DNA of 64,000 nucleotides from NCBI GenBank assembly GCA_016288795.1, contig JAEELI010000005.1:268-64267 (forward strand), written 5' to 3'. The translations under genes and the position numbers were made by a program. The notes under the pieces are model-generated. The model was not told where the DNA came from. It did not search any database and saw only the letters and a list, made by a program, of their open reading frames with translations. Of the stretch, positions 1-64,000 are shown piece by piece (positions within the stretch are counted from its first letter, which is position 1; every line of letters begins with the position of its first letter). This stretch comes from Bacillales bacterium (GTDB taxonomy: Bacteria; Bacillota_I; Bacilli_A; RF39; UBA660).

Positions 1-251
1 TTATCTCCAAATTTCTTGTTTGTTATATCTTCCATTTTAGCTATGTACTCATTTATTTGTTTTTGAATATCTTTATTGATTTCTTTTCCATCTTCATAAT
101 ACTTAGTACATGCTTCTGTAGTGATTGTAAATCCTTGAGGAACTGGTAGACCAATATGAGTCATTTCAGCTAAGTTAGCTCCCTTACCACCAAGTAATTC
201 ACGCATATCTTTATTACCCTCACTAAATAGGTAAACATATTTTTTTGCCAT
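1..251 (-). CDS. ppdK: pyruvate, phosphate dikinase, N-terminal fragment (the gene continues beyond the window start)
   Basis: Reverse-strand translation from the ATG at 249-251 gives MAKKYVYLFSEGNKDMRELLGGKGANLAEMTHIGLPVPQGFTITTEAC..., the canonical PPDK N-terminus. The frame stays open to the window edge. Confidence 0.75.
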   Translation of the reverse strand, partial: MAKKYVYLFSEGNKDMRELLGGKGANLAEMTHIGLPVPQGFTITTEACTKYYEDGKEINKDIQKQINEYIAKMEDITNKKFGD

Positions 252-323
252 TAAAAAGCCTCCTAAGGTCTATTTTATCACAAAGAGTAAATTGAAATTA
301 AAAAAACGTCAAATCTTGACATT

Positions 324-1220
324 TTATTTACGGTCTTTGTTGTGATGAAATTCTAAATAAGCCTTTCTTAATCTTTCATTACTAACATGAGTATATATCT
401 CAGTGGTTTTTAAATTCTCATGACCTAATAATTCTTGAACACTTCTTAAATCAGCACCATTATCCAATAAATGAGTTGCATAAGTGTGTCTAAGTGTATG
501 GGGAGATATTTTATGATTTATACTAGATTTCTTTATTATTTTATTAATGATATATTCTATACTTTCTCTACTTAAGTGACCCCCAAGATTATTTATAAAT
601 AAATAATCTATTGGTCCTTTTTTTAATAGTCTTTCTCGAACTTTTAAATACTTTATTAATATATCTTCAAATGTTTCACCATAATATACAATTCTTTCTT
701 TATTACCTTTGCCTGTAACTCTAATAGATTTAGTATTTTGATCAATATTCAGAAGTTTTAAATTACTGGCTTCACTTGCTCTAAGTCCAGTTGAATATAA
801 AAGCTCAAATACACACTTATCTCTAATATCTTGGGGACTTTTTTCTTCTATACTATCAAGAATATCTTCTATTTCAACAATATTTAAATAATTAGGTAAT
901 TTCTTTTCTACCTTAGGGTTTTTAACCCTTTTGAATATATTATTATCTAATAGTTTTATATCTACTAAATAATTATAAAAGCTTCTTAAAGAACTCAAAA
1001 AATTAGATATAGATTTGGAATTATATTTAAGACTATCTAGATACTCTAAATAACCAAGTATATCTTTTTTATTAATTTTTAGATAATTTAAAGATTTAGA
1101 GTTCAAATAATCTTTATATATATTTAAATCTTTTTCATAAGATTCAATTGTTAATAAAGAATAATTTAATTCTTTTAAAGAATACTCTAAATATTTTTTT
1201 ATTGCTTCTTCTATCTTCAT
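324..1220 (-). CDS. tyrosine site-specific recombinase, XerC/XerD/CodV family
   Basis: The C-terminus HTLRHTYATHLLDNGADLRSVQELLGHENLKTTEIYTHV carries the R..H..R..Y catalytic signature of XerC/D. The ORF extends to 1238 via a TTG codon, but the likely start is the ATG at 1220 (MKIEEAIKKY). No SD is visible. Confidence 0.7.
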   Translation of the reverse strand: MKIEEAIKKYLEYSLKELNYSLLTIESYEKDLNIYKDYLNSKSLNYLKINKKDILGYLEYLDSLKYNSKSISNFLSSLRSFYNYLVDIKLLDNNIFKRVKNPKVEKKLPNYLNIVEIEDILDSIEEKSPQDIRDKCVFELLYSTGLRASEASNLKLLNIDQNTKSIRVTGKGNKERIVYYGETFEDILIKYLKVRERLLKKGPIDYLFINNLGGHLSRESIEYIINKIIKKSSINHKISPHTLRHTYATHLLDNGADLRSVQELLGHENLKTTEIYTHVSNERLRKAYLEFHHNKDRK

Positions 1221-1252
1221 AACTAAATTATATAACAAAAAAAATTAAATGA

Positions 1253-1822
1253 CTATTCTTTATCATTTAATTTTTTACTTCTAATTAATGCATCTTTTTG
1301 ATTTTTAGTATGTTCATCATATAAAACAAAGTATATATGACGTGAATATGTATGAGGAATTATACCTATAAGCATTTGAATAATATCAGTTGAATTTGTT
1401 TTTAAGGCACTACGCATAGATGCAAGTAATTGCTCTTTAGATTCATTAGATATATCCAATCTATTTAAAGCATTTCTAAAATTGCTATATACTTTATCTT
1501 TTAATGCTTGATTAAATTCAGCACTATTTAAGACATTAGTCATATTAACATATACTTCTTTAGTTAAGACAGGTAAGCAATGTTTAAAATTACTAACTAT
1601 CTTTAATGAGCCATTTAAATAGTCTTTAGTAACTATATTAGTTCTCGCTACTGATTCTTTAATCTCTTGTTCAGTCCAATTACTAGCAAAATTATCAATG
1701 CTTGCTATAGAATCATCAAGATTATAATGGTTTTCATCATAAATATCTAGTTTATTAATATCAATAATTGAATTATCGCCAGGTCTTTTTTCTAATGCCA
1801 AAAAATACTTTACTGATTCCAT
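1253..1822 (-). CDS. hypothetical protein (about 189 aa)
   Basis: Long ORF. The strong RBS AAGGAGGAAAGAAT sits in front of the internal ATG at 1822 (MESVKYFLALEK...), so the ORF-track start at 1861 is probably upstream of the true start. No recognisable motif. Confidence 0.5.
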   Translation of the reverse strand: MESVKYFLALEKRPGDNSIIDINKLDIYDENHYNLDDSIASIDNFASNWTEQEIKESVARTNIVTKDYLNGSLKIVSNFKHCLPVLTKEVYVNMTNVLNSAEFNQALKDKVYSNFRNALNRLDISNESKEQLLASMRSALKTNSTDIIQMLIGIIPHTYSRHIYFVLYDEHTKNQKDALIRSKKLNDKE

Positions 1823-1913
1823 ATTCTTTCCTCCTTTACAAGGAGTTATATTATAGCACAAAGGGTCTAAATTGTCTACATACCAAACAAAAAATGTTGA
1901 TTTCTCAACATTT

Positions 1914-2792
1914 TTAATTACCTTTAACTTGGTTCATTACTTCCTCGGCAAAGTTATCATTTCTTTTTTCCATTCCTTCACCAACTTCATAACGAATCAT
2001 TTTTAGAACCTCTCCACCATTGTCAGCTACAAACTTTGCAACAGATATATCTCCATCTTTTACAAATGGTTGTTCAACTAAGCAAACTTCTTTGTAATAT
2101 TTTTTAATTCTTCCTTCAACCATTTTTTCGGCTATGTCTGCTGGTTTTCCTTCATTCATTGCGAGTTCCTTTTGAACTTTTCTTTCATTTTCTAAAACAT
2201 CACTAGGAACATCCTCTATTTTTAAATATAAAGGTTTCATTGCAGCTGCTTGCATTGATACATCTTTTGCAACTTCTTCATTAGTTCCTTTTAAAACAGT
2301 TAATGCTGCAATTTTGCCACCCATATGTAAGTATTTACCAAATACTTCATCATCATTTTTATTAAATAATTCAAATCTTCTTAGTGATAATTTTTCACCA
2401 ATTTTAGAAATCATTTCAACTATATAGTCAGCAATTGATCCTGAACCAGTATCAACCTTCATTGCTTCGTCTAAATCTTTAGCAGAACTTTTCAATAGTG
2501 AGTTTCCAATAACATCTATCATATTGATAAATGCTTCGTTTTTTGATACAAAATCAGTTTCAGAATTAACTTCTAAGATAACAGCTTTATTTCCATCAAT
2601 AAATATGTTAGCTAATCCTTCAGCAGCAATACGACTTTCTTTTTTAGCAGATTTAGCAATTCCTTTTTCTCTAAGGTAATTCATTGCTGCATCCATATCT
2701 CCATTACATTCAGATAATGCTTTTTTACAATCCATCATTCCTGCACCTGAAGTTTCACGTAATTCTTTAACCATACTTGCAGTAATTTCCAT
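1914..2792 (-). CDS. tsf: elongation factor Ts
   Basis: MEITASMVKELRETSGAGMMDCKKAL is the conserved EF-Ts N-terminus. Length is 292 aa, and the gene is adjacent to rpsB as in most bacteria. Confidence 0.9.
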   Translation of the reverse strand: MEITASMVKELRETSGAGMMDCKKALSECNGDMDAAMNYLREKGIAKSAKKESRIAAEGLANIFIDGNKAVILEVNSETDFVSKNEAFINMIDVIGNSLLKSSAKDLDEAMKVDTGSGSIADYIVEMISKIGEKLSLRRFELFNKNDDEVFGKYLHMGGKIAALTVLKGTNEEVAKDVSMQAAAMKPLYLKIEDVPSDVLENERKVQKELAMNEGKPADIAEKMVEGRIKKYYKEVCLVEQPFVKDGDISVAKFVADNGGEVLKMIRYEVGEGMEKRNDNFAEEVMNQVKGN

Positions 2793-2809
2793 ATATATCC
2801 TCCTTTTTA

Positions 2810-3886
2810 TTATTTTAAATTTTTAATTAATTCATCTTTTTTCATAGTGCTATATCCCTTTAATCCTTGTTCTTTAGCAACTTTCTTTAATTCAACTAAA
2901 GTCATTGCACTATAATCAACTTTTGGAGTTTTTTCAGCTTTCTTAGTTTCCTTTTTAGGAGCGTCAGCTTTTTTTACTTCCTTTTTATCTTCTTTATTTT
3001 CTTCTTTTTTAGTTTCTTTTACTTCTTCTTTAACTTTGATTTCTTTCTTAGGTTCTTTAACTTCTTTAACTTCTTTTTTATCCTCTACTTCAGTATCATC
3101 TTTTTTAGCCTTATCAAAGTTTTCAGATTTAATTAATTCTTCCATTCTTGTTTCTTCTTTAGTTGCTCCCTTTTTATCTTCTTCAGATATATAATCTACT
3201 AATTCTAATCCATTTGCTTCACAGATTGCATTATTAAGAACTCCTAGCATAACTCTGATAGAACGAACTGCATCATCATTTCCAGGAATAACAAAATCTA
3301 CATCATCTGGATCACCATTAGTATCCACAATACCAAATACAGGTATTTTTAATTTTCTAGCTTCTTTAACTGCATTAAATTCTTTCTTAGGATCTACTAC
3401 TATTAAAGCTTGTGGTAATTTTTCCATTTCTCTAATACCACATAGAATTTTATTTAGTTTATCGTATTCTTTCTTTAAACCAATAACTTCTTTTTTAGGT
3501 AGCATTTCAAACTTACCACTTTTTTCCATTTCTTCAATTTCTTCAAGTCTTTTTACACGACGACGAATAGTTCTAAAGTTAGTAAGTGTTCCTCCTAACC
3601 ATCTTTCAGTAACATAGAAAGATTTACTTCTTAATGCTTCTTCTTGACAAACTTCTCCAGCTTGTTTCTTAGTTCCAACAAATAGGAACTTTCCTCCATT
3701 CTCAGCAATTGTCTTAATTTCATTATAAGATTCCTCTAACAATGCTTGAGTTTTTTGCAAGTCAATGATATATATATCCTCTCTTGCAGTCCAGATATAC
3801 TCTTTCATCTTTGGATTCCATCTCTTAGTTTGATGTCCAAAATGAACTCCAGCTTCTAATAAATAACTCATAGAAACTACGGCCAT
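2810..3886 (-). CDS. rpsB: 30S ribosomal protein S2 with a long Lys/Glu-rich C-terminal extension ending in a Rho_N/SAP-like helix-hairpin motif
   Basis: From the ATG at 3886: [27 protein letters not shown]..., the S2 signature. About 110 extra C-terminal residues ([22 protein letters not shown]...) end with [31 protein letters not shown]. Confidence 0.85.
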
Positions 3887-4036
3887 AAAATAATCACTCT
3901 TCCTTTCGTTTTTCTTCTTAGTTTTATCTTCATTTAACACCACTATAAATAGCACTCGACATTAAACTAAAAACTAATGTTTATTTGCTTTTAAAGCCAA
4001 AATTATTTTATCAAATTATTATATTTAATACAAGTA

Positions 4037-5080
4037 TTAATTATCTTTATTATCTCCATTATCACTATTTGGAATTAATCTTCTAATTAATTCATCAGAA
4101 GGTTCATCTTCCAGCTTAGAAAGTTCGTAGCTTAATGCTGCCAGCAATAATTCTGCAGGATCCGGATTCTCCGGATCAATTATATGTAAGTCTTCTGGAT
4201 TTTCAACTTTCTTTTTCTTACTTTCATTCAATGTTAACTCCATATTCAAATTAACTAATGCAAATAAATATTTCATTTGAATATCATTTAAATAGTTAAT
4301 ATATAAACCAATATATGTATATTTAAAGTTTTCATTTTCTAAAACATCTTTATAATATTCTTCTAATTCATATTCAGGTGAAAGTATTTGAAACACATCT
4401 AATTTAGCGGCTATTTTTTTAGGTGTTAATGATGCCATTATTCCTAAATTATCTAAGTATTCTCTATCAGTAACTACATTATCTGTTAATAGAACATCTT
4501 TAAATACGTCTATTTCTATATCGTAGTCTCCATCATCATCTACTAAAACAAAAGTCTTATCATGATAATATGAAGTTAATAAAGTTAATGATCCATCTTT
4601 ATTTTCTATTAATTCATCATAGTCTTCGGTTCGAACTTCATCTTCTATGCAATATCTTTCAACTTCATCTTCTTGACATCTAGTATTATGAACTAATTTA
4701 TAACGTAATCTAAGCGGAAAAAATAGTTCTAATTGAGGATGCATATAAGACGGAGCTTCATTAAATACTTTGTTTCGATAATTAATAATCTTTTGAATAT
4801 TACCTTCCCTTATTAACTCTAAATATGTATTGCAATCATCCTTAAGTTTTTTTAAACTGTGAGGTCGAAAATCAACTTCATCAATAATATTCATATCAAA
4901 GTCAATATTAGCCTTATTAAGATTATTAATTAAGCCCACTATATCTGATATAAGAGTTAACAACTCTAAACTTTTTGAATATAACGCTTGAACTTCATCA
5001 GTATCCAATTCCTCTTCAACCATATTATTTATGGTTGAATTATACTTTTTAAAATTTTTAAAAGACTCAATAAACTTCAT
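4037..5080 (-). CDS. hypothetical acidic cytoplasmic protein, translationally coupled to queH
   Basis: The ATG at 5078-5080 overlaps the queH stop (ATGA on the minus strand). The protein is rich in D/E with no TM segment and no recognised motif. Confidence 0.55.
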   Translation of the reverse strand: MKFIESFKNFKKYNSTINNMVEEELDTDEVQALYSKSLELLTLISDIVGLINNLNKANIDFDMNIIDEVDFRPHSLKKLKDDCNTYLELIREGNIQKIINYRNKVFNEAPSYMHPQLELFFPLRLRYKLVHNTRCQEDEVERYCIEDEVRTEDYDELIENKDGSLTLLTSYYHDKTFVLVDDDGDYDIEIDVFKDVLLTDNVVTDREYLDNLGIMASLTPKKIAAKLDVFQILSPEYELEEYYKDVLENENFKYTYIGLYINYLNDIQMKYLFALVNLNMELTLNESKKKKVENPEDLHIIDPENPDPAELLLAALSYELSKLEDEPSDELIRRLIPNSDNGDNKDN

Positions 5081-5706
5081 ACTTCCCCCTCGTCTTTTCG
5101 TTTGCTTAATAAGCATCCACAGTAATCTTGCCTATATAAATTGTATTTTTTAGACAACTCTATAGATTTTTTATAACCATCATTTTTCTTGAAATCACTA
5201 TATAACCATCTGATTTTGTGTTTTTCTCCTAAGCTTTCCCCAATTTTATTAATAACTTGAGCATTTTTATATGGACTTACAGTTAAAGTGGTTCCAAAAA
5301 AATCATATTTTTTATTATATGCTATTTCAGCACATTTGTTAAGTCTAAATTCATAACATATATGACATCTTGCTCCACCCTCTTTATCCTTTTCATGGCC
5401 ATCAATTAATCTTCTGTAATCATCATTATTATATTCAGAGTCCATAAATGATAAATAAGGTATATTTAATTCTTTAATTAATCTAATCTGTTCTTGTTTT
5501 CTTTTTTCATATTCCCCTAGGGGCTCTATATTAGGATTATAATATAGAATTGTAATATCAAAGTAATCCTTTAAATAACTAATCACTTGGCTAGAACAAG
5601 GGCCACAACAACTATGTAATAATAACTTAGGTCTAGATTCTAAACTAGATATTATTTCTTGACATTTCTTATCATAATTAACTTTTTCATTATTCATAGA
5701 GGACAC
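5077..5706 (-). CDS. queH: epoxyqueuosine reductase QueH (DUF208 family)
   Basis: LLLHSCCGPCSS cysteine motif plus the downstream CHICY and CGC cysteines typical of QueH/DUF208. Length about 209 aa. Confidence 0.7.
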   Translation of the reverse strand: MSSMNNEKVNYDKKCQEIISSLESRPKLLLHSCCGPCSSQVISYLKDYFDITILYYNPNIEPLGEYEKRKQEQIRLIKELNIPYLSFMDSEYNNDDYRRLIDGHEKDKEGGARCHICYEFRLNKCAEIAYNKKYDFFGTTLTVSPYKNAQVINKIGESLGEKHKIRWLYSDFKKNDGYKKSIELSKKYNLYRQDYCGCLLSKRKDEGEV

Positions 5707-5758
5707 ATCCGTTTTTAATTATACTACATGTTTATAGTAAATCACAAAAAAATATCAG

Positions 5759-7519
5759 CTATGAAGCTGACATTTTTATTTTCATTTCTGATAATTTACC
5801 AACTATGATACGATCTGGAACACCTGAACCATTTAGATTAGAGCCAAAGGTGACAGGAACATCAAAGCATTTAGATGTATTGAAATCACTTATATCTGGG
5901 TAATTACCAAGTTCGAGTATCTGGCTAAAATCTGCTTGATAGTACAAAACGTCAGATTTTCTAATTATATTTATTCTAGTTGTTGATTTATTAAGCTGCA
6001 CGGTCGAGACGTGGCCTGTTCCATATTTGTATGCCAGTTCATAGTTATTCCCCTGCTTTCTGACATAAATACCTGGGTAATACGAATCTCCCTCGTTTTT
6101 AGCATTAAATAATGTTGCTTGATTATAACTTTGGTTAGTAAAATCGAATTCGTTAATAACAAACGAAACTACGAAATCCTTGTGAAGATTTGCTAAACTA
6201 AATAGACTTACATCGGCAGAAACCGAAGAAGTTCCAGTTCCATCAAATACGTGGATAGCAGGACTTGAGAACGCTTCTGTTAAAGTTCCTCCAACGAAAT
6301 CTTCTATTGCATCATCTATCATTTTATAAATGTTACTACCGTCATCAACAAATCTAACATACATGTCCGAAACTTCAGCATCTAAGAATCTACTAGGCAT
6401 TGGATCGCCATTTGAATCAAAACTAACACCAAAAGTAACTGGAGTATCGAAGGTTTGAGATAATGTTGAAACATCTAAGACAAACACTGGTAAATCATCG
6501 TTTAAAATGTAATAAACTTTGCCATTATAACGAACTATTTTGAATGTTTCAACTTCATCGGGTTCAAAACTCAATTTAACAGATTTAATTCCATTACCAA
6601 CTTGGAAGAACCATTTATAGTTTTGAATTCTAAATGTAATACCCGGATAAGGTGCTGCCTCAAGCAATGAATTAATAACTGTATTACTTTGAGCATTACC
6701 AAATCTAGAACTATCAATATCTAATATTGTGAATCCCATTTCAAAATCTTTTAAATAATTTTCTTCACTAAATAATCTAATACCAGTATCAATATAATCT
6801 GATCCACCAAAATCCATATAATCTTCCGTAAATGCATCTATATCAAGACTTTCGCCATCTTCAATCAAAGATAAAATACTCTTAAATGGTTTATTACTTG
6901 TTCCAGTTGCGTTTTCATCTATCCATAACCAAATTTTATATGATATAGAAGACGCTGCGGGGATAGCTACACTATCAATAACATAATTTGATTTAGTTGT
7001 GTAAGTATTTAAAGATGTATCATCTTGTATTTTATTTGCTATATATGTTGCACTTATTCCATTACTCTCAAACTCTTGCAATTCAGTCAAAGCTTGAGCT
7101 TCTAAAAATTGTTCATAATTTCCAGAACCAATTTTTTTCTCAACATAAGCCTTCATTTTACTGTTTTCTATATAAGTGCTACCATCAGATAAAGTTGTTA
7201 AACCAACATTATAATCAACATCGGTATTTGCACAATGATTAGTAACTATATAAGTTACTGGCGTTAAATTAGATTTAGCGTTTTGATCACTCATTGGCGA
7301 TGAACTACTAAACTCCAATATTTCCGGATCACTCATATCAATTGTTAAACAACTTATTGAAGAGGATGTTGTGGATACAATTGTCTCAGAAAAATTAACT
7401 GAATCATTAAAAAAGCCATGTGAAAAACGAACAACCAAAAAGATTAAAACGAATATAATCGCTTGGTTTGCTAGAATCAATACTTTTATCCATTTTTCGT
7501 TCTTAAATACTTTTTTCAT
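5759..7519 (-). CDS. hypothetical secreted/surface protein with an N-terminal signal-anchor
   Basis: 586 aa. The N-terminus KWIKVLILANQAIIFVLIFLVV is a single TM helix or uncleaved signal. The rest is Ser/Thr/Asn-rich with no catalytic motif. Confidence 0.6.
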   Translation of the reverse strand: MKKVFKNEKWIKVLILANQAIIFVLIFLVVRFSHGFFNDSVNFSETIVSTTSSSISCLTIDMSDPEILEFSSSSPMSDQNAKSNLTPVTYIVTNHCANTDVDYNVGLTTLSDGSTYIENSKMKAYVEKKIGSGNYEQFLEAQALTELQEFESNGISATYIANKIQDDTSLNTYTTKSNYVIDSVAIPAASSISYKIWLWIDENATGTSNKPFKSILSLIEDGESLDIDAFTEDYMDFGGSDYIDTGIRLFSEENYLKDFEMGFTILDIDSSRFGNAQSNTVINSLLEAAPYPGITFRIQNYKWFFQVGNGIKSVKLSFEPDEVETFKIVRYNGKVYYILNDDLPVFVLDVSTLSQTFDTPVTFGVSFDSNGDPMPSRFLDAEVSDMYVRFVDDGSNIYKMIDDAIEDFVGGTLTEAFSSPAIHVFDGTGTSSVSADVSLFSLANLHKDFVVSFVINEFDFTNQSYNQATLFNAKNEGDSYYPGIYVRKQGNNYELAYKYGTGHVSTVQLNKSTTRINIIRKSDVLYYQADFSQILELGNYPDISDFNTSKCFDVPVTFGSNLNGSGVPDRIIVGKLSEMKIKMSAS

Positions 7520-7569
7520 TCCTAGTATCCTCTTTATAATTATAAAGTACTTTACACAATATTATAAGT

Positions 7570-7603
7570 TAAAAAGAAACGGTTTACATTAATTTTCCGT
7601 TTC
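7570..7603 (-). terminator. weak terminator-like hairpin at the divIB stop
   Basis: GAAACGG-14 nt loop-CCGTTTC (7576-7603) overlapping the last codons, followed on the minus strand by TTTTTAACT. The loop is large. Confidence 0.3.
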
Positions 7604-8365
7604 TGTTTCTTCAGTATTTTCGACTTCTTCTTTTTCAATTTCTGAACACTTATTAAAATGTTTATTCTCACTATTACTATCTAGATATAAACATCCTTTA
7701 ATTGGACCATTTTTATTAACTATACTTTCATATATATCTAAGTAACTATTAAACTTTTCTATATTAGTAGTATTTATATAAACAATATTACCATCATTCA
7801 TACGAAATAAAAATCTCTTATTATCCACTATTTTATCATTGATAATGCTAGGTGAATACTCTATTTCACTAACTATAGTTAAAACTTCTCTTTCAACAAT
7901 ATTTAGCTTTTTAATAAATTCTTCATATACTTCATCAGGCACATAATTAATTAGATTAGGAACTCCTAAGTAATCACTATTATATTCTATTTCTTTTCCA
8001 CTAGATAAAATCATTTTTTTATTATTCCAATTATAAAATAATATTTTATCTTCAACTACTTCTATTTTTAAAGTTCCCAAATAATTCTTATGAACCTTAG
8101 CATCACTAATTAATTCTAATTTCTTCAATTTCTTAATTATTGAACGAGAACTAACCTTAATTATTGATTCTTTACTTATATCTAAATAATCTATTAAATA
8201 ATTGTCTTTTAAATAATAATTTCCTGTTATTTCTATCTTTTTTATGGGATTTTTCCATAAAAAGTATAAAAAAGATAAGAAAATGTATGCAAGTAATAAA
8301 ACAATTACTAATCCTTTAAATCTAATCCTTTTTTTCTTTTTTCTTTCTTTCATGATTAATCCCAA
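7589..8365 (-). CDS. divIB: cell division protein DivIB/FtsQ (POTRA-type)
   Basis: The position immediately after murG-murB matches the B. subtilis murG-murB-divIB order. Basic N-terminus, then one TM (LVIVLLLAYIFLSFLYFLW), then an extracellular domain. The call rests on synteny and topology rather than a strict motif. Confidence 0.6.
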   Translation of the reverse strand: MGLIMKERKKKKRIRFKGLVIVLLLAYIFLSFLYFLWKNPIKKIEITGNYYLKDNYLIDYLDISKESIIKVSSRSIIKKLKKLELISDAKVHKNYLGTLKIEVVEDKILFYNWNNKKMILSSGKEIEYNSDYLGVPNLINYVPDEVYEEFIKKLNIVEREVLTIVSEIEYSPSIINDKIVDNKRFLFRMNDGNIVYINTTNIEKFNSYLDIYESIVNKNGPIKGCLYLDSNSENKHFNKCSEIEKEEVENTEETETEN

Positions 8366-9249
8366 TCTACTATTACTTGCTCTAGTTCTAACTCAATGTT
8401 ATATTTATCTTTAATAACTTTTTGAATATGTTTAATTAATTTCTTTATGTCATCACTAGTGGCATTACCACGATTAATGATAAAATTAGCATGCTTTTGC
8501 GATACTTCAGCATCATTTATTCGATATCCTTTTAAACCAGCAATATCGATTAATCTACCTGCTGAATCCATTGCGGGATTTTTGAATACACTTCCAGCAT
8601 TCTTAAACTCTAATGGTTGTGTATCCATTCTTCTAATTCTATTTTGCTTTACTATATCATTCATATCACTTATCTCGGCACTATCCATTTCAAAATAAGC
8701 TTTAACTATAATATCTGAGCTATCCTTAAACATACTCCATCTATATTCATATTTTAAATCTTTTTTGTCTATGTGGACCAATTTATGTTTTCTTATAACA
8801 TCAATACCCACAACATTATCATAGACTGTTCTTTCTTTTAATCCGGCATTTCCATATAATGCTCCCCCGAGCGTCCCTGGGATTAAGGAAACATACTCTA
8901 ATCCACTTAAACCTTTTTCAATACATTTTTTGGCTAAAGCTCCTAAAGCAACTCCGGATTCAGCAGATACTAAATTGTTATTAATTTCAATTTTATTTAG
9001 TAGAGATAAGTTAATTAATACGCCACTAAAAGGTTTATCAGGAAGAATAATATTAGAACCTCCCCCAAGAATATAATACTTAATTTTATTCTTGGATAAA
9101 TATTTTAATAATTTCAACAAATTGTCTATAGAATTTGGTTGAACAAAATATTTACTAGATGTTTTAATACCATAAGTGTTGTAATTTTCGAGTGCAAAGT
9201 TTTCATAAACTTTGCCATATTTTTCTAATTCATCAATCATTCTTAACAA
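8356..9249 (-). CDS. murB: UDP-N-acetylenolpyruvoylglucosamine reductase
   Basis: YYILGGGSNIILPD and GTLGGALYGNAG motifs of the MurB FAD-binding domain. 297 aa. Confidence 0.85.
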   Translation of the reverse strand: MLRMIDELEKYGKVYENFALENYNTYGIKTSSKYFVQPNSIDNLLKLLKYLSKNKIKYYILGGGSNIILPDKPFSGVLINLSLLNKIEINNNLVSAESGVALGALAKKCIEKGLSGLEYVSLIPGTLGGALYGNAGLKERTVYDNVVGIDVIRKHKLVHIDKKDLKYEYRWSMFKDSSDIIVKAYFEMDSAEISDMNDIVKQNRIRRMDTQPLEFKNAGSVFKNPAMDSAGRLIDIAGLKGYRINDAEVSQKHANFIINRGNATSDDIKKLIKHIQKVIKDKYNIELELEQVIVDWD

Positions 9250-10318
9250 TCTCCTTTATGTATTTATATATTAAGTCACTACTTGATACGCTCTTTCTTT
9301 TATTTAAATTATCTTTTAATTCTTGATATAAAGGACTATTGTTAAGTAAATCATTAACGTCATCAAAAAGTTTTTTGGAATCCAATTCATTTTCTTCAAT
9401 CATCAAAGCCATCTTTTCTTCACCAATTTCTTTAGCATTATAATATTGATGATTATTACTTACATTTGGACTAGGTATCAAGATGGCCGGAGTTTTTGAC
9501 GCTAATAATTCTGAAATTGTTCCTGCTCCTGCTCTTGATATAACTAAGTCACATGAAGAAAACAAAGAAGAAAGATTTTCTAAATAAGGTATAACCTTTA
9601 TATTAGAGGCAAAGTCATTATTCTTAATTTCTTCATAATTACCTTTACCAGTAATAAATACTACTTCATAATCTTTATTTCCAGAAAGTTTTAAAAATTC
9701 GATTAATTTACTATTAAGACCACTACTACCTAAAGACCCAGAAGTAATTAAAACCAATTTTTTATCTTTAGATAACCCCAAACTTTCTTTTTTCATTGGT
9801 TTTAAATTAACCACATTATCTCCCGAAGGATTACCAGTATATTTTATAGGAATTCCCTTGGCAAAATAGTTTGAACTTATTTTAAAGGAAGTAAATACTG
9901 AACTAACTCCTCTACTTAAGAATTTATTAGTTTTCCCAGGAATACTATTTTGCTCATGAATAACACTTTTTATCTTTAATGAACGAGCAGCCATAATAAC
10001 GGGTAATGTAACATAACCACCAACACCTACTACTATATCCGGTTTAAATTCTTGCATAATTTTTTTGGCATCATTAAAGGCTTTAATTACATAATAAACA
10101 TTACATATATCTTGACCTATTTTAGATTTGCTAAAGCCATATATTTTTAGACTCTTATAAGGAATTTTTTCCTTAGGAACAATGTCATTTTCCATTCTAT
10201 TATGAGTTCCAATATATAATACTTCGAAATCTTTTTCTTCTTTTTGAAATTTTTTGACTATAGCTAAAGCTGGATATATATGACCACCAGTTCCCCCAGC
10301 AGAAATAATCATCTTCAT
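9233..10318 (-). CDS. murG: undecaprenyldiphospho-muramoylpentapeptide beta-N-acetylglucosaminyltransferase
   Basis: IISAGGTGGHIYPALAI is the G-loop of MurG. The start is probably an internal ATG (M4 or M6 of the ORF). Confidence 0.85.
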   Translation of the reverse strand: MKMIISAGGTGGHIYPALAIVKKFQKEEKDFEVLYIGTHNRMENDIVPKEKIPYKSLKIYGFSKSKIGQDICNVYYVIKAFNDAKKIMQEFKPDIVVGVGGYVTLPVIMAARSLKIKSVIHEQNSIPGKTNKFLSRGVSSVFTSFKISSNYFAKGIPIKYTGNPSGDNVVNLKPMKKESLGLSKDKKLVLITSGSLGSSGLNSKLIEFLKLSGNKDYEVVFITGKGNYEEIKNNDFASNIKVIPYLENLSSLFSSCDLVISRAGAGTISELLASKTPAILIPSPNVSNNHQYYNAKEIGEEKMALMIEENELDSKKLFDDVNDLLNNSPLYQELKDNLNKRKSVSSSDLIYKYIKEIVKND

Positions 10319-10348
10319 CGAGATCACCTATTTAAATTATACAATATT

Positions 10349-11236
10349 TTATTTAGAATTAGTAGTTAATTTTAAATGCAATTTAAAATCTATGTCTAGA
10401 GGATTAGCCGTAATTTCAATATTATCTTGATTTTGAAGATAATTACTTAATTGGATAAAAAACTCATTAACATTTACACATAGCTTCTTTTCCCCCATAG
10501 ATATTTTCTTTTCTCTTTGCAAATCGCTATTTGAACTATAAAAAGATTTAATAATTAAACTATTCCATCTTGTTATTAAAAAACTAGGAATCTCTACATT
10601 TTTTATACCTCTAGTAGTTAAATAATTTAAGATTGAATTAACTATATTATCATCTTTTATATGAGATTCGCTCATTGAATTAATACTATAAATATTTATA
10701 CTATTATTATCTATTCCAACACTTATATTAGCTATAGGAATAATCATATGATTGTAATTTAATTCTATTAATAAATTATATGGACTTTTATCTGTAACAC
10801 TATTCTTTGTTAATCTCATGATTATTCCTTGTTCTTTACTTATTACTCCATGGTTATATGTATTCCAATTATCTAGATAATTAATTTGTTTTTTTAAAAA
10901 AGGAATAGGATTTGCAAAATCATCAAATGTAGCATTACTCCACAATACAGTCATAATAAATTTTTCTTTAAGAATGTTTTCATTAGGATAATTTTCTTCA
11001 TCATAAAAAAGTAATGCTTTACTCACATACTCTTCTAATAAACTATTAAATAATTCTTTATTATCAATTATCAATGTTGGAATTATAACGTCTTCATATT
11101 CAACTTTAGATTCTATTTTAATATTGTCTTCTAATATAAGAGTGTTAAATATTATGTTATACGGTGCATATAAATGCACTCTTCCACAAGATGCCTCTTT
11201 TAGAATGCCATTATAGAAAATACTTAATTTATCCAT
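10349..11236 (-). CDS. hypothetical protein (295 aa, no TM)
   Basis: Long ORF with uniform codon usage and no recognisable motif. It is inserted between mtaB and murG. Confidence 0.45.
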   Translation of the reverse strand: MDKLSIFYNGILKEASCGRVHLYAPYNIIFNTLILEDNIKIESKVEYEDVIIPTLIIDNKELFNSLLEEYVSKALLFYDEENYPNENILKEKFIMTVLWSNATFDDFANPIPFLKKQINYLDNWNTYNHGVISKEQGIIMRLTKNSVTDKSPYNLLIELNYNHMIIPIANISVGIDNNSINIYSINSMSESHIKDDNIVNSILNYLTTRGIKNVEIPSFLITRWNSLIIKSFYSSNSDLQREKKISMGEKKLCVNVNEFFIQLSNYLQNQDNIEITANPLDIDFKLHLKLTTNSK

Positions 11237-11261
11237 AATTATCCCCCTACAATTTATTATA

Positions 11262-11663
11262 TCATATTTTTTTCCTACGAAATATTACGCTAAAAATAAT
11301 TATTATTGACAGAAATACTCCAATAGAAAGGAATTGAATGTTTAAAATATTAGGATTATTATCCGAAAGTATTTCCAAAGATTTTTTGTAATTTTCAATA
11401 CCACTAGTTGCATTAGACATTTCTCTACTTACATAAAAAGTATATGTGTTACTCAAATTATTACTATTAAACACTTCAATACTAACTACACCGTTTTCAT
11501 TAGATAGGAAATTATCTCTTATATTAATAAAACATTCATCACAAATATGATATACAAAATCTAGATGATCAACACTTTCATCAACTTTTACTGTATATTC
11601 ATATGTAAGTTCATTGTATTCAAGTTCTAAATTACCATTCAATATTTCTAAATCTAATAACAT
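11262..11663 (-). CDS. hypothetical protein with a C-terminal TM anchor (133 aa)
   Basis: C-terminal IQFLSIGVFLSIIIIFSVIFRRKKI is a tail anchor. The N-terminal domain has an H..CDEC motif. Confidence 0.4.
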   Translation of the reverse strand: MLLDLEILNGNLELEYNELTYEYTVKVDESVDHLDFVYHICDECFINIRDNFLSNENGVVSIEVFNSNNLSNTYTFYVSREMSNATSGIENYKKSLEILSDNNPNILNIQFLSIGVFLSIIIIFSVIFRRKKI

Positions 11664-11694
11664 ATAATCACATTATTAGTTTTATAAATATTTA

Positions 11695-12942
11695 TTATTT
11701 TATACTATTAGAATTATATATAACTTCATATATTTCATTTCTTTTTAATTCTTTAGGTATACATACTTTTAAATAATTAGAGGTGGTTCCAATGCTATGT
11801 CCATCCTTAACTTCTTCAATTAGAACAGATACTTTTTTATCTAAAAACATTAAACTATACTCTTTTTCAAGTTCATTTGATAATTCTAGTAATTTATGAA
11901 CACGATTAGTTTTTTCTTTCGATTGAACCTCTTTCATTCTGCTAGCTACAGTTCCATTTCTTTTTGAATATGGGAAAACATGAATTTTACTGAATTTAAT
12001 TTTCTTAGAAAATTCGTATGTTTCTAAGAAATCTTCAGAGCTTTCCTCTGGAAAGCCCACTATTATATCTGTAGTAATCGAAATATTAGGTCTAATAGTT
12101 CTAATTTGTTTTATTTTATTTTCAAAAAAATCTAAATCATATTTTCTATTCATTAATTTTAATATATGATTACTACCAGCTTGTAAAGGAATATGTAAAT
12201 GGTCACAGAATTTTGAATTATTCTTTAACATATCCATAAATTTATCATTTAATTCCGTAATTTCTACACTAGATAGTCGTATTCTATCTAACCCTTCTAT
12301 TTTTGTTAATTCGTTAATAACATCAACTAAGTCATGATTGTTATTCCCATAGGAGCCAGTGTGAATACCAGTTAAAACAATTTCTTTATGACCATTTTTA
12401 ACTAATTCATTTGCTTCTTCTATAATAAGATTAAAATCTTTACTACGACAGGCTCCTCTCATAAAAGGTATTATACAGTAAGCACAGAAATTATCACATC
12501 CATCTTGAATCTTAATAAATGCTCTACTATGATCGAAAGTTCTAATTTCCATATCTTCAAAAGATAAAACTCTATTAGAACAATAATACTCATATTTTTT
12601 ATGATTATTTATATAGTCTTTTAACATTTCAACTACTTTGGATTTATTAACGTTTCCTATCAATATATCTATGTTCATATTTTGAAAATCAGCAAAATTA
12701 TTTTGAACAGAACATCCCATAACTATCAAAATGCAATTAGGATTCTCTCTTCTTACCCTTCTAACAAACTTTTTAGACTTAGCATCGGCCATATTAGTTA
12801 CTGTGCAAGTATTAATAAGTATTATATCTGAATCTTGCATATTATCACTTAAAAGAAAGCCATTACTTATTAATGACTCTTTTATATAATTTGATTCATA
12901 AGTATTTACTTTACATCCAAAAGTTTCAATGTAAAATTTCAT
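11695..12942 (-). CDS. mtaB: radical-SAM methylthiotransferase, MtaB/YqeV-like (tRNA ms2t6A)
   Basis: N-terminal MTTase domain FYIETFGCKVNTYES, a radical SAM CxxxCxxC cluster (CDNFCAYC) and a TRAM-like C-terminus. 415 aa. It lies downstream of dnaJ, as yqeV does in B. subtilis. Confidence 0.7.
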   Translation of the reverse strand: MKFYIETFGCKVNTYESNYIKESLISNGFLLSDNMQDSDIILINTCTVTNMADAKSKKFVRRVRRENPNCILIVMGCSVQNNFADFQNMNIDILIGNVNKSKVVEMLKDYINNHKKYEYYCSNRVLSFEDMEIRTFDHSRAFIKIQDGCDNFCAYCIIPFMRGACRSKDFNLIIEEANELVKNGHKEIVLTGIHTGSYGNNNHDLVDVINELTKIEGLDRIRLSSVEITELNDKFMDMLKNNSKFCDHLHIPLQAGSNHILKLMNRKYDLDFFENKIKQIRTIRPNISITTDIIVGFPEESSEDFLETYEFSKKIKFSKIHVFPYSKRNGTVASRMKEVQSKEKTNRVHKLLELSNELEKEYSLMFLDKKVSVLIEEVKDGHSIGTTSNYLKVCIPKELKRNEIYEVIYNSNSIK

Positions 12943-12952
12943 AAAACCACCC

Positions 12953-13573
12953 TTAATTTAATAAACTATTCAGTTCTTTTAACGCTTTTAAAAATTCTTC
13001 CTCTTTTTGATAACTAATAACCTTAGCATTACTACTAGGATATTCTTCTCCAGTTTTATTTTCTAAATCATTCAAGTCAATTTTCTTAACTATTAAGTCA
13101 TCTATAACTTCTTCTTTTTCATAATTTATTGCATACTTATTCTTTTTATTAAGAAGTTCATCATAACTAATGATTGCCTTCTCTTCTTGATCTTTTTCGT
13201 ATTCAGTAAATGTTATTCTTTCATTATCTTCATTATTTTTAATCTTTTCTTCTAAGGACTTTAAGTCTAGAAGCGGAGCTTCTTCATCATCATATTTCTC
13301 TTCTGTATTTTCAGTCATTTCACTAACTATAGGACTATTATCCTCAGGAATTATTTTTATTAGACTATCTTCTTTCTTTTCGTTTTTCAAAGGTTTATCT
13401 GGAAACAGATCTCGTTCACCTAAAACATCATTATTAATCTTTATAAAGTATATTAAAGTAATTATTAAAATCATTAAAATAACTACAGCCACTAAAAAAA
13501 CTAAATCAACTACACTTAAGTATTTGAAAAAAACTACAACATCATTAAAGAAATTCATACTAGTAATAGCCAT
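12953..13573 (-). CDS. hypothetical membrane-anchored acidic protein
   Basis: Two N-terminal hydrophobic segments followed by a Glu/Asp/Lys-rich region. The first two in-frame codons are GTG; an ATG at 13573 follows a GGTGA RBS. Confidence 0.45.
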   Translation of the reverse strand: MAITSMNFFNDVVVFFKYLSVVDLVFLVAVVILMILIITLIYFIKINNDVLGERDLFPDKPLKNEKKEDSLIKIIPEDNSPIVSEMTENTEEKYDDEEAPLLDLKSLEEKIKNNEDNERITFTEYEKDQEEKAIISYDELLNKKNKYAINYEKEEVIDDLIVKKIDLNDLENKTGEEYPSSNAKVISYQKEEEFLKALKELNSLLN

Positions 13574-13595
13574 AATTATCACCACAATTGTATTT

Positions 13596-13675
13596 TAACA
13601 CTTATTGTAAACAAAAATAAGTCTCTAACACTTGCTTTACACTAATTGGTGCAAATGTTGACACTTATTATAACA
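13596..13675. repeat. three direct repeats T(A/G)ACACTT-N4-TA(A/C)AC spaced about 30-33 bp apart, in the leader/promoter region of gene 12953-13573
   Basis: taACACTTattgTAAACA at 13596-13613, taACACTTgcttTACACT at 13626-13643, and tgACACTTattaTAACAT at 13658-13675. The third copy overlaps a minus-strand extended -10 TGtTATAAT (13675-13667). Confidence 0.5.
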
Positions 13676-13704
13676 TGGCTACAGGTTATTAATCAACTAA
13701 TAAA

Positions 13705-14943
13705 CTATTCTACAATTGTCCAAGGATTATTTATAGTTCCATCCCCAGTCATTTCTATATTCTTCTTTAGATTTATAACCGGTCTAACTCCTCGATTTAA
13801 GTTACCTACTATATGGGTTTCCAAACTACCATCAGTATTAACCATGAACAATGTTAAACTACCTTCTGACCCACTATGTGCAGTCATAGTGACCCAAGGA
13901 TTTGCTAAATCACTATTATATAAATAAAATGCTTTATTACTATTTTTAGTATTGGCTCCAGCGAGAATAACTTCATCTATGCTTAGCAATCCAATTGCAC
14001 TTCTAACTTGAGTCCCAGCACAACTTAAAGCTGGAATATTATTAACTAGTATTCTTGTATTTGCGTGGAAAGTCCAATCCTCATCATGACCTATATCATT
14101 ACAAAACTTTGCGCTAGCTATATAATCTGTTAAATCACCTAAGTTATCATTTAACCATGACAACAAAAACGAATGTATATTGCTAGATTTATAGTCCATA
14201 TTTTTATTTTCATCTGTCCAATAACTAGCTATACTACTAGTCTCGCCATCAAGAATTAATCTAACTGAACCATCGCCATTAATTCTAACTATTCGCCATA
14301 GCATATCGCCAAAAGAGACATAATTATTTTCAACTTTACCCCGGAAATAATATGATGGCCCAACATCATCTACGTCCTTTATTAATCCTTCATCTTCGAA
14401 AGCCAAATCTATTCCAACTTTAGTTGTCGGAGCACTTTTAACTTTATTATTCTGTAATATAGTATCTGCAAATGTATTTAATTTCTCTTCAGTATTTCTT
14501 ATACCTAAAGTGCCCTTAATATTACTATCAGTATATACTTCTAAAGAATACGTTTTTGATTCAGATGCATCAATACTAAGATAATCAGTTAATATTTCAT
14601 CTGCAGGTTTTAAATCTCCTTCAGTAACTACAGTATTATTATATAGAAGTTTATAAGACCCCTTGCCTCTAACTTTGCTAAAAAGGAATCGATAATACTT
14701 AACACTATTATCACTATTTGTAATAGATATCTTTAGGGCTCTATTACTATTAAGATTGAAGCGTTTTCCATCTAAATAATTTATGGACAAATACCCATCT
14801 GCATCAATTGCTGAGTCGCCAAATACCGAATCCTTAAACTTGTAATATAATGAGCCCAAAACTACTGCTAAAGCCAAAACTAAAGCAATCATAAATAAAA
14901 TTATTTTATATATAAAACGCATTTTTAATTTAACTAACGTCAT
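13705..14943 (-). CDS. hypothetical secreted protein with an N-terminal signal-anchor (412 aa)
   Basis: N-terminal IYKIILFMIALVLALAVVLGSLYY is a TM segment. The ectodomain contains LWRIVRINGDGSVRLILDG. No family assignment. Confidence 0.55.
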   Translation of the reverse strand: MTLVKLKMRFIYKIILFMIALVLALAVVLGSLYYKFKDSVFGDSAIDADGYLSINYLDGKRFNLNSNRALKISITNSDNSVKYYRFLFSKVRGKGSYKLLYNNTVVTEGDLKPADEILTDYLSIDASESKTYSLEVYTDSNIKGTLGIRNTEEKLNTFADTILQNNKVKSAPTTKVGIDLAFEDEGLIKDVDDVGPSYYFRGKVENNYVSFGDMLWRIVRINGDGSVRLILDGETSSIASYWTDENKNMDYKSSNIHSFLLSWLNDNLGDLTDYIASAKFCNDIGHDEDWTFHANTRILVNNIPALSCAGTQVRSAIGLLSIDEVILAGANTKNSNKAFYLYNSDLANPWVTMTAHSGSEGSLTLFMVNTDGSLETHIVGNLNRGVRPVINLKKNIEMTGDGTINNPWTIVE

Positions 14944-14996
14944 ACTTTTTCTATCCTTACATTAATAATTATAATTTTAGGACTTTTTTAAGTCAA

Positions 14997-15018
14997 TAAA
15001 AAAGAGAAATAATTCTCT
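14997..15018 (-). terminator. weak terminator-like hairpin at the dnaJ stop
   Basis: AGAGAA-ataa-TTCTCT 6-bp stem overlapping the TAG stop, followed on the minus strand by TTTTTTATT. Confidence 0.3.
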
Positions 15019-16138
15019 ATTTTAATGCTTTTTTAAATTCTTTAAACTCGCTTTCTGATTCTAAATCTGTTTCTGAAAGTTCAGTAAGTAATTCTTTTTG
15101 TTTGCGATTTAACTTAGTAGGAATTATAACGTTTACTACTACATACATATCTCCATATGTTTTAGAATTAACGTCCTTTATTCCCTTTCCTTTCAATTTT
15201 AACTTAGTATAATTTTGAGTTCCAGGCTTTATTTCAATATATCCTGGTCCAGTTAGAGTCGGAATTTCTTTTTTACATCCTAGGATTGCTTCAGTAATAG
15301 TTACTGGAACTTCTAGATATATATCATTTTCATGACGTTCAAAAAACTTATGATCCTCCACTGTGAATTCTAAGTATATATCGCCATTTGGTCCTCCATT
15401 AACTCCAGCACCACCTTTTCCACTTAATCTCAATTGATGACCAGTATTAATACCTTCAGGTATAGTTACAGTTAACGTTTTATTCTTAGCGACTCTTCCT
15501 TCACCACGACATTTAGAACACATTTCTTTAAACATTTTACCAGTTCCATGACATATAGGACATGTCTTTTGGGTTTGCATCATTCCAAATAATGTTCTAG
15601 CTTCCTCTTTAACAAATCCTTGACCATTACAATTAGTACAAGTAGTTTCATTAAATCCACCTTTACCATGGCATTCATCGCACTCTTCGTTAACTTGAAC
15701 TTTTATATCTTTCTTACAACCATGGATAGCTTCTTCAAAAGTAAGTCTTATATGCATCAACAAATCATCACCACGACGAGCTTGATTTCTACTAGAAGTT
15801 CTTCCAAAACCTGAAGTAAATGAACCAAAACCACCAAAACCTCCACCAAATAAATTGGATAGAATATCGTCTAGATTAATATCTCCCATATCAAATCCTG
15901 CGCCTGCTTGGCCATCAAACGCTGCATGACCAAATTGGTCATATTGACTCCTTTTTTGAGGATCAGATAAGACAGAATAAGCCTCACCAATCTCTTTAAA
16001 TTTTTCGGCAGCTCCTTCTTCTTTATTTACATCAGGGTGATATTTTTTTGCTAAAACTCTAAATGCTCTTTTAATCTCTTCGTCAGTAGCATTTTTATTC
16101 ACTCCTAGCACTTCATAGTAATCTCTTTTATTATTCAT
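15017..16138 (-). CDS. dnaJ: chaperone DnaJ
   Basis: J-domain (DYYEVLGV...HPDVN), a Gly/Phe-rich linker, and four CxxCxGxG zinc-finger repeats. Confidence 0.9.
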
Positions 16139-17933
16139 TTATATCACTTCCTTGTAGTGAATTATATTCATCAATTAATTCGTTCATAAATGCAATAGCA
16201 TCTTGCATTACCTTTGGGCTTTTCATATCTAAACCAGCAACTTTAAGAGAATCAATTGGAGTTTTACTAGAGCCTAAAGTTAAGAATTTTAAGTAATTAT
16301 CCCTAGCTAATACATTTCCATTATATATATCATTTGCTATCTTAACTGCTGCAGCAAATGCTGTAGAATATTGATATACATAAAAGTTCATATAAAAGTG
16401 TGGTATTCTTTCCCATTCATATTTTATTAAATCATCTACCACTACATTAGAACCATAATATAGTTTATTTAATTCTAAGTATTTATCACACATATTTTGG
16501 CTAGTTAAAACATTATTGGCTTCAGTCCATTCATGAATAAATAATTCAAATTCAGCAAACATAGTTTGACGGAAAATCGTAGATTTATATTTTTGTAATA
16601 AATCATCGATTATTTTGATTTTTTCTTCTTTATTAGAACTATTATCTAAAAGATAACGACATAATAATATTTCATTTACTTGACTAGCAACCTCAGCAAC
16701 GAAAATACTGTAATTGTAATCTTGATAGTTTTGATATTTACAAGCATAGTAATAATGCATTGCATGACCAAGTTCATGAGCTAATGTCGAAACATCATTT
16801 AATAAGCCTTCATATGACATTAAAACATAAGGGTGAACACTATAACAAGCTGTGCAATAAGCTCCCCCTCTTTTACCAATGTTTGCGCAAGAATCTATCC
16901 AACCTTCATCAAATGCTTTAGTAATATCTTTTTTATATGTATTTCCTAAAACACTTACTGCTTTCAAAATTACATCTTTCGCTTCTTCATAGTTCCATTT
17001 AGAATTCTCTTTAGATGGAATATCAGCATAAGTATCATATATATGCATTTCATCTAGTTTTAATAGTTTCTTTTTTAATCGCCAGTATTTATCTAAAACA
17101 GGTAAACTATCGTGAACTGATTCAATTAAGTTTGTATAAATATCTTTATCTATTTCATTAGCAAACAAGGCTCTATCTAAACTACTTGAATAACCTCTCA
17201 ATTTAGAAATAGCTACGTTTTTGTCCACTTCACTGCGAAGAGTTGTTGCTAATGTATTCTTATATTTTCCATATTCAGAATGAATATTTTCAAAAGCTTG
17301 TTTACGAACATCTCTATCTTCGCTTCGCAAATATACAGAATAATTACTTTCAGTTAATTCTTTTTCTTTACCATCTACTATAATACTTTTAAACTTAAAA
17401 TCACTATCAGTTAAAGCTCCCATTATTTCATCTGGTGAAGAAAACAATTTAGATAGAGATGATAAAATACTCTCTTCTTTATCACTTAAAGTATGTTTCT
17501 TCATTCTAAATATTTCTTTTAAACTTCTTTTATAAACTTTTAGTTCCGGAACTTCCTTAATATAGCCTTTTATTAATTCAAAAGAACCATTTAATAATTC
17601 TGGAACCATAAATGATGTAGCTTCTAAATACATAATATAAATATTTTTCGCTAAACCATATAATTCTTGATAATTGTTGTCTAAAGTATCAGCATCATTA
17701 TTGATATGAGCATAAATATATACTCTTTCCAACTTTTTAGATACTTTTGTATCTAATTCTAAAGCTTCATATAAAGTATTTGCACTTTCCAATAACTTAC
17801 CTTTATACTTTTTTATTTTTTTAATGGAACCCTCTAAAGATTTAATATCTTTTTTACATGCTTCATCACTAATATATAAATCTTTAGTCCTCCATTTGTA
17901 TTTTGAATCAAATTCACTTCTTTTCTTTGCCAT
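16131..17933 (-). CDS. pepF: oligoendopeptidase F (M3B family)
   Basis: HELGHAMH zinc-binding HExxH motif. 600 aa, typical of PepF. It overlaps the dnaJ start by 8 nt. Confidence 0.8.
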
Positions 17934-17956
17934 AATAACCTTTCTTACTAAAAGTA

Positions 17957-17978
17957 AGGCTCTAGAGGACTAGAGCCT
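17957..17978 (-). terminator. strong hairpin between dnaK and pepF (intra-operon attenuator or terminator)
   Basis: AGGCTCTAG-agga-CTAGAGCCT perfect 9-bp GC-containing stem, followed on the minus strand by TACTTTTAGT (a weak U-tract). Confidence 0.55.
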
Positions 17979-17983
17979 AACAA

Positions 17984-19801
17984 TTATTTTTCTTCAAATT
18001 TTGCTTCTTCTACATTATCGTCTTTTTTATCTTCTTTAGCTGAAGATTCATTATCTTCATTTTCTGGTTTAACATTTTGATATACTTTAGCAGCTAAGTC
18101 CATTGCTACTTTAGATAATTCATCAGTTTTCTCTTTAATCTTATCTGTATCTTTTCCTTCTAATAATTCTTTTAATTCTTTAATCAATCCTTCAGCTTTT
18201 TCTTTATCAGCAGAATCAACTTTATCTCCAAGATCTTCTAGTGCTTTTTCAGTAGAGAAAATCATTGAATCAGCATTATTTCTTATTTCTGCTTCTTCCT
18301 TTCTCTTTTCATCTGCTTCTTTATTTGCTTCAGCTTCTTTCATCATCTTATCTATTTCTTCATCTGATAAGTTTGTAGATGATGTAATAGTAATTGATTG
18401 TTCTTTTCCAGTTCCTAAATCTTTAGCTTTAACATTAACAATACCATTGGCATCAATATCAAAAGTAACTTCAATTTGTGGAACTCCTCTTTTTGCTGGA
18501 GGTAAATTAGTTAATTGGAAATTGCCCAAGGTCTTATTATCAGTAGCCATTGGTCTTTCCCCTTGAAGAACATGAATATCTACAGCAGGTTGATTATCTG
18601 CAGCAGTTGAGAACACTTGACTCTTGCTTGTTGGAATTGTTGTATTTCTTGGAATTAAAACTGTCATTACATTACCTAAAGTTTCAATACCTAAAGATAA
18701 TGGAGTTACATCTAATAATACAATATCGTCTACTTCGCCAGTTAAAACTCCACCTTGAATTGCTGCGCCCATTGCAACAACTTCATCTGGGTTAACACCT
18801 TTATTTGGCTCTTGACCTAATTCTTTTTTGACTAATTCTTGAATATAAGGAATACGTGTTGAACCACCAACTAATATAACTTTATCAATATCTGATGCTT
18901 TTAATTTAGCATCCTTTAATGCTTTTCTAACAGGTTCTAGGGTTGAGTCAAATAAATCACGACATAAGTCTTCAAATTTTGCTTTAGATAAACTCATTTC
19001 CATATGTAATGGACCTTCATCACTTTGAGCAATAAATGGCAAACTAATTTGAGCATTAGTCATACCCGATAAATCTTTTTTAGCTTTTTCAGAAGCGTCC
19101 TTAACTCTTTGCATTGCCATCTTATCTTTAGATAAATCAACACCATGTTCCTTTTTAAATTCTGAAACTAGATAATCACTAATACGTTCATCAAAGTCAT
19201 CTCCACCTAAACGATTATTACCGCTTGTAGACTTAACTTCAAATACACCATCCCCTAATTCAAGAATAGATACATCGAATGTTCCTCCACCTAAGTCATA
19301 AACTAAAATAGTTTGTAGTTTATCTTGCTTATCTAATCCATACGCTAATGCTGCTGCGGTTGGTTCGTTGATAATTCTTTCAACTTCTAAACCAGCAATT
19401 TTACCTGCATTCTTAGTAGCTTGTCTTTCAGCATCGTTAAAATATGCAGGAACAGTAATAACTGCCTTTGTTACTTTTTCTCCCAAATAACTTTCTGCAT
19501 CTTTCTTTAACTTTCCTAAAATTTTTGCACTTATTTCTTCAGGTGTCCATTTCTTATCATTAGCTTCTACTTTTTCACTAGTTCCCATTTTTCTTTTAAT
19601 TGAAGAAATAGTATTTTTAACATTAGTTACAGCTTGTCTTTTCGCTGTTTCTCCTACTAACTCTTCATCGCCTTTAAAGGCTACTACTGATGGAGTTGTT
19701 CTATTTCCTTCACTATTTGGAATAACCTTAGGTTCTCCACCTTCTAAAACTGCAACACAACTATTTGTTGTTCCTAAATCAATACCTATAATTTTAGCCA
19801 T
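17984..19801 (-). CDS. dnaK: chaperone DnaK (Hsp70)
   Basis: [24 protein letters not shown] and an EEVD-like C-terminus. The start was moved to the ATG at 19801 because the GAGGAG RBS abuts the first ATG. Confidence 0.92.
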
Positions 19802-19815
19802 TATAATCATCTCCT

Positions 19816-20355
19816 CTATTCATTTACTTTAACCATGGCTGGTCTAATTATTTTATCATTATATTTATAACCCTTTAATAAGACTGCAGTTACAATTCCA
19901 CTATCTAATCCCTCAACTTTTTCAGTCATAACGGCTTCCATTTCTTCAGGATTAAAAGGTTTATTTACACATTCTAATTCCGAAACCCCAATATTATTCA
20001 GACTATTCTTCAAATCATTATAGATTAGAATAAATCCTTCTAGATATTTAGATAATTCCTCGCTAAGATCTTTATTATCATTATTGATTGCTCTTTCAAA
20101 GTTATCTAAAACTCCTAGCATCTTTTTTATTAAAGCTTCCCCCTCATATCTATATATTTTAGATATTTCTTCATCATATCTTCTACGCATATTTTGCATT
20201 TCAGCTGTGACTCTTAGAAGCTTATCATTTAACTCTCTTTTTTCATCCTCTAATTTTTTTATTTCATCTTTATATTTATTGTTATCTTTCTTATGCTGAT
20301 TAATTTTATGATGTTTTTTGTTTTCATCCATTAAATTTTCAATATTCTCTTTCAT
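19816..20355 (-). CDS. grpE: nucleotide exchange factor GrpE
   Basis: 179 aa. Coiled-coil N-terminus and a C-terminal beta domain. It sits between hrcA and dnaK. Confidence 0.85.
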
Positions 20356-21353
20356 TATTTATCCTCTATTTTATCTATCATGTAGTTTAAAAGAGAAACA
20401 ACTCTTTCATATTCCATTCTCTTTGGACCAATAATAGCAATAGTTCCTTCTTCGCCACCCATCTTATAATTTCTTTTAATCACGGTTACATTGTCATCAA
20501 AATTAGAATCCTGACCAATATATATTTGTAATTCATCATTTCCATTAATTTCACTTAACATTTCTTTAAATGATTCATCCTCTAATTTATCAGCAATTCT
20601 TCTAATATCTTTTGATTCAACGTATTCTGGTTCTTTTAATAAATTAATTCTTCCAGATACATGCATATTTGTTCTATGAACTAAAAAATCATTAAATGCG
20701 TCATAGAAAATATTATAAACTGTTTCATAATCTTTTACTTTTTTGGCTATGATTGGTTTGATTTCAAATTCTAGTTTTTCAGATACCTTATTAATTGGCG
20801 TGCCAATTAACATTTTATTGATTATTTCACTAGATTTAATAATCTCGCCAACATTAGTTCCTTCCGGCAAGATAAATTGTTTATTTTCAACAACGCCTTT
20901 ATCTGTGCACACGATTGCTACTATTTTATTCGTATCTAAAGCAACTATATTTATTTGTTGTAATAAATTGTCAGAAGAATTCTTACCAAGAACTATAGAT
21001 GTATAGTTTGTTATATCACTAATTATCTCTAAACATTTAACTAATGCATCATTAACTTGTAAGTCTTTATTATTAACAATGGTTTGAAGCTTTAACATAT
21101 CTTCACCAGTTAAATCTTTTGCTTCCATTAAGTTTTCTACATAGTAACGATAACCTTTTTCCGAAGGCACTCTTCCACTAGAAATATGGTTCTTTTCTAT
21201 GTATCCCATATTCTCTAATATAGCCATTTCGTTTCTTATTGTAGCACTCGAACATTTTAATTTTTTACATAAAGATTTACTACCAACAGGCTTAACAGTC
21301 TTAACATAATTTTCTACTATTTCTTTTAATAATTCTTTTTTTCTGTCATCCAT
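20355..21353 (-). CDS. hrcA: heat-inducible transcription repressor HrcA
   Basis: First gene after the CIRCE elements. Winged-helix N-terminus (LLKEIVENYVKTVKPVGSKSL). 332 aa. Confidence 0.88.
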   Translation of the reverse strand: MDDRKKELLKEIVENYVKTVKPVGSKSLCKKLKCSSATIRNEMAILENMGYIEKNHISSGRVPSEKGYRYYVENLMEAKDLTGEDMLKLQTIVNNKDLQVNDALVKCLEIISDITNYTSIVLGKNSSDNLLQQINIVALDTNKIVAIVCTDKGVVENKQFILPEGTNVGEIIKSSEIINKMLIGTPINKVSEKLEFEIKPIIAKKVKDYETVYNIFYDAFNDFLVHRTNMHVSGRINLLKEPEYVESKDIRRIADKLEDESFKEMLSEINGNDELQIYIGQDSNFDDNVTVIKRNYKMGGEEGTIAIIGPKRMEYERVVSLLNYMIDKIEDK

Positions 21354-21371
21354 AAAACTATTTCACCACCT

Positions 21372-21398
21372 TTAGCACTCCTCTTTCTTTAATGCTAA
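21372..21398 (-). promoter_or_regulatory. CIRCE-like HrcA operator 2 (between the -10 box and the RBS of hrcA)
   Basis: TTAGCACTC-N9-TAATGCTAA, with 2 mismatches in the right arm versus the consensus TTAGCACTC-N9-GAGTGCTAA. Confidence 0.6.
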
Positions 21399-21402
21399 CC
21401 CC

Positions 21403-21431
21403 ATTATAATATTATGCTTAGCACTTGTCAA
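21403..21431 (-). promoter_or_regulatory. sigma-A-type promoter of the hrcA-grpE-dnaK operon
   Basis: Minus strand reads TTGACA (21431-21426), 17 nt, TATAAT (21408-21403), followed by CIRCE 2 and an AGGTGGTGA RBS. Confidence 0.7.
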
Positions 21432-21445
21432 GATATGAGTGCTAA
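21418..21445 (-). promoter_or_regulatory. CIRCE HrcA operator 1, overlapping the -35 of the hrcA promoter
   Basis: TTAGCACTT-gtcaagatat-GAGTGCTAA inverted repeat with a 10-nt spacer. The TTGACA -35 box sits inside the spacer. Confidence 0.75.
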
Positions 21446-21450
21446 TTTTA

Positions 21451-21488
21451 TTTTTTTTAGACAAAAAAAGAAGATATTAAATCTTCTT
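21451..21488 (-). terminator. terminator after the DUF1015-like gene, upstream of the hrcA promoter
   Basis: AAGAAGAT-attaa-ATCTTCTT hairpin (21468-21488), followed on the minus strand by TTTTTTTGTCTAAAAAAAA. Confidence 0.6.
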
Positions 21489-21497
21489 TATTTATAT

Positions 21498-22757
21498 TTA
21501 CTTAATTCTTCTAGCTTCAAGATAGAATCTTTTATCGTAACTATGTCCCATTGAGAAAGTCTTTCTTGGTAACGCACCATCAAGGATAACAGTTTTAAAT
21601 AAATCATCTTTACTCATTGCATCGAATATTATTCCAACATTACCATCTTTTTTGGCAAATTCCTTAGTAACCTCTTCTCCATGAATATAATCTATACTAC
21701 CACTGTGATCTTGTAAGTATTCATCTAAGAATATTTGAATAGAACCAACAGGGATATTAGATTTAGGATTCTCAATATATAAAACCTTATCTATATCTTT
21801 TGTTACTAATTCAAACTTTTGACCATGACCATCCTCATTAATATCATAATACTTATATAAACTATCAATTAAATCTTCAACATTAGTTTCAAATACAACA
21901 CGATGGATGGCTTCGAATTCTAAAGCTTCACTATGTAGGTTAACTAATTCAACTAAAGCATATCTTGCTGGATGATTTAAGTATTCTTCTTCACTCATAC
22001 TTTCTTTTAATTTTTCATAACAAGCTTTTGCTGTAGCAAGCGAATGATTACCATCACCCATGGCAAACAATAAAACTCCCTTATCACTAACACCATACTT
22101 TTTAGAAAAATTATCTGGATCAGCGAGATTTTCTAATCCTCTAATTATTTCATCAATAATCTCTTTTCCTAATTTATAACCTTTAATATGACCACCATTT
22201 TGCATCAAATCAAAATCGTATACAATATCATCATTAGTAACTTTAGTTTTTAAACTCTCAATTATACTCTTATTAGAATCATCAATTAATATCATAATAT
22301 GCGGTAATTCTAACAAAGCATTTTCTCTAACTTTAACTCTTGGTGGTATTCTTTCAATAACAGTTTTTTCTGTAGCTCTAATAAGGGTTTGAGAACCCTT
22401 TTCAAATGAATAATCTTCTAAATCAACTATTCCCATTAAACCTTCTCTAACTCTGCCATCCATTTGAGTTCTCTCTAAATATATCATTGAGTCTTTATAT
22501 TCAGAAAAAATATCATCTTTTAACATTTTTTCCATATTAAGATTAATATTTTTAATTCTTTCTTCTACATTACTATCATTTAAGTAAATTTCTGGAAGTG
22601 TAATATTTAAAGTTGATGGACTATCGCCAACAATCTTTTCAACTTCTTGCCAATATTCTGGTTCAGAAGTATATTGATCACATGCAACAACACTCCATTT
22701 GTGCATATCAATATTTTTTGGAATTAAAATATTCCCTGCCTTAAAAGGTATTTTCAT
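21498..22757 (-). CDS. conserved hypothetical protein, possibly DUF1015 family
   Basis: About 420 aa soluble protein with a GDGNHS motif. The start is probably the ATG at 22757 (MKIPFKAGNILIP), downstream of a GGAG. The family assignment is tentative. Confidence 0.5.
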   Translation of the reverse strand: MKIPFKAGNILIPKNIDMHKWSVVACDQYTSEPEYWQEVEKIVGDSPSTLNITLPEIYLNDSNVEERIKNINLNMEKMLKDDIFSEYKDSMIYLERTQMDGRVREGLMGIVDLEDYSFEKGSQTLIRATEKTVIERIPPRVKVRENALLELPHIMILIDDSNKSIIESLKTKVTNDDIVYDFDLMQNGGHIKGYKLGKEIIDEIIRGLENLADPDNFSKKYGVSDKGVLLFAMGDGNHSLATAKACYEKLKESMSEEEYLNHPARYALVELVNLHSEALEFEAIHRVVFETNVEDLIDSLYKYYDINEDGHGQKFELVTKDIDKVLYIENPKSNIPVGSIQIFLDEYLQDHSGSIDYIHGEEVTKEFAKKDGNVGIIFDAMSKDDLFKTVILDGALPRKTFSMGHSYDKRFYLEARRIK

Positions 22758-22858
22758 AAAAATCATCTCCAAACTTATTATCTTATAAAACGCCAAAAAT
22801 ATCAATCTACTACTATAGATTTGTTAAAAATTATGATATTATTAATATGGTGATGATT

Positions 22859-23941
22859 ATGTGTGAATCATATGTATACTTAAGAATATTATTAATAGTA
22901 GTTAATATATTTAAAATAGTATGTATAGTCGCTCCTCTACTAATAATAGTTATGGGAATAATCGATTTTTCCAAGGCAGTTACAAATAGTGGCGCAGATC
23001 TTGGTAAAGTAGTTGGAACATTTCTTAAAAGAGTTATAGCCGGAATAGTTATATTTATTCTTCCTTCTACTATATCAGCTTTATTTAATGGTATAGGTAA
23101 TTACAATTCAGATATTTTCTTTGTTTCTTGTAAGGATAATTTAGAAGATATTGATATATACAAAGAAGCTTATGAGAAAAGGAAAAGGGAACAATTAGCA
23201 GAAACAGAAAAAGAAATTGCTAAAGAAATAAAAAGAATTAGAAAAGAAGAAGAAAAAAGGAAATCTGAAGAAACTCCATATTTTATTAAAGGTAATAGCA
23301 ATAAAGTTAAACCAACCGTGGTTCCACCTCCTGATGATATTCCTTCAACTGGAGATAGAAGATATCCAACTATAACTCAAAGAAACTATGGTCATATAAA
23401 ATTTTGTGGTAACGGCAAAACCGTTAAGTCTTCTGGATGTGGTGCTATTGCATATGCTACTATAGCTTGGGCGTTTAATCCTAGCCTTTTCAGTTCAGAA
23501 GAAGATGCAATAGAAGATGTTGCAAATTATATGTGTAGCACATACCATAGTGGCGGAGCTTTAAGTGCTGCTGCTTACTCACCTACTGCTGCATTCGGAA
23601 AAGCCTTATCCGAAAGATATCACATCACTTCTAGTGGCAATTTACTTCACACTTCTGGATATACTAGATGGAATGATTCATGGGAACAATTAATATTAAA
23701 TAAAACTAACAATGGATATGGAGTAATAATACTAATATCTGGACATTATATAGTTGTTCATAGTTCTAGCCAATGTGGAAGCAATAAAGTATATGTTAAA
23801 TATGCTGGTGCCATAGAAAATAAAACATCTGATTCATGTTATACAATAAAGGGTTTGTATGATAAAACATACAATTATAGAAATAGATGTAATGAAGTTC
23901 ATAAATGCGGCTGGAATGGCGCTTGGGCATTTAGAGGTTAG
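22859..23941 (+). CDS. membrane-tethered protein with a C-terminal papain-fold (peptidase C39-like) domain
   Basis: Two N-terminal TM helices, a KE-rich coiled linker (KEAYEKRKREQLAETEKEIAKEIKRIRKEEEKRK), and a C-terminal domain with SSGCGAIAYATIAWAF (CG.A..A Cys motif) and GHYIVVHS (His motif). The start is the third ATG, which follows GGTGA. Confidence 0.55.
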   Translation: MCESYVYLRILLIVVNIFKIVCIVAPLLIIVMGIIDFSKAVTNSGADLGKVVGTFLKRVIAGIVIFILPSTISALFNGIGNYNSDIFFVSCKDNLEDIDIYKEAYEKRKREQLAETEKEIAKEIKRIRKEEEKRKSEETPYFIKGNSNKVKPTVVPPPDDIPSTGDRRYPTITQRNYGHIKFCGNGKTVKSSGCGAIAYATIAWAFNPSLFSSEEDAIEDVANYMCSTYHSGGALSAAAYSPTAAFGKALSERYHITSSGNLLHTSGYTRWNDSWEQLILNKTNNGYGVIILISGHYIVVHSSSQCGSNKVYVKYAGAIENKTSDSCYTIKGLYDKTYNYRNRCNEVHKCGWNGAWAFRG

Positions 23942-23953
23942 AAAGGATTTGTT

Positions 23954-24685
23954 ATGAAGAAAATTATATTTGGACTATTAATAATTCCTCTTATAGTAAT
24001 AAAAGCCTATGCTATTGAAATTTATGATGAAAATACTGTTTACTATAAACTAGATATTAATAAATCATTTAAAGAAAAAATAGTTATATCTTATCCTCAA
24101 ACAATAGAAGAAGATATTGAAGAATTAAGAGAAGATGAAGATTGGGCTCCAATGACAATGAGTGAAATGTTTTATTATGAAGACATTGAACCATTAATAA
24201 ATAATCATGACATCTTCTATGATAAAAAAATTGATAAAGGTTATCCAACAACAGTTACTTTAACATATGAATATTTAGATGATAATTTTGTCAATGGTTA
24301 CTTTATTAATAATTGCTTTGAAGAATATGAAGTAGCTAGTTTATCAAATGAATATTACATAGATTTATCAGGAAACTTTGAATGTTATAATGATAAACCT
24401 ATAAAAATAAGTGTCAAAACAAATTATGATGTAATTGAAACTACTGGTAATCATAAAAAAAATGAGATTACTTGGACAATTGATGATAACAATTATAAAA
24501 ATACAAACATATTTTTAAGATTAGCAAAAAATCAAGAAGATACAAGCTCTAATACAAAAACTAGCATAGTCTCTTCAATATTCAAAATGATTATTCCAAT
24601 AATAATTATTGTTCTATGTGTTGTATTACTAGTTAATAAAAATAAGTTAGTAGAATTTATAAATAAAAAAAGGAATCAATTCTAA
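23954..24685 (+). CDS. hypothetical type-I membrane or secreted protein
   Basis: Cleavable signal (LLIIPLIVIKAYA|IEIY) and a C-terminal TM anchor (MIIPIIIIVLCVVLLV). AAAGGA RBS. Probably co-transcribed with the upstream + strand gene. Confidence 0.55.
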   Translation: MKKIIFGLLIIPLIVIKAYAIEIYDENTVYYKLDINKSFKEKIVISYPQTIEEDIEELREDEDWAPMTMSEMFYYEDIEPLINNHDIFYDKKIDKGYPTTVTLTYEYLDDNFVNGYFINNCFEEYEVASLSNEYYIDLSGNFECYNDKPIKISVKTNYDVIETTGNHKKNEITWTIDDNNYKNTNIFLRLAKNQEDTSSNTKTSIVSSIFKMIIPIIIIVLCVVLLVNKNKLVEFINKKRNQF

Positions 24686-24695
24686 TGATTCCTTT

Positions 24696-25787
24696 TTAAA
24701 TTAACTTTAATAATATTTCATTCATTATGTAGAGTTTTTTAGGATTAATTCTAACATATCCATTTTCATAGATTAATTCTCCACTTTTTATTAATGGCTT
24801 GATTGGAAATTCATCTTGCATATTAATGTGATATTTATTATAAAACTCTTGCAAGTTTATTCCTTCAGTTTTTCTTAATCCTAACATTAATTCATATTCT
24901 CTAATACTCTTTTCACTTAATAAAACATCATCACTTTTAAACCCATCATTAATGTAACTAGTGATATTTTTTGTATTATCATATCTAACACCAGAAATAT
25001 ACCCAGAGGCTCCACAGCCAAAGCCATAATATTCTTGATTATTCCAATATACTAAATTATGTTTAGATTCATAGCCGGGCTTTGCAAAATTACTTATTTC
25101 ATAATGCTTATAATTATTTTTAGTCAATTTTTTGCATATGTATTCATACATTTCAAAATCTAATTCTTCGGGAATATTATTTATTTTTTTATATCCCAAA
25201 TAAGTATGATCTTCAATCATCAAACTATAAGTGCTTATGTGTTCTGGATCTAGATTTAATAAACATTTTAAATCTTTTCTTAATGTAATCATTTTTTCAT
25301 TAGGAAGTGCATATATTAAATCTAAGTTTATATTATTAAAACCCAATTTCCTAGCTAATTGCATCTTTTTCTTAGCATCCTCATAAGAACCTTTTCTATT
25401 CATAAATACTAAATTATCTTTATCAAACGATTCGATGCCAATGCTTAATCTATTTACATTAAATCTTTTTAATAAAACTAGTAAATCTTCCGTAATATCT
25501 TCTAAATTACATTCAAAAGTAAACTCTTCTAAATCTTTTTTATTTAATAGATTAGTTAACGCTAATAAATATTCAATTTCTTTCATTGAAAGACAGCTAG
25601 GAGTTCCTCCCCCAATATATATAGTTTTAATACTCTCTCCCATATATCTTTCTTGTATTTCTTCCTTTAATTTTTTTAAATATGAAACTGCCCATTCTTT
25701 ATTGTATAAAACTTTACAAAAGTCACAGTAAGTGCAGATTGAAGAACAAAAAGGAATATGTATGTAAACACTACTAATCTCATCCAT
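24696..25787 (-). CDS. hemW: radical SAM heme chaperone HemW (HemN-like)
   Basis: YIHIPFCSSICTYCDF radical-SAM CxxxCxxC motif with HemN-like architecture. 363 aa. Its position after lepA matches the B. subtilis lepA-hemN arrangement. Confidence 0.8.
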   Translation of the reverse strand: MDEISSVYIHIPFCSSICTYCDFCKVLYNKEWAVSYLKKLKEEIQERYMGESIKTIYIGGGTPSCLSMKEIEYLLALTNLLNKKDLEEFTFECNLEDITEDLLVLLKRFNVNRLSIGIESFDKDNLVFMNRKGSYEDAKKKMQLARKLGFNNINLDLIYALPNEKMITLRKDLKCLLNLDPEHISTYSLMIEDHTYLGYKKINNIPEELDFEMYEYICKKLTKNNYKHYEISNFAKPGYESKHNLVYWNNQEYYGFGCGASGYISGVRYDNTKNITSYINDGFKSDDVLLSEKSIREYELMLGLRKTEGINLQEFYNKYHINMQDEFPIKPLIKSGELIYENGYVRINPKKLYIMNEILLKLI

Positions 25788-25792
25788 TTTAA

Positions 25793-26731
25793 TTACCTTG
25801 TATAGCCATTATTATTCTTTGCGTATTGTGAATGATAATCTGCTAAAGCTGTATATAAAGTTCTAAGATCAGGTGTTAATAATACAGGCATTGCACTAGC
25901 ATTAGTATCTTGAGTTTTTCCTCTATCTTCATTTTCAAAATATTTTGTTACTTTTTTAGAATATTCAGATCTATTAGCGTTAAATAAATTACATACTCTA
26001 TCTTGGGTTAATGCATATTTAACTTGATTTTTAATCATTTCCTCTAAATCCTCAGGGCTAATTGCTTCTCTTCTCTCTGAATATGTTGAAGGATTTCTCC
26101 TTTTTATAATTTCTGCAGCCTTTTTATCAGAAATACTATCTTTTAAATACTTTCTAACTTCTTTATCCTTAGTTGCATAGTAATCACTTATCCAAGCAAT
26201 TATACCAGCCTTAGCAATTTCTTGGTCAGTAGTGTCATTATTATATAGATAATGCAAACTGCTATAATCGCTTCCTTTTGATGATAACTCTTTAACCAAT
26301 GCATCCTCATCAATTTTAAATAATTCTGCAATAGTAGCTGGTTTAGCTCTATAAGTTAACATTAGATGTCTTAAATAATAAAATTGCTTTTTTTCATCAC
26401 TTGCTAACCACTCAACTTTTAATTGTGGAACTGTTCCAATTTCCTCTCCGTTTGAACGACGTAAATTCATAACCGATCTTATTCCTCCTAATCTTTTTCC
26501 GTTCTCTAAATTCTCTTTTCTCTTTTTAATAATTTCATCATATAATTTTTCGCCACTATATGGAAATGCGGCATATATTCTTTCACGATCTGTTAATCTT
26601 CTTTGAACAGTTGAAGAAGATATACCTGTTCGATTAGATAATTCAATATCTGATTCATTGAATTCTAAAAACAAATTAACTAAAAGAATTGTCTCTTTAA
26701 TAATTCTTTCTTCTTGTTCACGACTAACCAT
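25793..26731 (-). CDS. hypothetical protein with an N-terminal SpoIIID-like HTH
   Basis: [20 protein letters not shown] resembles the SpoIIID/sigma-70 region-4 HTH. The likely ATG at 26731 (8-nt spacer after AAGGAG) overlaps the lepA stop, so the gene is translationally coupled. Confidence 0.5.
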
Positions 26732-28526
26732 TTTCATCACTCCTTAATATACTTAAGAATGCTTCACTTGGAACTTCAACTCTTCCAACCATCTTCATTC
26801 TCTTTTTTCCTTCTTTTTGTGCCTCTAATAGTTTCCTTTTTCTAGAAACATCACCACCATAACATTTAGCAAGCACATTTTTTCGCATTGCTGAAACGTC
26901 TTCTCTGGCTATTATTTTCGAACCGACACTAGCTTGGATACTAACTTGAAACATTTGTCTCGGAATAACTTTTCTTAATTTTTCAGTAATACTTCTTCCT
27001 TTTTCATATGCTTCATCTTTATGAACTATTAATGATAATGCATCTACTTTTTCGCCATTTAGTAAAATATCCATTTTTACTAAGTTCGATTCTTTATAAC
27101 CTATTATATCATAATCAAAAGATGCATAGCCATTAGTTCTACTTTTTAGTTTATCATAAAAATCATAAACTATTTCCCCAAGGGGCAATTCATAATGGAT
27201 ATTAACTCTATCTTCATTAATATACTCTACCTCTTTATATATACCTCTTTTATTTTGACACAATTCCATAATTGCCCCAATGTATGATGCAGGAGCAATA
27301 ATATTAGTATAAATATATGGTTCCTTAATATATGATAATCTTTCTCTTGGAGGCATTTTATTTGGATTATCGACTAATTCCATTGTCCCATCAGTTAAAT
27401 ATGCTTCATATAAAACTGTTGGACTTGTAACAACAATATCCAAATTAAATTCTCTTTCCAATCTAGTTGTAATTATTTCTGAATGTAATAGTCCTAAAAA
27501 GCCAGTATGAAACCCAAAGCCTAAGGCCTCACTAGTTACAGGTTCAAATACTAAAGATGCATCATTTAATTTTAATTTATTTAAAGCATCTCTTAGGCCC
27601 TCATATTTATTTGATTCAATGGGATATATACCAGAATAAACCATCGGTTTCATTGGTTTATATCCTTCAAGGGGAATAGTTGCTTCATTATCTAAAATAG
27701 TTATTGTGTCTCCAACATGGACACTAGATATATCCTTAATGGCAGCACAAATAAATCCTACTTCCCCACTAGTTAATTCATCTAATAAAACTTCCTTAGG
27801 AGTTTTAACTCCCAACTCTATAACTTCAAATATCTTATCCGAATTAAACATTTTAATTTTATCTTTAATAGATATTTTACCATCTACAACTTTAACTAAT
27901 AATACTACTCCTTTATAACTATCAAAATAAGAATCATATATTAAAGCTCTAGTTGGTTTTTCCACATCTATTTTAGGAGCAGGTATTTTTTCAATTACTC
28001 TATCTAATAATTGTTGAACTCCTTCTCCAGTTTTACCACTGCAAAGAATTATATCTTCTTTTTTAAATCCTAATATACTTTCTAATTCCTTAGTTACCTT
28101 AGGAATATCCGCATTAGGTAAATCTATTTTATTAATTACAGGTATAATCTCTAATTCGTTTTCCATTGCTAAATATAAATTAGCTAAAGTTTGTGCTTCA
28201 ATGCCTTGAGCAGCATCAACAACAAGTATTGCACCTTCACAAGCCGCTAAGCTTCTTGAAACCTCATATGAAAAGTCAACATGACCCGGAGTATCTATTA
28301 AATTTAATATATAATCTTCACCATGATAATTATAATTAAGCTTAACCGTATTTAATTTAATGGTTATTCCTCTTTCTCTTTCGATATCCATATTGTCTAA
28401 TAGTTGCTCTTTCATTTCTCTTTTTGAAACAGCTCCGGTTATTTCCAATATTCTATCTGCAAGAGTGCTTTTACCATGATCAATATGAGCGATTATAGAA
28501 AAATTTCGAATGTTATTTTCGTTCAT
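26724..28526 (-). CDS. lepA: elongation factor 4 (LepA)
   Basis: [26 protein letters not shown]1 motif, DTPGHVDF, and the LepA-specific C-terminal domain. The start was placed at the internal ATG at 28526. Confidence 0.92.
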
Positions 28527-28621
28527 ATAAAACACCATAGTAATAATACCATATATTAGCAAATATTAAAACTGAATGGACTAATTTTTACACTATCATA
28601 TCGAAATAAGCGCTTATCAAG

Positions 28622-28660
28622 TTGACACTTTTTGACAAAAACGGCATTTTATGATATACT
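28622..28660 (+). promoter_or_regulatory. promoter of the 28686 hypothetical-def operon, with a duplicated -35 hexamer
   Basis: TTGACA at 28622-28627 and again at 28632-28637. The second is followed by 17 nt and TATACT (28655-28660), about 25 nt upstream of the GAGGGG RBS. Confidence 0.5.
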
Positions 28661-28685
28661 TTTAATAGCTTGAGAGGGGATGCGT

Positions 28686-29474
28686 ATGTATAGATTAAGT
28701 TTATATAATCCAAGAAATAATTCTTACAAAATAATTTCTGGGTGGGAATTACATGCATCAATGGGTTATTTTCCAGAAGAAGCTGCATATATTGGTGATT
28801 CCACTTTAAAAGATATTGTTAGTTTCACTTCTCTTTTTGAGAATGAATCAGACTTAAAAAACACTTTACTAGATGCTGGTTTTATATCTGAACAAGATTT
28901 AGATAGCAAATTTCTTATAATTAGAACTTCTAAAAATGGTAAAATTGTTAAAACTTTAAAAGAAGGTATATCTTACAAAAGAGATGCTCACCTATATGAC
29001 ATTAATGAATTAAAAAGACATGTTGTAGAAAGAATGGATAACCAAGAATTTATGACATCTTTTAGTTATAGTTTTTGTAATTACCTTAGAGATGTTAAAC
29101 ATATAAAAGACCAAGCAATATTTATCTATGACTATTATGTTAATAGAATAACTGAAACAAAAACTGAAGAAGAATTAGCTATTGAAATTAGGAGATTTAT
29201 TGATAAATATTGCACTAGAGAAAAATCTAAAGGTGTATATACAGAAGATTTTTATAAAGTTCGTCAAATGGCTATGTTTGTTGCTAAATATGAAGCTAGA
29301 GAAAGAGAACGTGAATTAAGGGAACAAAGAGGTCAAATTAATGATACTATTAAAGAAATTAAATATCTCGAAATGAGACTGGAATATTTAAAAGATCAAT
29401 TAGCACGTATTCCAAAATACTCTGAAGAATATCAAGCGTTTGAAAATGAAATAAATAGTATTATGAATAAATAG
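28686..29474 (+). CDS. hypothetical protein with a C-terminal coiled coil
   Basis: GAGGGG RBS with a 6-nt spacer before the second ATG. No motif recognised. It lies immediately upstream of def on the same strand. Confidence 0.5.
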   Translation: MYRLSLYNPRNNSYKIISGWELHASMGYFPEEAAYIGDSTLKDIVSFTSLFENESDLKNTLLDAGFISEQDLDSKFLIIRTSKNGKIVKTLKEGISYKRDAHLYDINELKRHVVERMDNQEFMTSFSYSFCNYLRDVKHIKDQAIFIYDYYVNRITETKTEEELAIEIRRFIDKYCTREKSKGVYTEDFYKVRQMAMFVAKYEARERERELREQRGQINDTIKEIKYLEMRLEYLKDQLARIPKYSEEYQAFENEINSIMNK

Positions 29475-29483
29475 GAGGAAAAA

Positions 29484-30035
29484 ATGAAGTTACCTAACAT
29501 TAACATTTTAGATGAAAAAGAAAAATTGCTTCATAAAAAAAGTAATGAGGTAACTTTTCCTTTATCTAAAGATGATAAAAAAAGAATTCAAGATATTATC
29601 GATTACTTAACTATGAGTCAAATTGAAGAATACTATAAAAAATATAATTTAAGACCAGGAATGGGGATGGCATTTGTTCAAACAGGTATTCCAAAAAATA
29701 TATTTATTATAGTTGAGGAATTGGAAGATGAAAATTTTAGAAACTATGTAATAATTAATCCCAAATTAATTAGTCATAGCGAAGAATTAATTTATGTTGG
29801 CGAAGGCGAAGGTTGCTTAAGCGTTAACCGTGAGGTTGAAGGAATAGTGCCAAGATATGCGAGAATTAAAATAGAATATCAAGATATTGATGGAAACAAA
29901 CAAACTATTAGAGTTCGTGAAGATATATCAGTAGCATTCCAACATGAAATGGATCACTTAAATGGAGTTTTATTTGTAGATAAAATTGATAAAAAGAATC
30001 CATTTAAAAATAAAGAAAAAATGAGAGAAATATAA
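29484..30035 (+). CDS. def: peptide deformylase
   Basis: GEGCLSV (EGCLS motif) and HEMDHLNG (HExxH motif). A G-M-G-M-A motif stands in place of the usual GIGLAA. 183 aa. Confidence 0.85.
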   Translation: MKLPNINILDEKEKLLHKKSNEVTFPLSKDDKKRIQDIIDYLTMSQIEEYYKKYNLRPGMGMAFVQTGIPKNIFIIVEELEDENFRNYVIINPKLISHSEELIYVGEGEGCLSVNREVEGIVPRYARIKIEYQDIDGNKQTIRVREDISVAFQHEMDHLNGVLFVDKIDKKNPFKNKEKMREI

Positions 30036-30061
30036 AATACGACTTAATGTCGTATTTTTTT
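30036..30061 (+). terminator. rho-independent terminator after def (bidirectional; also downstream of convergent TasA-like paralog 1)
   Basis: AATACGAC-ttaat-GTCGTATT hairpin followed by TTTTTTT on the + strand. On the minus strand the same hairpin is followed by a TTATATTT-type T-rich tract. Confidence 0.75.
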
Positions 30062-30092
30062 ATCATTTTTTATATTATTCGCTGATTACTTA

Positions 30093-39654: not shown

Positions 39655-40698
39655 TTAAGAAGGATCTTGACATAGAGTTATAATATTACTAATTCCACAA
39701 TATTCTGGATGATTACCGTCTCCACAACTCACATATCCAGTATCTTCTATACTACAATCCATACTTCCTATCCAACACCTTAAATAATTTGTTGTTGCAA
39801 ACGGATTTGACTGATACATTGAGTATTGGCAAGTAGCACCCAGTGCTTCCATTTCGGATTTGTAAGTTGATACATTACTCCATGTATTTGGCTCCATGCA
39901 ATATTCTGTTCCATTAAATACTCCACACACTTCATCATATACTCCGGGTACTCCATAACCCTTTAGATAATAATTTAATCCTGTAGGACTTGTTAATGGA
40001 TCCGAAATTCTATTGTTTGATGTCTTAGTTGTATCATACACATAATAATACGCTTGAGGTTCTTCAGCTATACTACAGCTGAAATTAGTTGCATTTATTG
40101 TTATGGTTATGTCTTTATTCTTTAGGGCACTTTGATCAATTGACATATAATTTTGCATTCTTATTCCAGCTGTTAGTTTTTTTGACCTGCTACTTGACAC
40201 TCCATACATTGACCCATTAATTGTTATTGGAAATAAGTTTGATACATTGAAGTCATAGTCTATTCTATTTATATTTAGGAGTATTTGGTTAGTTGATTTA
40301 CCACTCCATCCTTGAAATGCTGTATACAAGTTATTTGTTCCAGTGGCTGTTACATTTAATGTATAAGAACAATTAAAATATCCTTCTCCAGTTACATTTG
40401 TATGTGCTATAGGAATTACAGTTCCGTTTGTAGATGGGGTTCCATTTGTTGTTCCCCAATACAATATATTTGTACTTTTTTTCATCATGTCTCCAGCACT
40501 CAAATTAAGAGACAAAGTGCTGTTATCTCCAATTAATTGAACTGACCCAACATTCGGCGCTGATGCACTAATCGTCTTACTTCCAAAACTATTGGTTGAT
40601 GTCACACTAAAATATGCATATGATGCACCTATAACTAACACCAACAAAGTTAAGATTACAACTATCAAAGATATTATTGCTTTCTTTTTATTATCCAC
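39655..40698 (-). CDS. secreted protein with a SipW-cognate (TasA/camelysin-class) signal peptide and a cysteine-rich C-terminal domain (paralog 2)
   Basis: GTG start at 40698, 8 nt after GGAGG. MDNKKKAIISLIVVILTLLVLVIGASYAYFSVTSTNSFGSKTISASA is nearly identical to paralog 1 through NLYTAFQGW.GK and ALKNKDIT. The Cys-rich C-terminus has diverged. Confidence 0.6.
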   Translation of the reverse strand: MDNKKKAIISLIVVILTLLVLVIGASYAYFSVTSTNSFGSKTISASAPNVGSVQLIGDNSTLSLNLSAGDMMKKSTNILYWGTTNGTPSTNGTVIPIAHTNVTGEGYFNCSYTLNVTATGTNNLYTAFQGWSGKSTNQILLNINRIDYDFNVSNLFPITINGSMYGVSSSRSKKLTAGIRMQNYMSIDQSALKNKDITITINATNFSCSIAEEPQAYYYVYDTTKTSNNRISDPLTSPTGLNYYLKGYGVPGVYDEVCGVFNGTEYCMEPNTWSNVSTYKSEMEALGATCQYSMYQSNPFATTNYLRCWIGSMDCSIEDTGYVSCGDGNHPEYCGISNIITLCQDPS

Positions 40699-40747
40699 AA
40701 ATATAACCTCCACGTGTTTTGTGTTTTATGCTTTTAATATAATATAA

Positions 40748-40777
40748 ATTATATCATTCAACACTAAACAGGGTCAA
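40748..40777 (-). promoter_or_regulatory. promoter of TasA-like paralog 2
   Basis: Minus strand reads TTGACC (40777-40772), 18 nt, TGaTATAAT (extended -10; TATAAT at 40753-40748). The same GGGTCAA context occurs in paralog 1. Confidence 0.6.
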
Positions 40778-40800
40778 CACATATTAAGTATTAATTATAT

Positions 40801-40829
40801 AAAAAAAGACAATATGTTTATATTGTCTT
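40801..40829 (-). terminator. rho-independent terminator after the ABC transporter pair
   Basis: AAGACAATAT-gttt-ATATTGTCTT 10-bp stem (40806-40829) overlapping the stop codon, followed on the minus strand by TTTTTTTATATAA. Confidence 0.75.
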
Positions 40830-43254
40830 AATCAACATCAAATCTAGAAAGTATTTGAGCTGGAGTTTTTCTAATAGTTCTATATACCGGTAATAATCCT
40901 ACTACTAGATTAAATATAAATACTATAGTAATACTTAAAATTATTGTATACGGATTAACTATAAATAACTTGGCAACATACGGAACTTGTGTTATTGCAT
41001 TTAGAACATAAGACATAAATAATATTCCAGGAATACTTGCTATTGTGCTTATTGCAATTATCTCTCCAGAGAACATTTTATAAATATCAGTTTTCTTAAC
41101 ACCAATTGCTCTATATATACCTACTTCTTTAATTCTAGATAGGAATGAAGACCTAATCATTAGAAGTATTTCCACTAATGAGATAGCAATAATAATCCCT
41201 GATACGATTAATGAATTTACTACTCTATCATACCTATCATTTAAATATTTAGTTTTATCATAATCATATGATGAAAAAACATTAATTTTGCGATTATGTA
41301 AATAATCCATTACTTCTTGATCACTATCTTTAGTTTTAATTGTTAAATTATTTGCTTTTTTAATTAAACTATATTTAATTGTTTTTGGATTAGTTAAATA
41401 ATCTTTTATAAAGTCTCCTTTAATGTTTTGATAGTAACCAACAACTTTTAACTTCTTATTTATGGCTTCATACTTAATCTTCTTGTTTAATGGCATATCA
41501 TATTGATTATCAATATTTACGATTATTTCATAGTCATTCAAAGGTAATCTACCTTTTTTCAGTTTAACACTTGAATTCAATAGCAAATTATAGTCAACTA
41601 ATCTAGCGAAAGACTCATCTTCAAAAGTATCATCAAATGAGTTAGAAATAATGTTTAGGAAATCATCCCTATTGACATATATATTTGGAGCCTCTAGGGA
41701 AGAAATACCTACGATTGTAAATGGTTTCATATTACTTAATAGTATCTCATGATTCAAGAAATCATCCATAGATGTAAATCCTGCTTGACCACAATCAGTC
41801 CATTTTATTACATGATCAATAACAAACTTATCTAAAACAACTTCTTGAGAATTCTCAGGCATTTTTCCTTTAATAAGATCTTTACTAGTTATTGTTGTTA
41901 TATCAGAAATAGATGCCTCGATAATTCCAGTTCCATAAATAGTTTGTAAATACTTATCATACTTAAAGCCAAACTTTACCAAACTATTTCCGGGAATGAT
42001 AAAATCTATATTATCTAACTCTTCATATGCCAAATAGTCTTCTATAGAGGTTTTTTTGCTATTAACCGTCAAATAATCTCTATTCATTGTAATAAAGTCT
42101 TTATCTTCTATTTTTAATGTGGCTGTTATTGAAGAAACTCCATAAAATATAAACATACCTGATATAAAGAAACCACCTAGTAATATTTTCTTCAAAATTG
42201 GATAATCTAACAACTTTTTAAAACCGTAAGAAATAAATGATCCCAATCTAAAGATTGAACTATATTTGAGTTTGGTATTTGATGAAACTCCTTCGATATC
42301 AAAAGTTTTTTCATCTAAGTTAATATGTTTAATCTCTTTATAATGGTCATCTATTAATTCAATATTAGAGTTATTCTCTATTATTTCAACTTTAGAACCA
42401 TCTTCTGTCTTAATATATATATTTCCATTTTTTAAAACTATTTTGATATTAACATCCTCATGATTATTTCTATAGATATCTAACTTAATATTATCTTCTT
42501 TTATTGTATTAATATCTTTATAGTCCTTCAAATAAATTCTATTTTCAAACTCGTATTTTAGTGCATCAGTATTCTTATTTTCATAATCATTAATAATTAC
42601 TCCATCTTGTAATTCAACTATCCTATCTGCATAGAATCTTGCCAATTCTTCTTCGTGAGTTACAAGTAGGACTAAGTATTTCGAAGAAATACTCTTAAGT
42701 ATATTCATAACTTCAATACTATTTGCACTATCTAAGTTTCCTGTAGGTTCATCACATATTAATAATTTAGGGTTTTTAACTAATGCTCTAGCAATACCTA
42801 CTCTTTGTCTTTCACCACCAGAAAGCATTCCAACTGGACGATTTTTGTATCGCTCCATTTTAACTTTCTCTAAGGTATACATTACTCTTTTTTTAATTTC
42901 TTCTTTATCTTTTATTCCCAATATTTTTAAAGATAAAGCGACATTATCAAAAACAGACATTCCTTCCACTAATTTATAGTCTTGAAAAATATAGCCAATA
43001 TTTAAGTTACGTATTTCATCAACCTTTCTTGATCTTCTCTTTGCTATTTTCTTTCCATTAATGAATATAGAACCACTATTTAGTTTATCTAACCCCCCTA
43101 TTGCATTTAACATGGTTGTTTTACCACATCCAGAAGGCCCTAAAATAGCTACCAGTCCTGAATCGGGAAAAGTTATACTAGCGTTATTGATAACATGAAT
43201 TTCATTCCTTTTATGTCTATTAAAATATTTATTTGCACTCTTTAACTCTATCAT
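40828..43254 (-). CDS. fused ABC transporter ATP-binding/permease protein (MacB/FtsX-type, 808 aa)
   Basis: N-terminal NBD with Walker A (GPSGCGKTT), LSGGERQRV and Walker B (LLICDEPT). One TM, a large extracytoplasmic domain, then a C-terminal three-TM FtsX-like bundle. Confidence 0.8.
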   Translation of the reverse strand: MIELKSANKYFNRHKRNEIHVINNASITFPDSGLVAILGPSGCGKTTMLNAIGGLDKLNSGSIFINGKKIAKRRSRKVDEIRNLNIGYIFQDYKLVEGMSVFDNVALSLKILGIKDKEEIKKRVMYTLEKVKMERYKNRPVGMLSGGERQRVGIARALVKNPKLLICDEPTGNLDSANSIEVMNILKSISSKYLVLLVTHEEELARFYADRIVELQDGVIINDYENKNTDALKYEFENRIYLKDYKDINTIKEDNIKLDIYRNNHEDVNIKIVLKNGNIYIKTEDGSKVEIIENNSNIELIDDHYKEIKHINLDEKTFDIEGVSSNTKLKYSSIFRLGSFISYGFKKLLDYPILKKILLGGFFISGMFIFYGVSSITATLKIEDKDFITMNRDYLTVNSKKTSIEDYLAYEELDNIDFIIPGNSLVKFGFKYDKYLQTIYGTGIIEASISDITTITSKDLIKGKMPENSQEVVLDKFVIDHVIKWTDCGQAGFTSMDDFLNHEILLSNMKPFTIVGISSLEAPNIYVNRDDFLNIISNSFDDTFEDESFARLVDYNLLLNSSVKLKKGRLPLNDYEIIVNIDNQYDMPLNKKIKYEAINKKLKVVGYYQNIKGDFIKDYLTNPKTIKYSLIKKANNLTIKTKDSDQEVMDYLHNRKINVFSSYDYDKTKYLNDRYDRVVNSLIVSGIIIAISLVEILLMIRSSFLSRIKEVGIYRAIGVKKTDIYKMFSGEIIAISTIASIPGILFMSYVLNAITQVPYVAKLFIVNPYTIILSITIVFIFNLVVGLLPVYRTIRKTPAQILSRFDVD

Positions 43255-43256
43255 AA

Positions 43257-45443
43257 CTATATCCTTTCTCCATATGTTTTAATAATTGATTCTTTAAATA
43301 TTTTTCTTCCATATCTATAAGCTATCAAAACAGACATAGCAAGTAAAATTATGAAAACAACTAAATAACCCCAGCCATTAACATATTTAATCACAGTTGT
43401 GAACAATTTTGTTTTAATTACCTCTTTACTAATTAAATAAATGAATAACATGAAAATGACATATGAGAATGTTGCAAGACATAATAATTCTCTCATCAAA
43501 ATATTTACACATACCTTTTTAGTGCTTCCTAAACTTCTTAGGGTTGTATAGTAACTATTACGAGATTTATAAATGACTTTAATTATAAAGTAAGATATAA
43601 AGAATAATGCTACTATTAAAATAACACTAACAACCAATCTAAATATTTTAAACATTTGAGTAACCTCTTCTGCACCATTACGATTGGCATCTTTTAATTT
43701 TAATGTTTCATAACCCAAATCATGTAACTCTTTACATACACTATCTAAATCTTTTATTTCTTTGACAAATACACTACCTTGGTAATCTCCATGATTAAAT
43801 AAATAATTATAATCTTCTTTATTAATAAATATTTGATAATATAAATCATCATAGTTTAGTCCTAATAGTTTTTTTGTGTTGTTTTTATTATATATTTTTG
43901 TTATTTTATACTCTATTTTTTCTTCATAGTAATTATTCTTAACATTTACCTTTAATTGCTTTTTTAAACAATTATAGTTTGGACAATAGTTATTTAAATA
44001 ATCAGGAATATATATTTCACCTTTAGGAACTTTATCACTGAATTTTAAGTATAGCATTTGTCCTTTTTCATTAAAATAATTATTATTTAAAATAAATTCT
44101 TGTTTAGTTGCATCATTATATGACATTAATGATAAATCAGACATTAGATTAGGACTTAGTATAAAACTAAAATTATAATCATAGTAAACAGATTCTTTAA
44201 AGACAATTCCAACTATTGTTACTTTTTTATTAATTATATCTAATGTGAATTCTCTATTAATTAAGTCATCTTGTCTCTCTTTTAAAACCCAATTGTTTTT
44301 ATCACCTTTAATTACCACTTCATCATCATTTTCAGGTAATCTACCAATTGAAACTTTTTCTTTTTTAAATTGAATTAGACCATCAAATTGTAAATCATCT
44401 CTACTAAAAGAAATCCACATTTCATTAAGTAAATCCTTATTGGTAGCAAAGTCTACTCCCTCAATTTTATTGATACTATCAATATCTGCATCCGTTACTA
44501 TACTTTTATCTGATTTATTAATCACAATTCTCTTTTCACTATAATTATAAAAATAATTATTATAACTAGTCATCGATTCTTCATTTTCAAGTTCTTTTAA
44601 AGCAGCATAAGTAGATAATAACGCTATAGTAATTAGCAAGAATATTACAAACATTAAAATAAACTTAACTGGTAAATTAAAAGCATTTCTAATTCCTAAT
44701 CTTATTTTGCTCCTAATTGTAATATCTTTTACTTCATTAGGTTTAGCCTCATCATCTAAATTCACATGATTAAGAACTTTATTTTCTAATATCTTTCCAT
44801 CATGCATTCTAATTAATCTAGTTGCATATTCTTCAATTTCTTTTTTATTATGGGTAACAACTATAACTAATTTATCTTTAGATATTTCAGCTAATAATTT
44901 TAATATCTCTTTTGATGCTTTACTATCCAATGCTCCAGTTGGTTCATCGGCAACAATAATTGGAGTTCCATTGGCTAAAGCTCTAGCAATAGCAACTCTT
45001 TGCTTTTGCCCTCCAGATAATTTAGACACTTTAGTTTTTCTATATTTCTCTAATCCAACTTTAGCAATTAATTCATTAATATACTTTTTTACTTCTTTTC
45101 TGTTATGACCATTCATCAACATTGCTAATTCAATATTTTCATAAACAGTATAACTATTAACTAAATTAAAATTTTGAAAAATATTACTTACATATTTTCT
45201 ACGATATTCTAAGTAATCTTCTTCTGTATAATGGCTAGTTTCCTCACCATTAATAAACATCTCTCCATCTTCATAAGTATCCAATCCAGATAAAACATTT
45301 AAAAGAGTTGATTTACCACTTCCTGATTCACCAGTGATAACAACAAACTCTCCCATGTGTAATTCTAGATTTACTTTCGAAAATCCTTCAGCAATTACTC
45401 CATCTTGATAGTAATATTTCGATACATTTTTTAACTTTAACAT
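43257..45443 (-). CDS. fused ABC transporter ATP-binding/permease protein (MacB/FtsX-type, 728 aa)
   Basis: NBD with GESGSGKST, LSGGQKQRV and IIVADEPT, and the same TM1-ectodomain-3TM topology as its downstream paralog. The 2-nt gap to the next gene implies co-transcription. Confidence 0.8.
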   Translation of the reverse strand: MLKLKNVSKYYYQDGVIAEGFSKVNLELHMGEFVVITGESGSGKSTLLNVLSGLDTYEDGEMFINGEETSHYTEEDYLEYRRKYVSNIFQNFNLVNSYTVYENIELAMLMNGHNRKEVKKYINELIAKVGLEKYRKTKVSKLSGGQKQRVAIARALANGTPIIVADEPTGALDSKASKEILKLLAEISKDKLVIVVTHNKKEIEEYATRLIRMHDGKILENKVLNHVNLDDEAKPNEVKDITIRSKIRLGIRNAFNLPVKFILMFVIFLLITIALLSTYAALKELENEESMTSYNNYFYNYSEKRIVINKSDKSIVTDADIDSINKIEGVDFATNKDLLNEMWISFSRDDLQFDGLIQFKKEKVSIGRLPENDDEVVIKGDKNNWVLKERQDDLINREFTLDIINKKVTIVGIVFKESVYYDYNFSFILSPNLMSDLSLMSYNDATKQEFILNNNYFNEKGQMLYLKFSDKVPKGEIYIPDYLNNYCPNYNCLKKQLKVNVKNNYYEEKIEYKITKIYNKNNTKKLLGLNYDDLYYQIFINKEDYNYLFNHGDYQGSVFVKEIKDLDSVCKELHDLGYETLKLKDANRNGAEEVTQMFKIFRLVVSVILIVALFFISYFIIKVIYKSRNSYYTTLRSLGSTKKVCVNILMRELLCLATFSYVIFMLFIYLISKEVIKTKLFTTVIKYVNGWGYLVVFIILLAMSVLIAYRYGRKIFKESIIKTYGERI

Positions 45444-45623
45444 AAGTCACCTCGCATTTTCATTATACCTCAAATCTCCTTCTATAGCATCATAATATGG
45501 TTTTTTTCCCTCTCTTCACTATTAATGTTTGTAAGTTAAATGTCAATTTCCTTTAAAAAAAGAAAAATTTTTTAAAATTTTTCTTAAGTTTCATATTACT
45601 AAATTAATAATATATTATAATAG

Positions 45624-45806
45624 GTGATTGTTATGCCTTTTAAAAGTAGTCCTACTATATTTGTTTTCTTAGCACTAGGTTTAAGTGTCTTAATATTTTA
45701 TCAGTTACTAATAACTTTTATTCTACCTTTTAGATATAATATTTTTATACTAACTATTGAAATCGTTTGCTTCATTATTTGTATTAGTAAAGTAATATGG
45801 AGATAA
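45624..45806 (+). CDS. possible small two-TM membrane peptide (60 aa)
   Basis: AGGTGA RBS 5 nt upstream of the ATG, in the 180-nt intergenic region after the ABC genes. Hydrophobic (FVFLALGLSVLIFYQLLITFILPF...CFIICI). It overlaps the 3' end of the convergent kinase gene, so it may be spurious. Confidence 0.25.
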   Translation: MIVMPFKSSPTIFVFLALGLSVLIFYQLLITFILPFRYNIFILTIEIVCFIICISKVIWR

Positions 45807-46634
45807 GAATTGTTCAGTTTTATATATGTAATCTAATTGCAAACGCATTTCTCTAGTGCATTCAAAATCATTATCTATAAACTTTATTTCCGGAACTAAA
45901 GATATAAGAATGAATAATAATTCTTCTTCCTCTTTAGATAGATTATTAATGCTTTTATATTTATTATATAAAGAAGAAAATTCTAATTCCCAATAACTAG
46001 ATTTATATAGTTTATATAAATCTAAGACCGGAGTATCAAACTTAGCCTTATCCCAGCTTATTAAACACTCTTTAGAGCCTTTTAAGTAATGATCTAAAGA
46101 CAAATTATTATGAACAAGACATATTCTTTCACTTTTTTTATCTTTAACTAAATCATACCAATTATCTAGTTTTCCGGATGCAAAATCTAAAGCAGAATTA
46201 ATTTTTGAATAATTCCTTGAGAATGCATATTCCTTTGGAGACATATACTCCCTAGTTAAGAATAGTTCATAATATTTTAAATAATAATCTTTTAAATATA
46301 ATATATTGTTTTTAATATCTTCGTATATTTCTCTATGCGTTTCCTCACTAACTTCTTTATTATATGAAGTTTTAGCATGTAAAAGTCCAACTACATTAAT
46401 TAAATCTTCTCCTTTATGAGGATTATAAATGGAACTATCTTCTATATATTCAAACATAATATTATTTCTATTATTAGAAATAATATTAGGATAATAATCA
46501 AAAGATCTAGATTTTAAATAATAAAATATATCATTTATTTTAGAATTATTAGTTGGTTTAACGACATAAGAACCATCTTCAGTTTCGATTAAAGAACATT
46601 TACCTTTAATAGTCCATTTATATTTTTTATTCAT
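45750..46634 (-). CDS. CotS/YsxE-like protein kinase-fold protein (aminoglycoside phosphotransferase superfamily)
   Basis: LVHNNLSLDHYL resembles the HGDxxxxN catalytic loop, and ISWDKAKFDTPVLDL the DFE/D activation motif. It lies immediately downstream of a SpoVID-like gene, as ysxE does after spoVID in B. subtilis. Confidence 0.5.
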   Translation of the reverse strand: MNKKYKWTIKGKCSLIETEDGSYVVKPTNNSKINDIFYYLKSRSFDYYPNIISNNRNNIMFEYIEDSSIYNPHKGEDLINVVGLLHAKTSYNKEVSEETHREIYEDIKNNILYLKDYYLKYYELFLTREYMSPKEYAFSRNYSKINSALDFASGKLDNWYDLVKDKKSERICLVHNNLSLDHYLKGSKECLISWDKAKFDTPVLDLYKLYKSSYWELEFSSLYNKYKSINNLSKEEEELLFILISLVPEIKFIDNDFECTREMRLQLDYIYKTEQFLSPYYFTNTNNEANDFNS

Positions 46635-47286
46635 CTATCTTAGGAATTAATAATTTATCACCTATTTCAATACTACCAACATTGTTATATTCTTTAATAA
46701 TATTAATTGGAACATTCAAAGTATTAGATATACTTTCTATAGTCTCATTATCTTTTACTATATGAATTTTATATGTTACAAATGTATCATCAGTAGACTT
46801 AATTGTCTCTATTATTTCTTTTTCTTTTTCATCATTTTTAATTTCTTCTTGATATTCTGAACGATTTTCAATTTCATCCTCCCCTTCTTTATTATCTAAA
46901 AAATCATCTATATATGATAATTCACTTTCAATAGCGCTGTCTTCAACTCTTTCGTAAGAAACTTCTTTTTTATCACCTTTTAAACTATACATAATCTTAA
47001 TTGTTAATGTTTTATCATCTTTTATTTCATAGGAAAAATCTTCAATATTGAACTCTATTGTTTCTTTTTTGATATCTTCCCCAAGGTGAACCTCGAATGG
47101 TTCAGTTATATCGAAAGTTTCGATATTAACACTTATAGAATTAGGTCTATATTCACCACTTATATAAAAATTCCCAAGTAAAACATTATCATTAATATTA
47201 TAATCGTGTTCCAAACTTATCTTAGTAATTTCTTGAATTTTAGTTTTAAAAATAATATCTTTTTCAAAAGGTAATTGAATATTCAT
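46627..47286 (-). CDS. SpoVID-like protein: N-terminal SPOCS/DUF3794-like domain plus C-terminal LysM
   Basis: The C-terminus TYKIHIVKDNETIESISNTLNVPINIIKEYNNVGSIEIGDKLLIP is a LysM domain. The N-terminus MNIQLPFEKDIIFKTKIQEITKISLE...GNFYISGEY has the pattern of the SpoVID N-terminal domain. AGGAGA RBS. 219 aa. Confidence 0.5.
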   Translation of the reverse strand: MNIQLPFEKDIIFKTKIQEITKISLEHDYNINDNVLLGNFYISGEYRPNSISVNIETFDITEPFEVHLGEDIKKETIEFNIEDFSYEIKDDKTLTIKIMYSLKGDKKEVSYERVEDSAIESELSYIDDFLDNKEGEDEIENRSEYQEEIKNDEKEKEIIETIKSTDDTFVTYKIHIVKDNETIESISNTLNVPINIIKEYNNVGSIEIGDKLLIPKIDE

Positions 47287-47313
47287 CTTATCATCTCCTA
47301 AAAAATAATATGA

Positions 47314-47351
47314 AACAAAAAAAATAATATAACTTTATTTGTTATATTATT
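47314..47351 (-). terminator. AT-rich terminator-like hairpin after lon
   Basis: AATAATATAAC-tttattt-GTTATATTATT 11-bp stem (47323-47351), followed on the minus strand by TTTTTTTTGTT. The stem is almost entirely A-T. Confidence 0.4.
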
Positions 47352-47357
47352 TTTTGT

Positions 47358-49652
47358 CTATTTTGTGTTTTTAATTTCTTTAGCGAATATATCTTTAAAT
47401 ATAGATTCATAGTTACTAACTAATTTAATATTTAATTTTTCCTTTATTTGACTGGGAACATCTTTTAAATCTTTTTTATTATCTTCAGGTATATATACTG
47501 TTTCGATATTATTATTGTAGGCAGCAATTAATTTTTCTTTTAATCCGCCAATTCTTAAAATATCTCCTTTAAGTCCTATTTCACCTGTAAAAGATATTTT
47601 ATCACTAACTTTAATATCTAATAATTTAGATAATATTGCGGTAGTAATGGCTATACCGCAAGATGGTCCATCTTTTTTAGTAGCACCATCTAATAAATGA
47701 ATATGGATAGTTCTATTAAAGAATGTTGTTCCACTTACATAATCATTTTCTTTAATATAAGATGTTGCAACGTAGATACTCTCTTTTAATGTGTCTCCGA
47801 GTGACCCAGTAACTATAACTTTTTCTTCTCCATTATATATAGCACACTCTATTTTTATAGGAACTCCTCCCATTGGGGTCCAAGCTAAAGCATTAACTAT
47901 ACCAGCAACATTTGCACATTTTATTTCATCTTTATTGAATGGCTCTTTTAAAAATTTTAATAAATCATCAGAATTAACAGTCATACTCTTATTAGCAGAA
48001 ATAACTTTAATAACTAATGTTCTTAATATTCTAGTTAAATTACGAACTCCAGATTCTCTTGTCCAATTATCTATTAAATATAATAATGTTTCATCTTTAA
48101 TTGTTATTTTTTTCTTAATATTTAGCTCATTATATATTTTAGGTAATATATGTTTTTTGGCTATATCTATCTTTTCAAATGCCGTATAACTAGATAATTC
48201 TATAATATCTAAACGATCATATAATGTCCAAGGAATATCGTCTTTATTATTAGCAGTTAATATAAATAGAACTTTACTCAAATCAAAAGGTTCTTCAATA
48301 TAATTATCAATAAATGTTTTATTTTGAGTTGTATCTAAAATATCTAACAAGGCACTGGCGGGATCGCCTTTATAGTCTTTTACCATTTTATCAATTTCAT
48401 CTATTAATATAACCGGATTATTTGTTCCACATTTTTTTATCCCTTGAATTATTTTTCCAGGCAATGCCCCCAGGTAAGTTCTTCTATTACCTACTAGTTC
48501 AATTGCATCGTTTAATCCTCCAACACTAACTTTATAAAATTCTCTGTTTAAAGCCTTAGCTATGCTATTGGCTATGGTAGTTTTACCAACACCAGGAGGG
48601 CCAACTAAGCATATAATTGGACTAGTAATATTCTCATTAATTAATTTTCCATTAATATAATCTTCTATTTTTTCCTTTACTTCAGTCATTCCATAATGAC
48701 TTTTATTTAAGGCATTTAAAACAGTTTTAGTATTTAGGTTTTCTTTGCTGGAAGTGTCCCATGGCAAAGATAAAGTCCAATCTATGTAATTTCTAATAAC
48801 TGAATACTCAGGAGAACTTACAGGTGTAACCTTTAATTTTTCTAATTCATTATGTATCTTTGCTTTGACCTTATCATTTAAATCTAATTTACTTAACTTA
48901 TCAAAGTATTCATCATATTCATTTTCTTCCTTACTCTTATTACCAAGGAGTTTTTCTATTTCTTTAATCTTTTCACGATAATAATATTCTTCTTGTTCTT
49001 TGGATAAATGAATTTGAACATTATTATCAATTCTTTCTTCTAATTGCAAATATTTTATTTCTGTTTTTATATCTTTAATTAGGGCAATTGCTCTTTTTTC
49101 GCTATTAAGTTCTTGCATATACTCTAATTTTTTATAGGTATTTAAAGGTAAAAATGTAGTAATTGCATCCGTTAACAAATTCAAGTCATCATTATCATTG
49201 ATAACTTTCAAAATGCTATTAGAAATGCTAGCATCAGAGTTAATATATTCAATTACAGCTTCCTTTAATTTGTCTTTCAAAACCATTTCGCCAGTTTCTT
49301 CAAACTTAGGTAGAACAATATCGTGCATATGAGCATCAATGATTTCTTTTGAAAAAGCTTCATAACTAATTATTTTACTTCTCTTTTCCCCTTTTAATGT
49401 TACTCTTAGATTACCATTAGAAAGTTCTAGTTTGTTTTTAATATATGCCACTACTCCAATTTTAGGCAAATCATTAATAGATGGGTCTTCACTTTCAGTT
49501 TTAGGAGATACAACTAAAACCCTACTATTATACTTTTTATCACTAAGTTTAATAATCTTTTTACTTATATCATCTTTTAATTCAAGTTTAATTTCTTGAA
49601 GTGGTAATATGACTAAATCCTTAAGAAGCATAACAAGTAGTGAATAGTCCAT
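47358..49652 (-). CDS. lon: ATP-dependent Lon protease
   Basis: LON N-domain, Walker A (GPPGVGKTT), and the S16 catalytic Ser in DGPSCGIAITTAILS. 764 aa. Confidence 0.92.
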   Translation of the reverse strand: MDYSLLVMLLKDLVILPLQEIKLELKDDISKKIIKLSDKKYNSRVLVVSPKTESEDPSINDLPKIGVVAYIKNKLELSNGNLRVTLKGEKRSKIISYEAFSKEIIDAHMHDIVLPKFEETGEMVLKDKLKEAVIEYINSDASISNSILKVINDNDDLNLLTDAITTFLPLNTYKKLEYMQELNSEKRAIALIKDIKTEIKYLQLEERIDNNVQIHLSKEQEEYYYREKIKEIEKLLGNKSKEENEYDEYFDKLSKLDLNDKVKAKIHNELEKLKVTPVSSPEYSVIRNYIDWTLSLPWDTSSKENLNTKTVLNALNKSHYGMTEVKEKIEDYINGKLINENITSPIICLVGPPGVGKTTIANSIAKALNREFYKVSVGGLNDAIELVGNRRTYLGALPGKIIQGIKKCGTNNPVILIDEIDKMVKDYKGDPASALLDILDTTQNKTFIDNYIEEPFDLSKVLFILTANNKDDIPWTLYDRLDIIELSSYTAFEKIDIAKKHILPKIYNELNIKKKITIKDETLLYLIDNWTRESGVRNLTRILRTLVIKVISANKSMTVNSDDLLKFLKEPFNKDEIKCANVAGIVNALAWTPMGGVPIKIECAIYNGEEKVIVTGSLGDTLKESIYVATSYIKENDYVSGTTFFNRTIHIHLLDGATKKDGPSCGIAITTAILSKLLDIKVSDKISFTGEIGLKGDILRIGGLKEKLIAAYNNNIETVYIPEDNKKDLKDVPSQIKEKLNIKLVSNYESIFKDIFAKEIKNTK

Positions 49653-49678
49653 AATACACCTCCAAAATATTAAGAATT

Positions 49679-49707
49679 ATTATAATTAATAATAATTACT
49701 TTGTAAA
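49679..49707 (-). promoter_or_regulatory. sigma-A-type promoter of lon
   Basis: Minus strand reads TTTACA (49707-49702), 17 nt, TATAAT (49684-49679). GGAGG RBS 6 nt before the ATG. No CIRCE or CtsR heptads seen. Confidence 0.5.
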
Positions 49708-49742
49708 CAAAAATGAACACTATTTTTCAAAAAATTTCACTT

Positions 49743-49772
49743 AAAAAAAATAACTTGCTATTGCAAGTTATT
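49743..49772 (-). terminator. rho-independent terminator after tig
   Basis: AATAACTTGC-tatt-GCAAGTTATT 10-bp stem (49749-49772) overlapping the tig stop, followed on the minus strand by TTTTTTTT. Confidence 0.75.
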
Positions 49773-51039
49773 TTTCATTTACTTCTTTTAATATTTCTAA
49801 TGCTCTATGCATTCTCATATCATATTTAACTACTTCTAATGAACCATATGCTCCGACTAATTCTTCTAACTTAATACCATAGTTATCTGCCATTTCTTGC
49901 GCTTTTGCTTCAACTTCTTTTTCAGTAAAGTCTACTTTTTCTTTGTCTGCAATAAACTCAATTACATAACGTTCTTTAATTCTTTTTTCAGCTTCAGGTT
50001 CCATTTGTTTATGTAGATCTTCATGAGTAGTTCCGGTTATCTTATAATATTGTTCAATATCTATTCCTTGATGTGATAATTGATGAGCATATCCATCAAT
50101 GATTCTATGAACCTCATCATCAATTATCTCAGGATTTATTTCAACAGTTAATTTTTCAATCGCTGCACTTAATAAATCACTAATAAATTTATCTTCAACT
50201 TCTTTTTCTTTTCTTTCTTTAATAGTCTTTTTAACTTCAGCTTCAAATTCTTCTTTAGTTTTAACGTTTTCTAAACCTAAATCTTCATAAAACTCTTTAT
50301 TAATTTCAGGTAAAACTCTAGTTTTAATTTCATGAATTTTAACTTTAAATAATACATCTTTATTCTTTAAATCTTCTACATAATTTTCAGGGAATTTTAA
50401 TTTTAATTCTACTTCATCATTAGTTTTTTTACCTATTAATCCACTTTCAAATCCTGGAATAAATGTATTAGATCCAATTTCTAAAGGATAATTCTCACCT
50501 TTGCCACCTTCTAGCGCTTTTCCATCAACGAAACCATCAAAATCAATTACTACTGTATCACCTTTAGCTACTTCGCCATTATCTTTAACAACTACTTCAG
50601 CAAGTTGGTTTCTTAGATTTTCTATTTCTTGAGCTAATTCTTCTTTAGATACTTTAGCACTTTCTTTTTTTACTCCTAAGTTTTTATAACTACTTAGTTT
50701 TACTTCTGGTTTAGTGATAATTTTAAACTTAAATATAACAGAACCATCACTAATACCAATAATATCTACTTGAGGCTCAACTACTGGAATAAGATCATTA
50801 TTATCTAATAATTCCTTATAAGCAATATTAATTGCTTCATTAACAGCATCATTGTATAGTGATTCAATTCCATATTTTTTCAAATATACATCTTTAGGAG
50901 CTGTTCCTTTTCTAAAACCATCTATCTTAATATCTTTATTAACTTTTTTAAAAGCATTATCAAGACATTTAGTCCATTTTTCTCCTTCTAATTTTATTTC
51001 TATTTCATGAACATTTTTCAAAATTATTCCCTCTTTCAT
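49768..51039 (-). CDS. tig: trigger factor
   Basis: 423 aa. The N-terminal ribosome-binding GFRxGxxP-like motif (GFRKGTAPKDV), an FKBP domain, and an acidic C-terminus. Confidence 0.88.
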   Translation of the reverse strand: MKEGIILKNVHEIEIKLEGEKWTKCLDNAFKKVNKDIKIDGFRKGTAPKDVYLKKYGIESLYNDAVNEAINIAYKELLDNNDLIPVVEPQVDIIGISDGSVIFKFKIITKPEVKLSSYKNLGVKKESAKVSKEELAQEIENLRNQLAEVVVKDNGEVAKGDTVVIDFDGFVDGKALEGGKGENYPLEIGSNTFIPGFESGLIGKKTNDEVELKLKFPENYVEDLKNKDVLFKVKIHEIKTRVLPEINKEFYEDLGLENVKTKEEFEAEVKKTIKERKEKEVEDKFISDLLSAAIEKLTVEINPEIIDDEVHRIIDGYAHQLSHQGIDIEQYYKITGTTHEDLHKQMEPEAEKRIKERYVIEFIADKEKVDFTEKEVEAKAQEMADNYGIKLEELVGAYGSLEVVKYDMRMHRALEILKEVNEK

Positions 51040-51105
51040 TTAAGTATTATAATATATTTAGTAGTTATTTACAAGCATAATAAAACTATCACGAGGATAG
51101 TTTTG

Positions 51106-51573
51106 TTATGCTATTTTAGAAATAGTAATCTTATAACCACCATTAGGACTTTCTACTAAAACTTTATCACCTGTTTTATGTCCATTGATAGCTAATCCAA
51201 TAGGTGATTCAATAGATATTTTATTATTAAATGGATCTGATTCAACTGAAGAAACTAATTTATATTCTTCTTCATCACCATCTTCATCTTTAACAGTAAC
51301 TATTGAGCCAATACCTGCAACTCCACCTTTTTTCTTATCTACTATTTTGCTATGTTCTAATTTATATTCTAATTCCTTAATTCTTGCTTCAGTTTGTGCT
51401 TGATCATTTCTTGCAGCATCATAGTCAGCATTTTCTGATAAATCACCATTTGCTCTGGCTTCTTTTAAAGCGGTAATTATTTCTTTTCTCTTTACGTTTT
51501 TAAGTTCATTCAACTCAGTTTCTAACTCTAAATAACCTTCAGCAGTTAGTTCGAAAAGATTATCACTTTTCAT
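51106..51573 (-). CDS. greA: transcription elongation factor GreA
   Basis: 155 aa. N-terminal coiled coil with the acidic tip (ANGDLSENADYDAAR) and a C-terminal FKBP-like domain. Confidence 0.88.
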   Translation of the reverse strand: MKSDNLFELTAEGYLELETELNELKNVKRKEIITALKEARANGDLSENADYDAARNDQAQTEARIKELEYKLEHSKIVDKKKGGVAGIGSIVTVKDEDGDEEEYKLVSSVESDPFNNKISIESPIGLAINGHKTGDKVLVESPNGGYKITISKIA

Positions 51574-51621
51574 TTTTCTTTTCTCTCCTTTTTATGCAAC
51601 GTAAAAATAATACTATAAAAG

Positions 51622-52797
51622 TTATTCATTGTCAAATATTTTTAATCGCATCATTGAATATTTTTCTAATTCATGAGAAAAAGGAATTTTAATAATCATT
51701 TTAGGATGTCTAGCGACATCTATGAGATTTCCGTCTTCATCATATATTTCATTAATAGTATATGATATAGTCTCAATATTAGGACCAATAAACTCAACTT
51801 TATCTCCTTTTTTAAAATAATTTCGTTGTTCTAAAGAAATCATCTTATTATCTTTATCATAGTCTAAAACAATACCTAAGAAGTCTTGATTAGATACCTC
51901 TAATCTATCATTAAAATAGCTTTCTTGAACACCAGGAAACTTATTATAGAATTGAGGAATAGTATCTCTATTGGCTACTCTATTAAGAATTATTCGATAA
52001 TAATTCTTATCACTTTCTGATAAAGTTTTATTATTAATCTTATCCATAATATTGCGATAACATTGAATAACTGTAGCTATGTAATATATTGAACGCATTC
52101 TACCTTCTACTTTAAAAGAATCTATACCAATACTCATCATATCTTCAATGTAATCTACCATATTTAGATCTTTGCTCATGAATGTAAATGGTTCTTTATC
52201 ACCATTTTTAAAAATCCAACGGCATATTTGAGCACATCCACCACGGTTAGAATCTCTATTAGTTGTATAGTTAGAAAGAACACATTTACCACTTATTGAT
52301 GTACACATTGCACCATGAATAAAGCATTCTAATTCAACTGAACATTCTTTCTTTATTCTTATTATATCTTCTCTTGAAGCTTCTCTTCCTAAAACAAATC
52401 TTTTAACTCCTAAAGATTTCCAGAAATTAATGGCTTCATAATTTAAAATGCTTGCTTGAGTAGATAAAATAACATCCAAACCTATTTTAGTAGCCATTTT
52501 TACTGCTACTATATCACTAATAATTACTGCATCTACACCTATATTTTTTAATTTAATTAAGTATTCATCTAAATTAATTAAATTATCATCATGAAATACA
52601 ATATTAACAGTAACATAAACTTTTTTGTTTAGGCTATGAGCCAATGAACAGGCTTCCTCAATATCTTCAAGGCTAAAGTTTTTAGCATTGGCTCTAAGGC
52701 TATAATCTCTTCCACCAATATAGACAGCATCTGCTCCATAAAGCAAAGCTATTTTTAATCTTTCTAAATCTCCAGCTGGAGCTAATAACTCAGTCAT
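51622..52797 (-). CDS. peptidase U32 family protein (YrrO/TrhP-like, tRNA ho5U34 formation)
   Basis: MTELLAPAGDLERLKIALLYGADAVYIGG is the U32 N-terminal signature. The ECFIHGAMCTSISGKC cysteine cluster is present. It is adjacent to a trmR-like methyltransferase, as in B. subtilis yrrMNO. Confidence 0.75.
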   Translation of the reverse strand: MTELLAPAGDLERLKIALLYGADAVYIGGRDYSLRANAKNFSLEDIEEACSLAHSLNKKVYVTVNIVFHDDNLINLDEYLIKLKNIGVDAVIISDIVAVKMATKIGLDVILSTQASILNYEAINFWKSLGVKRFVLGREASREDIIRIKKECSVELECFIHGAMCTSISGKCVLSNYTTNRDSNRGGCAQICRWIFKNGDKEPFTFMSKDLNMVDYIEDMMSIGIDSFKVEGRMRSIYYIATVIQCYRNIMDKINNKTLSESDKNYYRIILNRVANRDTIPQFYNKFPGVQESYFNDRLEVSNQDFLGIVLDYDKDNKMISLEQRNYFKKGDKVEFIGPNIETISYTINEIYDEDGNLIDVARHPKMIIKIPFSHELEKYSMMRLKIFDNE

Positions 52798-53605
52798 TAT
52801 TTCCCTCCTTCAATTTATATATAGTTTCTTTATAAAGAAAACCATTATCCATTTCTACTTCGTCTTGAGAACCATTTAATATATTCTTAATATTATCTTT
52901 AGTTAAAAATACTGAATTAATAAAGTAATATTTAGCATCTAACTCCATTAATTCTAGGGCATTAAATAGTTTTTGATAATAGAAATAAGTTCCATATTCA
53001 TTTTCATAGACAATAAACTTTTTATTGTCATTATCTATAACGATAGGATTTTCTTTTTCTAATTTATGAAACTTAGAATAATTATCTATAAGTAATCTTC
53101 TCGAATACATGACTCCAACATAACCTAAGGTAAATAATGTTAATTTATCTTTTTTATTATCATCAATTATTTTAATTAATTCATTTTTAGTAATGTCTGT
53201 TGAAGGTATAACAGAATCAACATATTCTAAATATATATCTATAGATGGACTATTGGTATTAAAGTGACTTAAATATAATATTTTTTCTATTTTTAAATCT
53301 TTTATTAAAGATAGTATTCCCAGATCATCAAAAATAATACCAATAATATTTGGGGGAAGTGAGGATAATAATCCTCTAAGGTAATCTATACCATCATTAT
53401 CCAAAATCCTATTAATATATAAATAGCCTTCTTCTTTTATCTCAGAAATAGAAAAAGTATTAGGTATTCCTACACAAAAATCCTTTAGTGGAAAAGCAAA
53501 TTTTGTGATACCTAATTCTTTTAAATACTTTAAATCATCTAATTCATTTACTGTAATAATAATTTTATTTCTTTTCATTTTTCCATTTGCTAACAGATAA
53601 ACCAT
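52790..53605 (-). CDS. hypothetical protein in the YrrN position (possibly a divergent U32-related partner)
   Basis: 271 aa ORF between trmR and the U32 gene. There is no clear U32 signature, so the assignment rests on synteny only. The start is uncertain (M1 or M10). Confidence 0.35.
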   Translation of the reverse strand: MVYLLANGKMKRNKIIITVNELDDLKYLKELGITKFAFPLKDFCVGIPNTFSISEIKEEGYLYINRILDNDGIDYLRGLLSSLPPNIIGIIFDDLGILSLIKDLKIEKILYLSHFNTNSPSIDIYLEYVDSVIPSTDITKNELIKIIDDNKKDKLTLFTLGYVGVMYSRRLLIDNYSKFHKLEKENPIVIDNDNKKFIVYENEYGTYFYYQKLFNALELMELDAKYYFINSVFLTKDNIKNILNGSQDEVEMDNGFLYKETIYKLKEGNND

Positions 53606-54164
53606 CCCCTATATCATAGAAAAGTGTATCAAACTCTTCATTATCTTTTAAAAATTCAATATAATCTTCTATTTTTTCAACTAAACTCTTTAAGTTTTTA
53701 CTTTCAATCTTTTGAGATTTGCCAACATATCCATGAAATTTAATATTATCAGTGATAATTGTTCCATTTTCTTTCAAAAAATACTTATATTTTTCAAAGA
53801 ATCTTTTATATTGACCTTTAGCAGCATCAATAAATATTAAATCATACTTTAAGTCTTCAGATAAATTAACTTCCATAGCGTCTTGAAATACAACATTAAT
53901 CTTTTTATCTAAACCACAAGCCTTAACATTTTTTAAACATTCCATGTATCTTTCTTCATCACGTTCTATAGTAGTAACTGTAACGTCTTCCCTACTGCTA
54001 GCCATTAATATTGCTGAATAGCCTATAGCACTTCCTAATTCTAAAACACTTTTTATATTATTATCTTTAATATATTTCATAATGAAGGCAATAGACTTCT
54101 TTTCAATTATGGGAACATTCTTTTCCTGAGCATAACTTTCCATTTCTAATATTTTTTGTTTCAT
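53565..54164 (-). CDS. trmR: class I SAM-dependent O-methyltransferase, TrmR/YrrM-like (tRNA mo5U)
   Basis: VLELGSAIGYSAILMA SAM-binding motif I, and the DFIFIDA-like IFIDAAK motif of the family-3 O-MTases. 199 aa. Confidence 0.7.
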   Translation of the reverse strand: MKQKILEMESYAQEKNVPIIEKKSIAFIMKYIKDNNIKSVLELGSAIGYSAILMASSREDVTVTTIERDEERYMECLKNVKACGLDKKINVVFQDAMEVNLSEDLKYDLIFIDAAKGQYKRFFEKYKYFLKENGTIITDNIKFHGYVGKSQKIESKNLKSLVEKIEDYIEFLKDNEEFDTLFYDIGDGLSVSKWKNEKK

Positions 54165-54173
54165 TATTAACTC

Positions 54174-55214
54174 CTAACTATATTTTCTAATTAAGCCTTG
54201 GAACTCGCTGAAAGTCTTTGCAAAATAAAGTTTTCCGGCTTGTCCACCCTTACCATAAACATCGGCATAAAAATATATGAAATCAGTATCACTTGGGGAT
54301 AACGCTGCTTCAATCGCATCTTTTCTAGGATTGCTTATTGGTCCCACTGGTAGACCAATGAATTCAATATTTCTAGTATTATATGCATTCTTAGTTTCTA
54401 AGTCTGATGTAGTTAAACTCTCTGTTAATGCTTTTCTAACACCATAATATGTTGTTACATCCATTCCCAAACTCATATTCATATCTAATCTTTTATAGAT
54501 TACTTGACTAACTATTGGTCTATCTTCTTGAACTTTAGTTTCATTTTCAATTATGCTTGCTATAGTTAGTATTTCATGAACACTATATTTAGAATTCTTA
54601 ATATCAGAACTATATTCATCTAAAACATTTCCCGTTCTTGATAACAATTTTTCAACTATTGTTTTAATAGTAGCATCCTTATAAAATTCATATGTATCAG
54701 GGAATAAATAACCTTCCAAAGGATAATATATATCACTATTAAGTATATCATCAGTTAAAAAACTATATTTTTTTATTAATTCTTTTAGATAAGATTGATC
54801 ACTCATTACTTTTAATACTTCATCTTCGCTATAGCCAAATTTCTCGCTTATTACTTTAGCATAATCAGGTATTCTCTTACCTTCAGTAAAGCGCACTTTA
54901 ATTGTTTCTTGGATAGATTTTCCACCACTTATTATTTTAAATATTTTTTCAGTGCTAAAACTTCTATCTAATTCATAAGTTCCAGCCATAGGAACAATAT
55001 CTTTATGTAATTTAACATATATTTTAGCTGCTAATTTATTCTTAATTAATTTAGCATCATATAAATCATTAATAATCTTTACAGTCGCGCCACTGGCATT
55101 AAACTTAACTACTTCACTTTCTGAACTAACTGGTTTTAATTGAAAAGAATATACTCCTATTGCAATTCCTGCTATAATTATTAAACATATCATAAAAACA
55201 ATTAATTTTTTCAT
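54174..55214 (-). CDS. mltG: endolytic murein transglycosylase MltG (YceG-like)
   Basis: N-terminal TM and YceG domain with LTIASIIENETKV (ASIIEKET motif). 346 aa. Confidence 0.8.
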   Translation of the reverse strand: MKKLIVFMICLIIIAGIAIGVYSFQLKPVSSESEVVKFNASGATVKIINDLYDAKLIKNKLAAKIYVKLHKDIVPMAGTYELDRSFSTEKIFKIISGGKSIQETIKVRFTEGKRIPDYAKVISEKFGYSEDEVLKVMSDQSYLKELIKKYSFLTDDILNSDIYYPLEGYLFPDTYEFYKDATIKTIVEKLLSRTGNVLDEYSSDIKNSKYSVHEILTIASIIENETKVQEDRPIVSQVIYKRLDMNMSLGMDVTTYYGVRKALTESLTTSDLETKNAYNTRNIEFIGLPVGPISNPRKDAIEAALSPSDTDFIYFYADVYGKGGQAGKLYFAKTFSEFQGLIRKYS

Positions 55215-55427
55215 TTATACCACTCTTTTTTCTAATTTTTCTAAAATACTATCTAAGTATTCATATTCTTTATCAGTTATACTAACTAATTTATCTTTCT
55301 TTAATAATCCAGCATATATATTTGGATTAACTATGTCCTTATATACAATATAATGCTTTTTTTCACTAACAAGTTCAAAAAGAATACTAAAGTTTCTTAC
55401 ACTTCCTTTTTTATTTTTCAATTCCAT
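55215..55427 (-). CDS. DUF1292-family small protein (YrzB-like)
   Basis: 70 aa. Its position between ruvX and mltG matches B. subtilis yrzB. Confidence 0.5.
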   Translation of the reverse strand: MELKNKKGSVRNFSILFELVSEKKHYIVYKDIVNPNIYAGLLKKDKLVSITDKEYEYLDSILEKLEKRVV

Positions 55428-55839
55428 TATTAACCCTCTTTAAATAACTCTCTAGGATTATTGATGCGGCAATACTATCTATCTTGTCTTTGGTTTCTTT
55501 AACATTTTTATTATTATCATGAACAATACTTTCAGCCATTTTAGTAGTTAATCTTTCATCTTCTAAAGAAACATTAAATCCTTCTTTCTTTAGCATTTCA
55601 AAGAAATTCATACTTCTTTGGCCAGCAAACCCAATGGAGCCATCCATATTCTTAGGTAATCCTAAAACTATTCTATCTACTTTATTTTCATTAATTATTT
55701 TTTTTAATTCAACTAAGGCTCCTTCGTAATCTTCAAATGCAAATTTTATTACTGGTAAAGGTCTTATTATTAAACCACTTTTATCACTAATACTTAAACC
55801 CAAAGTTTTAGTTCCTAAATCTAATCCTAAATACCGCAT
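55411..55839 (-). CDS. ruvX: putative pre-16S rRNA nuclease / Holliday-junction resolvase-like RuvX (YqgF)
   Basis: MRYLGLDLGTKTLGLSISD is the YqgF/RuvX N-terminus. 142 aa. Confidence 0.85.
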   Translation of the reverse strand: MRYLGLDLGTKTLGLSISDKSGLIIRPLPVIKFAFEDYEGALVELKKIINENKVDRIVLGLPKNMDGSIGFAGQRSMNFFEMLKKEGFNVSLEDERLTTKMAESIVHDNNKNVKETKDKIDSIAASIILESYLKRVNNGIEK

Positions 55840-55840
55840 A

Positions 55841-56083
55841 TTAATTACCTTTAAAATTTTTTATTAATGCTAGCAACACTTCTTCTCTTTTTAAAGATTT
55901 CATTTTTTGTCTAGCACCTTCAAAATTAGAGATATATGCCACATCCCCAGTAAGAAGATATCCAACTAATTGATTTTCAGCATTATAACCTTTTTTCTTC
56001 AACGAAGCCATAACTTCATTGATAGTAATTAGTGTTAATTCTTGTTTTAATGCCGCTACATTAAATACACTTGTTTTATCCAT
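55841..56083 (-). CDS. ireB: IreB-family regulatory phosphoprotein (UPF0297)
   Basis: KGYNAENQLVGYLLTGDVAYI matches the UPF0297 core. 80 aa. It lies upstream of ruvX, as in Bacilli. Confidence 0.75.
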   Translation of the reverse strand: MDKTSVFNVAALKQELTLITINEVMASLKKKGYNAENQLVGYLLTGDVAYISNFEGARQKMKSLKREEVLLALIKNFKGN

Positions 56084-56140
56084 AATACACCTCTAACGTC
56101 CACATCATTTTATCAAAAAAACGCTTGCTTTTCAATATAT

Positions 56141-56584
56141 CTACTTAGATTGACTATCAATAATTATTGTCACTGGACCATCATTGGTAATGTGAACTTC
56201 CATTTCACTACCAAACTTACCAGTAACAACATTGACATGTTTTCTTAGTTCATTATTAAACTCATCATAAAGAATAATAGCCTTATCACCCCTTAATGCT
56301 TTTATATAACTAGGCCTATTACCCTTAGATGTATCAGCATATAAAGTGAATTGACTAATAGATAGAATTTCTCCACCATAATCAAGAATACTTTTATTCA
56401 TAACTCCATTTTCATCATCAAAGATTCTTAAATTAACTATTTTCTTAACTATATAATCTATATCTTGTTTAGTATCTAGTTCATTAAAACAAGATAATAT
56501 AACTAGTCCACTATCAATTTTGTTATATAATTTATTATCTATATAAACATCACTATTTTTACTTCTTTGTATAACTACTTTCAT
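56141..56584 (-). CDS. dtd: D-aminoacyl-tRNA deacylase
   Basis: MKVVIQRSKNSDVYIDN and the SQFTLYAD motif of Dtd. 147 aa. It overlaps the rel stop, the usual relA-dtd arrangement. Confidence 0.88.
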   Translation of the reverse strand: MKVVIQRSKNSDVYIDNKLYNKIDSGLVILSCFNELDTKQDIDYIVKKIVNLRIFDDENGVMNKSILDYGGEILSISQFTLYADTSKGNRPSYIKALRGDKAIILYDEFNNELRKHVNVVTGKFGSEMEVHITNDGPVTIIIDSQSK

Positions 56585-58710
56585 TTTGTCTCCATTACTT
56601 TTATATTTTTATATTTAGATAAACTATTCTTCAAATGAGATAATTCTTCTTTATTCTTAACTTTAATAATTAAGTTACATATCATTCCATTATCTATATC
56701 TTTATTATGCATTTCTACTATATGAATTCCTTCTTTAGTTGCTTCAGTTATTAAATCCATTAAGAAATTAGAATTACTAACTTGTAATGCTAAATGCGTC
56801 ATATATTCATTATTTGTCTTTTCATTCCATTCAACTTTAATTAATCTTTTAGATTCATTTAATATATTTGGACAATTACTTTTATGTACAGATATTCCCT
56901 CTCCTTTAGTAATAAATCCAATAATATCATCACCTTTAACAGGCATACAGCATTTAGCCAAAGAATACATTATTGAACTATTACCATCAACAATAATATC
57001 ATCTTTATAACTACTAACTTTATTTGGTCTAATTCTTTCTATTAAGACATCATCCAAATCTTGTTTATCTTCAGTAGTTAAATTAATAATATATCCAGCA
57101 GTATATCTTAATGATCCAATACTTAAATATAAATCATCGATATCATCTAGTTTTAAATCTTTAAGTAATTTATTTAATTTTTCTTCATTTAAAACTTCGT
57201 TAATACTAAGCTTTCTCTTGCGAATTTCTTTTTCTAATATATTTTTACCTTTGCTTAGCAACTCCTCACGGTCTTTTTTACTAAAATAAGATTTAATTTT
57301 AGTTCTAGCTTGGTTAGTCTTAACAAAAGTTAACCAATCTTGATTAGGAGTTGCACTATTATTAGTAATAATCTTAACTATATCATTATTTTTTAGATTA
57401 TAAGAAAGGGGAACAATATTATCATTAACTAAAGCTCCGACTGTTTTATCTCCTACTCCAGAGTGAATACGATAAGCAAAGTCAATTGGAGTTGCATCTT
57501 TAGGAAGTTCAATTACATCTCCTTTAGGAGTAAATACATATATTAATTCACTTAATAAATCATTATTTATATTGCTTTCAAAAGAAATATCACTTTCATC
57601 ACTATTAGTTTCAATAATATTACGGAACATTTCTAATTTTTGTTCCATTATTGCTTGAACTTTCTTAGTTCCTTTTTCTTTATAAGACCAATGACTAGCA
57701 ATTCCCTTTTCAGCAATTTCATCCATTTCGTAAGTTCGAACTTGAATTTCATATACTTCCCCATCATTACCAAATACAGTAGTATGTAAGCTTTGATACA
57801 TATTTTCTTTAGGATTTGCTATATAATCTTTGAATCTTTTAGGAACAGGACGATATTTTGAATGAACAAGTCCGATTGTTGTATAACAATCAGTTTCCTT
57901 TTCAACAAATATTCTTAAAGCTAAAATATCGTATATTTCATTCCATTTTCTTCCTGTAGATAATTTATTGTAAATGCTATATACACTCTTTACTCTACCT
58001 TTAATCTCATGTTCTATCCCATTATCACTAAGCAAATGTGATAGATCAACTTTCATTTGCATTAGATTATCATTCAATTCTGCTTTAGTCTTATCAAGGC
58101 GCTCAAGTATATCATTGTATACATCTGGTTTTAAAACTTTCAAACATATATCTTCTAATTCAGACTTAATAGAATTAATACCTAACCGGTGCGCTATTGG
58201 GACTAAGACTGTCATAGTTTCTTTAGCTTTTTCTTTTCTTTTTTCTTCCCCTATAGCCCAATTGGTTCTCATATTATGTAATCTATCAGCTAATTTAATA
58301 TATAAAACTCGAGGATCTTCAGCTAATCCTACTAAGACTTTTCTTAAATAAATTGCTGCAGATTCAGTCTCGTCTAATAACTCTAGTTTATTAATTTTTG
58401 AAACACTTTGAACTATTGTAGCAACTTCAGAGCCAAATTTACTTTCCAATAATTCTTTTGTGGCAATATTTCCATTATTTAATACTTCGTGTAATATTGC
58501 ACTTATTATAGTTACATCATCTACATTTAAATTGATTAATATATCGGCAACATGCAATGGATGAGTAATATAATCATCCCCTGATAATCTTTTTTTACCT
58601 TCATGCTCACTTTTAGCAAATTCATATGCTTCTTTAATCATTTCCATAGATTCTTTGCTAAAGTTTAATTTACTATATATTGTTTCAAAAGATATATCGG
58701 TATCCTTCAT
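56581..58710 (-). CDS. relA: bifunctional (p)ppGpp synthetase/hydrolase Rel
   Basis: HD hydrolase domain (HPLHVADIL), the RelA_SpoT synthetase domain, and C-terminal TGS and ACT regions. 709 aa. Confidence 0.9.
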   Translation of the reverse strand: MKDTDISFETIYSKLNFSKESMEMIKEAYEFAKSEHEGKKRLSGDDYITHPLHVADILINLNVDDVTIISAILHEVLNNGNIATKELLESKFGSEVATIVQSVSKINKLELLDETESAAIYLRKVLVGLAEDPRVLYIKLADRLHNMRTNWAIGEEKRKEKAKETMTVLVPIAHRLGINSIKSELEDICLKVLKPDVYNDILERLDKTKAELNDNLMQMKVDLSHLLSDNGIEHEIKGRVKSVYSIYNKLSTGRKWNEIYDILALRIFVEKETDCYTTIGLVHSKYRPVPKRFKDYIANPKENMYQSLHTTVFGNDGEVYEIQVRTYEMDEIAEKGIASHWSYKEKGTKKVQAIMEQKLEMFRNIIETNSDESDISFESNINNDLLSELIYVFTPKGDVIELPKDATPIDFAYRIHSGVGDKTVGALVNDNIVPLSYNLKNNDIVKIITNNSATPNQDWLTFVKTNQARTKIKSYFSKKDREELLSKGKNILEKEIRKRKLSINEVLNEEKLNKLLKDLKLDDIDDLYLSIGSLRYTAGYIINLTTEDKQDLDDVLIERIRPNKVSSYKDDIIVDGNSSIMYSLAKCCMPVKGDDIIGFITKGEGISVHKSNCPNILNESKRLIKVEWNEKTNNEYMTHLALQVSNSNFLMDLITEATKEGIHIVEMHNKDIDNGMICNLIIKVKNKEELSHLKNSLSKYKNIKVMETK

Positions 58711-58714
58711 TTAT

Positions 58715-58960
58715 TCATCTCTTTCCTTTTATATACTTAATTAAAACTATTTCATCAATAAATAAAATATCATTAGCCATCTCATGAATACGCAAATCAA
58801 CTTTATTCTTCCAAATATTATTTAGTGCATATTCCCAAATGTCTAATTCATTAATATCATTTATTTTATTGGCTTTTAATTCATCTAATCTACACCTAAT
58901 AGCAGGAAGTAACCTATTGTATAATTCCGTAACTGAGGTAAATAGTTCATCATTTGCCAT
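58715..58960 (-). CDS. hypothetical small protein (81 aa)
   Basis: Short ORF immediately downstream of rel with a plausible GGGATGG RBS. No motif. Confidence 0.35.
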   Translation of the reverse strand: MANDELFTSVTELYNRLLPAIRCRLDELKANKINDINELDIWEYALNNIWKNKVDLRIHEMANDILFIDEIVLIKYIKGKR

Positions 58961-59024
58961 ATAAAACCATCCCTTTTCATATACTATTATATACTATTTT
59001 GTTTATCTTTTAAAGGAGATTATC

Positions 59025-60326
59025 GTGAAGAATAATACTTTCATTAAATCAACTATCATTTTAATAATAGGTGGAATAATTACTAAAGTCTTAGGATTTA
59101 TTATTAGAATAATATGGACAAGAATTGTAGGAACAGAAATAATATCTTTGTATTCTTTAGTTATGCCAACCTATTCACTTTTACTCACTATAGCATCTTT
59201 AGCGTTACCAACTGCAATATCTAAGTTAATTGCCGAAGAAAAAAGCAATAATATTAAAATTATTTGGACATCTACTATTTTAATATTATCAATTAACTTT
59301 ATAGTAGTCTTAATAATGCTTTTTTCTGCTAAAAGTATTGCCATCAATTTATTACATGAAGAAAGATGCTACTACTTATTGCTAGCTATGACTGCGACCT
59401 TTCCTATTATATCTATTTCTTCTATTATTAAGGGATACTTCTATGGTAAACAAAAAATGATTCCAACCGTCATAGCAAATATAATAGAACAACTTATAAG
59501 AGGTTTATTAATTTGGTTATTTGTTCCAATTTTAATGGAAAAAAGTGAAATATTAGCAGCATCTTCTCTATTTATATTCTCCTTTATTGAAGAATTAGTT
59601 TCTATCTTTGTGAGTTTTCTATTTTTACCAAAGAAAATTAAAATAAATAAAAGTAATCTTATAATTGATAAAACAACTTTAAAGAATATATTAAATATAT
59701 CTATACCTACTGTCTCAAGTAGAATAATTGGTAATATTGGTTATTTCTTTGAACCAATTATACTTAAAAATTTATTGTTATTATCAGGATATACTAATGA
59801 ATATATACTAATTGAATATGGGGCATATAATGCTTATACTATTACAATTCTTACTGTTCCTTCTTTTTTTATAATTGCCATATCATCTTCACTAATACCT
59901 GAAATAAGCAAACATTATTTAAATAAAAAATATCTATTATTGAAAAGAAGATTAAAAGAAGGAATCTTATTTTCATTAATTATTGGCATTAGTTATTCAC
60001 TTCTTTTAATCTTCTATGGCTCTAAAATTCTATACGCAATATACAAGACTTCTATGGGGTTAAACTATATAAACGTTTTAGCCCCAATATTTCCTTTATT
60101 TTATATAGAATCAATCCTGATATCTTTTCTTCAAGCTATTAATAAGGCTAAAACTACAATGATAATAACTACCATAGGGATTATTATAAAACTAATTGTT
60201 TTAACTATAGCTTCTCTAGTTCATGTTGGCATGTACTCTTTGATAATATCAGAAATAATCAATATACTAGTAGTAGTTTCTTTAAATATTTATCATGTCA
60301 ATAAAAGCATTAAAAATCTATCCTAA
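59025..60326 (+). CDS. MOP-superfamily polysaccharide/lipid-II flippase (SpoVB/MurJ/Wzx-like)
   Basis: GTG start after AAAGGAGAT. 433 aa with about 12-14 predicted TM helices. The composition is typical of polysaccharide-biosynthesis flippases. Confidence 0.65.
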   Translation: MKNNTFIKSTIILIIGGIITKVLGFIIRIIWTRIVGTEIISLYSLVMPTYSLLLTIASLALPTAISKLIAEEKSNNIKIIWTSTILILSINFIVVLIMLFSAKSIAINLLHEERCYYLLLAMTATFPIISISSIIKGYFYGKQKMIPTVIANIIEQLIRGLLIWLFVPILMEKSEILAASSLFIFSFIEELVSIFVSFLFLPKKIKINKSNLIIDKTTLKNILNISIPTVSSRIIGNIGYFFEPIILKNLLLLSGYTNEYILIEYGAYNAYTITILTVPSFFIIAISSSLIPEISKHYLNKKYLLLKRRLKEGILFSLIIGISYSLLLIFYGSKILYAIYKTSMGLNYINVLAPIFPLFYIESILISFLQAINKAKTTMIITTIGIIIKLIVLTIASLVHVGMYSLIISEIINILVVVSLNIYHVNKSIKNLS

Positions 60327-60386
60327 TAAATAAGTAGTTTTAATTATTCTTTTATCACTACAATATTCCATAACATATTTATTATC

Positions 60387-60426
60387 TTTTTTTAAACAAA
60401 AAAATCTAAGATATTATCTTAGATTT
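60387..60426 (-). terminator. terminator after mnmA, in the convergent gap with the flippase gene
   Basis: AAATCTAAGATA-t-TATCTTAGATTT 12-bp stem (60402-60426) overlapping the mnmA stop, followed on the minus strand by TTTTTTTGTTTAAAAAAA. Confidence 0.65.
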
Positions 60427-61523
60427 TATAAATACCATAATTTTTCTCCGTTTTTATATACTTCTTTAATAAATCCACAGCCTAAACACTCTTCTCCAAG
60501 ATACAAAACACAAGCTTGTCCTGGAGTTACAGATTTACATCTACCAGTGTATTTTACCCTTATTTCATCATTGTCTAGGTATTCTAATTCAACTGGAACA
60601 TCTTCACTTCTGTATCTAAACTTTGCAGTACAAAAAGTTGGATGAGTAGCACTTATAAAATTAGTTTTTTCTATTATACATTCATCACTATAAAGATATT
60701 CTTCATCGCCAATTGTCACATATAATATATTTTCTTTAACATTTTTACCACATACAAAATGTCTATTTTCATTTCCAGATATTCCAACATTTCTTCTTTG
60801 TCCTATAGTATAATTCATCAAACCCTTATGAGTTCCGATTACATCACCAGTCTTAATATCAACAATTGGCCCAGGATTTGGCTTTAGAAAGTTTTTGACA
60901 AATTTTTGGAAGTTTCTCTCTCCAATAAAACATATTCCGGTTGAGTCTTTTTTTGTCGCTACGGGGATATTTCCTTTTATCGCTATTTCTCTTACTTCTT
61001 CTTTTAATAAATCACCAACGGGGAATAAAACGTCTTTTAATTGATCAACAGTTATATCAGCTAAAAAGTAAGTTTGATCTTTATTTAAATCTTTTGCTCT
61101 TAAAAGTTTATTACCTTCTAATCTTGCGTAATGACCGGTGGCAACATAATCTGCCCCCAACTTTTTTGCTTCTTTTTTAAACAAATCAAACTTAATATAT
61201 TTATTACACAATAAATCTGGATTTGGAGTTCTTCCCTTTTCTAATTCATCCAAAAAGTACTTAAAGACATAATCCCAATATTCTTTAATAAAATCTACTC
61301 TTTTTAAGGGAATATCTAAAGATTCACATACTTTTAATGCATCGTTATAATCTATTTCTTGTGGACATATATTATCTTCAGTAACAAAATCTTCTCCATT
61401 AACTGTTGAATCCCAGTTACGCATAAAAAGTCCAATTACATTATAACCTTCTTTTTTTAGTAAATAAGCTGCGACAGCACTATCTACTCCTCCAGACATT
61501 CCAACAACAACTGTTTTATTCAT
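60426..61523 (-). CDS. mnmA: tRNA-specific 2-thiouridylase MnmA
   Basis: VVVGMSGGVDSAVAA PP-loop and both catalytic cysteines (TPNPDLLCN..., TGICF). 365 aa. Confidence 0.9.
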   Translation of the reverse strand: MNKTVVVGMSGGVDSAVAAYLLKKEGYNVIGLFMRNWDSTVNGEDFVTEDNICPQEIDYNDALKVCESLDIPLKRVDFIKEYWDYVFKYFLDELEKGRTPNPDLLCNKYIKFDLFKKEAKKLGADYVATGHYARLEGNKLLRAKDLNKDQTYFLADITVDQLKDVLFPVGDLLKEEVREIAIKGNIPVATKKDSTGICFIGERNFQKFVKNFLKPNPGPIVDIKTGDVIGTHKGLMNYTIGQRRNVGISGNENRHFVCGKNVKENILYVTIGDEEYLYSDECIIEKTNFISATHPTFCTAKFRYRSEDVPVELEYLDNDEIRVKYTGRCKSVTPGQACVLYLGEECLGCGFIKEVYKNGEKLWYL

Positions 61524-61589
61524 TCCACATCACAAACATATTGTAACATTTATTACATAAAAAAGGAAGATTTAGAAAATCTTCCTTAA

Positions 61590-64000
61590 TTAATATGACC
61601 ATTCATATCCATCTATATTTTGTTGACGACAATAATAGTCTCCGCCAGAATACGTGCTATAACCTGATGGACAGCTTGAAGATCTACTATTACAACATAG
61701 TCCAGTTCCACTACATGTTATTGCATAATCATAATTTAGTTGATTACATTGTGCTACAGTTGGTGTTGAACCAGATGTGTTGTATTGCGTACAACTTGAA
61801 TAGTAATAACTACTTACATAGCAATATCCTCCACCAGCAGAATACTTCTTATATTTATAATCGTAAGAAGTGTTTGTAGTTCTTGTATATGTTCTTGAAT
61901 ACGATTTTGTCCTTCCAGCAGCATCTGAACATGTTCCTGATACTTTTGTACTTCCACTACCTAATGATACAGTTTTTCCTCCGGTTGGACTATTTGCATC
62001 ATTACATGTTACTGTAACATTTCTAGTAGATGAAGATGATGTTATAGGATTTCCACTAGGGCTCCAAGACACAGTAGGATCCGTTTTATCTAATCTACTA
62101 ATATAAGTCTTGTTGCTACTACAAACCGTAGTATCTAATGAGTTACATGCTCTAACATAGAATGTTCTTCCTGAAGTAGCAGTAGATATTGAAGCAGATG
62201 AACCAGTTATATCTGTTGAATCATCACTATTATATCTTATGTAAGTTACACTTCCTGGACCGGAAAGTGTGCTACCACTAAACGTTAAAGTATAGTTTGC
62301 TGTATGCCAGTTTCCACTTGTAATGCTATCACTAGCAGTAATCGTTGGCTGTGTTGGCGCCTGAATAACATTTACATTTGTAACGTGATATTCTGATCCA
62401 TTACTTAATTTAGTTCTACAGAAGGTTGTTCCGAGGGCTTTTCCAGTTATTGTAATTACCCATGCTCCCGATGAACCGCTTAAAACGCATGTTGCAATTG
62501 ATGAATCGTCTGATGTTGTTGTTAGTGAAGAACTAGTAGTTAACTCTATTGTTGTTGAAGCAGATTTTTTAATACTTCTAACCGCTATTGTAATACTTGC
62601 GGATTTATGATTTCCAGCTGCATCTTTGGCATGAACGTATTTTCTTCCGCTTCCTGCTGTATATGCCCATGTTACTTCCTTTGGAGATGTTGCAGTTATT
62701 TCTGTATACGAATCAGGTGTTGAAGATGTAGTGTTTGTAACATATCCTTTTACTTTTGAAGTTGCATCTGTCATTGTTGCTTTAACACTAGTCGCACTTA
62801 ATGCTGTTAAAATTACTGTCGGTGCTACTTCATCTTTTTTCATAACATAGGATGCTGCATCACTGCATGCATTTGTTGTATCTTTAGAGTTACATGCTTT
62901 GAAGTAATATGTAACACCATCAGTATCAACCGTTCTAGTTAATTCATTGTCATTTGTCAATGTTGAAGTATTACTACTCCACCAATAGTACTTAACTGTT
63001 CCAGAACTACCAGAAGGTAGAGTTGAACCACTAGCTGTTAATGTAGTATCTGCTGTATGCCAGCTACCTGAAGCACCACCATCACTAGCAGTAATTGTAG
63101 GTTTTGATGGGGCTCTAGCTGTTACAGTCCAATTACGAACATAGTATAAACCACCATCTGCTCTTGCAATTTTAATTGTCGCTGTTCCTGCAGCAACTGG
63201 ATGAAGAACAAATGTCCATGTTCCATCTGATTCAGATGCAGTACACGTTGCAACTGAAGTGTTAGTTGATGAACAAGACATTGTCGTCGTTACTGCTGAT
63301 GTTAAAGTAGTATCTCCTTCACCAAGATATACTGTTGAATTTATAACTTGAACTCTAGACAATGTTGAAGAACTTGTATTACCTGCTGCATCTTTAGCAT
63401 GAAAATAATTCCATCCACTTTCTGCAGTTGTTGCAGTAATTTTTTTTGATGATGTTGCAGTAAATGCTGTTCCCCAACTAGTTGGAGTATCAGACGATGT
63501 AGAATGAACATAATTTGTTACTCCTGAATGAGCATCTGTTATTGTTCCACCAATTTTATTGTTTGATTCATTATAAGTTAAAACCACTGCAGGTCTTGTA
63601 TTATCAACATACATCTCTTTACTTGTTAGTCCTGCATTTGCTGCGAGAGATGTTCCTGCAACATCACTTATTGCAGATTTATTACATACATAAATGCTAC
63701 CAGCACCAGAGCCAGAATCCTTTGTAACTGTTCCAGTTGCGGTTTTATTTCCTGATTGTCTTGTTAATGTGACAGTATCTGTCATGGCACTACATGCTAC
63801 TGAACTTGTTGACCATTTATAATAAACTGTATAAGATGCTGAACCTAATCCTGAGGTTGCATCTGACAAGGTTATCGTTGCAGTCTTAGATTTAGCGTAT
63901 GTTGTTCCACTTGGAACAGATACACTTAGTGCTGGTGGGGTTTGATCCATCTTTACTAAATAACTAGATTCACCGCTACAATTTTCAGAATCCAGTGAAT
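61590..64000 (-). CDS. large Ser/Thr-rich modular surface protein with a Cys/Tyr-rich C-terminal domain (N-terminus beyond the window edge)
   Basis: The frame is open from 61590 to the window end at 64000, with no stop upstream of the first ATG at 63950. Two module types alternate: A (D.T.P.V..., with a recurring HAKDAAGN) and B (P..PTITASD..SG.WHTA..TLT.SGSTL). The C-terminal roughly 90 aa are very rich in Cys and Tyr. Confidence 0.7.
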   Translation of the reverse strand, partial: SLDSENCSGESSYLVKMDQTPPALSVSVPSGTTYAKSKTATITLSDATSGLGSASYTVYYKWSTSSVACSAMTDTVTLTRQSGNKTATGTVTKDSGSGAGSIYVCNKSAISDVAGTSLAANAGLTSKEMYVDNTRPAVVLTYNESNNKIGGTITDAHSGVTNYVHSTSSDTPTSWGTAFTATSSKKITATTAESGWNYFHAKDAAGNTSSSTLSRVQVINSTVYLGEGDTTLTSAVTTTMSCSSTNTSVATCTASESDGTWTFVLHPVAAGTATIKIARADGGLYYVRNWTVTARAPSKPTITASDGGASGSWHTADTTLTASGSTLPSGSSGTVKYYWWSSNTSTLTNDNELTRTVDTDGVTYYFKACNSKDTTNACSDAASYVMKKDEVAPTVILTALSATSVKATMTDATSKVKGYVTNTTSSTPDSYTEITATSPKEVTWAYTAGSGRKYVHAKDAAGNHKSASITIAVRSIKKSASTTIELTTSSSLTTTSDDSSIATCVLSGSSGAWVITITGKALGTTFCRTKLSNGSEYHVTNVNVIQAPTQPTITASDSITSGNWHTANYTLTFSGSTLSGPGSVTYIRYNSDDSTDITGSSASISTATSGRTFYVRACNSLDTTVCSSNKTYISRLDKTDPTVSWSPSGNPITSSSSTRNVTVTCNDANSPTGGKTVSLGSGSTKVSGTCSDAAGRTKSYSRTYTRTTNTSYDYKYKKYSAGGGYCYVSSYYYSSCTQYNTSGSTPTVAQCNQLNYDYAITCSGTGLCCNSRSSSCPSGYSTYSGGDYYCRQQNIDGYEWSY

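Follow-up and report, generated by a model that had tools for sequence, protein, structure and literature searches.

Two genes, designated here A and B, lie on the + strand of the 64-kb window (i.e., the whole stretch of DNA analyzed) between hemW and a gene coding for a DUF1015 protein, the complete order being lepA, a gene for an unknown protein of 315 aa, hemW, the pair A-B, DUF1015, hrcA, grpE and dnaK (Table 1). The first-pass annotation had recognized the lepA-hemW-hrcA-grpE-dnaK order and the isolation of the pair on its strand, and our survey of open reading frames agrees on both points: from position 1 to 28.6 kb, no + strand ORF of 90 aa or more other than A and B lies outside longer - strand ORFs, and further + strand genes start at 28680. 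Both ORFs that it had delimited were recovered. Sequence comparison indicates that they are both real genes, since homologues were found for each (at E values of 1e-37 to 1e-23 for A and 3e-9 for B) and the homologue of B is located directly downstream of that of A in five other loci (L001, L002, L006/L007, L012 and L013).

The ATG giving a protein of 360 aa is favoured as the start of A, because a GGTGA Shine-Dalgarno sequence is found 5 nt upstream, within the divergent intergenic region. An NCBI protein identical to A (P0001) has this length of 360 aa. The residue numbers used below refer to the 364-aa frame. On the other side of the intergenic region, the true start of the DUF1015 protein is likely the MKIPFKAG near 22757 (- strand). 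A weak sigma-70-like match, TTCATA-17-TATTAT, was detected upstream of A on the + strand (22753-22781). B starts 12 nt past the stop codon of A and has its own ribosome-binding site (GAAAGGA), so that the two genes form an operon. The palindrome at the far end of the pair resembles a terminator acting in both directions.

Table 1. Coordinates of the features identified at the A-B locus, as positions of the window.
Feature	Position	Strand	Remarks
Divergent intergenic/promoter region	22758-22858		Between DUF1015 (- strand) and A
Gene A	22859-23941 (alternative start 22847)	+	360 aa (364 aa from 22847)
Cysteine-flanked two-helix TM hairpin module, T4SS_pilin/VirB2-like	22862-23131	+	Cys6 to Cys95
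Linker	23153-23353	+	K/E-rich long helix (residues 103-141), then low-confidence stretch (141-169); from the model
Peptidase_C39_2-like papain-type domain	23354-23938	+	Residues 170-364
Gln178	23378-23380	+	Invariant
Cys198	23438-23440	+	Invariant
His300	23744-23746	+	Invariant
Tyr319	23801-23803	+	Position of family Asp, Asn or Glu
Gene B	23954-24685	+	243 aa
Palindrome	24667-24697		12-bp stem, T/A runs flanking; overlaps the 3' ends of convergent B and hemW

The local strand switch had been taken as a possible sign of horizontal insertion, to be checked by comparing the local composition with the flanks. This suggestion was not supported. The GC3 of A (0.155) and B (0.123) fell within the range of the flanking genes (0.12-0.20), and A-B pairs were also found near hemW in distant relatives, whose hemW is 47% identical. 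Neither the phage nor the plasmid collections yielded a tblastn match to A, and the scan of viral contigs and the first metagenome scan returned no relatives; a scan of a genome collection returned one locus, L005. The GC3, together with the synteny in distant relatives, speaks against a recent horizontal transfer, and A-B has the appearance of a module native to the chromosome instead of a recent import.

The C-terminal part of A carries the motifs SSGCGAIAYATIAWAF and GHYIVVHS, on which a C39/C39_2-like domain had been proposed, and the relatives of the protein support this assignment. The window protein itself matched no Pfam family even at E <= 1 (the gathering score of PF13529 is 24 bits), and direct scans of A and B against Pfam, NCBIfam and PHROGs gave no usable match. 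PF13529 (Peptidase_C39_2) was matched by 36 of the 76 family members, with a best E of 1.8e-10, and two proteins, P0002 and P0095, exceeded its cut-off with 27.9 and 34.7 bits, covering nearly the whole profile. A aligned to P0002 over 96% of the length (E 1.4e-37). The related family Peptidase_C39 (PF03412) was matched by 2/76 relatives at E 1.2e-4. Conservation among the sequences without a gap was complete at Gln178 (71/71), Cys198 (71/71) and His300 (75/75), which appear in the order typical of clan CA, with Gln as oxyanion residue, Cys as nucleophile and His as general base. The AF2 model of the domain has a pLDDT of about 80; in it, a helix begins at Cys198 and a strand at His300. Its top structural neighbours in the PDB were mostly clan-CA peptidases (SpeB, deubiquitinases and PCAT1), not significant at E >= 0.1 (2.5 for PCAT1), and a phage "papain-like AvrRpt2" protein was matched at E 2.9e-3 with a probability of 0.94. 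By its sequence and that of its relatives, the C-terminal domain of A is a divergent Peptidase_C39_2-like domain, presumably of papain type. No ABC transporter is fused to it, in agreement with the first-pass annotation.

The third catalytic residue of clan CA, an Asp or Asn, is expected some 16-20 residues past the His. At this column the family has D in 46, N in 18, E in 7 and Y in 1 of the 76 sequences, the single Tyr being that of the window protein (Tyr319), and this replacement suggests that its activity may be reduced. The same Tyr, together with a Ser just before Gly-His where 70/76 members carry Pro, would fit a catalytically attenuated or non-enzymatic protein with a wall-binding or scaffolding role. 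We consider this unlikely given that the Gln/Cys/His core is intact and so is the reading frame, with native codon usage; moreover, many papain-like enzymes stay active as Cys-His dyads.

The two N-terminal transmembrane helices and the KE-rich linker described in the first-pass annotation are indeed present (the hydrophobic helices were modelled at residues 9-46 and 52-83). It had missed that the pair of helices makes up a conserved cysteine-flanked module resembling VirB2. Within the window, an HMM of this hairpin matched the ORF of A only (E 2.7e-25). Its flanking cysteines are nearly invariant, with Cys6 kept in 59/60 and Cys95 in 62/68 of the sequences without a gap, and the loop between the helices is rich in K and R. 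PF18895 (T4SS_pilin) was matched by 11/76 and 13/83 relatives with a best E of 9.8e-7, the scores that we saw individually being below the 26.6-bit cut-off. The Pfam scan of the window A gave no match to this family, and in NCBIfam A matched weakly (E 0.003) a conjugal-transfer family of Mycoplasma. With a limit of E <= 1e-3, the profile search retrieved 9,405 cluster representatives. Paralogues of the hairpin appear in tandem at L001 and L005. Profile searches against solved structures returned only matches of the hairpin to transmembrane segments of GPCRs and FliP, that we discarded as spurious. In some relatives a cleavable signal peptide precedes the module, and in others it forms the C-terminal end of secreted proteins, an arrangement that would place both ends of the hairpin outside. 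The hairpin of A is thus predicted to be N-out/C-out with its basic loop (residues 40-63) on the cytoplasmic side, and the cysteines at either side of it probably form a clamping disulfide. In the model, residues 141-169 of the linker are probably disordered.

B has a signal-like segment at the N-terminus and a transmembrane segment with a basic tail at the C-terminus, with a beta-rich ectodomain of about 190 aa in between that contains two invariant cysteines (121 and 144). Relatives of B carry an LLTGC lipobox, and the lipobox Cys is missing in the window B. Matches to LppM (PF21946), all below threshold, were found in 3/7 members of the B family (best E 0.007) and none in the window B. An AF2 model built from a two-sequence alignment reached a pLDDT of 45.6, too poor for a structural search. 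That B is a dedicated anchored partner, as proposed, is supported by co-conservation directly downstream of the A homologues; within its clade B is always adjacent to A, and the distant members L005, L008 and L015 have no B.

The assignment of a substrate depends on the domains found on the same N-terminal module. Comparing the orthologous locus in L006 and L012, only the catalytic part differs, a CHAP domain in the former and a C39_2-like domain in the latter, with 97% and 94% identity at either side of the replaced segment and 93.9% identity over B and the downstream DNA. Across the relatives the module carries CHAP (5), NlpC/P60 (4), M23 (2) or endolysin-like ELLD (3) heads, besides Phage_lysozyme2, VanY, GDSL and 23 more C39_2 domains; L015 has a glucosaminidase domain and L005 a tandem C39-like and NlpC/P60 pair. 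Surveys of phage lysins list Peptidase_C39_2 as an enzymatically active domain of endolysins from phages of Gram positive bacteria. The literature that we searched contained no Peptidase_C39_2 domain with biochemically demonstrated peptidoglycan cleavage. The host has a homologue of MurG, suggesting that it probably makes peptidoglycan.

Starting from the gene structure, homology and architecture, the conservation of Gln/Cys/His, the co-occurrence of A and B, the exchange of heads, the native composition and the surroundings free of T4SS genes, all of which were observed, we favour with moderate confidence the view that A is a Peptidase_C39_2-type cysteine peptidase, anchored in the membrane and acting outside the cytoplasm, that most likely cuts the peptidoglycan of its producer. 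Peptidoglycan is the presumed substrate by analogy, from the domains that share the anchor and the catalogues of endolysins. Its targets would be stem peptides or cross-bridges, cut by endopeptidase or amidase activity while the wall grows or cells separate. The VirB2-like hairpin would hold it with both ends outside, the basic loop in the cytoplasm and a disulfide as clamp, and the charged long helix plus the flexible stretch would keep the catalytic head away from the membrane. B would be tethered twice, its N-terminus through a signal peptide or lipid and its C-terminus through the transmembrane helix. It goes with the anchor and linker half of A and not with the head, so that it more likely positions, stabilizes or regulates A than inhibits one active site. 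The first-pass annotation had listed processing, maturation, immunity and wall remodelling as possible roles, of which the last is now preferred and leader processing and immunity have lost ground, given the wall-hydrolase heads found on the anchor and the change from C39_2 to CHAP with B unchanged. Exchange of heads between strains, on the other hand, would be expected of lysins or toxins more than of housekeeping autolysins, and this counts against the favoured reading.

Membership of the C39 clan, visible in the PF13529 and the few PF03412 matches of the relatives, and the presence of PCAT1 among the weak structural matches would also be compatible with a stand-alone processing protease of the C39 type, maturing a secreted peptide or protein. 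Its substrate would be either a double-glycine leader peptide or B, released from its two anchors, a double anchoring resembling that of LppM-type proteins (with the sub-threshold similarity mentioned above). LppM is cleaved and released. This appears improbable to us. There is no ABC transporter and no space for a precursor gene in the island, whose gaps are of about 100 bp and 12 bp, and at the orthologous locus this anchor and this B are combined with a CHAP head, the other heads on the anchor being classical wall hydrolases.

A connection with conjugation has to be considered because the hairpin is homologous to distant module-bearing proteins of a T4SS cluster found in L003/L004, namely a stand-alone hairpin of 121 aa (E 1.9e-20) and a protein of 376 aa, that adjoin VirB6-, VirB3-, VirB4- and VirD4-like genes. 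The PF18895 matches of the relatives and the weak similarity to the Mycoplasma family point in the same direction, and Gram positive T4SSs are known to require dedicated wall hydrolases. A could then be an accessory protein, a VirB2-like subunit fused to a VirB1-like hydrolase, that either serves a T4SS located elsewhere in the genome or is itself left over from an integrated conjugative element. We give this little credence, since T4SS genes were seen neither in the annotated parts of the window nor around the module-bearing genes of L001, L002, L005-L013 and L015-L018, whose neighbours are gyrA, addA, valS, dnaE, topA, whiA, ezrA, fhs/hemW and similar genes, and the native composition and lack of plasmid matches also speak against it. 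A phmmer search of L014-L019 with single L003 proteins, of low sensitivity, did not detect any T4SS gene either.

The clean exchange of heads between nearly identical strains recalls polymorphic toxins and lysins, and B is extracytoplasmic and always adjacent within its clade. A might accordingly be pictured as a bacteriolytic weapon against neighbouring cells, with B as cognate extracytoplasmic immunity protein. We regard this as doubtful: B is 94% identical at the DNA level despite the change from C39_2-like to CHAP, when an immunity gene would normally change along with the toxin domain, the membrane anchoring of A is firm and no system for its release or delivery is apparent nearby, and distant members dispense with B. 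The L006/L012 comparison in particular makes B unlikely as a domain-specific immunity protein. Slightly less probable still is that the hairpin is a domesticated VirB2-type pilin, still oligomerizing into a filament or membrane ring that displays interchangeable wall-degrading heads (C39_2-like, CHAP, M23, NlpC/P60 and glucosaminidase), with B as assembly or docking factor; this would mean a chromosomal, T4SS-independent, pilin-based apparatus breaching the own or the neighbour's wall in small-genome gut Bacillota, a fast swapping of heads that reflects an arms race between strains, and VirB2-like subunits widespread in Gram positive bacteria, contrary to current reviews.

If A is, as we favour, an anchored peptidase acting on the wall, it would stand for an extensive, hitherto undescribed type of membrane-tethered wall hydrolase among uncultured gut Bacillota. 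The context would then link Peptidase_C39_2 domains with the cell wall, and the B family, which has no annotation, with the hairpin anchor. The clean C39_2-to-CHAP exchange shows that these surface enzymes diversify like phage lysins. A review from 2025 states that VirB2-like subunits are absent from Gram positive T4SSs outside Patescibacteria; the L003/L004 cluster, with its stand-alone copy of the hairpin, suggests that this statement may need revising. For the window the practical outcome is modest, i.e., a native envelope operon and not a mobile island.

Compared with known systems, B recalls the mycobacterial lipoprotein LppM, whose lipobox, ectodomain and C-terminal helix are shared by the relatives of B; the window B differs by the absence of the lipobox cysteine. 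With polymorphic toxin-immunity pairs the contrast is that B does not co-vary with the head. The bacteriocin-processing C39 domains of the ComA, PCAT1 and LahT type have the clan and the catalytic order in common with A. However, A has neither a fused or neighbouring ABC transporter nor a double-glycine precursor gene, its neighbours being DUF1015 and hemW, and its domain is predicted to be extracytoplasmic, whereas theirs are cytoplasmic, and interchangeable with CHAP. The PF13529 domains, including those of endolysins, show the same Gln...Cys...His order, the location outside the cell that is predicted for A, and the same interchange with other lysin domains. Unlike the endolysins, A is chromosomal, hairpin-anchored and not phage-encoded, it is below Pfam detection and its third residue is Tyr. 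The T4SS_pilin proteins (PF18895) of the pilin arrays of Patescibacteria form a hairpin of two helices whose loop is basic and whose ends both lie outside, as predicted for A, but A has about three times their size, an enzyme at its C-terminus, no direct match to PF18895 and no T4SS nearby, and in contrast to VirB2-like pilins nothing indicates that it polymerizes. The VirB1-like hydrolases (PrgK, TraG of pIP501, CwlT and TcpG) are also membrane-anchored and modular, with papain-like heads (CHAP or NlpC/P60), and a T4SS-locus protein is among the relatives of the anchor of A, although A is found outside such loci and its head is C39_2-like. Their anchor is a single transmembrane helix, in place of which A has the VirB2-like hairpin.

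The first-pass annotation had singled out a two-gene island beside hemW, and this island is real. Genes A and B (listed in the table below) are both present as ORFs, and from position 1 to 28.6 kb no other plus-strand ORF reaches 90 aa without being contained in a longer minus-strand ORF. This stretch is of low GC (ca. 0.22–0.34). The start of A at the ATG in 22859 is favoured by a GGTGA Shine-Dalgarno sequence and gives the 360 aa of the identical NCBI protein (P0001); residue numbers used here are those of the 364-aa form, with its start at 22847. B begins 12 nt past the stop codon of A and has its own GAAAGGA site, which makes the two an operon. A perfect 12-bp stem flanked by runs of A and T covers the stop codons of the convergent B and hemW, and is probably their shared bidirectional terminator. 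On the other side of hemW, a gene of 315 aa (25793–26740, minus strand) has an ORF that overlaps the start of the lepA ORF, gave only weak HTH-type matches and belongs to no NCBIfam family; the lepA-hemN order of Bacillus subtilis has no gene here. Elsewhere in the window, ribosomal protein S2 (2810–3955, minus strand) is unusually long, 381 aa, with a C-terminal extension that matches Rho_N (E 4.4e-9). Besides, a 359-aa protein (30093–31172, minus strand) combines a signal peptide motif of SipW/TasA type (GATYAYFS) with a C-terminus rich in Cys and matches no Pfam family; a similar 359-aa ORF at 4037–5116 does not match one either.

Table. Coordinates of the A-B locus and of hairpin-encoding loci in other genomes (L numbers)
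Feature	Position	Strand	Context
dnaK	17984-19810	-	
grpE, hrcA		-	beside dnaK and the DUF1015 gene
DUF1015 gene	21498-22805	-	
gene A	22847/22859-23941	+	between the DUF1015 gene and hemW
gene B	23954-24685	+	between gene A and hemW
palindrome	24667-24697		
hemW	24696-25787	-	
lepA		-	beyond hemW and the 315-aa gene
Clostridium-like T4SS/ICE cluster	L003:9532-13178		same in L004; encodes a 121-aa hairpin protein plus a 376-aa protein with the hairpin at its C-terminal end
tandem paralogues	L005:4469-6882		neighbours brkB, an HD-domain gene and valS
hairpin-glucosaminidase fusion	L015:9968-10999		after whiA
143-aa hairpin protein	L017:6603-7034		between ezrA and iscS/thiI
117-aa hairpin protein	L018:9884-10237		before a MurJ-like flippase

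The C-terminal domain of A had been described as C39-like from its Cys and His motifs. Alone, A matched no Pfam family even at E ≤ 1, and three relatives were all that a word-indexed search returned, but the profile built from these recovered more; an exhaustive HMMER search gave 9,405 cluster representatives at E ≤ 1e-3, 65 of them at E ≤ 1e-30, with ca. 60 full-length relatives. Among 76 proteins that have the C-terminal domain of A, 36 matched Peptidase_C39_2 (best E 1.8e-10) and two Peptidase_C39. P0002, a relative that shares 30% identity with A along 96% of its length, scored 27.9 bits and another, P0095, 34.7 bits, both above the cut-off of 24 bits and aligned over nearly the whole profile. 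Gln178 (71/71), Cys198 (71/71) and His300 (75/75) are invariant among non-gap residues of the 76-sequence alignment. Homology through relatives together with this conserved motif makes the C39_2-like assignment well supported. The structural side is less firm. Searches of A with sequence profiles against solved structures detected none. The AF2 model (nine sequences, mean pLDDT 68.5, ca. 80 in the C-terminal domain) places Cys198 at the N-terminus of helix 198–210 and has strand 300–305 begin with His300, in the model a papain-type arrangement. Foldseek against the PDB ranked mostly clan-CA peptidases at the top (SpeB, tegument-like deubiquitinases, Josephin, MCF, interpain), none significantly (E ≥ 0.1) and with PCAT1 in 23rd place, and the top match in BFVD was a phage "papain-like cysteine protease AvrRpt2" protein (E 2.9e-3, probability 0.94); support for a papain-type fold is thus only weak. 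In the column 19 residues past the His, presumably the third catalytic position, 71 of the 76 members have Asp (46), Asn (18) or Glu (7), and only the window protein has Tyr (Tyr319, 23801–23803); Ser298 of A stands where 70 of the 76 have Pro. Because of Tyr319, A might be a catalytically attenuated copy, which we regard as unlikely, its Cys and His both being in place.

Many of the proteins recovered by the A profile share only its first ~100 residues. The two N-terminal TM helices annotated before are there, as part of a conserved Cys-flanked hairpin module. In order, this comprises a Cys, a long hydrophobic helix in which one Pro is invariant, a loop rich in K/R (D-F-x-K ... K-R), the other helix, with F-x-x-P, and another Cys. 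Within the A family, 59/60 non-gap sequences keep Cys6 and 62/68 keep Cys95, and in 83 other proteins with the module both cysteines vary little or not at all. A cleavable signal peptide precedes the module in some relatives (P0188, P0184), others (P0034, P0063, P0210) are secreted Cys-rich proteins with the module at their C-terminus, and the loop is basic; on these grounds the hairpin is predicted to be N-out/C-out, its loop facing the cytoplasm. Its two cysteines would be placed for an external disulfide. T4SS_pilin (PF18895) matched 11 of the 76 A-family proteins (best E 2.8e-6) and 13 of the 83 module-only ones (best E 9.8e-7), and residues 20–92 of A weakly match a Mycoplasma conjugal-transfer family of NCBIfam (E 0.003). 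The 376-aa P0063 family is found in a T4SS/ICE-like cluster of two loci, L003 and L004, directly preceded by the stand-alone Cys-hairpin-Cys protein (module HMM E 1.9e-20) and followed by VirB6-like (TrbL_4), VirB3-like, TraC-like, VirB4-like, hydrolase and VirD4-like genes. Judging by these homologues, A has an anchor homologous to a putative VirB2-like component that a Firmicute T4SS locus encodes. Farther upstream in the same cluster is a Tad-like pilus operon.

The module carries many different heads. In the 83 proteins that share only the module with A, the C-terminal domains included Peptidase_C39_2 of other subfamilies (23), CHAP (5), NlpC/P60 (4), GDSL esterases (4), an endolysin-like domain (ELLD, 3), Peptidase_C70 (3), M23 (2), Phage_lysozyme2 (1) and VanY (1). 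The tandem paralogues of L005, from the gut "uncultured Tenericutes bacterium UMGS1271", are module-Big_2-C39-like followed by module-Big_2-NlpC/P60. In another locus, a 223-aa paralogue directly upstream of the A homologue (L001:7828–8499) has the hairpin and an Asn/Ser-rich, Cys-rich tail, with no enzyme domain. L006 (P0011, CHAP head) and L012 (P0007, C39_2-like head) represent one locus, yneF-like-A-B-fhs-hemW, from genomes that are nearly identical. As far as the middle of gene A the two DNAs share 96.9% identity, the 550–620 bp coding for the head are unalignable (L006:957–1577 versus L012:1305–1854), and from there on, across B, fhs and hemW, identity is 93.9%. This is a clean strain-level cassette swap that replaced only the catalytic-head segment of A. 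The swap and the range of domains on the same module identify the head as a cassette that can be exchanged and that comes mostly from among the wall-hydrolase domains. In surveys of phage lysins, Peptidase_C39_2 is counted among the enzymatically active endolysin domains of phages that infect Gram positive bacteria; our literature search found no paper demonstrating its bond specificity. That A processes peptides or proteins instead is improbable.

B was not assigned by Pfam, NCBIfam or PHROG, and the indexed database search returned a single relative. Its AF2 model (pLDDT 45.6) is unusable, and sub-threshold matches to LppM in three of seven family members (E 0.007) are only a lead. Nevertheless, the anchored partner proposed at first is confirmed: homologues of ca. 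30% identity are located directly downstream of those of A in L001, L002, L006/L007, L012 and L013. Two Cys are invariant across the complete copies, and those with the 3' end intact inside the contig have a C-terminal TM segment and basic tail; the relatives have a lipobox (LLTGC), where the window B has instead a signal peptide ending of A-Y-A type. No B was found beside the more distant module proteins of L005, L008, L010 and L015. Since B persists unchanged when the CHAP and C39_2-like heads are swapped, it appears functionally tied to the anchor/linker half of A. The same observation led us to reject B as a head-specific immunity protein or inhibitor, the immunity role suggested earlier, and leaves little room for an antagonistic effector-immunity pair.

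The strand switch had also been taken as a possible sign of horizontal insertion, which our data do not support. GC3 is 0.155 in A and 0.123 in B, within the 0.12–0.20 of the flanking genes, and neither tblastn of A against phage and plasmid collections nor a search in IMG/VR gave a match. Relatives with a HemW just 47% identical to that of the window also have A-B near hemW, which argues for an old association and not a recent insertion; in L001 and L002 the pair is found at other positions. No T4SS, phage or plasmid genes were seen where the window is annotated, among them smc, rnc, topA, mutS, ABC/FtsX pairs, lon, relA, rpsB and murG, and a XerC/D-like recombinase gene is 21 kb from A-B. 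Module genes elsewhere likewise have housekeeping genes for neighbours, namely gyrA/tilS/suf, addA, brkB/valS, dnaE, topA/atp, whiA, ezrA/iscS or the MurJ-like flippase gene; those of L015, L017 and L018 are beside genes of cell division or the envelope. In such surroundings we give little credit to A being a T4SS accessory or an ICE remnant, the kinship of its hairpin notwithstanding. The MurG homologue suggests that the host makes peptidoglycan.

The reading we favour, with reasonable though far from full confidence, is that A is an outward-facing C39_2-like cysteine peptidase, anchored through its hairpin and acting on the cell wall. B would be an accessory, anchored alongside, with a part in positioning or regulating A. 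It is improbable that the hairpin has kept a pilin's ability to polymerise and so displays the heads. Recent papers and reviews describe Gram positive T4SSs outside Patescibacteria as having no VirB2 homologues. We found no description in the searchable literature of a VirB2-like hairpin anchor combined with exchangeable wall-hydrolase heads and a conserved, doubly anchored partner, all of it among housekeeping genes on the chromosomes of uncultured gut Bacillota. The individual domains are known families.

Follow-up and report, generated by a model that had tools for sequence, protein, structure and literature searches.

A Predicted Tandem Ig-Like Repeat Protein with a Cysteine-Rich C-Terminus, and Relatives in Gut Firmicutes with Pilin or TasA-Like N-Termini

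Introduction

Fibrillar adhesins of Gram-positive bacteria consist of a stalk of tandem Ig-like repeats and a tip domain. In the classical examples the adhesive domain is N-terminal, and the C-terminus carries the LPXTG/sortase anchor. Large extracellular modules are also borne by filament subunits. Modular type IV pilins, such as PilB and PilC of Streptococcus sanguinis, have grafted non-pilin modules, presumably put on display by the filament; the most extreme multi-domain pilin cited in the survey of Raynaud et al. 2021 (PMC8179133) has 860 residues. Members of the TasA/camelysin/BsaA family are SipW-dependent fibre subunits that assemble by donor-strand exchange (PMC9674648, PMC11580942). 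In Clostridium perfringens, type IV pilins and genes associated with T4P are reported to be required in part for secretion of the bsa operon products, which offers a precedent for cross-talk between TasA-like and type IV systems.

The window analyzed here, a stretch of 64,000 nucleotides, belongs to an uncultured Firmicute of low GC content (27%) and of the "Bacilli" type of animal guts; it encodes MurB, MurG, FtsQ, and MltG, and the host hence has a cell wall. At the window edge lies a minus-strand ORF (61590–64000) that probably encodes the last 802 residues of a far longer fibrillar protein of the cell exterior, anchored by its N-terminus and carrying an adhesin-type knob. We present the architecture of this ORF, the family to which its modules belong, and the evidence bearing on its mode of anchoring.

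Results

In frame, positions 61590–63998 of the minus strand encode 802 residues without an internal stop. No stop codon lies upstream in that frame, which bears out the first-pass annotation of the ORF as open at the window edge. The first 17 visible residues (..NCSGESSYLVKMD; 63948–64000, minus strand, as are all features below) correspond to xCSxxxxYxxKLD, the C-terminal consensus of the B module described below, and form the end of a further copy, B0. Because the codons ahead of M17 thus belong to a B module, the ORF must run on beyond the window, and we rejected M17 as the true start. At the other end, the TAA stop codon (61590–61592) is followed directly 3′ by a terminator-like hairpin with an 11-bp stem and then a T run (61563–61587; one site against 0.2 expected in shuffles). 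Serine and threonine account for 34% of the visible residues (17.3% Thr, 16.8% Ser), and together with the Ig/FN3-like modules this supports the earlier description of a giant, modular, Ser/Thr-rich exported protein.

That description envisaged alternating A and B modules. All of its motifs are present (DQTPPALSV, DNTRPAVVL, DEVAPTVIL, DKTDPTVSW, and HAKDAAGN in two copies), and the B motif P..PTITASD..SG.WHTA..TLT.SGSTL is found twice. The repeating unit is instead A-X-B, as a module of ~75 residues, X, which had been missed, lies between A and B. The first unit consists of A2 (residues 133–219; 63342–63602; DNTRPAVV...FHAKDAAGN), X1 (residues 220–295; 63114–63341), and B1 (residues 296–388; 62835–63113; PSKPTITASD..SGSWHTA..TLTASGS...YYFKACN...C), and the second of A3 (residues 389–473; 62580–62834; DEVAPTVI...VHAKDAAGN), X2 (residues 474–546; 62361–62579), and B2 (residues 547–637; 62088–62360). 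The two copies of this ~255-residue super-repeat (residues 132–391 and 389–639) align over 261 residues with 41% identity (E 3e-42), a similarity far above chance. A repeat period of about 760 nt had been noted in the DNA, and direct repeats of 71%–78% identity do recur at spacings of 747–768 nt (for example, 62274–62360 and 63027–63113). Tandem Repeats Finder returned nothing relevant for this gene, the units being too divergent and too long.

Each module pairing is significant in its own right: A2 and A3 are 50% identical (E 3e-17), B1 and B2 47% identical (E 3e-21), and X1 matches X2 at E 1e-6. Against family HMMs, A2 scores E 3e-23, B1 E 3e-29, and the X modules 1e-28 to 1e-30 (X1 8e-30). 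Pairwise comparison, HMM, and AlphaFold model all delimit A3, X2, and B2, the last also by the residues invariant in B modules (P, D, S, WH, T, SG, Y, Y, C, C, Y, D). Among the relatives, designated here by P numbers, the HMMs find 249 copies of the A-type module in 98 proteins and 259 copies of B in 90 proteins; X is rare (12 copies in four proteins).

Four A modules had been proposed, but homology can be demonstrated for A2 and A3 only; A1 and A4 share the D-x-T-x-P linker, but their similarity to A2 and A3 is not significant (E 0.014–0.23). A1 (residues 18–132; 63603–63947) is a longer module of beta-sandwich type and of another subtype, 39% identical to repeats of P0003 (E 2e-16), and many relatives match its region (query residues 10–150). 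A4 (residues 638–720; 61839–62087; DKTDPTVSW...TVTCNDANSPTGGKTV...SGTCSDAAGRTKSY) immediately precedes the C-terminal tail and is delimited by an AlphaFold model and by alignment to P0004 and P0012, where it occupies the same position (E 9e-8). This pre-tail module is conserved among the closest relatives.

An exhaustive HMMER search of 1.84 billion representatives yielded 156 relatives at E ≤ 1e-3. It was from this search that the family emerged: a word-indexed homology search with the B-module profile gave a single match, and protein-pattern scans of genome and metagenome contig collections with our protein gave neither relatives nor a further copy. Most relatives come from uncultured gut Bacilli and Firmicutes, and the named genomes are gut MAGs of uncultured Bacilli, Erysipelotrichaceae, and Firmicutes with 25%–30% GC. 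The family is uncharacterized, its three repeat modules and tail having no Pfam, NCBIfam, or PDB model.

The visible part of our protein lacks the N-terminus, the source contig (64,846 bp) exceeding the window by just 846 bp, and its mode of export and anchoring is extrapolated from these relatives. At least 72 of 151 have a type IV prepilin leader (65 with the canonical G-F-T-L-x-E, seven with G-Y-M-L-x-E); about eight of the 151 have a pilin-like leader lacking Glu5, and seven have a SipW/TasA-like signal. P0001, P0002, and P0060 match TIGR02532 and PF07963 above cut-off, and leader-bearing relatives reach 1,500–1,700 residues (P0038, P0041, P0052, P0065). In the loci from named MAGs, all full-length genes begin with a prepilin leader, and P0001 joins a bona fide leader to the same layout of B module, pre-tail module, and Cys-rich end as in our protein. 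With modular pilins an established concept (PMC8179133), our protein might itself be a giant modular type IV pilin, with a class III signal cut by a PilD-type peptidase and a place on the filament, probably at its tip. We consider this possible but doubtful. Its nearest two relatives are P0004 (2472 aa, E 3e-174) and P0012 (1427 aa). Both repeat the (A-X)n-B pattern and, like our protein, possess an A4-like module and end in a Cys-rich region, but they start with a plain hydrophobic segment (MKKKKKYIIFFLLLVEITS...) without a recognizable prepilin G-F-T-L-x-E or SipW motif. The proteins with X modules have three different N-termini, no type IV pilus machinery or prepilin peptidase was found among the window ORFs (Pfam scan) or beside the relatives examined, and polymerization of proteins of at least 1,500 residues into a filament is an assumption.

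The C-terminal tail comprises residues 721–802 (61593–61838). These last 82 residues hold eight Cys and 14 Tyr, compared to 1.8% Cys elsewhere in the protein. The first-pass annotation had likened this end to those of two TasA-like paralogs and proposed an anchoring or cross-linking module common to the three, with a SipW-type signal expected in all of them. In composition the likeness stands: each of the three tails has exactly eight Cys and is Tyr-rich. Moreover, both paralogs carry the SipW-like signal VGA(T/S)YAYFS, and a SipW-like N-terminus is combined with B modules in P0063, P0094, P0010, P0039, P0048, P0089, and P0045. These, however, are a small minority of the relatives, and at the sequence level a common module is refuted, as the three tails have no significant similarity beyond composition. 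BLASTP of our tail against the paralog tails gives E ≥ 0.27, and phmmer finds no significant match to anything, the paralogs included. A profile HMM of the paralog 8-Cys tail, built from 11 members and run with hmmsearch --max, recovers both paralogs (3e-51 and 4.5e-31), whereas our protein goes unmatched even at E ≤ 10. In Smith-Waterman alignments against 1000 shuffles, our tail scores z = −0.95 and 1.25 with the paralog tails, which score z = 5.3 against each other. The Cys spacing also differs, being C-9-C-14-C-10-C-5-CC-6-C-13-C in our protein and C-8-C-21/22-C... in the paralogs. Finally, our tail is hypervariable even in comparison with the close relatives P0004 and P0012, which is unexpected for a conserved anchoring module. 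A shared C-terminal module is thus very unlikely.

Nor does the tail look like an anchor of any other sort. The ORF contains no LPXTG motif, and the protein ends ...CRQQNIDGYEWSY* without a C-terminal hydrophobic segment; since the tail is moreover variable and the anchor elements of complete relatives are N-terminal, C-terminal anchoring is unlikely, and an N-terminal anchor with a distal knob is the more likely arrangement. Cys-rich ends are a trait of the family, 65 of 151 relatives having at least six Cys in the last 100 residues, and Cys makes up 5.0% of the relatives' tails and 1.7% of the remainder. No ligand-binding domain could be identified in our tail, which AlphaFold does not model reliably (pLDDT <50). 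Knobs rich in Cys are found repeatedly at the C-termini of the paralog family as well as of the family of our protein.

As for the paralogs, the label "TasA-like" reflects their signal peptide only. They score 17.5 and 13.0 bits against PF12389 (Peptidase_M73; cut-off 22.5), with only the signal covered, and 10.5 against TIGR04088 (cut-off 19); together with the lack of a significant fold match, these sub-cut-off scores make the assignment a signal-based one. Their N-domain is a beta-sandwich of ~185 residues for which Foldseek gives no match at E < 1e-3 (the archaeal TasA-like AbpA pilin ranks 11th, at E 0.098), and a PDB profile search with the paralogs found no match. Neither PF12389 nor TIGR04088 matches the visible part of our protein, and no SipW gene was found in the window or next to the relatives examined. 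The two families do have building blocks in common elsewhere: in P0063 a B module comes after an N-domain of the paralog type, and P0094, with a SipW/TasA-like N-terminus, is 63% identical over 323 C-terminal residues to P0060, whose N-terminus is that of a prepilin. In other genomes, these stalk modules are fused to N-terminal carriers of either pilin or TasA-like type.

The first-pass annotation had raised the possibility of Ig-like or FN3-like folds, and structure prediction agrees. The AlphaFold model of A3-X2-B2-A4 is all-beta; pLDDT exceeds 90 over the four modules but falls to 88 in A3 and 64 in A4 (per-module ranges: A3 88–95, X2 95–98, B2 96–98, A4 64–93). Foldseek returns 220 PDB matches at E ≤ 1e-3, led by tandem Ig/FN3 arrays; the top matches, at E 5e-8 to 1e-5, are NCAM2 Ig-FN3, GhpA, SbsB/SbsC, titin, and fibronectin. 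On the predicted models, the protein is a tandem Ig-like/FN3-like repeat protein of consecutive beta-sandwich domains of ~75–115 residues. By sequence, the visible 802 residues match no Pfam or NCBIfam family at E ≤ 1 and no PDB entry, and Ig_7 (PF19081) and Big_2-type Ig domains of Pfam are likewise unmatched. The B modules of P0001 score 30.3 bits against Ig_7, above the cut-off of 27.3, and since our protein itself does not match, the B module is at best a remote Ig_7 relative.

As SbsB and SbsC are tandem-Ig S-layer proteins, one might ask whether ours forms an S-layer or a wall-associated sheet and not a projecting fibril. We think this highly improbable: the Foldseek matches are generic to tandem-Ig proteins (TM 0.17–0.28), the visible part has no SLH, CWB, or LysM wall-binding domain, nor any other Pfam match, the relatives have pilin or transmembrane N-termini, and an S-layer protein would be abundant, whereas this family is rare as well as hypervariable.

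The gene has 37% GC against 27% in its surroundings, and an atypical GC skew. That it encodes a receptor-binding or fibre protein of a phage or mobile element lodged in the chromosome, of which this departure and the hypervariable tip (a feature typical of receptor-binding proteins) might be signs, is scarcely credible, as the flanking genes are all housekeeping genes (MnmA, RelA, Dtd, IreB, RuvX, MltG) with no phage gene adjacent, the genes of the relatives also sit among housekeeping genes and encode pilin leaders, and a Ser/Thr/Gly/Ala-rich composition explains the GC excess. Positional orthology with P0001, both genes lying upstream of IreB-RuvX-DUF1292-MltG-methyltransferase, was considered and dropped; the shared order is weak evidence, given that the housekeeping proteins are 39%–47% identical and the cluster is widely conserved.

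Discussion

The reading that we favor is that of a long fibrillar protein held by its N-terminus. Its close relatives are 1,400–2,500 residues long. The visible part is, on the predicted models, a rod in which eight beta-sandwich (Ig/FN3-like) domains follow one another, namely A1, two A-X-B units, and A4, capped by an 82-residue knob with eight cysteines. Across the family these stalk modules are joined to an N-terminal carrier. Most often it consists of a type IV prepilin leader and pilin domain, and members of this kind are giant modular pilins; less frequent carriers are a domain of TasA/SipW type and a plain hydrophobic anchor. In our protein, the N-terminus beyond the window would direct export and tether the molecule through a hydrophobic helix, in the membrane or in a filament. 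The Ig-like rod would then project outward, perhaps by tens of nanometres, and the hypervariable knob, probably disulfide-bonded, would be a distal, ligand-contacting adhesin tip.

A broader view, which we put forward tentatively, is that in these uncultured gut Bacilli Ig-like stalk modules and Cys-rich knobs form a single toolkit mounted on interchangeable N-terminal carriers, with type IV filaments and TasA-like fibres as equivalent scaffolds; the paralogs could then be modular TasA-like fibre subunits, and our protein could be among the largest cargos. The carriers concerned are the type IV pilin, the pilin-like form without E5, the TasA/SipW-type beta-sandwich, and the plain anchor. If this view is true, the paralogs are the TasA-like-fibre counterpart of modular pilins.

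Taken alone, the gene would be one more giant tandem-Ig surface protein, and unsurprising. It resembles the grappling-hook protein GhpA of Aureispira and the SbsB/SbsC proteins in being built of many Ig-like domains in a row (Foldseek E 5e-8 to 1e-6), but identity is just 12%–15%, and the organisms and their secretion systems are unrelated; it is a likeness of the general kind found among tandem Ig arrays. The likeness to fibrillar adhesins is closer, as the protein is large and Ser/Thr-rich, with a beta-sandwich rod and a distinct terminal domain. However, its repeat modules match no Pfam family, there is no LPXTG motif, the anchor is apparently N-terminal, and it is the C-terminal end that bears the distinctive domain.

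With the TasA family, the link is through the N-terminus: the paralogs and seven relatives of our protein have a hydrophobic segment followed by G-x-T/S-x-A-Y/F-F/W. The paralogs nevertheless fall short of the family's profiles and lack a significant fold match, the window has no SipW gene, and the visible part of our protein has no TasA-like region.

Most of the complete relatives resemble the modular pilins, with a short prepilin leader and pilin module (the "carrier") followed by grafted modules (the "cargo"). They differ in that the cargo is a very long, uncatalogued Ig-like rod with a Cys-rich knob, in leader-bearing proteins that reach 1,500–1,700 residues, and in that the genes are not beside pilus machinery; the closest relatives of our protein, in addition, do not have the motif. 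The modules described here thus define a small, gut-restricted family in which the majority of complete members are type IV pilins and greatly exceed in size the modular pilins catalogued so far, which raises the question of whether such proteins are polymerized into filaments or whether the pilin helix is merely a membrane anchor. That P0060 and P0094 share stalk and knob, although the N-terminal domain is a pilin in the one and TasA-like in the other, provides a testable case of two unrelated fibre systems interchangeably presenting adhesins in uncultured gut Firmicutes.

The Repeat Unit and Its Predicted Fold

The frame at 61590-63998(-) translates for 802 residues without a stop, closing with a TAA at 61590-61592(-); immediately 3' of it lies a hairpin with an 11-bp stem followed by a T run (61563-61587(-); one such site found versus 0.2 expected from shuffles). 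The ORF listing starts the protein at an ATG at 63950, and the 16 codons 5' of that ATG read ..NCSGESSYLVK(M)D, the conserved C-terminal end of one of its own repeat modules (module B, consensus xCSxxxxYxxKLD). The gene hence extends past the window, with another B module next upstream. The visible protein contains 17.3% Thr and 16.8% Ser, so the Ser/Thr-rich character given in the first-pass annotation holds. GC content is 37% in this region versus ~27% elsewhere in the window. GC skew is near 0 at 62001-64000 versus approximately -0.3 in the rest of the window, despite genes on the same strand. Ser/Thr/Gly/Ala-rich coding probably explains both the GC and the skew; a foreign origin is less likely.

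Direct DNA repeats of 35-87 nt (71%-78% identity) recur every 747-768 nt, in agreement with the period of about 760 nt noticed earlier. In the protein, residues 132-391 align with 389-639 over 261 residues at 41% identity (E 3e-42). These repeats had been described as alternating A and B modules; they are real, and the unit has three parts, A, X, and B. Module A follows the pattern D-x-x-x-P ... HAKDAAGN (A2 and A3 are 50% identical, E 3e-17). Module X, overlooked in the earlier description, spans ~75 residues and carries a Cys pair (X1 versus X2, E 1e-6), and module B has the pattern P-x-x-P-T-I-T-A-S-D..SG.WH..TLT.SGS...YY.KAC....C..Y..KLD (B1 and B2 are 47% identical, E 3e-21). The visible layout is B0(end)-A1-A2-X1-B1-A3-X2-B2-A4-tail. 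The first and fourth of the previously listed A modules, A1 and A4, show no significant similarity to A2 or A3 (E 0.014-0.23): A1 is longer and shares 39% identity with repeats of the relative P0003, and A4 is a pre-tail module kept in the closest relatives (TVTC.DA.SPTGG.T...SGTCSDAA). Module HMMs, built locally with one iteration over the relatives, count 259 copies of B in 90 proteins and 249 of A in 98, and only 12 of X in four.

Neither Pfam nor NCBIfam yields a family match to the protein at E <= 1, and a PDB sequence search returned no related entry; the B modules of one relative, P0001, score just over the Pfam Ig_7 cut-off. An AlphaFold2 model of residues 389-802, based on a 74-row alignment of module homologues, has a mean pLDDT of 80 (above 90 for A3, X2, and B2, 64-93 for A4, and below 50 for the last 92 residues), and A3, X2, B2, and A4 are all-beta in it. 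Foldseek comparison of this model with the PDB gives 220 matches at E <= 1e-3, led by NCAM2 Ig-FN3, the Aureispira grappling-hook protein GhpA, the S-layer proteins SbsB/SbsC, titin, and fibronectin. The predicted fold is a generic tandem Ig/FN3 array, as had been anticipated for the A and B modules.

The Cysteine-Rich Tail

The first-pass annotation had further proposed that the Cys/Tyr-rich tail is a C-terminal module, for anchoring or cross-linking, common to this protein and the two exported “TasA-like” paralogs of the window (39655-40713(-) and 30093-31172(-)). The tail (residues 721-802) has eight Cys and 14 Tyr. The paralogs share 36% identity (E 1.5e-60), and each has eight Cys in its last ~110 residues. 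Against the two paralog tails, the protein's tail reaches E values no better than 0.27 in BLASTP, gets no phmmer match, and has Smith-Waterman z-scores of -0.95 and 1.25 (from 1000 composition-preserving shuffles), versus z = 5.3 for the paralog tails against each other. The paralogs' tail is a conserved module of its own: each of the 11 family members that have it shows the motif VCG.F.G.E.C...(M/L)E(A/S)LG..C and exactly eight Cys. The module's HMM detects both paralogs (E 3e-51 and 4.5e-31) and leaves the giant protein's tail unmatched even at E <= 10. The Cys spacings are likewise unlike. As no method finds similarity beyond composition, the idea of a common module is refuted at the sequence level.

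Similarity to the tails of the closest relatives, P0004 and P0012, is not significant either (z about 1.2); the tail is hypervariable. Cys-rich ends as such are a habit of the protein's own family: 65 of the 151 relatives have at least six Cys in their last 100 residues, where Cys makes up 5.0% of residues versus 1.7% elsewhere. The protein has no LPXTG motif and no hydrophobic C-terminal end. Together with the variable tail and the N-terminal hydrophobic element of the relatives, this disfavors C-terminal anchoring; attachment by the N-terminus, with the tail as a distal, exposed knob, is more likely.

A Rare Family Rich in Prepilin Leaders

Word-indexed search found three relatives; an exhaustive HMMER search, run against 1.84 billion cluster representatives, raised the number to 156. 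Every cluster looked up is a singleton or nearly so; the family is rare and fast-evolving. The same Spo0A-encoding MAG (GCA_016648615.1) supplies the two closest relatives, P0004 (2472 aa, E 3e-174) and P0012 (1427 aa); housekeeping genes surround them there, and they share the (A-X)n-B pattern, an A4-like module, and a Cys-rich end. A B-module alignment scan of species-representative genomes gave nine loci, all of 25%-30% GC, from gut MAGs (human Hadza, rabbit, rumen) labelled “uncultured Bacilli,” “Erysipelotrichaceae,” or “Firmicutes” and from three short contigs binned as Muribaculaceae.

Sorting the N-termini of 151 relatives by regular expression gives 65 with a canonical type IV prepilin leader, seven with a G-Y-M-L-x-E variant, about eight with a KGFAVS / GFISTT form without Glu5, and seven with a SipW/TasA-like signal, the rest being fragments or other. 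The prepilin class is confirmed by matches to TIGR02532 and PF07963 above curated cut-offs in P0001, P0002, and P0060, and a prepilin leader begins every full-length gene at the nine B-module loci. Three of these loci, in uncultured Bacilli and Erysipelotrichaceae MAGs, each hold two large pilin genes in tandem (600-1,140 aa; L005 8252-11647 and 12358-14391, L007 1361-3379 and 5019-8429, L008 6939-8756 and 8801-10351). Pilus-assembly genes were not found beside any of the relatives' loci examined. Giant modular type IV pilins predominate in the family, which lacks prior characterisation.

The L005 pair has a glycolytic/Spo0A cluster on one side and genes for ribosomal proteins on the other, with pilus-assembly genes absent nearby, and the neighborhood of P0004 (PGK/Spo0A/iPGM) resembles it. 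Seven relatives (P0005, P0007, and P0008, of 1,934-1,983 aa, and P0096, P0124, P0135, and P0144) start NNKGFAVS(V/I)ILY..., which resembles a prepilin cleavage site without Glu5 and is followed by up to 16 B modules; they may form a distinct pilin-like leader class. P0001 lies upstream of IreB-RuvX-DUF1292-MltG-methyltransferase, as does the window's protein, a synteny given little weight since the proteins in common are only 39%-47% identical and the cluster is widespread.

Exact look-ups and scans of genome and metagenome collections found no other copy of the gene, and its NCBI contig, at 64,846 bp, is just 846 bp longer than the window. The rare X module stands behind three kinds of N-terminus: the plain one of P0004 and P0012, the SipW-like one of P0094, and the prepilin leader of P0060 (whose X-like region aligns with the X of P0094 yet was missed by the X HMM). 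This allows no confident extrapolation to the missing start, and what follows is judgement rather than measurement. P0004 and P0012 begin MKKKKKYIIFFLLLVEITS..., a hydrophobic N-terminus with neither prepilin nor SipW motif, followed by a domain weakly resembling that of the “GFISTT” pilin-like group; a plain anchor of this kind is our tentative first choice. The prepilin leader, prevalent in the family at large, is a somewhat unlikely candidate here, and a SipW-type signal is improbable.

Genomic Setting in the Window

The gene's neighbors are all housekeeping (MnmA, a Polysacc_synt/MurJ-type flippase, a ComN-like regulator, RelA, Dtd, IreB, RuvX, MltG). Further housekeeping genes of the window encode an O-methyltransferase, U32 peptidases, GreA, trigger factor, Lon, MutS, SMC, RNase III, LepA, HrcA-GrpE-DnaJ (with a 608-aa ORF between GrpE and DnaJ, a candidate DnaK by its position), MurB, MurG, and FtsQ. 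The host is a walled monoderm. Pilus machinery, SipW, and sortase were not found within the window.

A tyrosine recombinase (324-1238(-); Phage_integrase plus a SAM-like N-terminal domain) adjoins the EF-Ts and ribosomal protein S2 genes at the window start and is probably XerC/D rather than a prophage integrase. A 364-aa ORF at 22847-23941(+) combines membrane segments at its N-terminus, a Lys/Glu-rich stretch, and a C-terminal domain that contains Cys. It has no Pfam match, and its only NCBIfam match, to the conjugal-transfer family MMCAP2_0566 of Mycoplasma, is weak and far under cut-off (E 0.003). Eleven further ORFs (133-586 aa), interspersed with the housekeeping genes, match no Pfam family at the thresholds applied (1253-1861, 4037-5116, 5759-7519, 10349-11236, 11262-11663, 12953-13585, 13705-14943, 23954-24685, 25793-26740, 28680-29474, and 45750-46634).

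Exchange of N-Terminal Carriers

The paralogs match TasA profiles below cut-off and over the signal only. Their AlphaFold model has a helix (3-25), a beta-sandwich (29-211, pLDDT >90), and a Cys domain (pLDDT about 70), and Foldseek finds nothing in the PDB at E < 1e-3, the TasA-like archaeal pilin AbpA ranking 11th (E 0.098); the name “TasA-like” thus derives from the signal peptide, and a truly TasA-like domain is a possibility. The paralog at 39655-40713(-) is P0177 in the database, called there from a GTG five codons in, and its true start is probably this GTG at 40698. Immediately upstream on the same strand are two adjacent MacB-like proteins of 808 and 728 aa (40828-43254(-) and 43257-45443(-)), each an ABC ATPase fused to an FtsX-type permease, with a possible role in its export or processing.

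About half of the paralog family (51 database matches) are stand-alone proteins of ~210 residues, comprising the signal VGATYAYFS and a beta-sandwich with two invariant Cys. The rest add the 8-Cys module, as in the window, or unrelated LRR_5, DUF285, or Flg_new domains, or, in P0063, a B module of the giant protein's family behind a paralog-type N-domain (E 1e-34 to 1e-41 versus the paralogs). A second exchange is seen in NCBI MAG contigs. The N-terminus of P0094 is SipW/TasA-like, matching TasA weakly and over the signal, and that of P0060 is a type IV prepilin leader and pilin domain; these N-terminal carriers are unrelated. The C-terminal parts (residues 224-545 of P0094 and 351-671 of P0060), in each of which X-like, B, and pre-tail modules precede a Cys tail, are 63% identical over 323 residues. 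P0063 and this pair indicate that stalk-and-knob cassettes of the same kind stand behind different N-terminal carriers.

Of the original interpretation, the giant modular Ig-like exported protein stands and the C-terminal module common with the paralogs does not. The protein joins known tandem-Ig fibrillar surface proteins, its structural likeness to GhpA and SbsB/SbsC being generic to such arrays. The most interesting by-product is the evidence for swapping of pilin and TasA-like N-terminal domains before the same stalk and knob, a swapping which parallels the concept of modular pilins (PMC8179133); the paralog family looks like an analogous carrier-plus-cargo system. The swapping is also reminiscent of the SipW/TasA-like bsa system of C. 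perfringens, which is reported to depend on T4P-associated genes and type IV pilins (PMC11580942).
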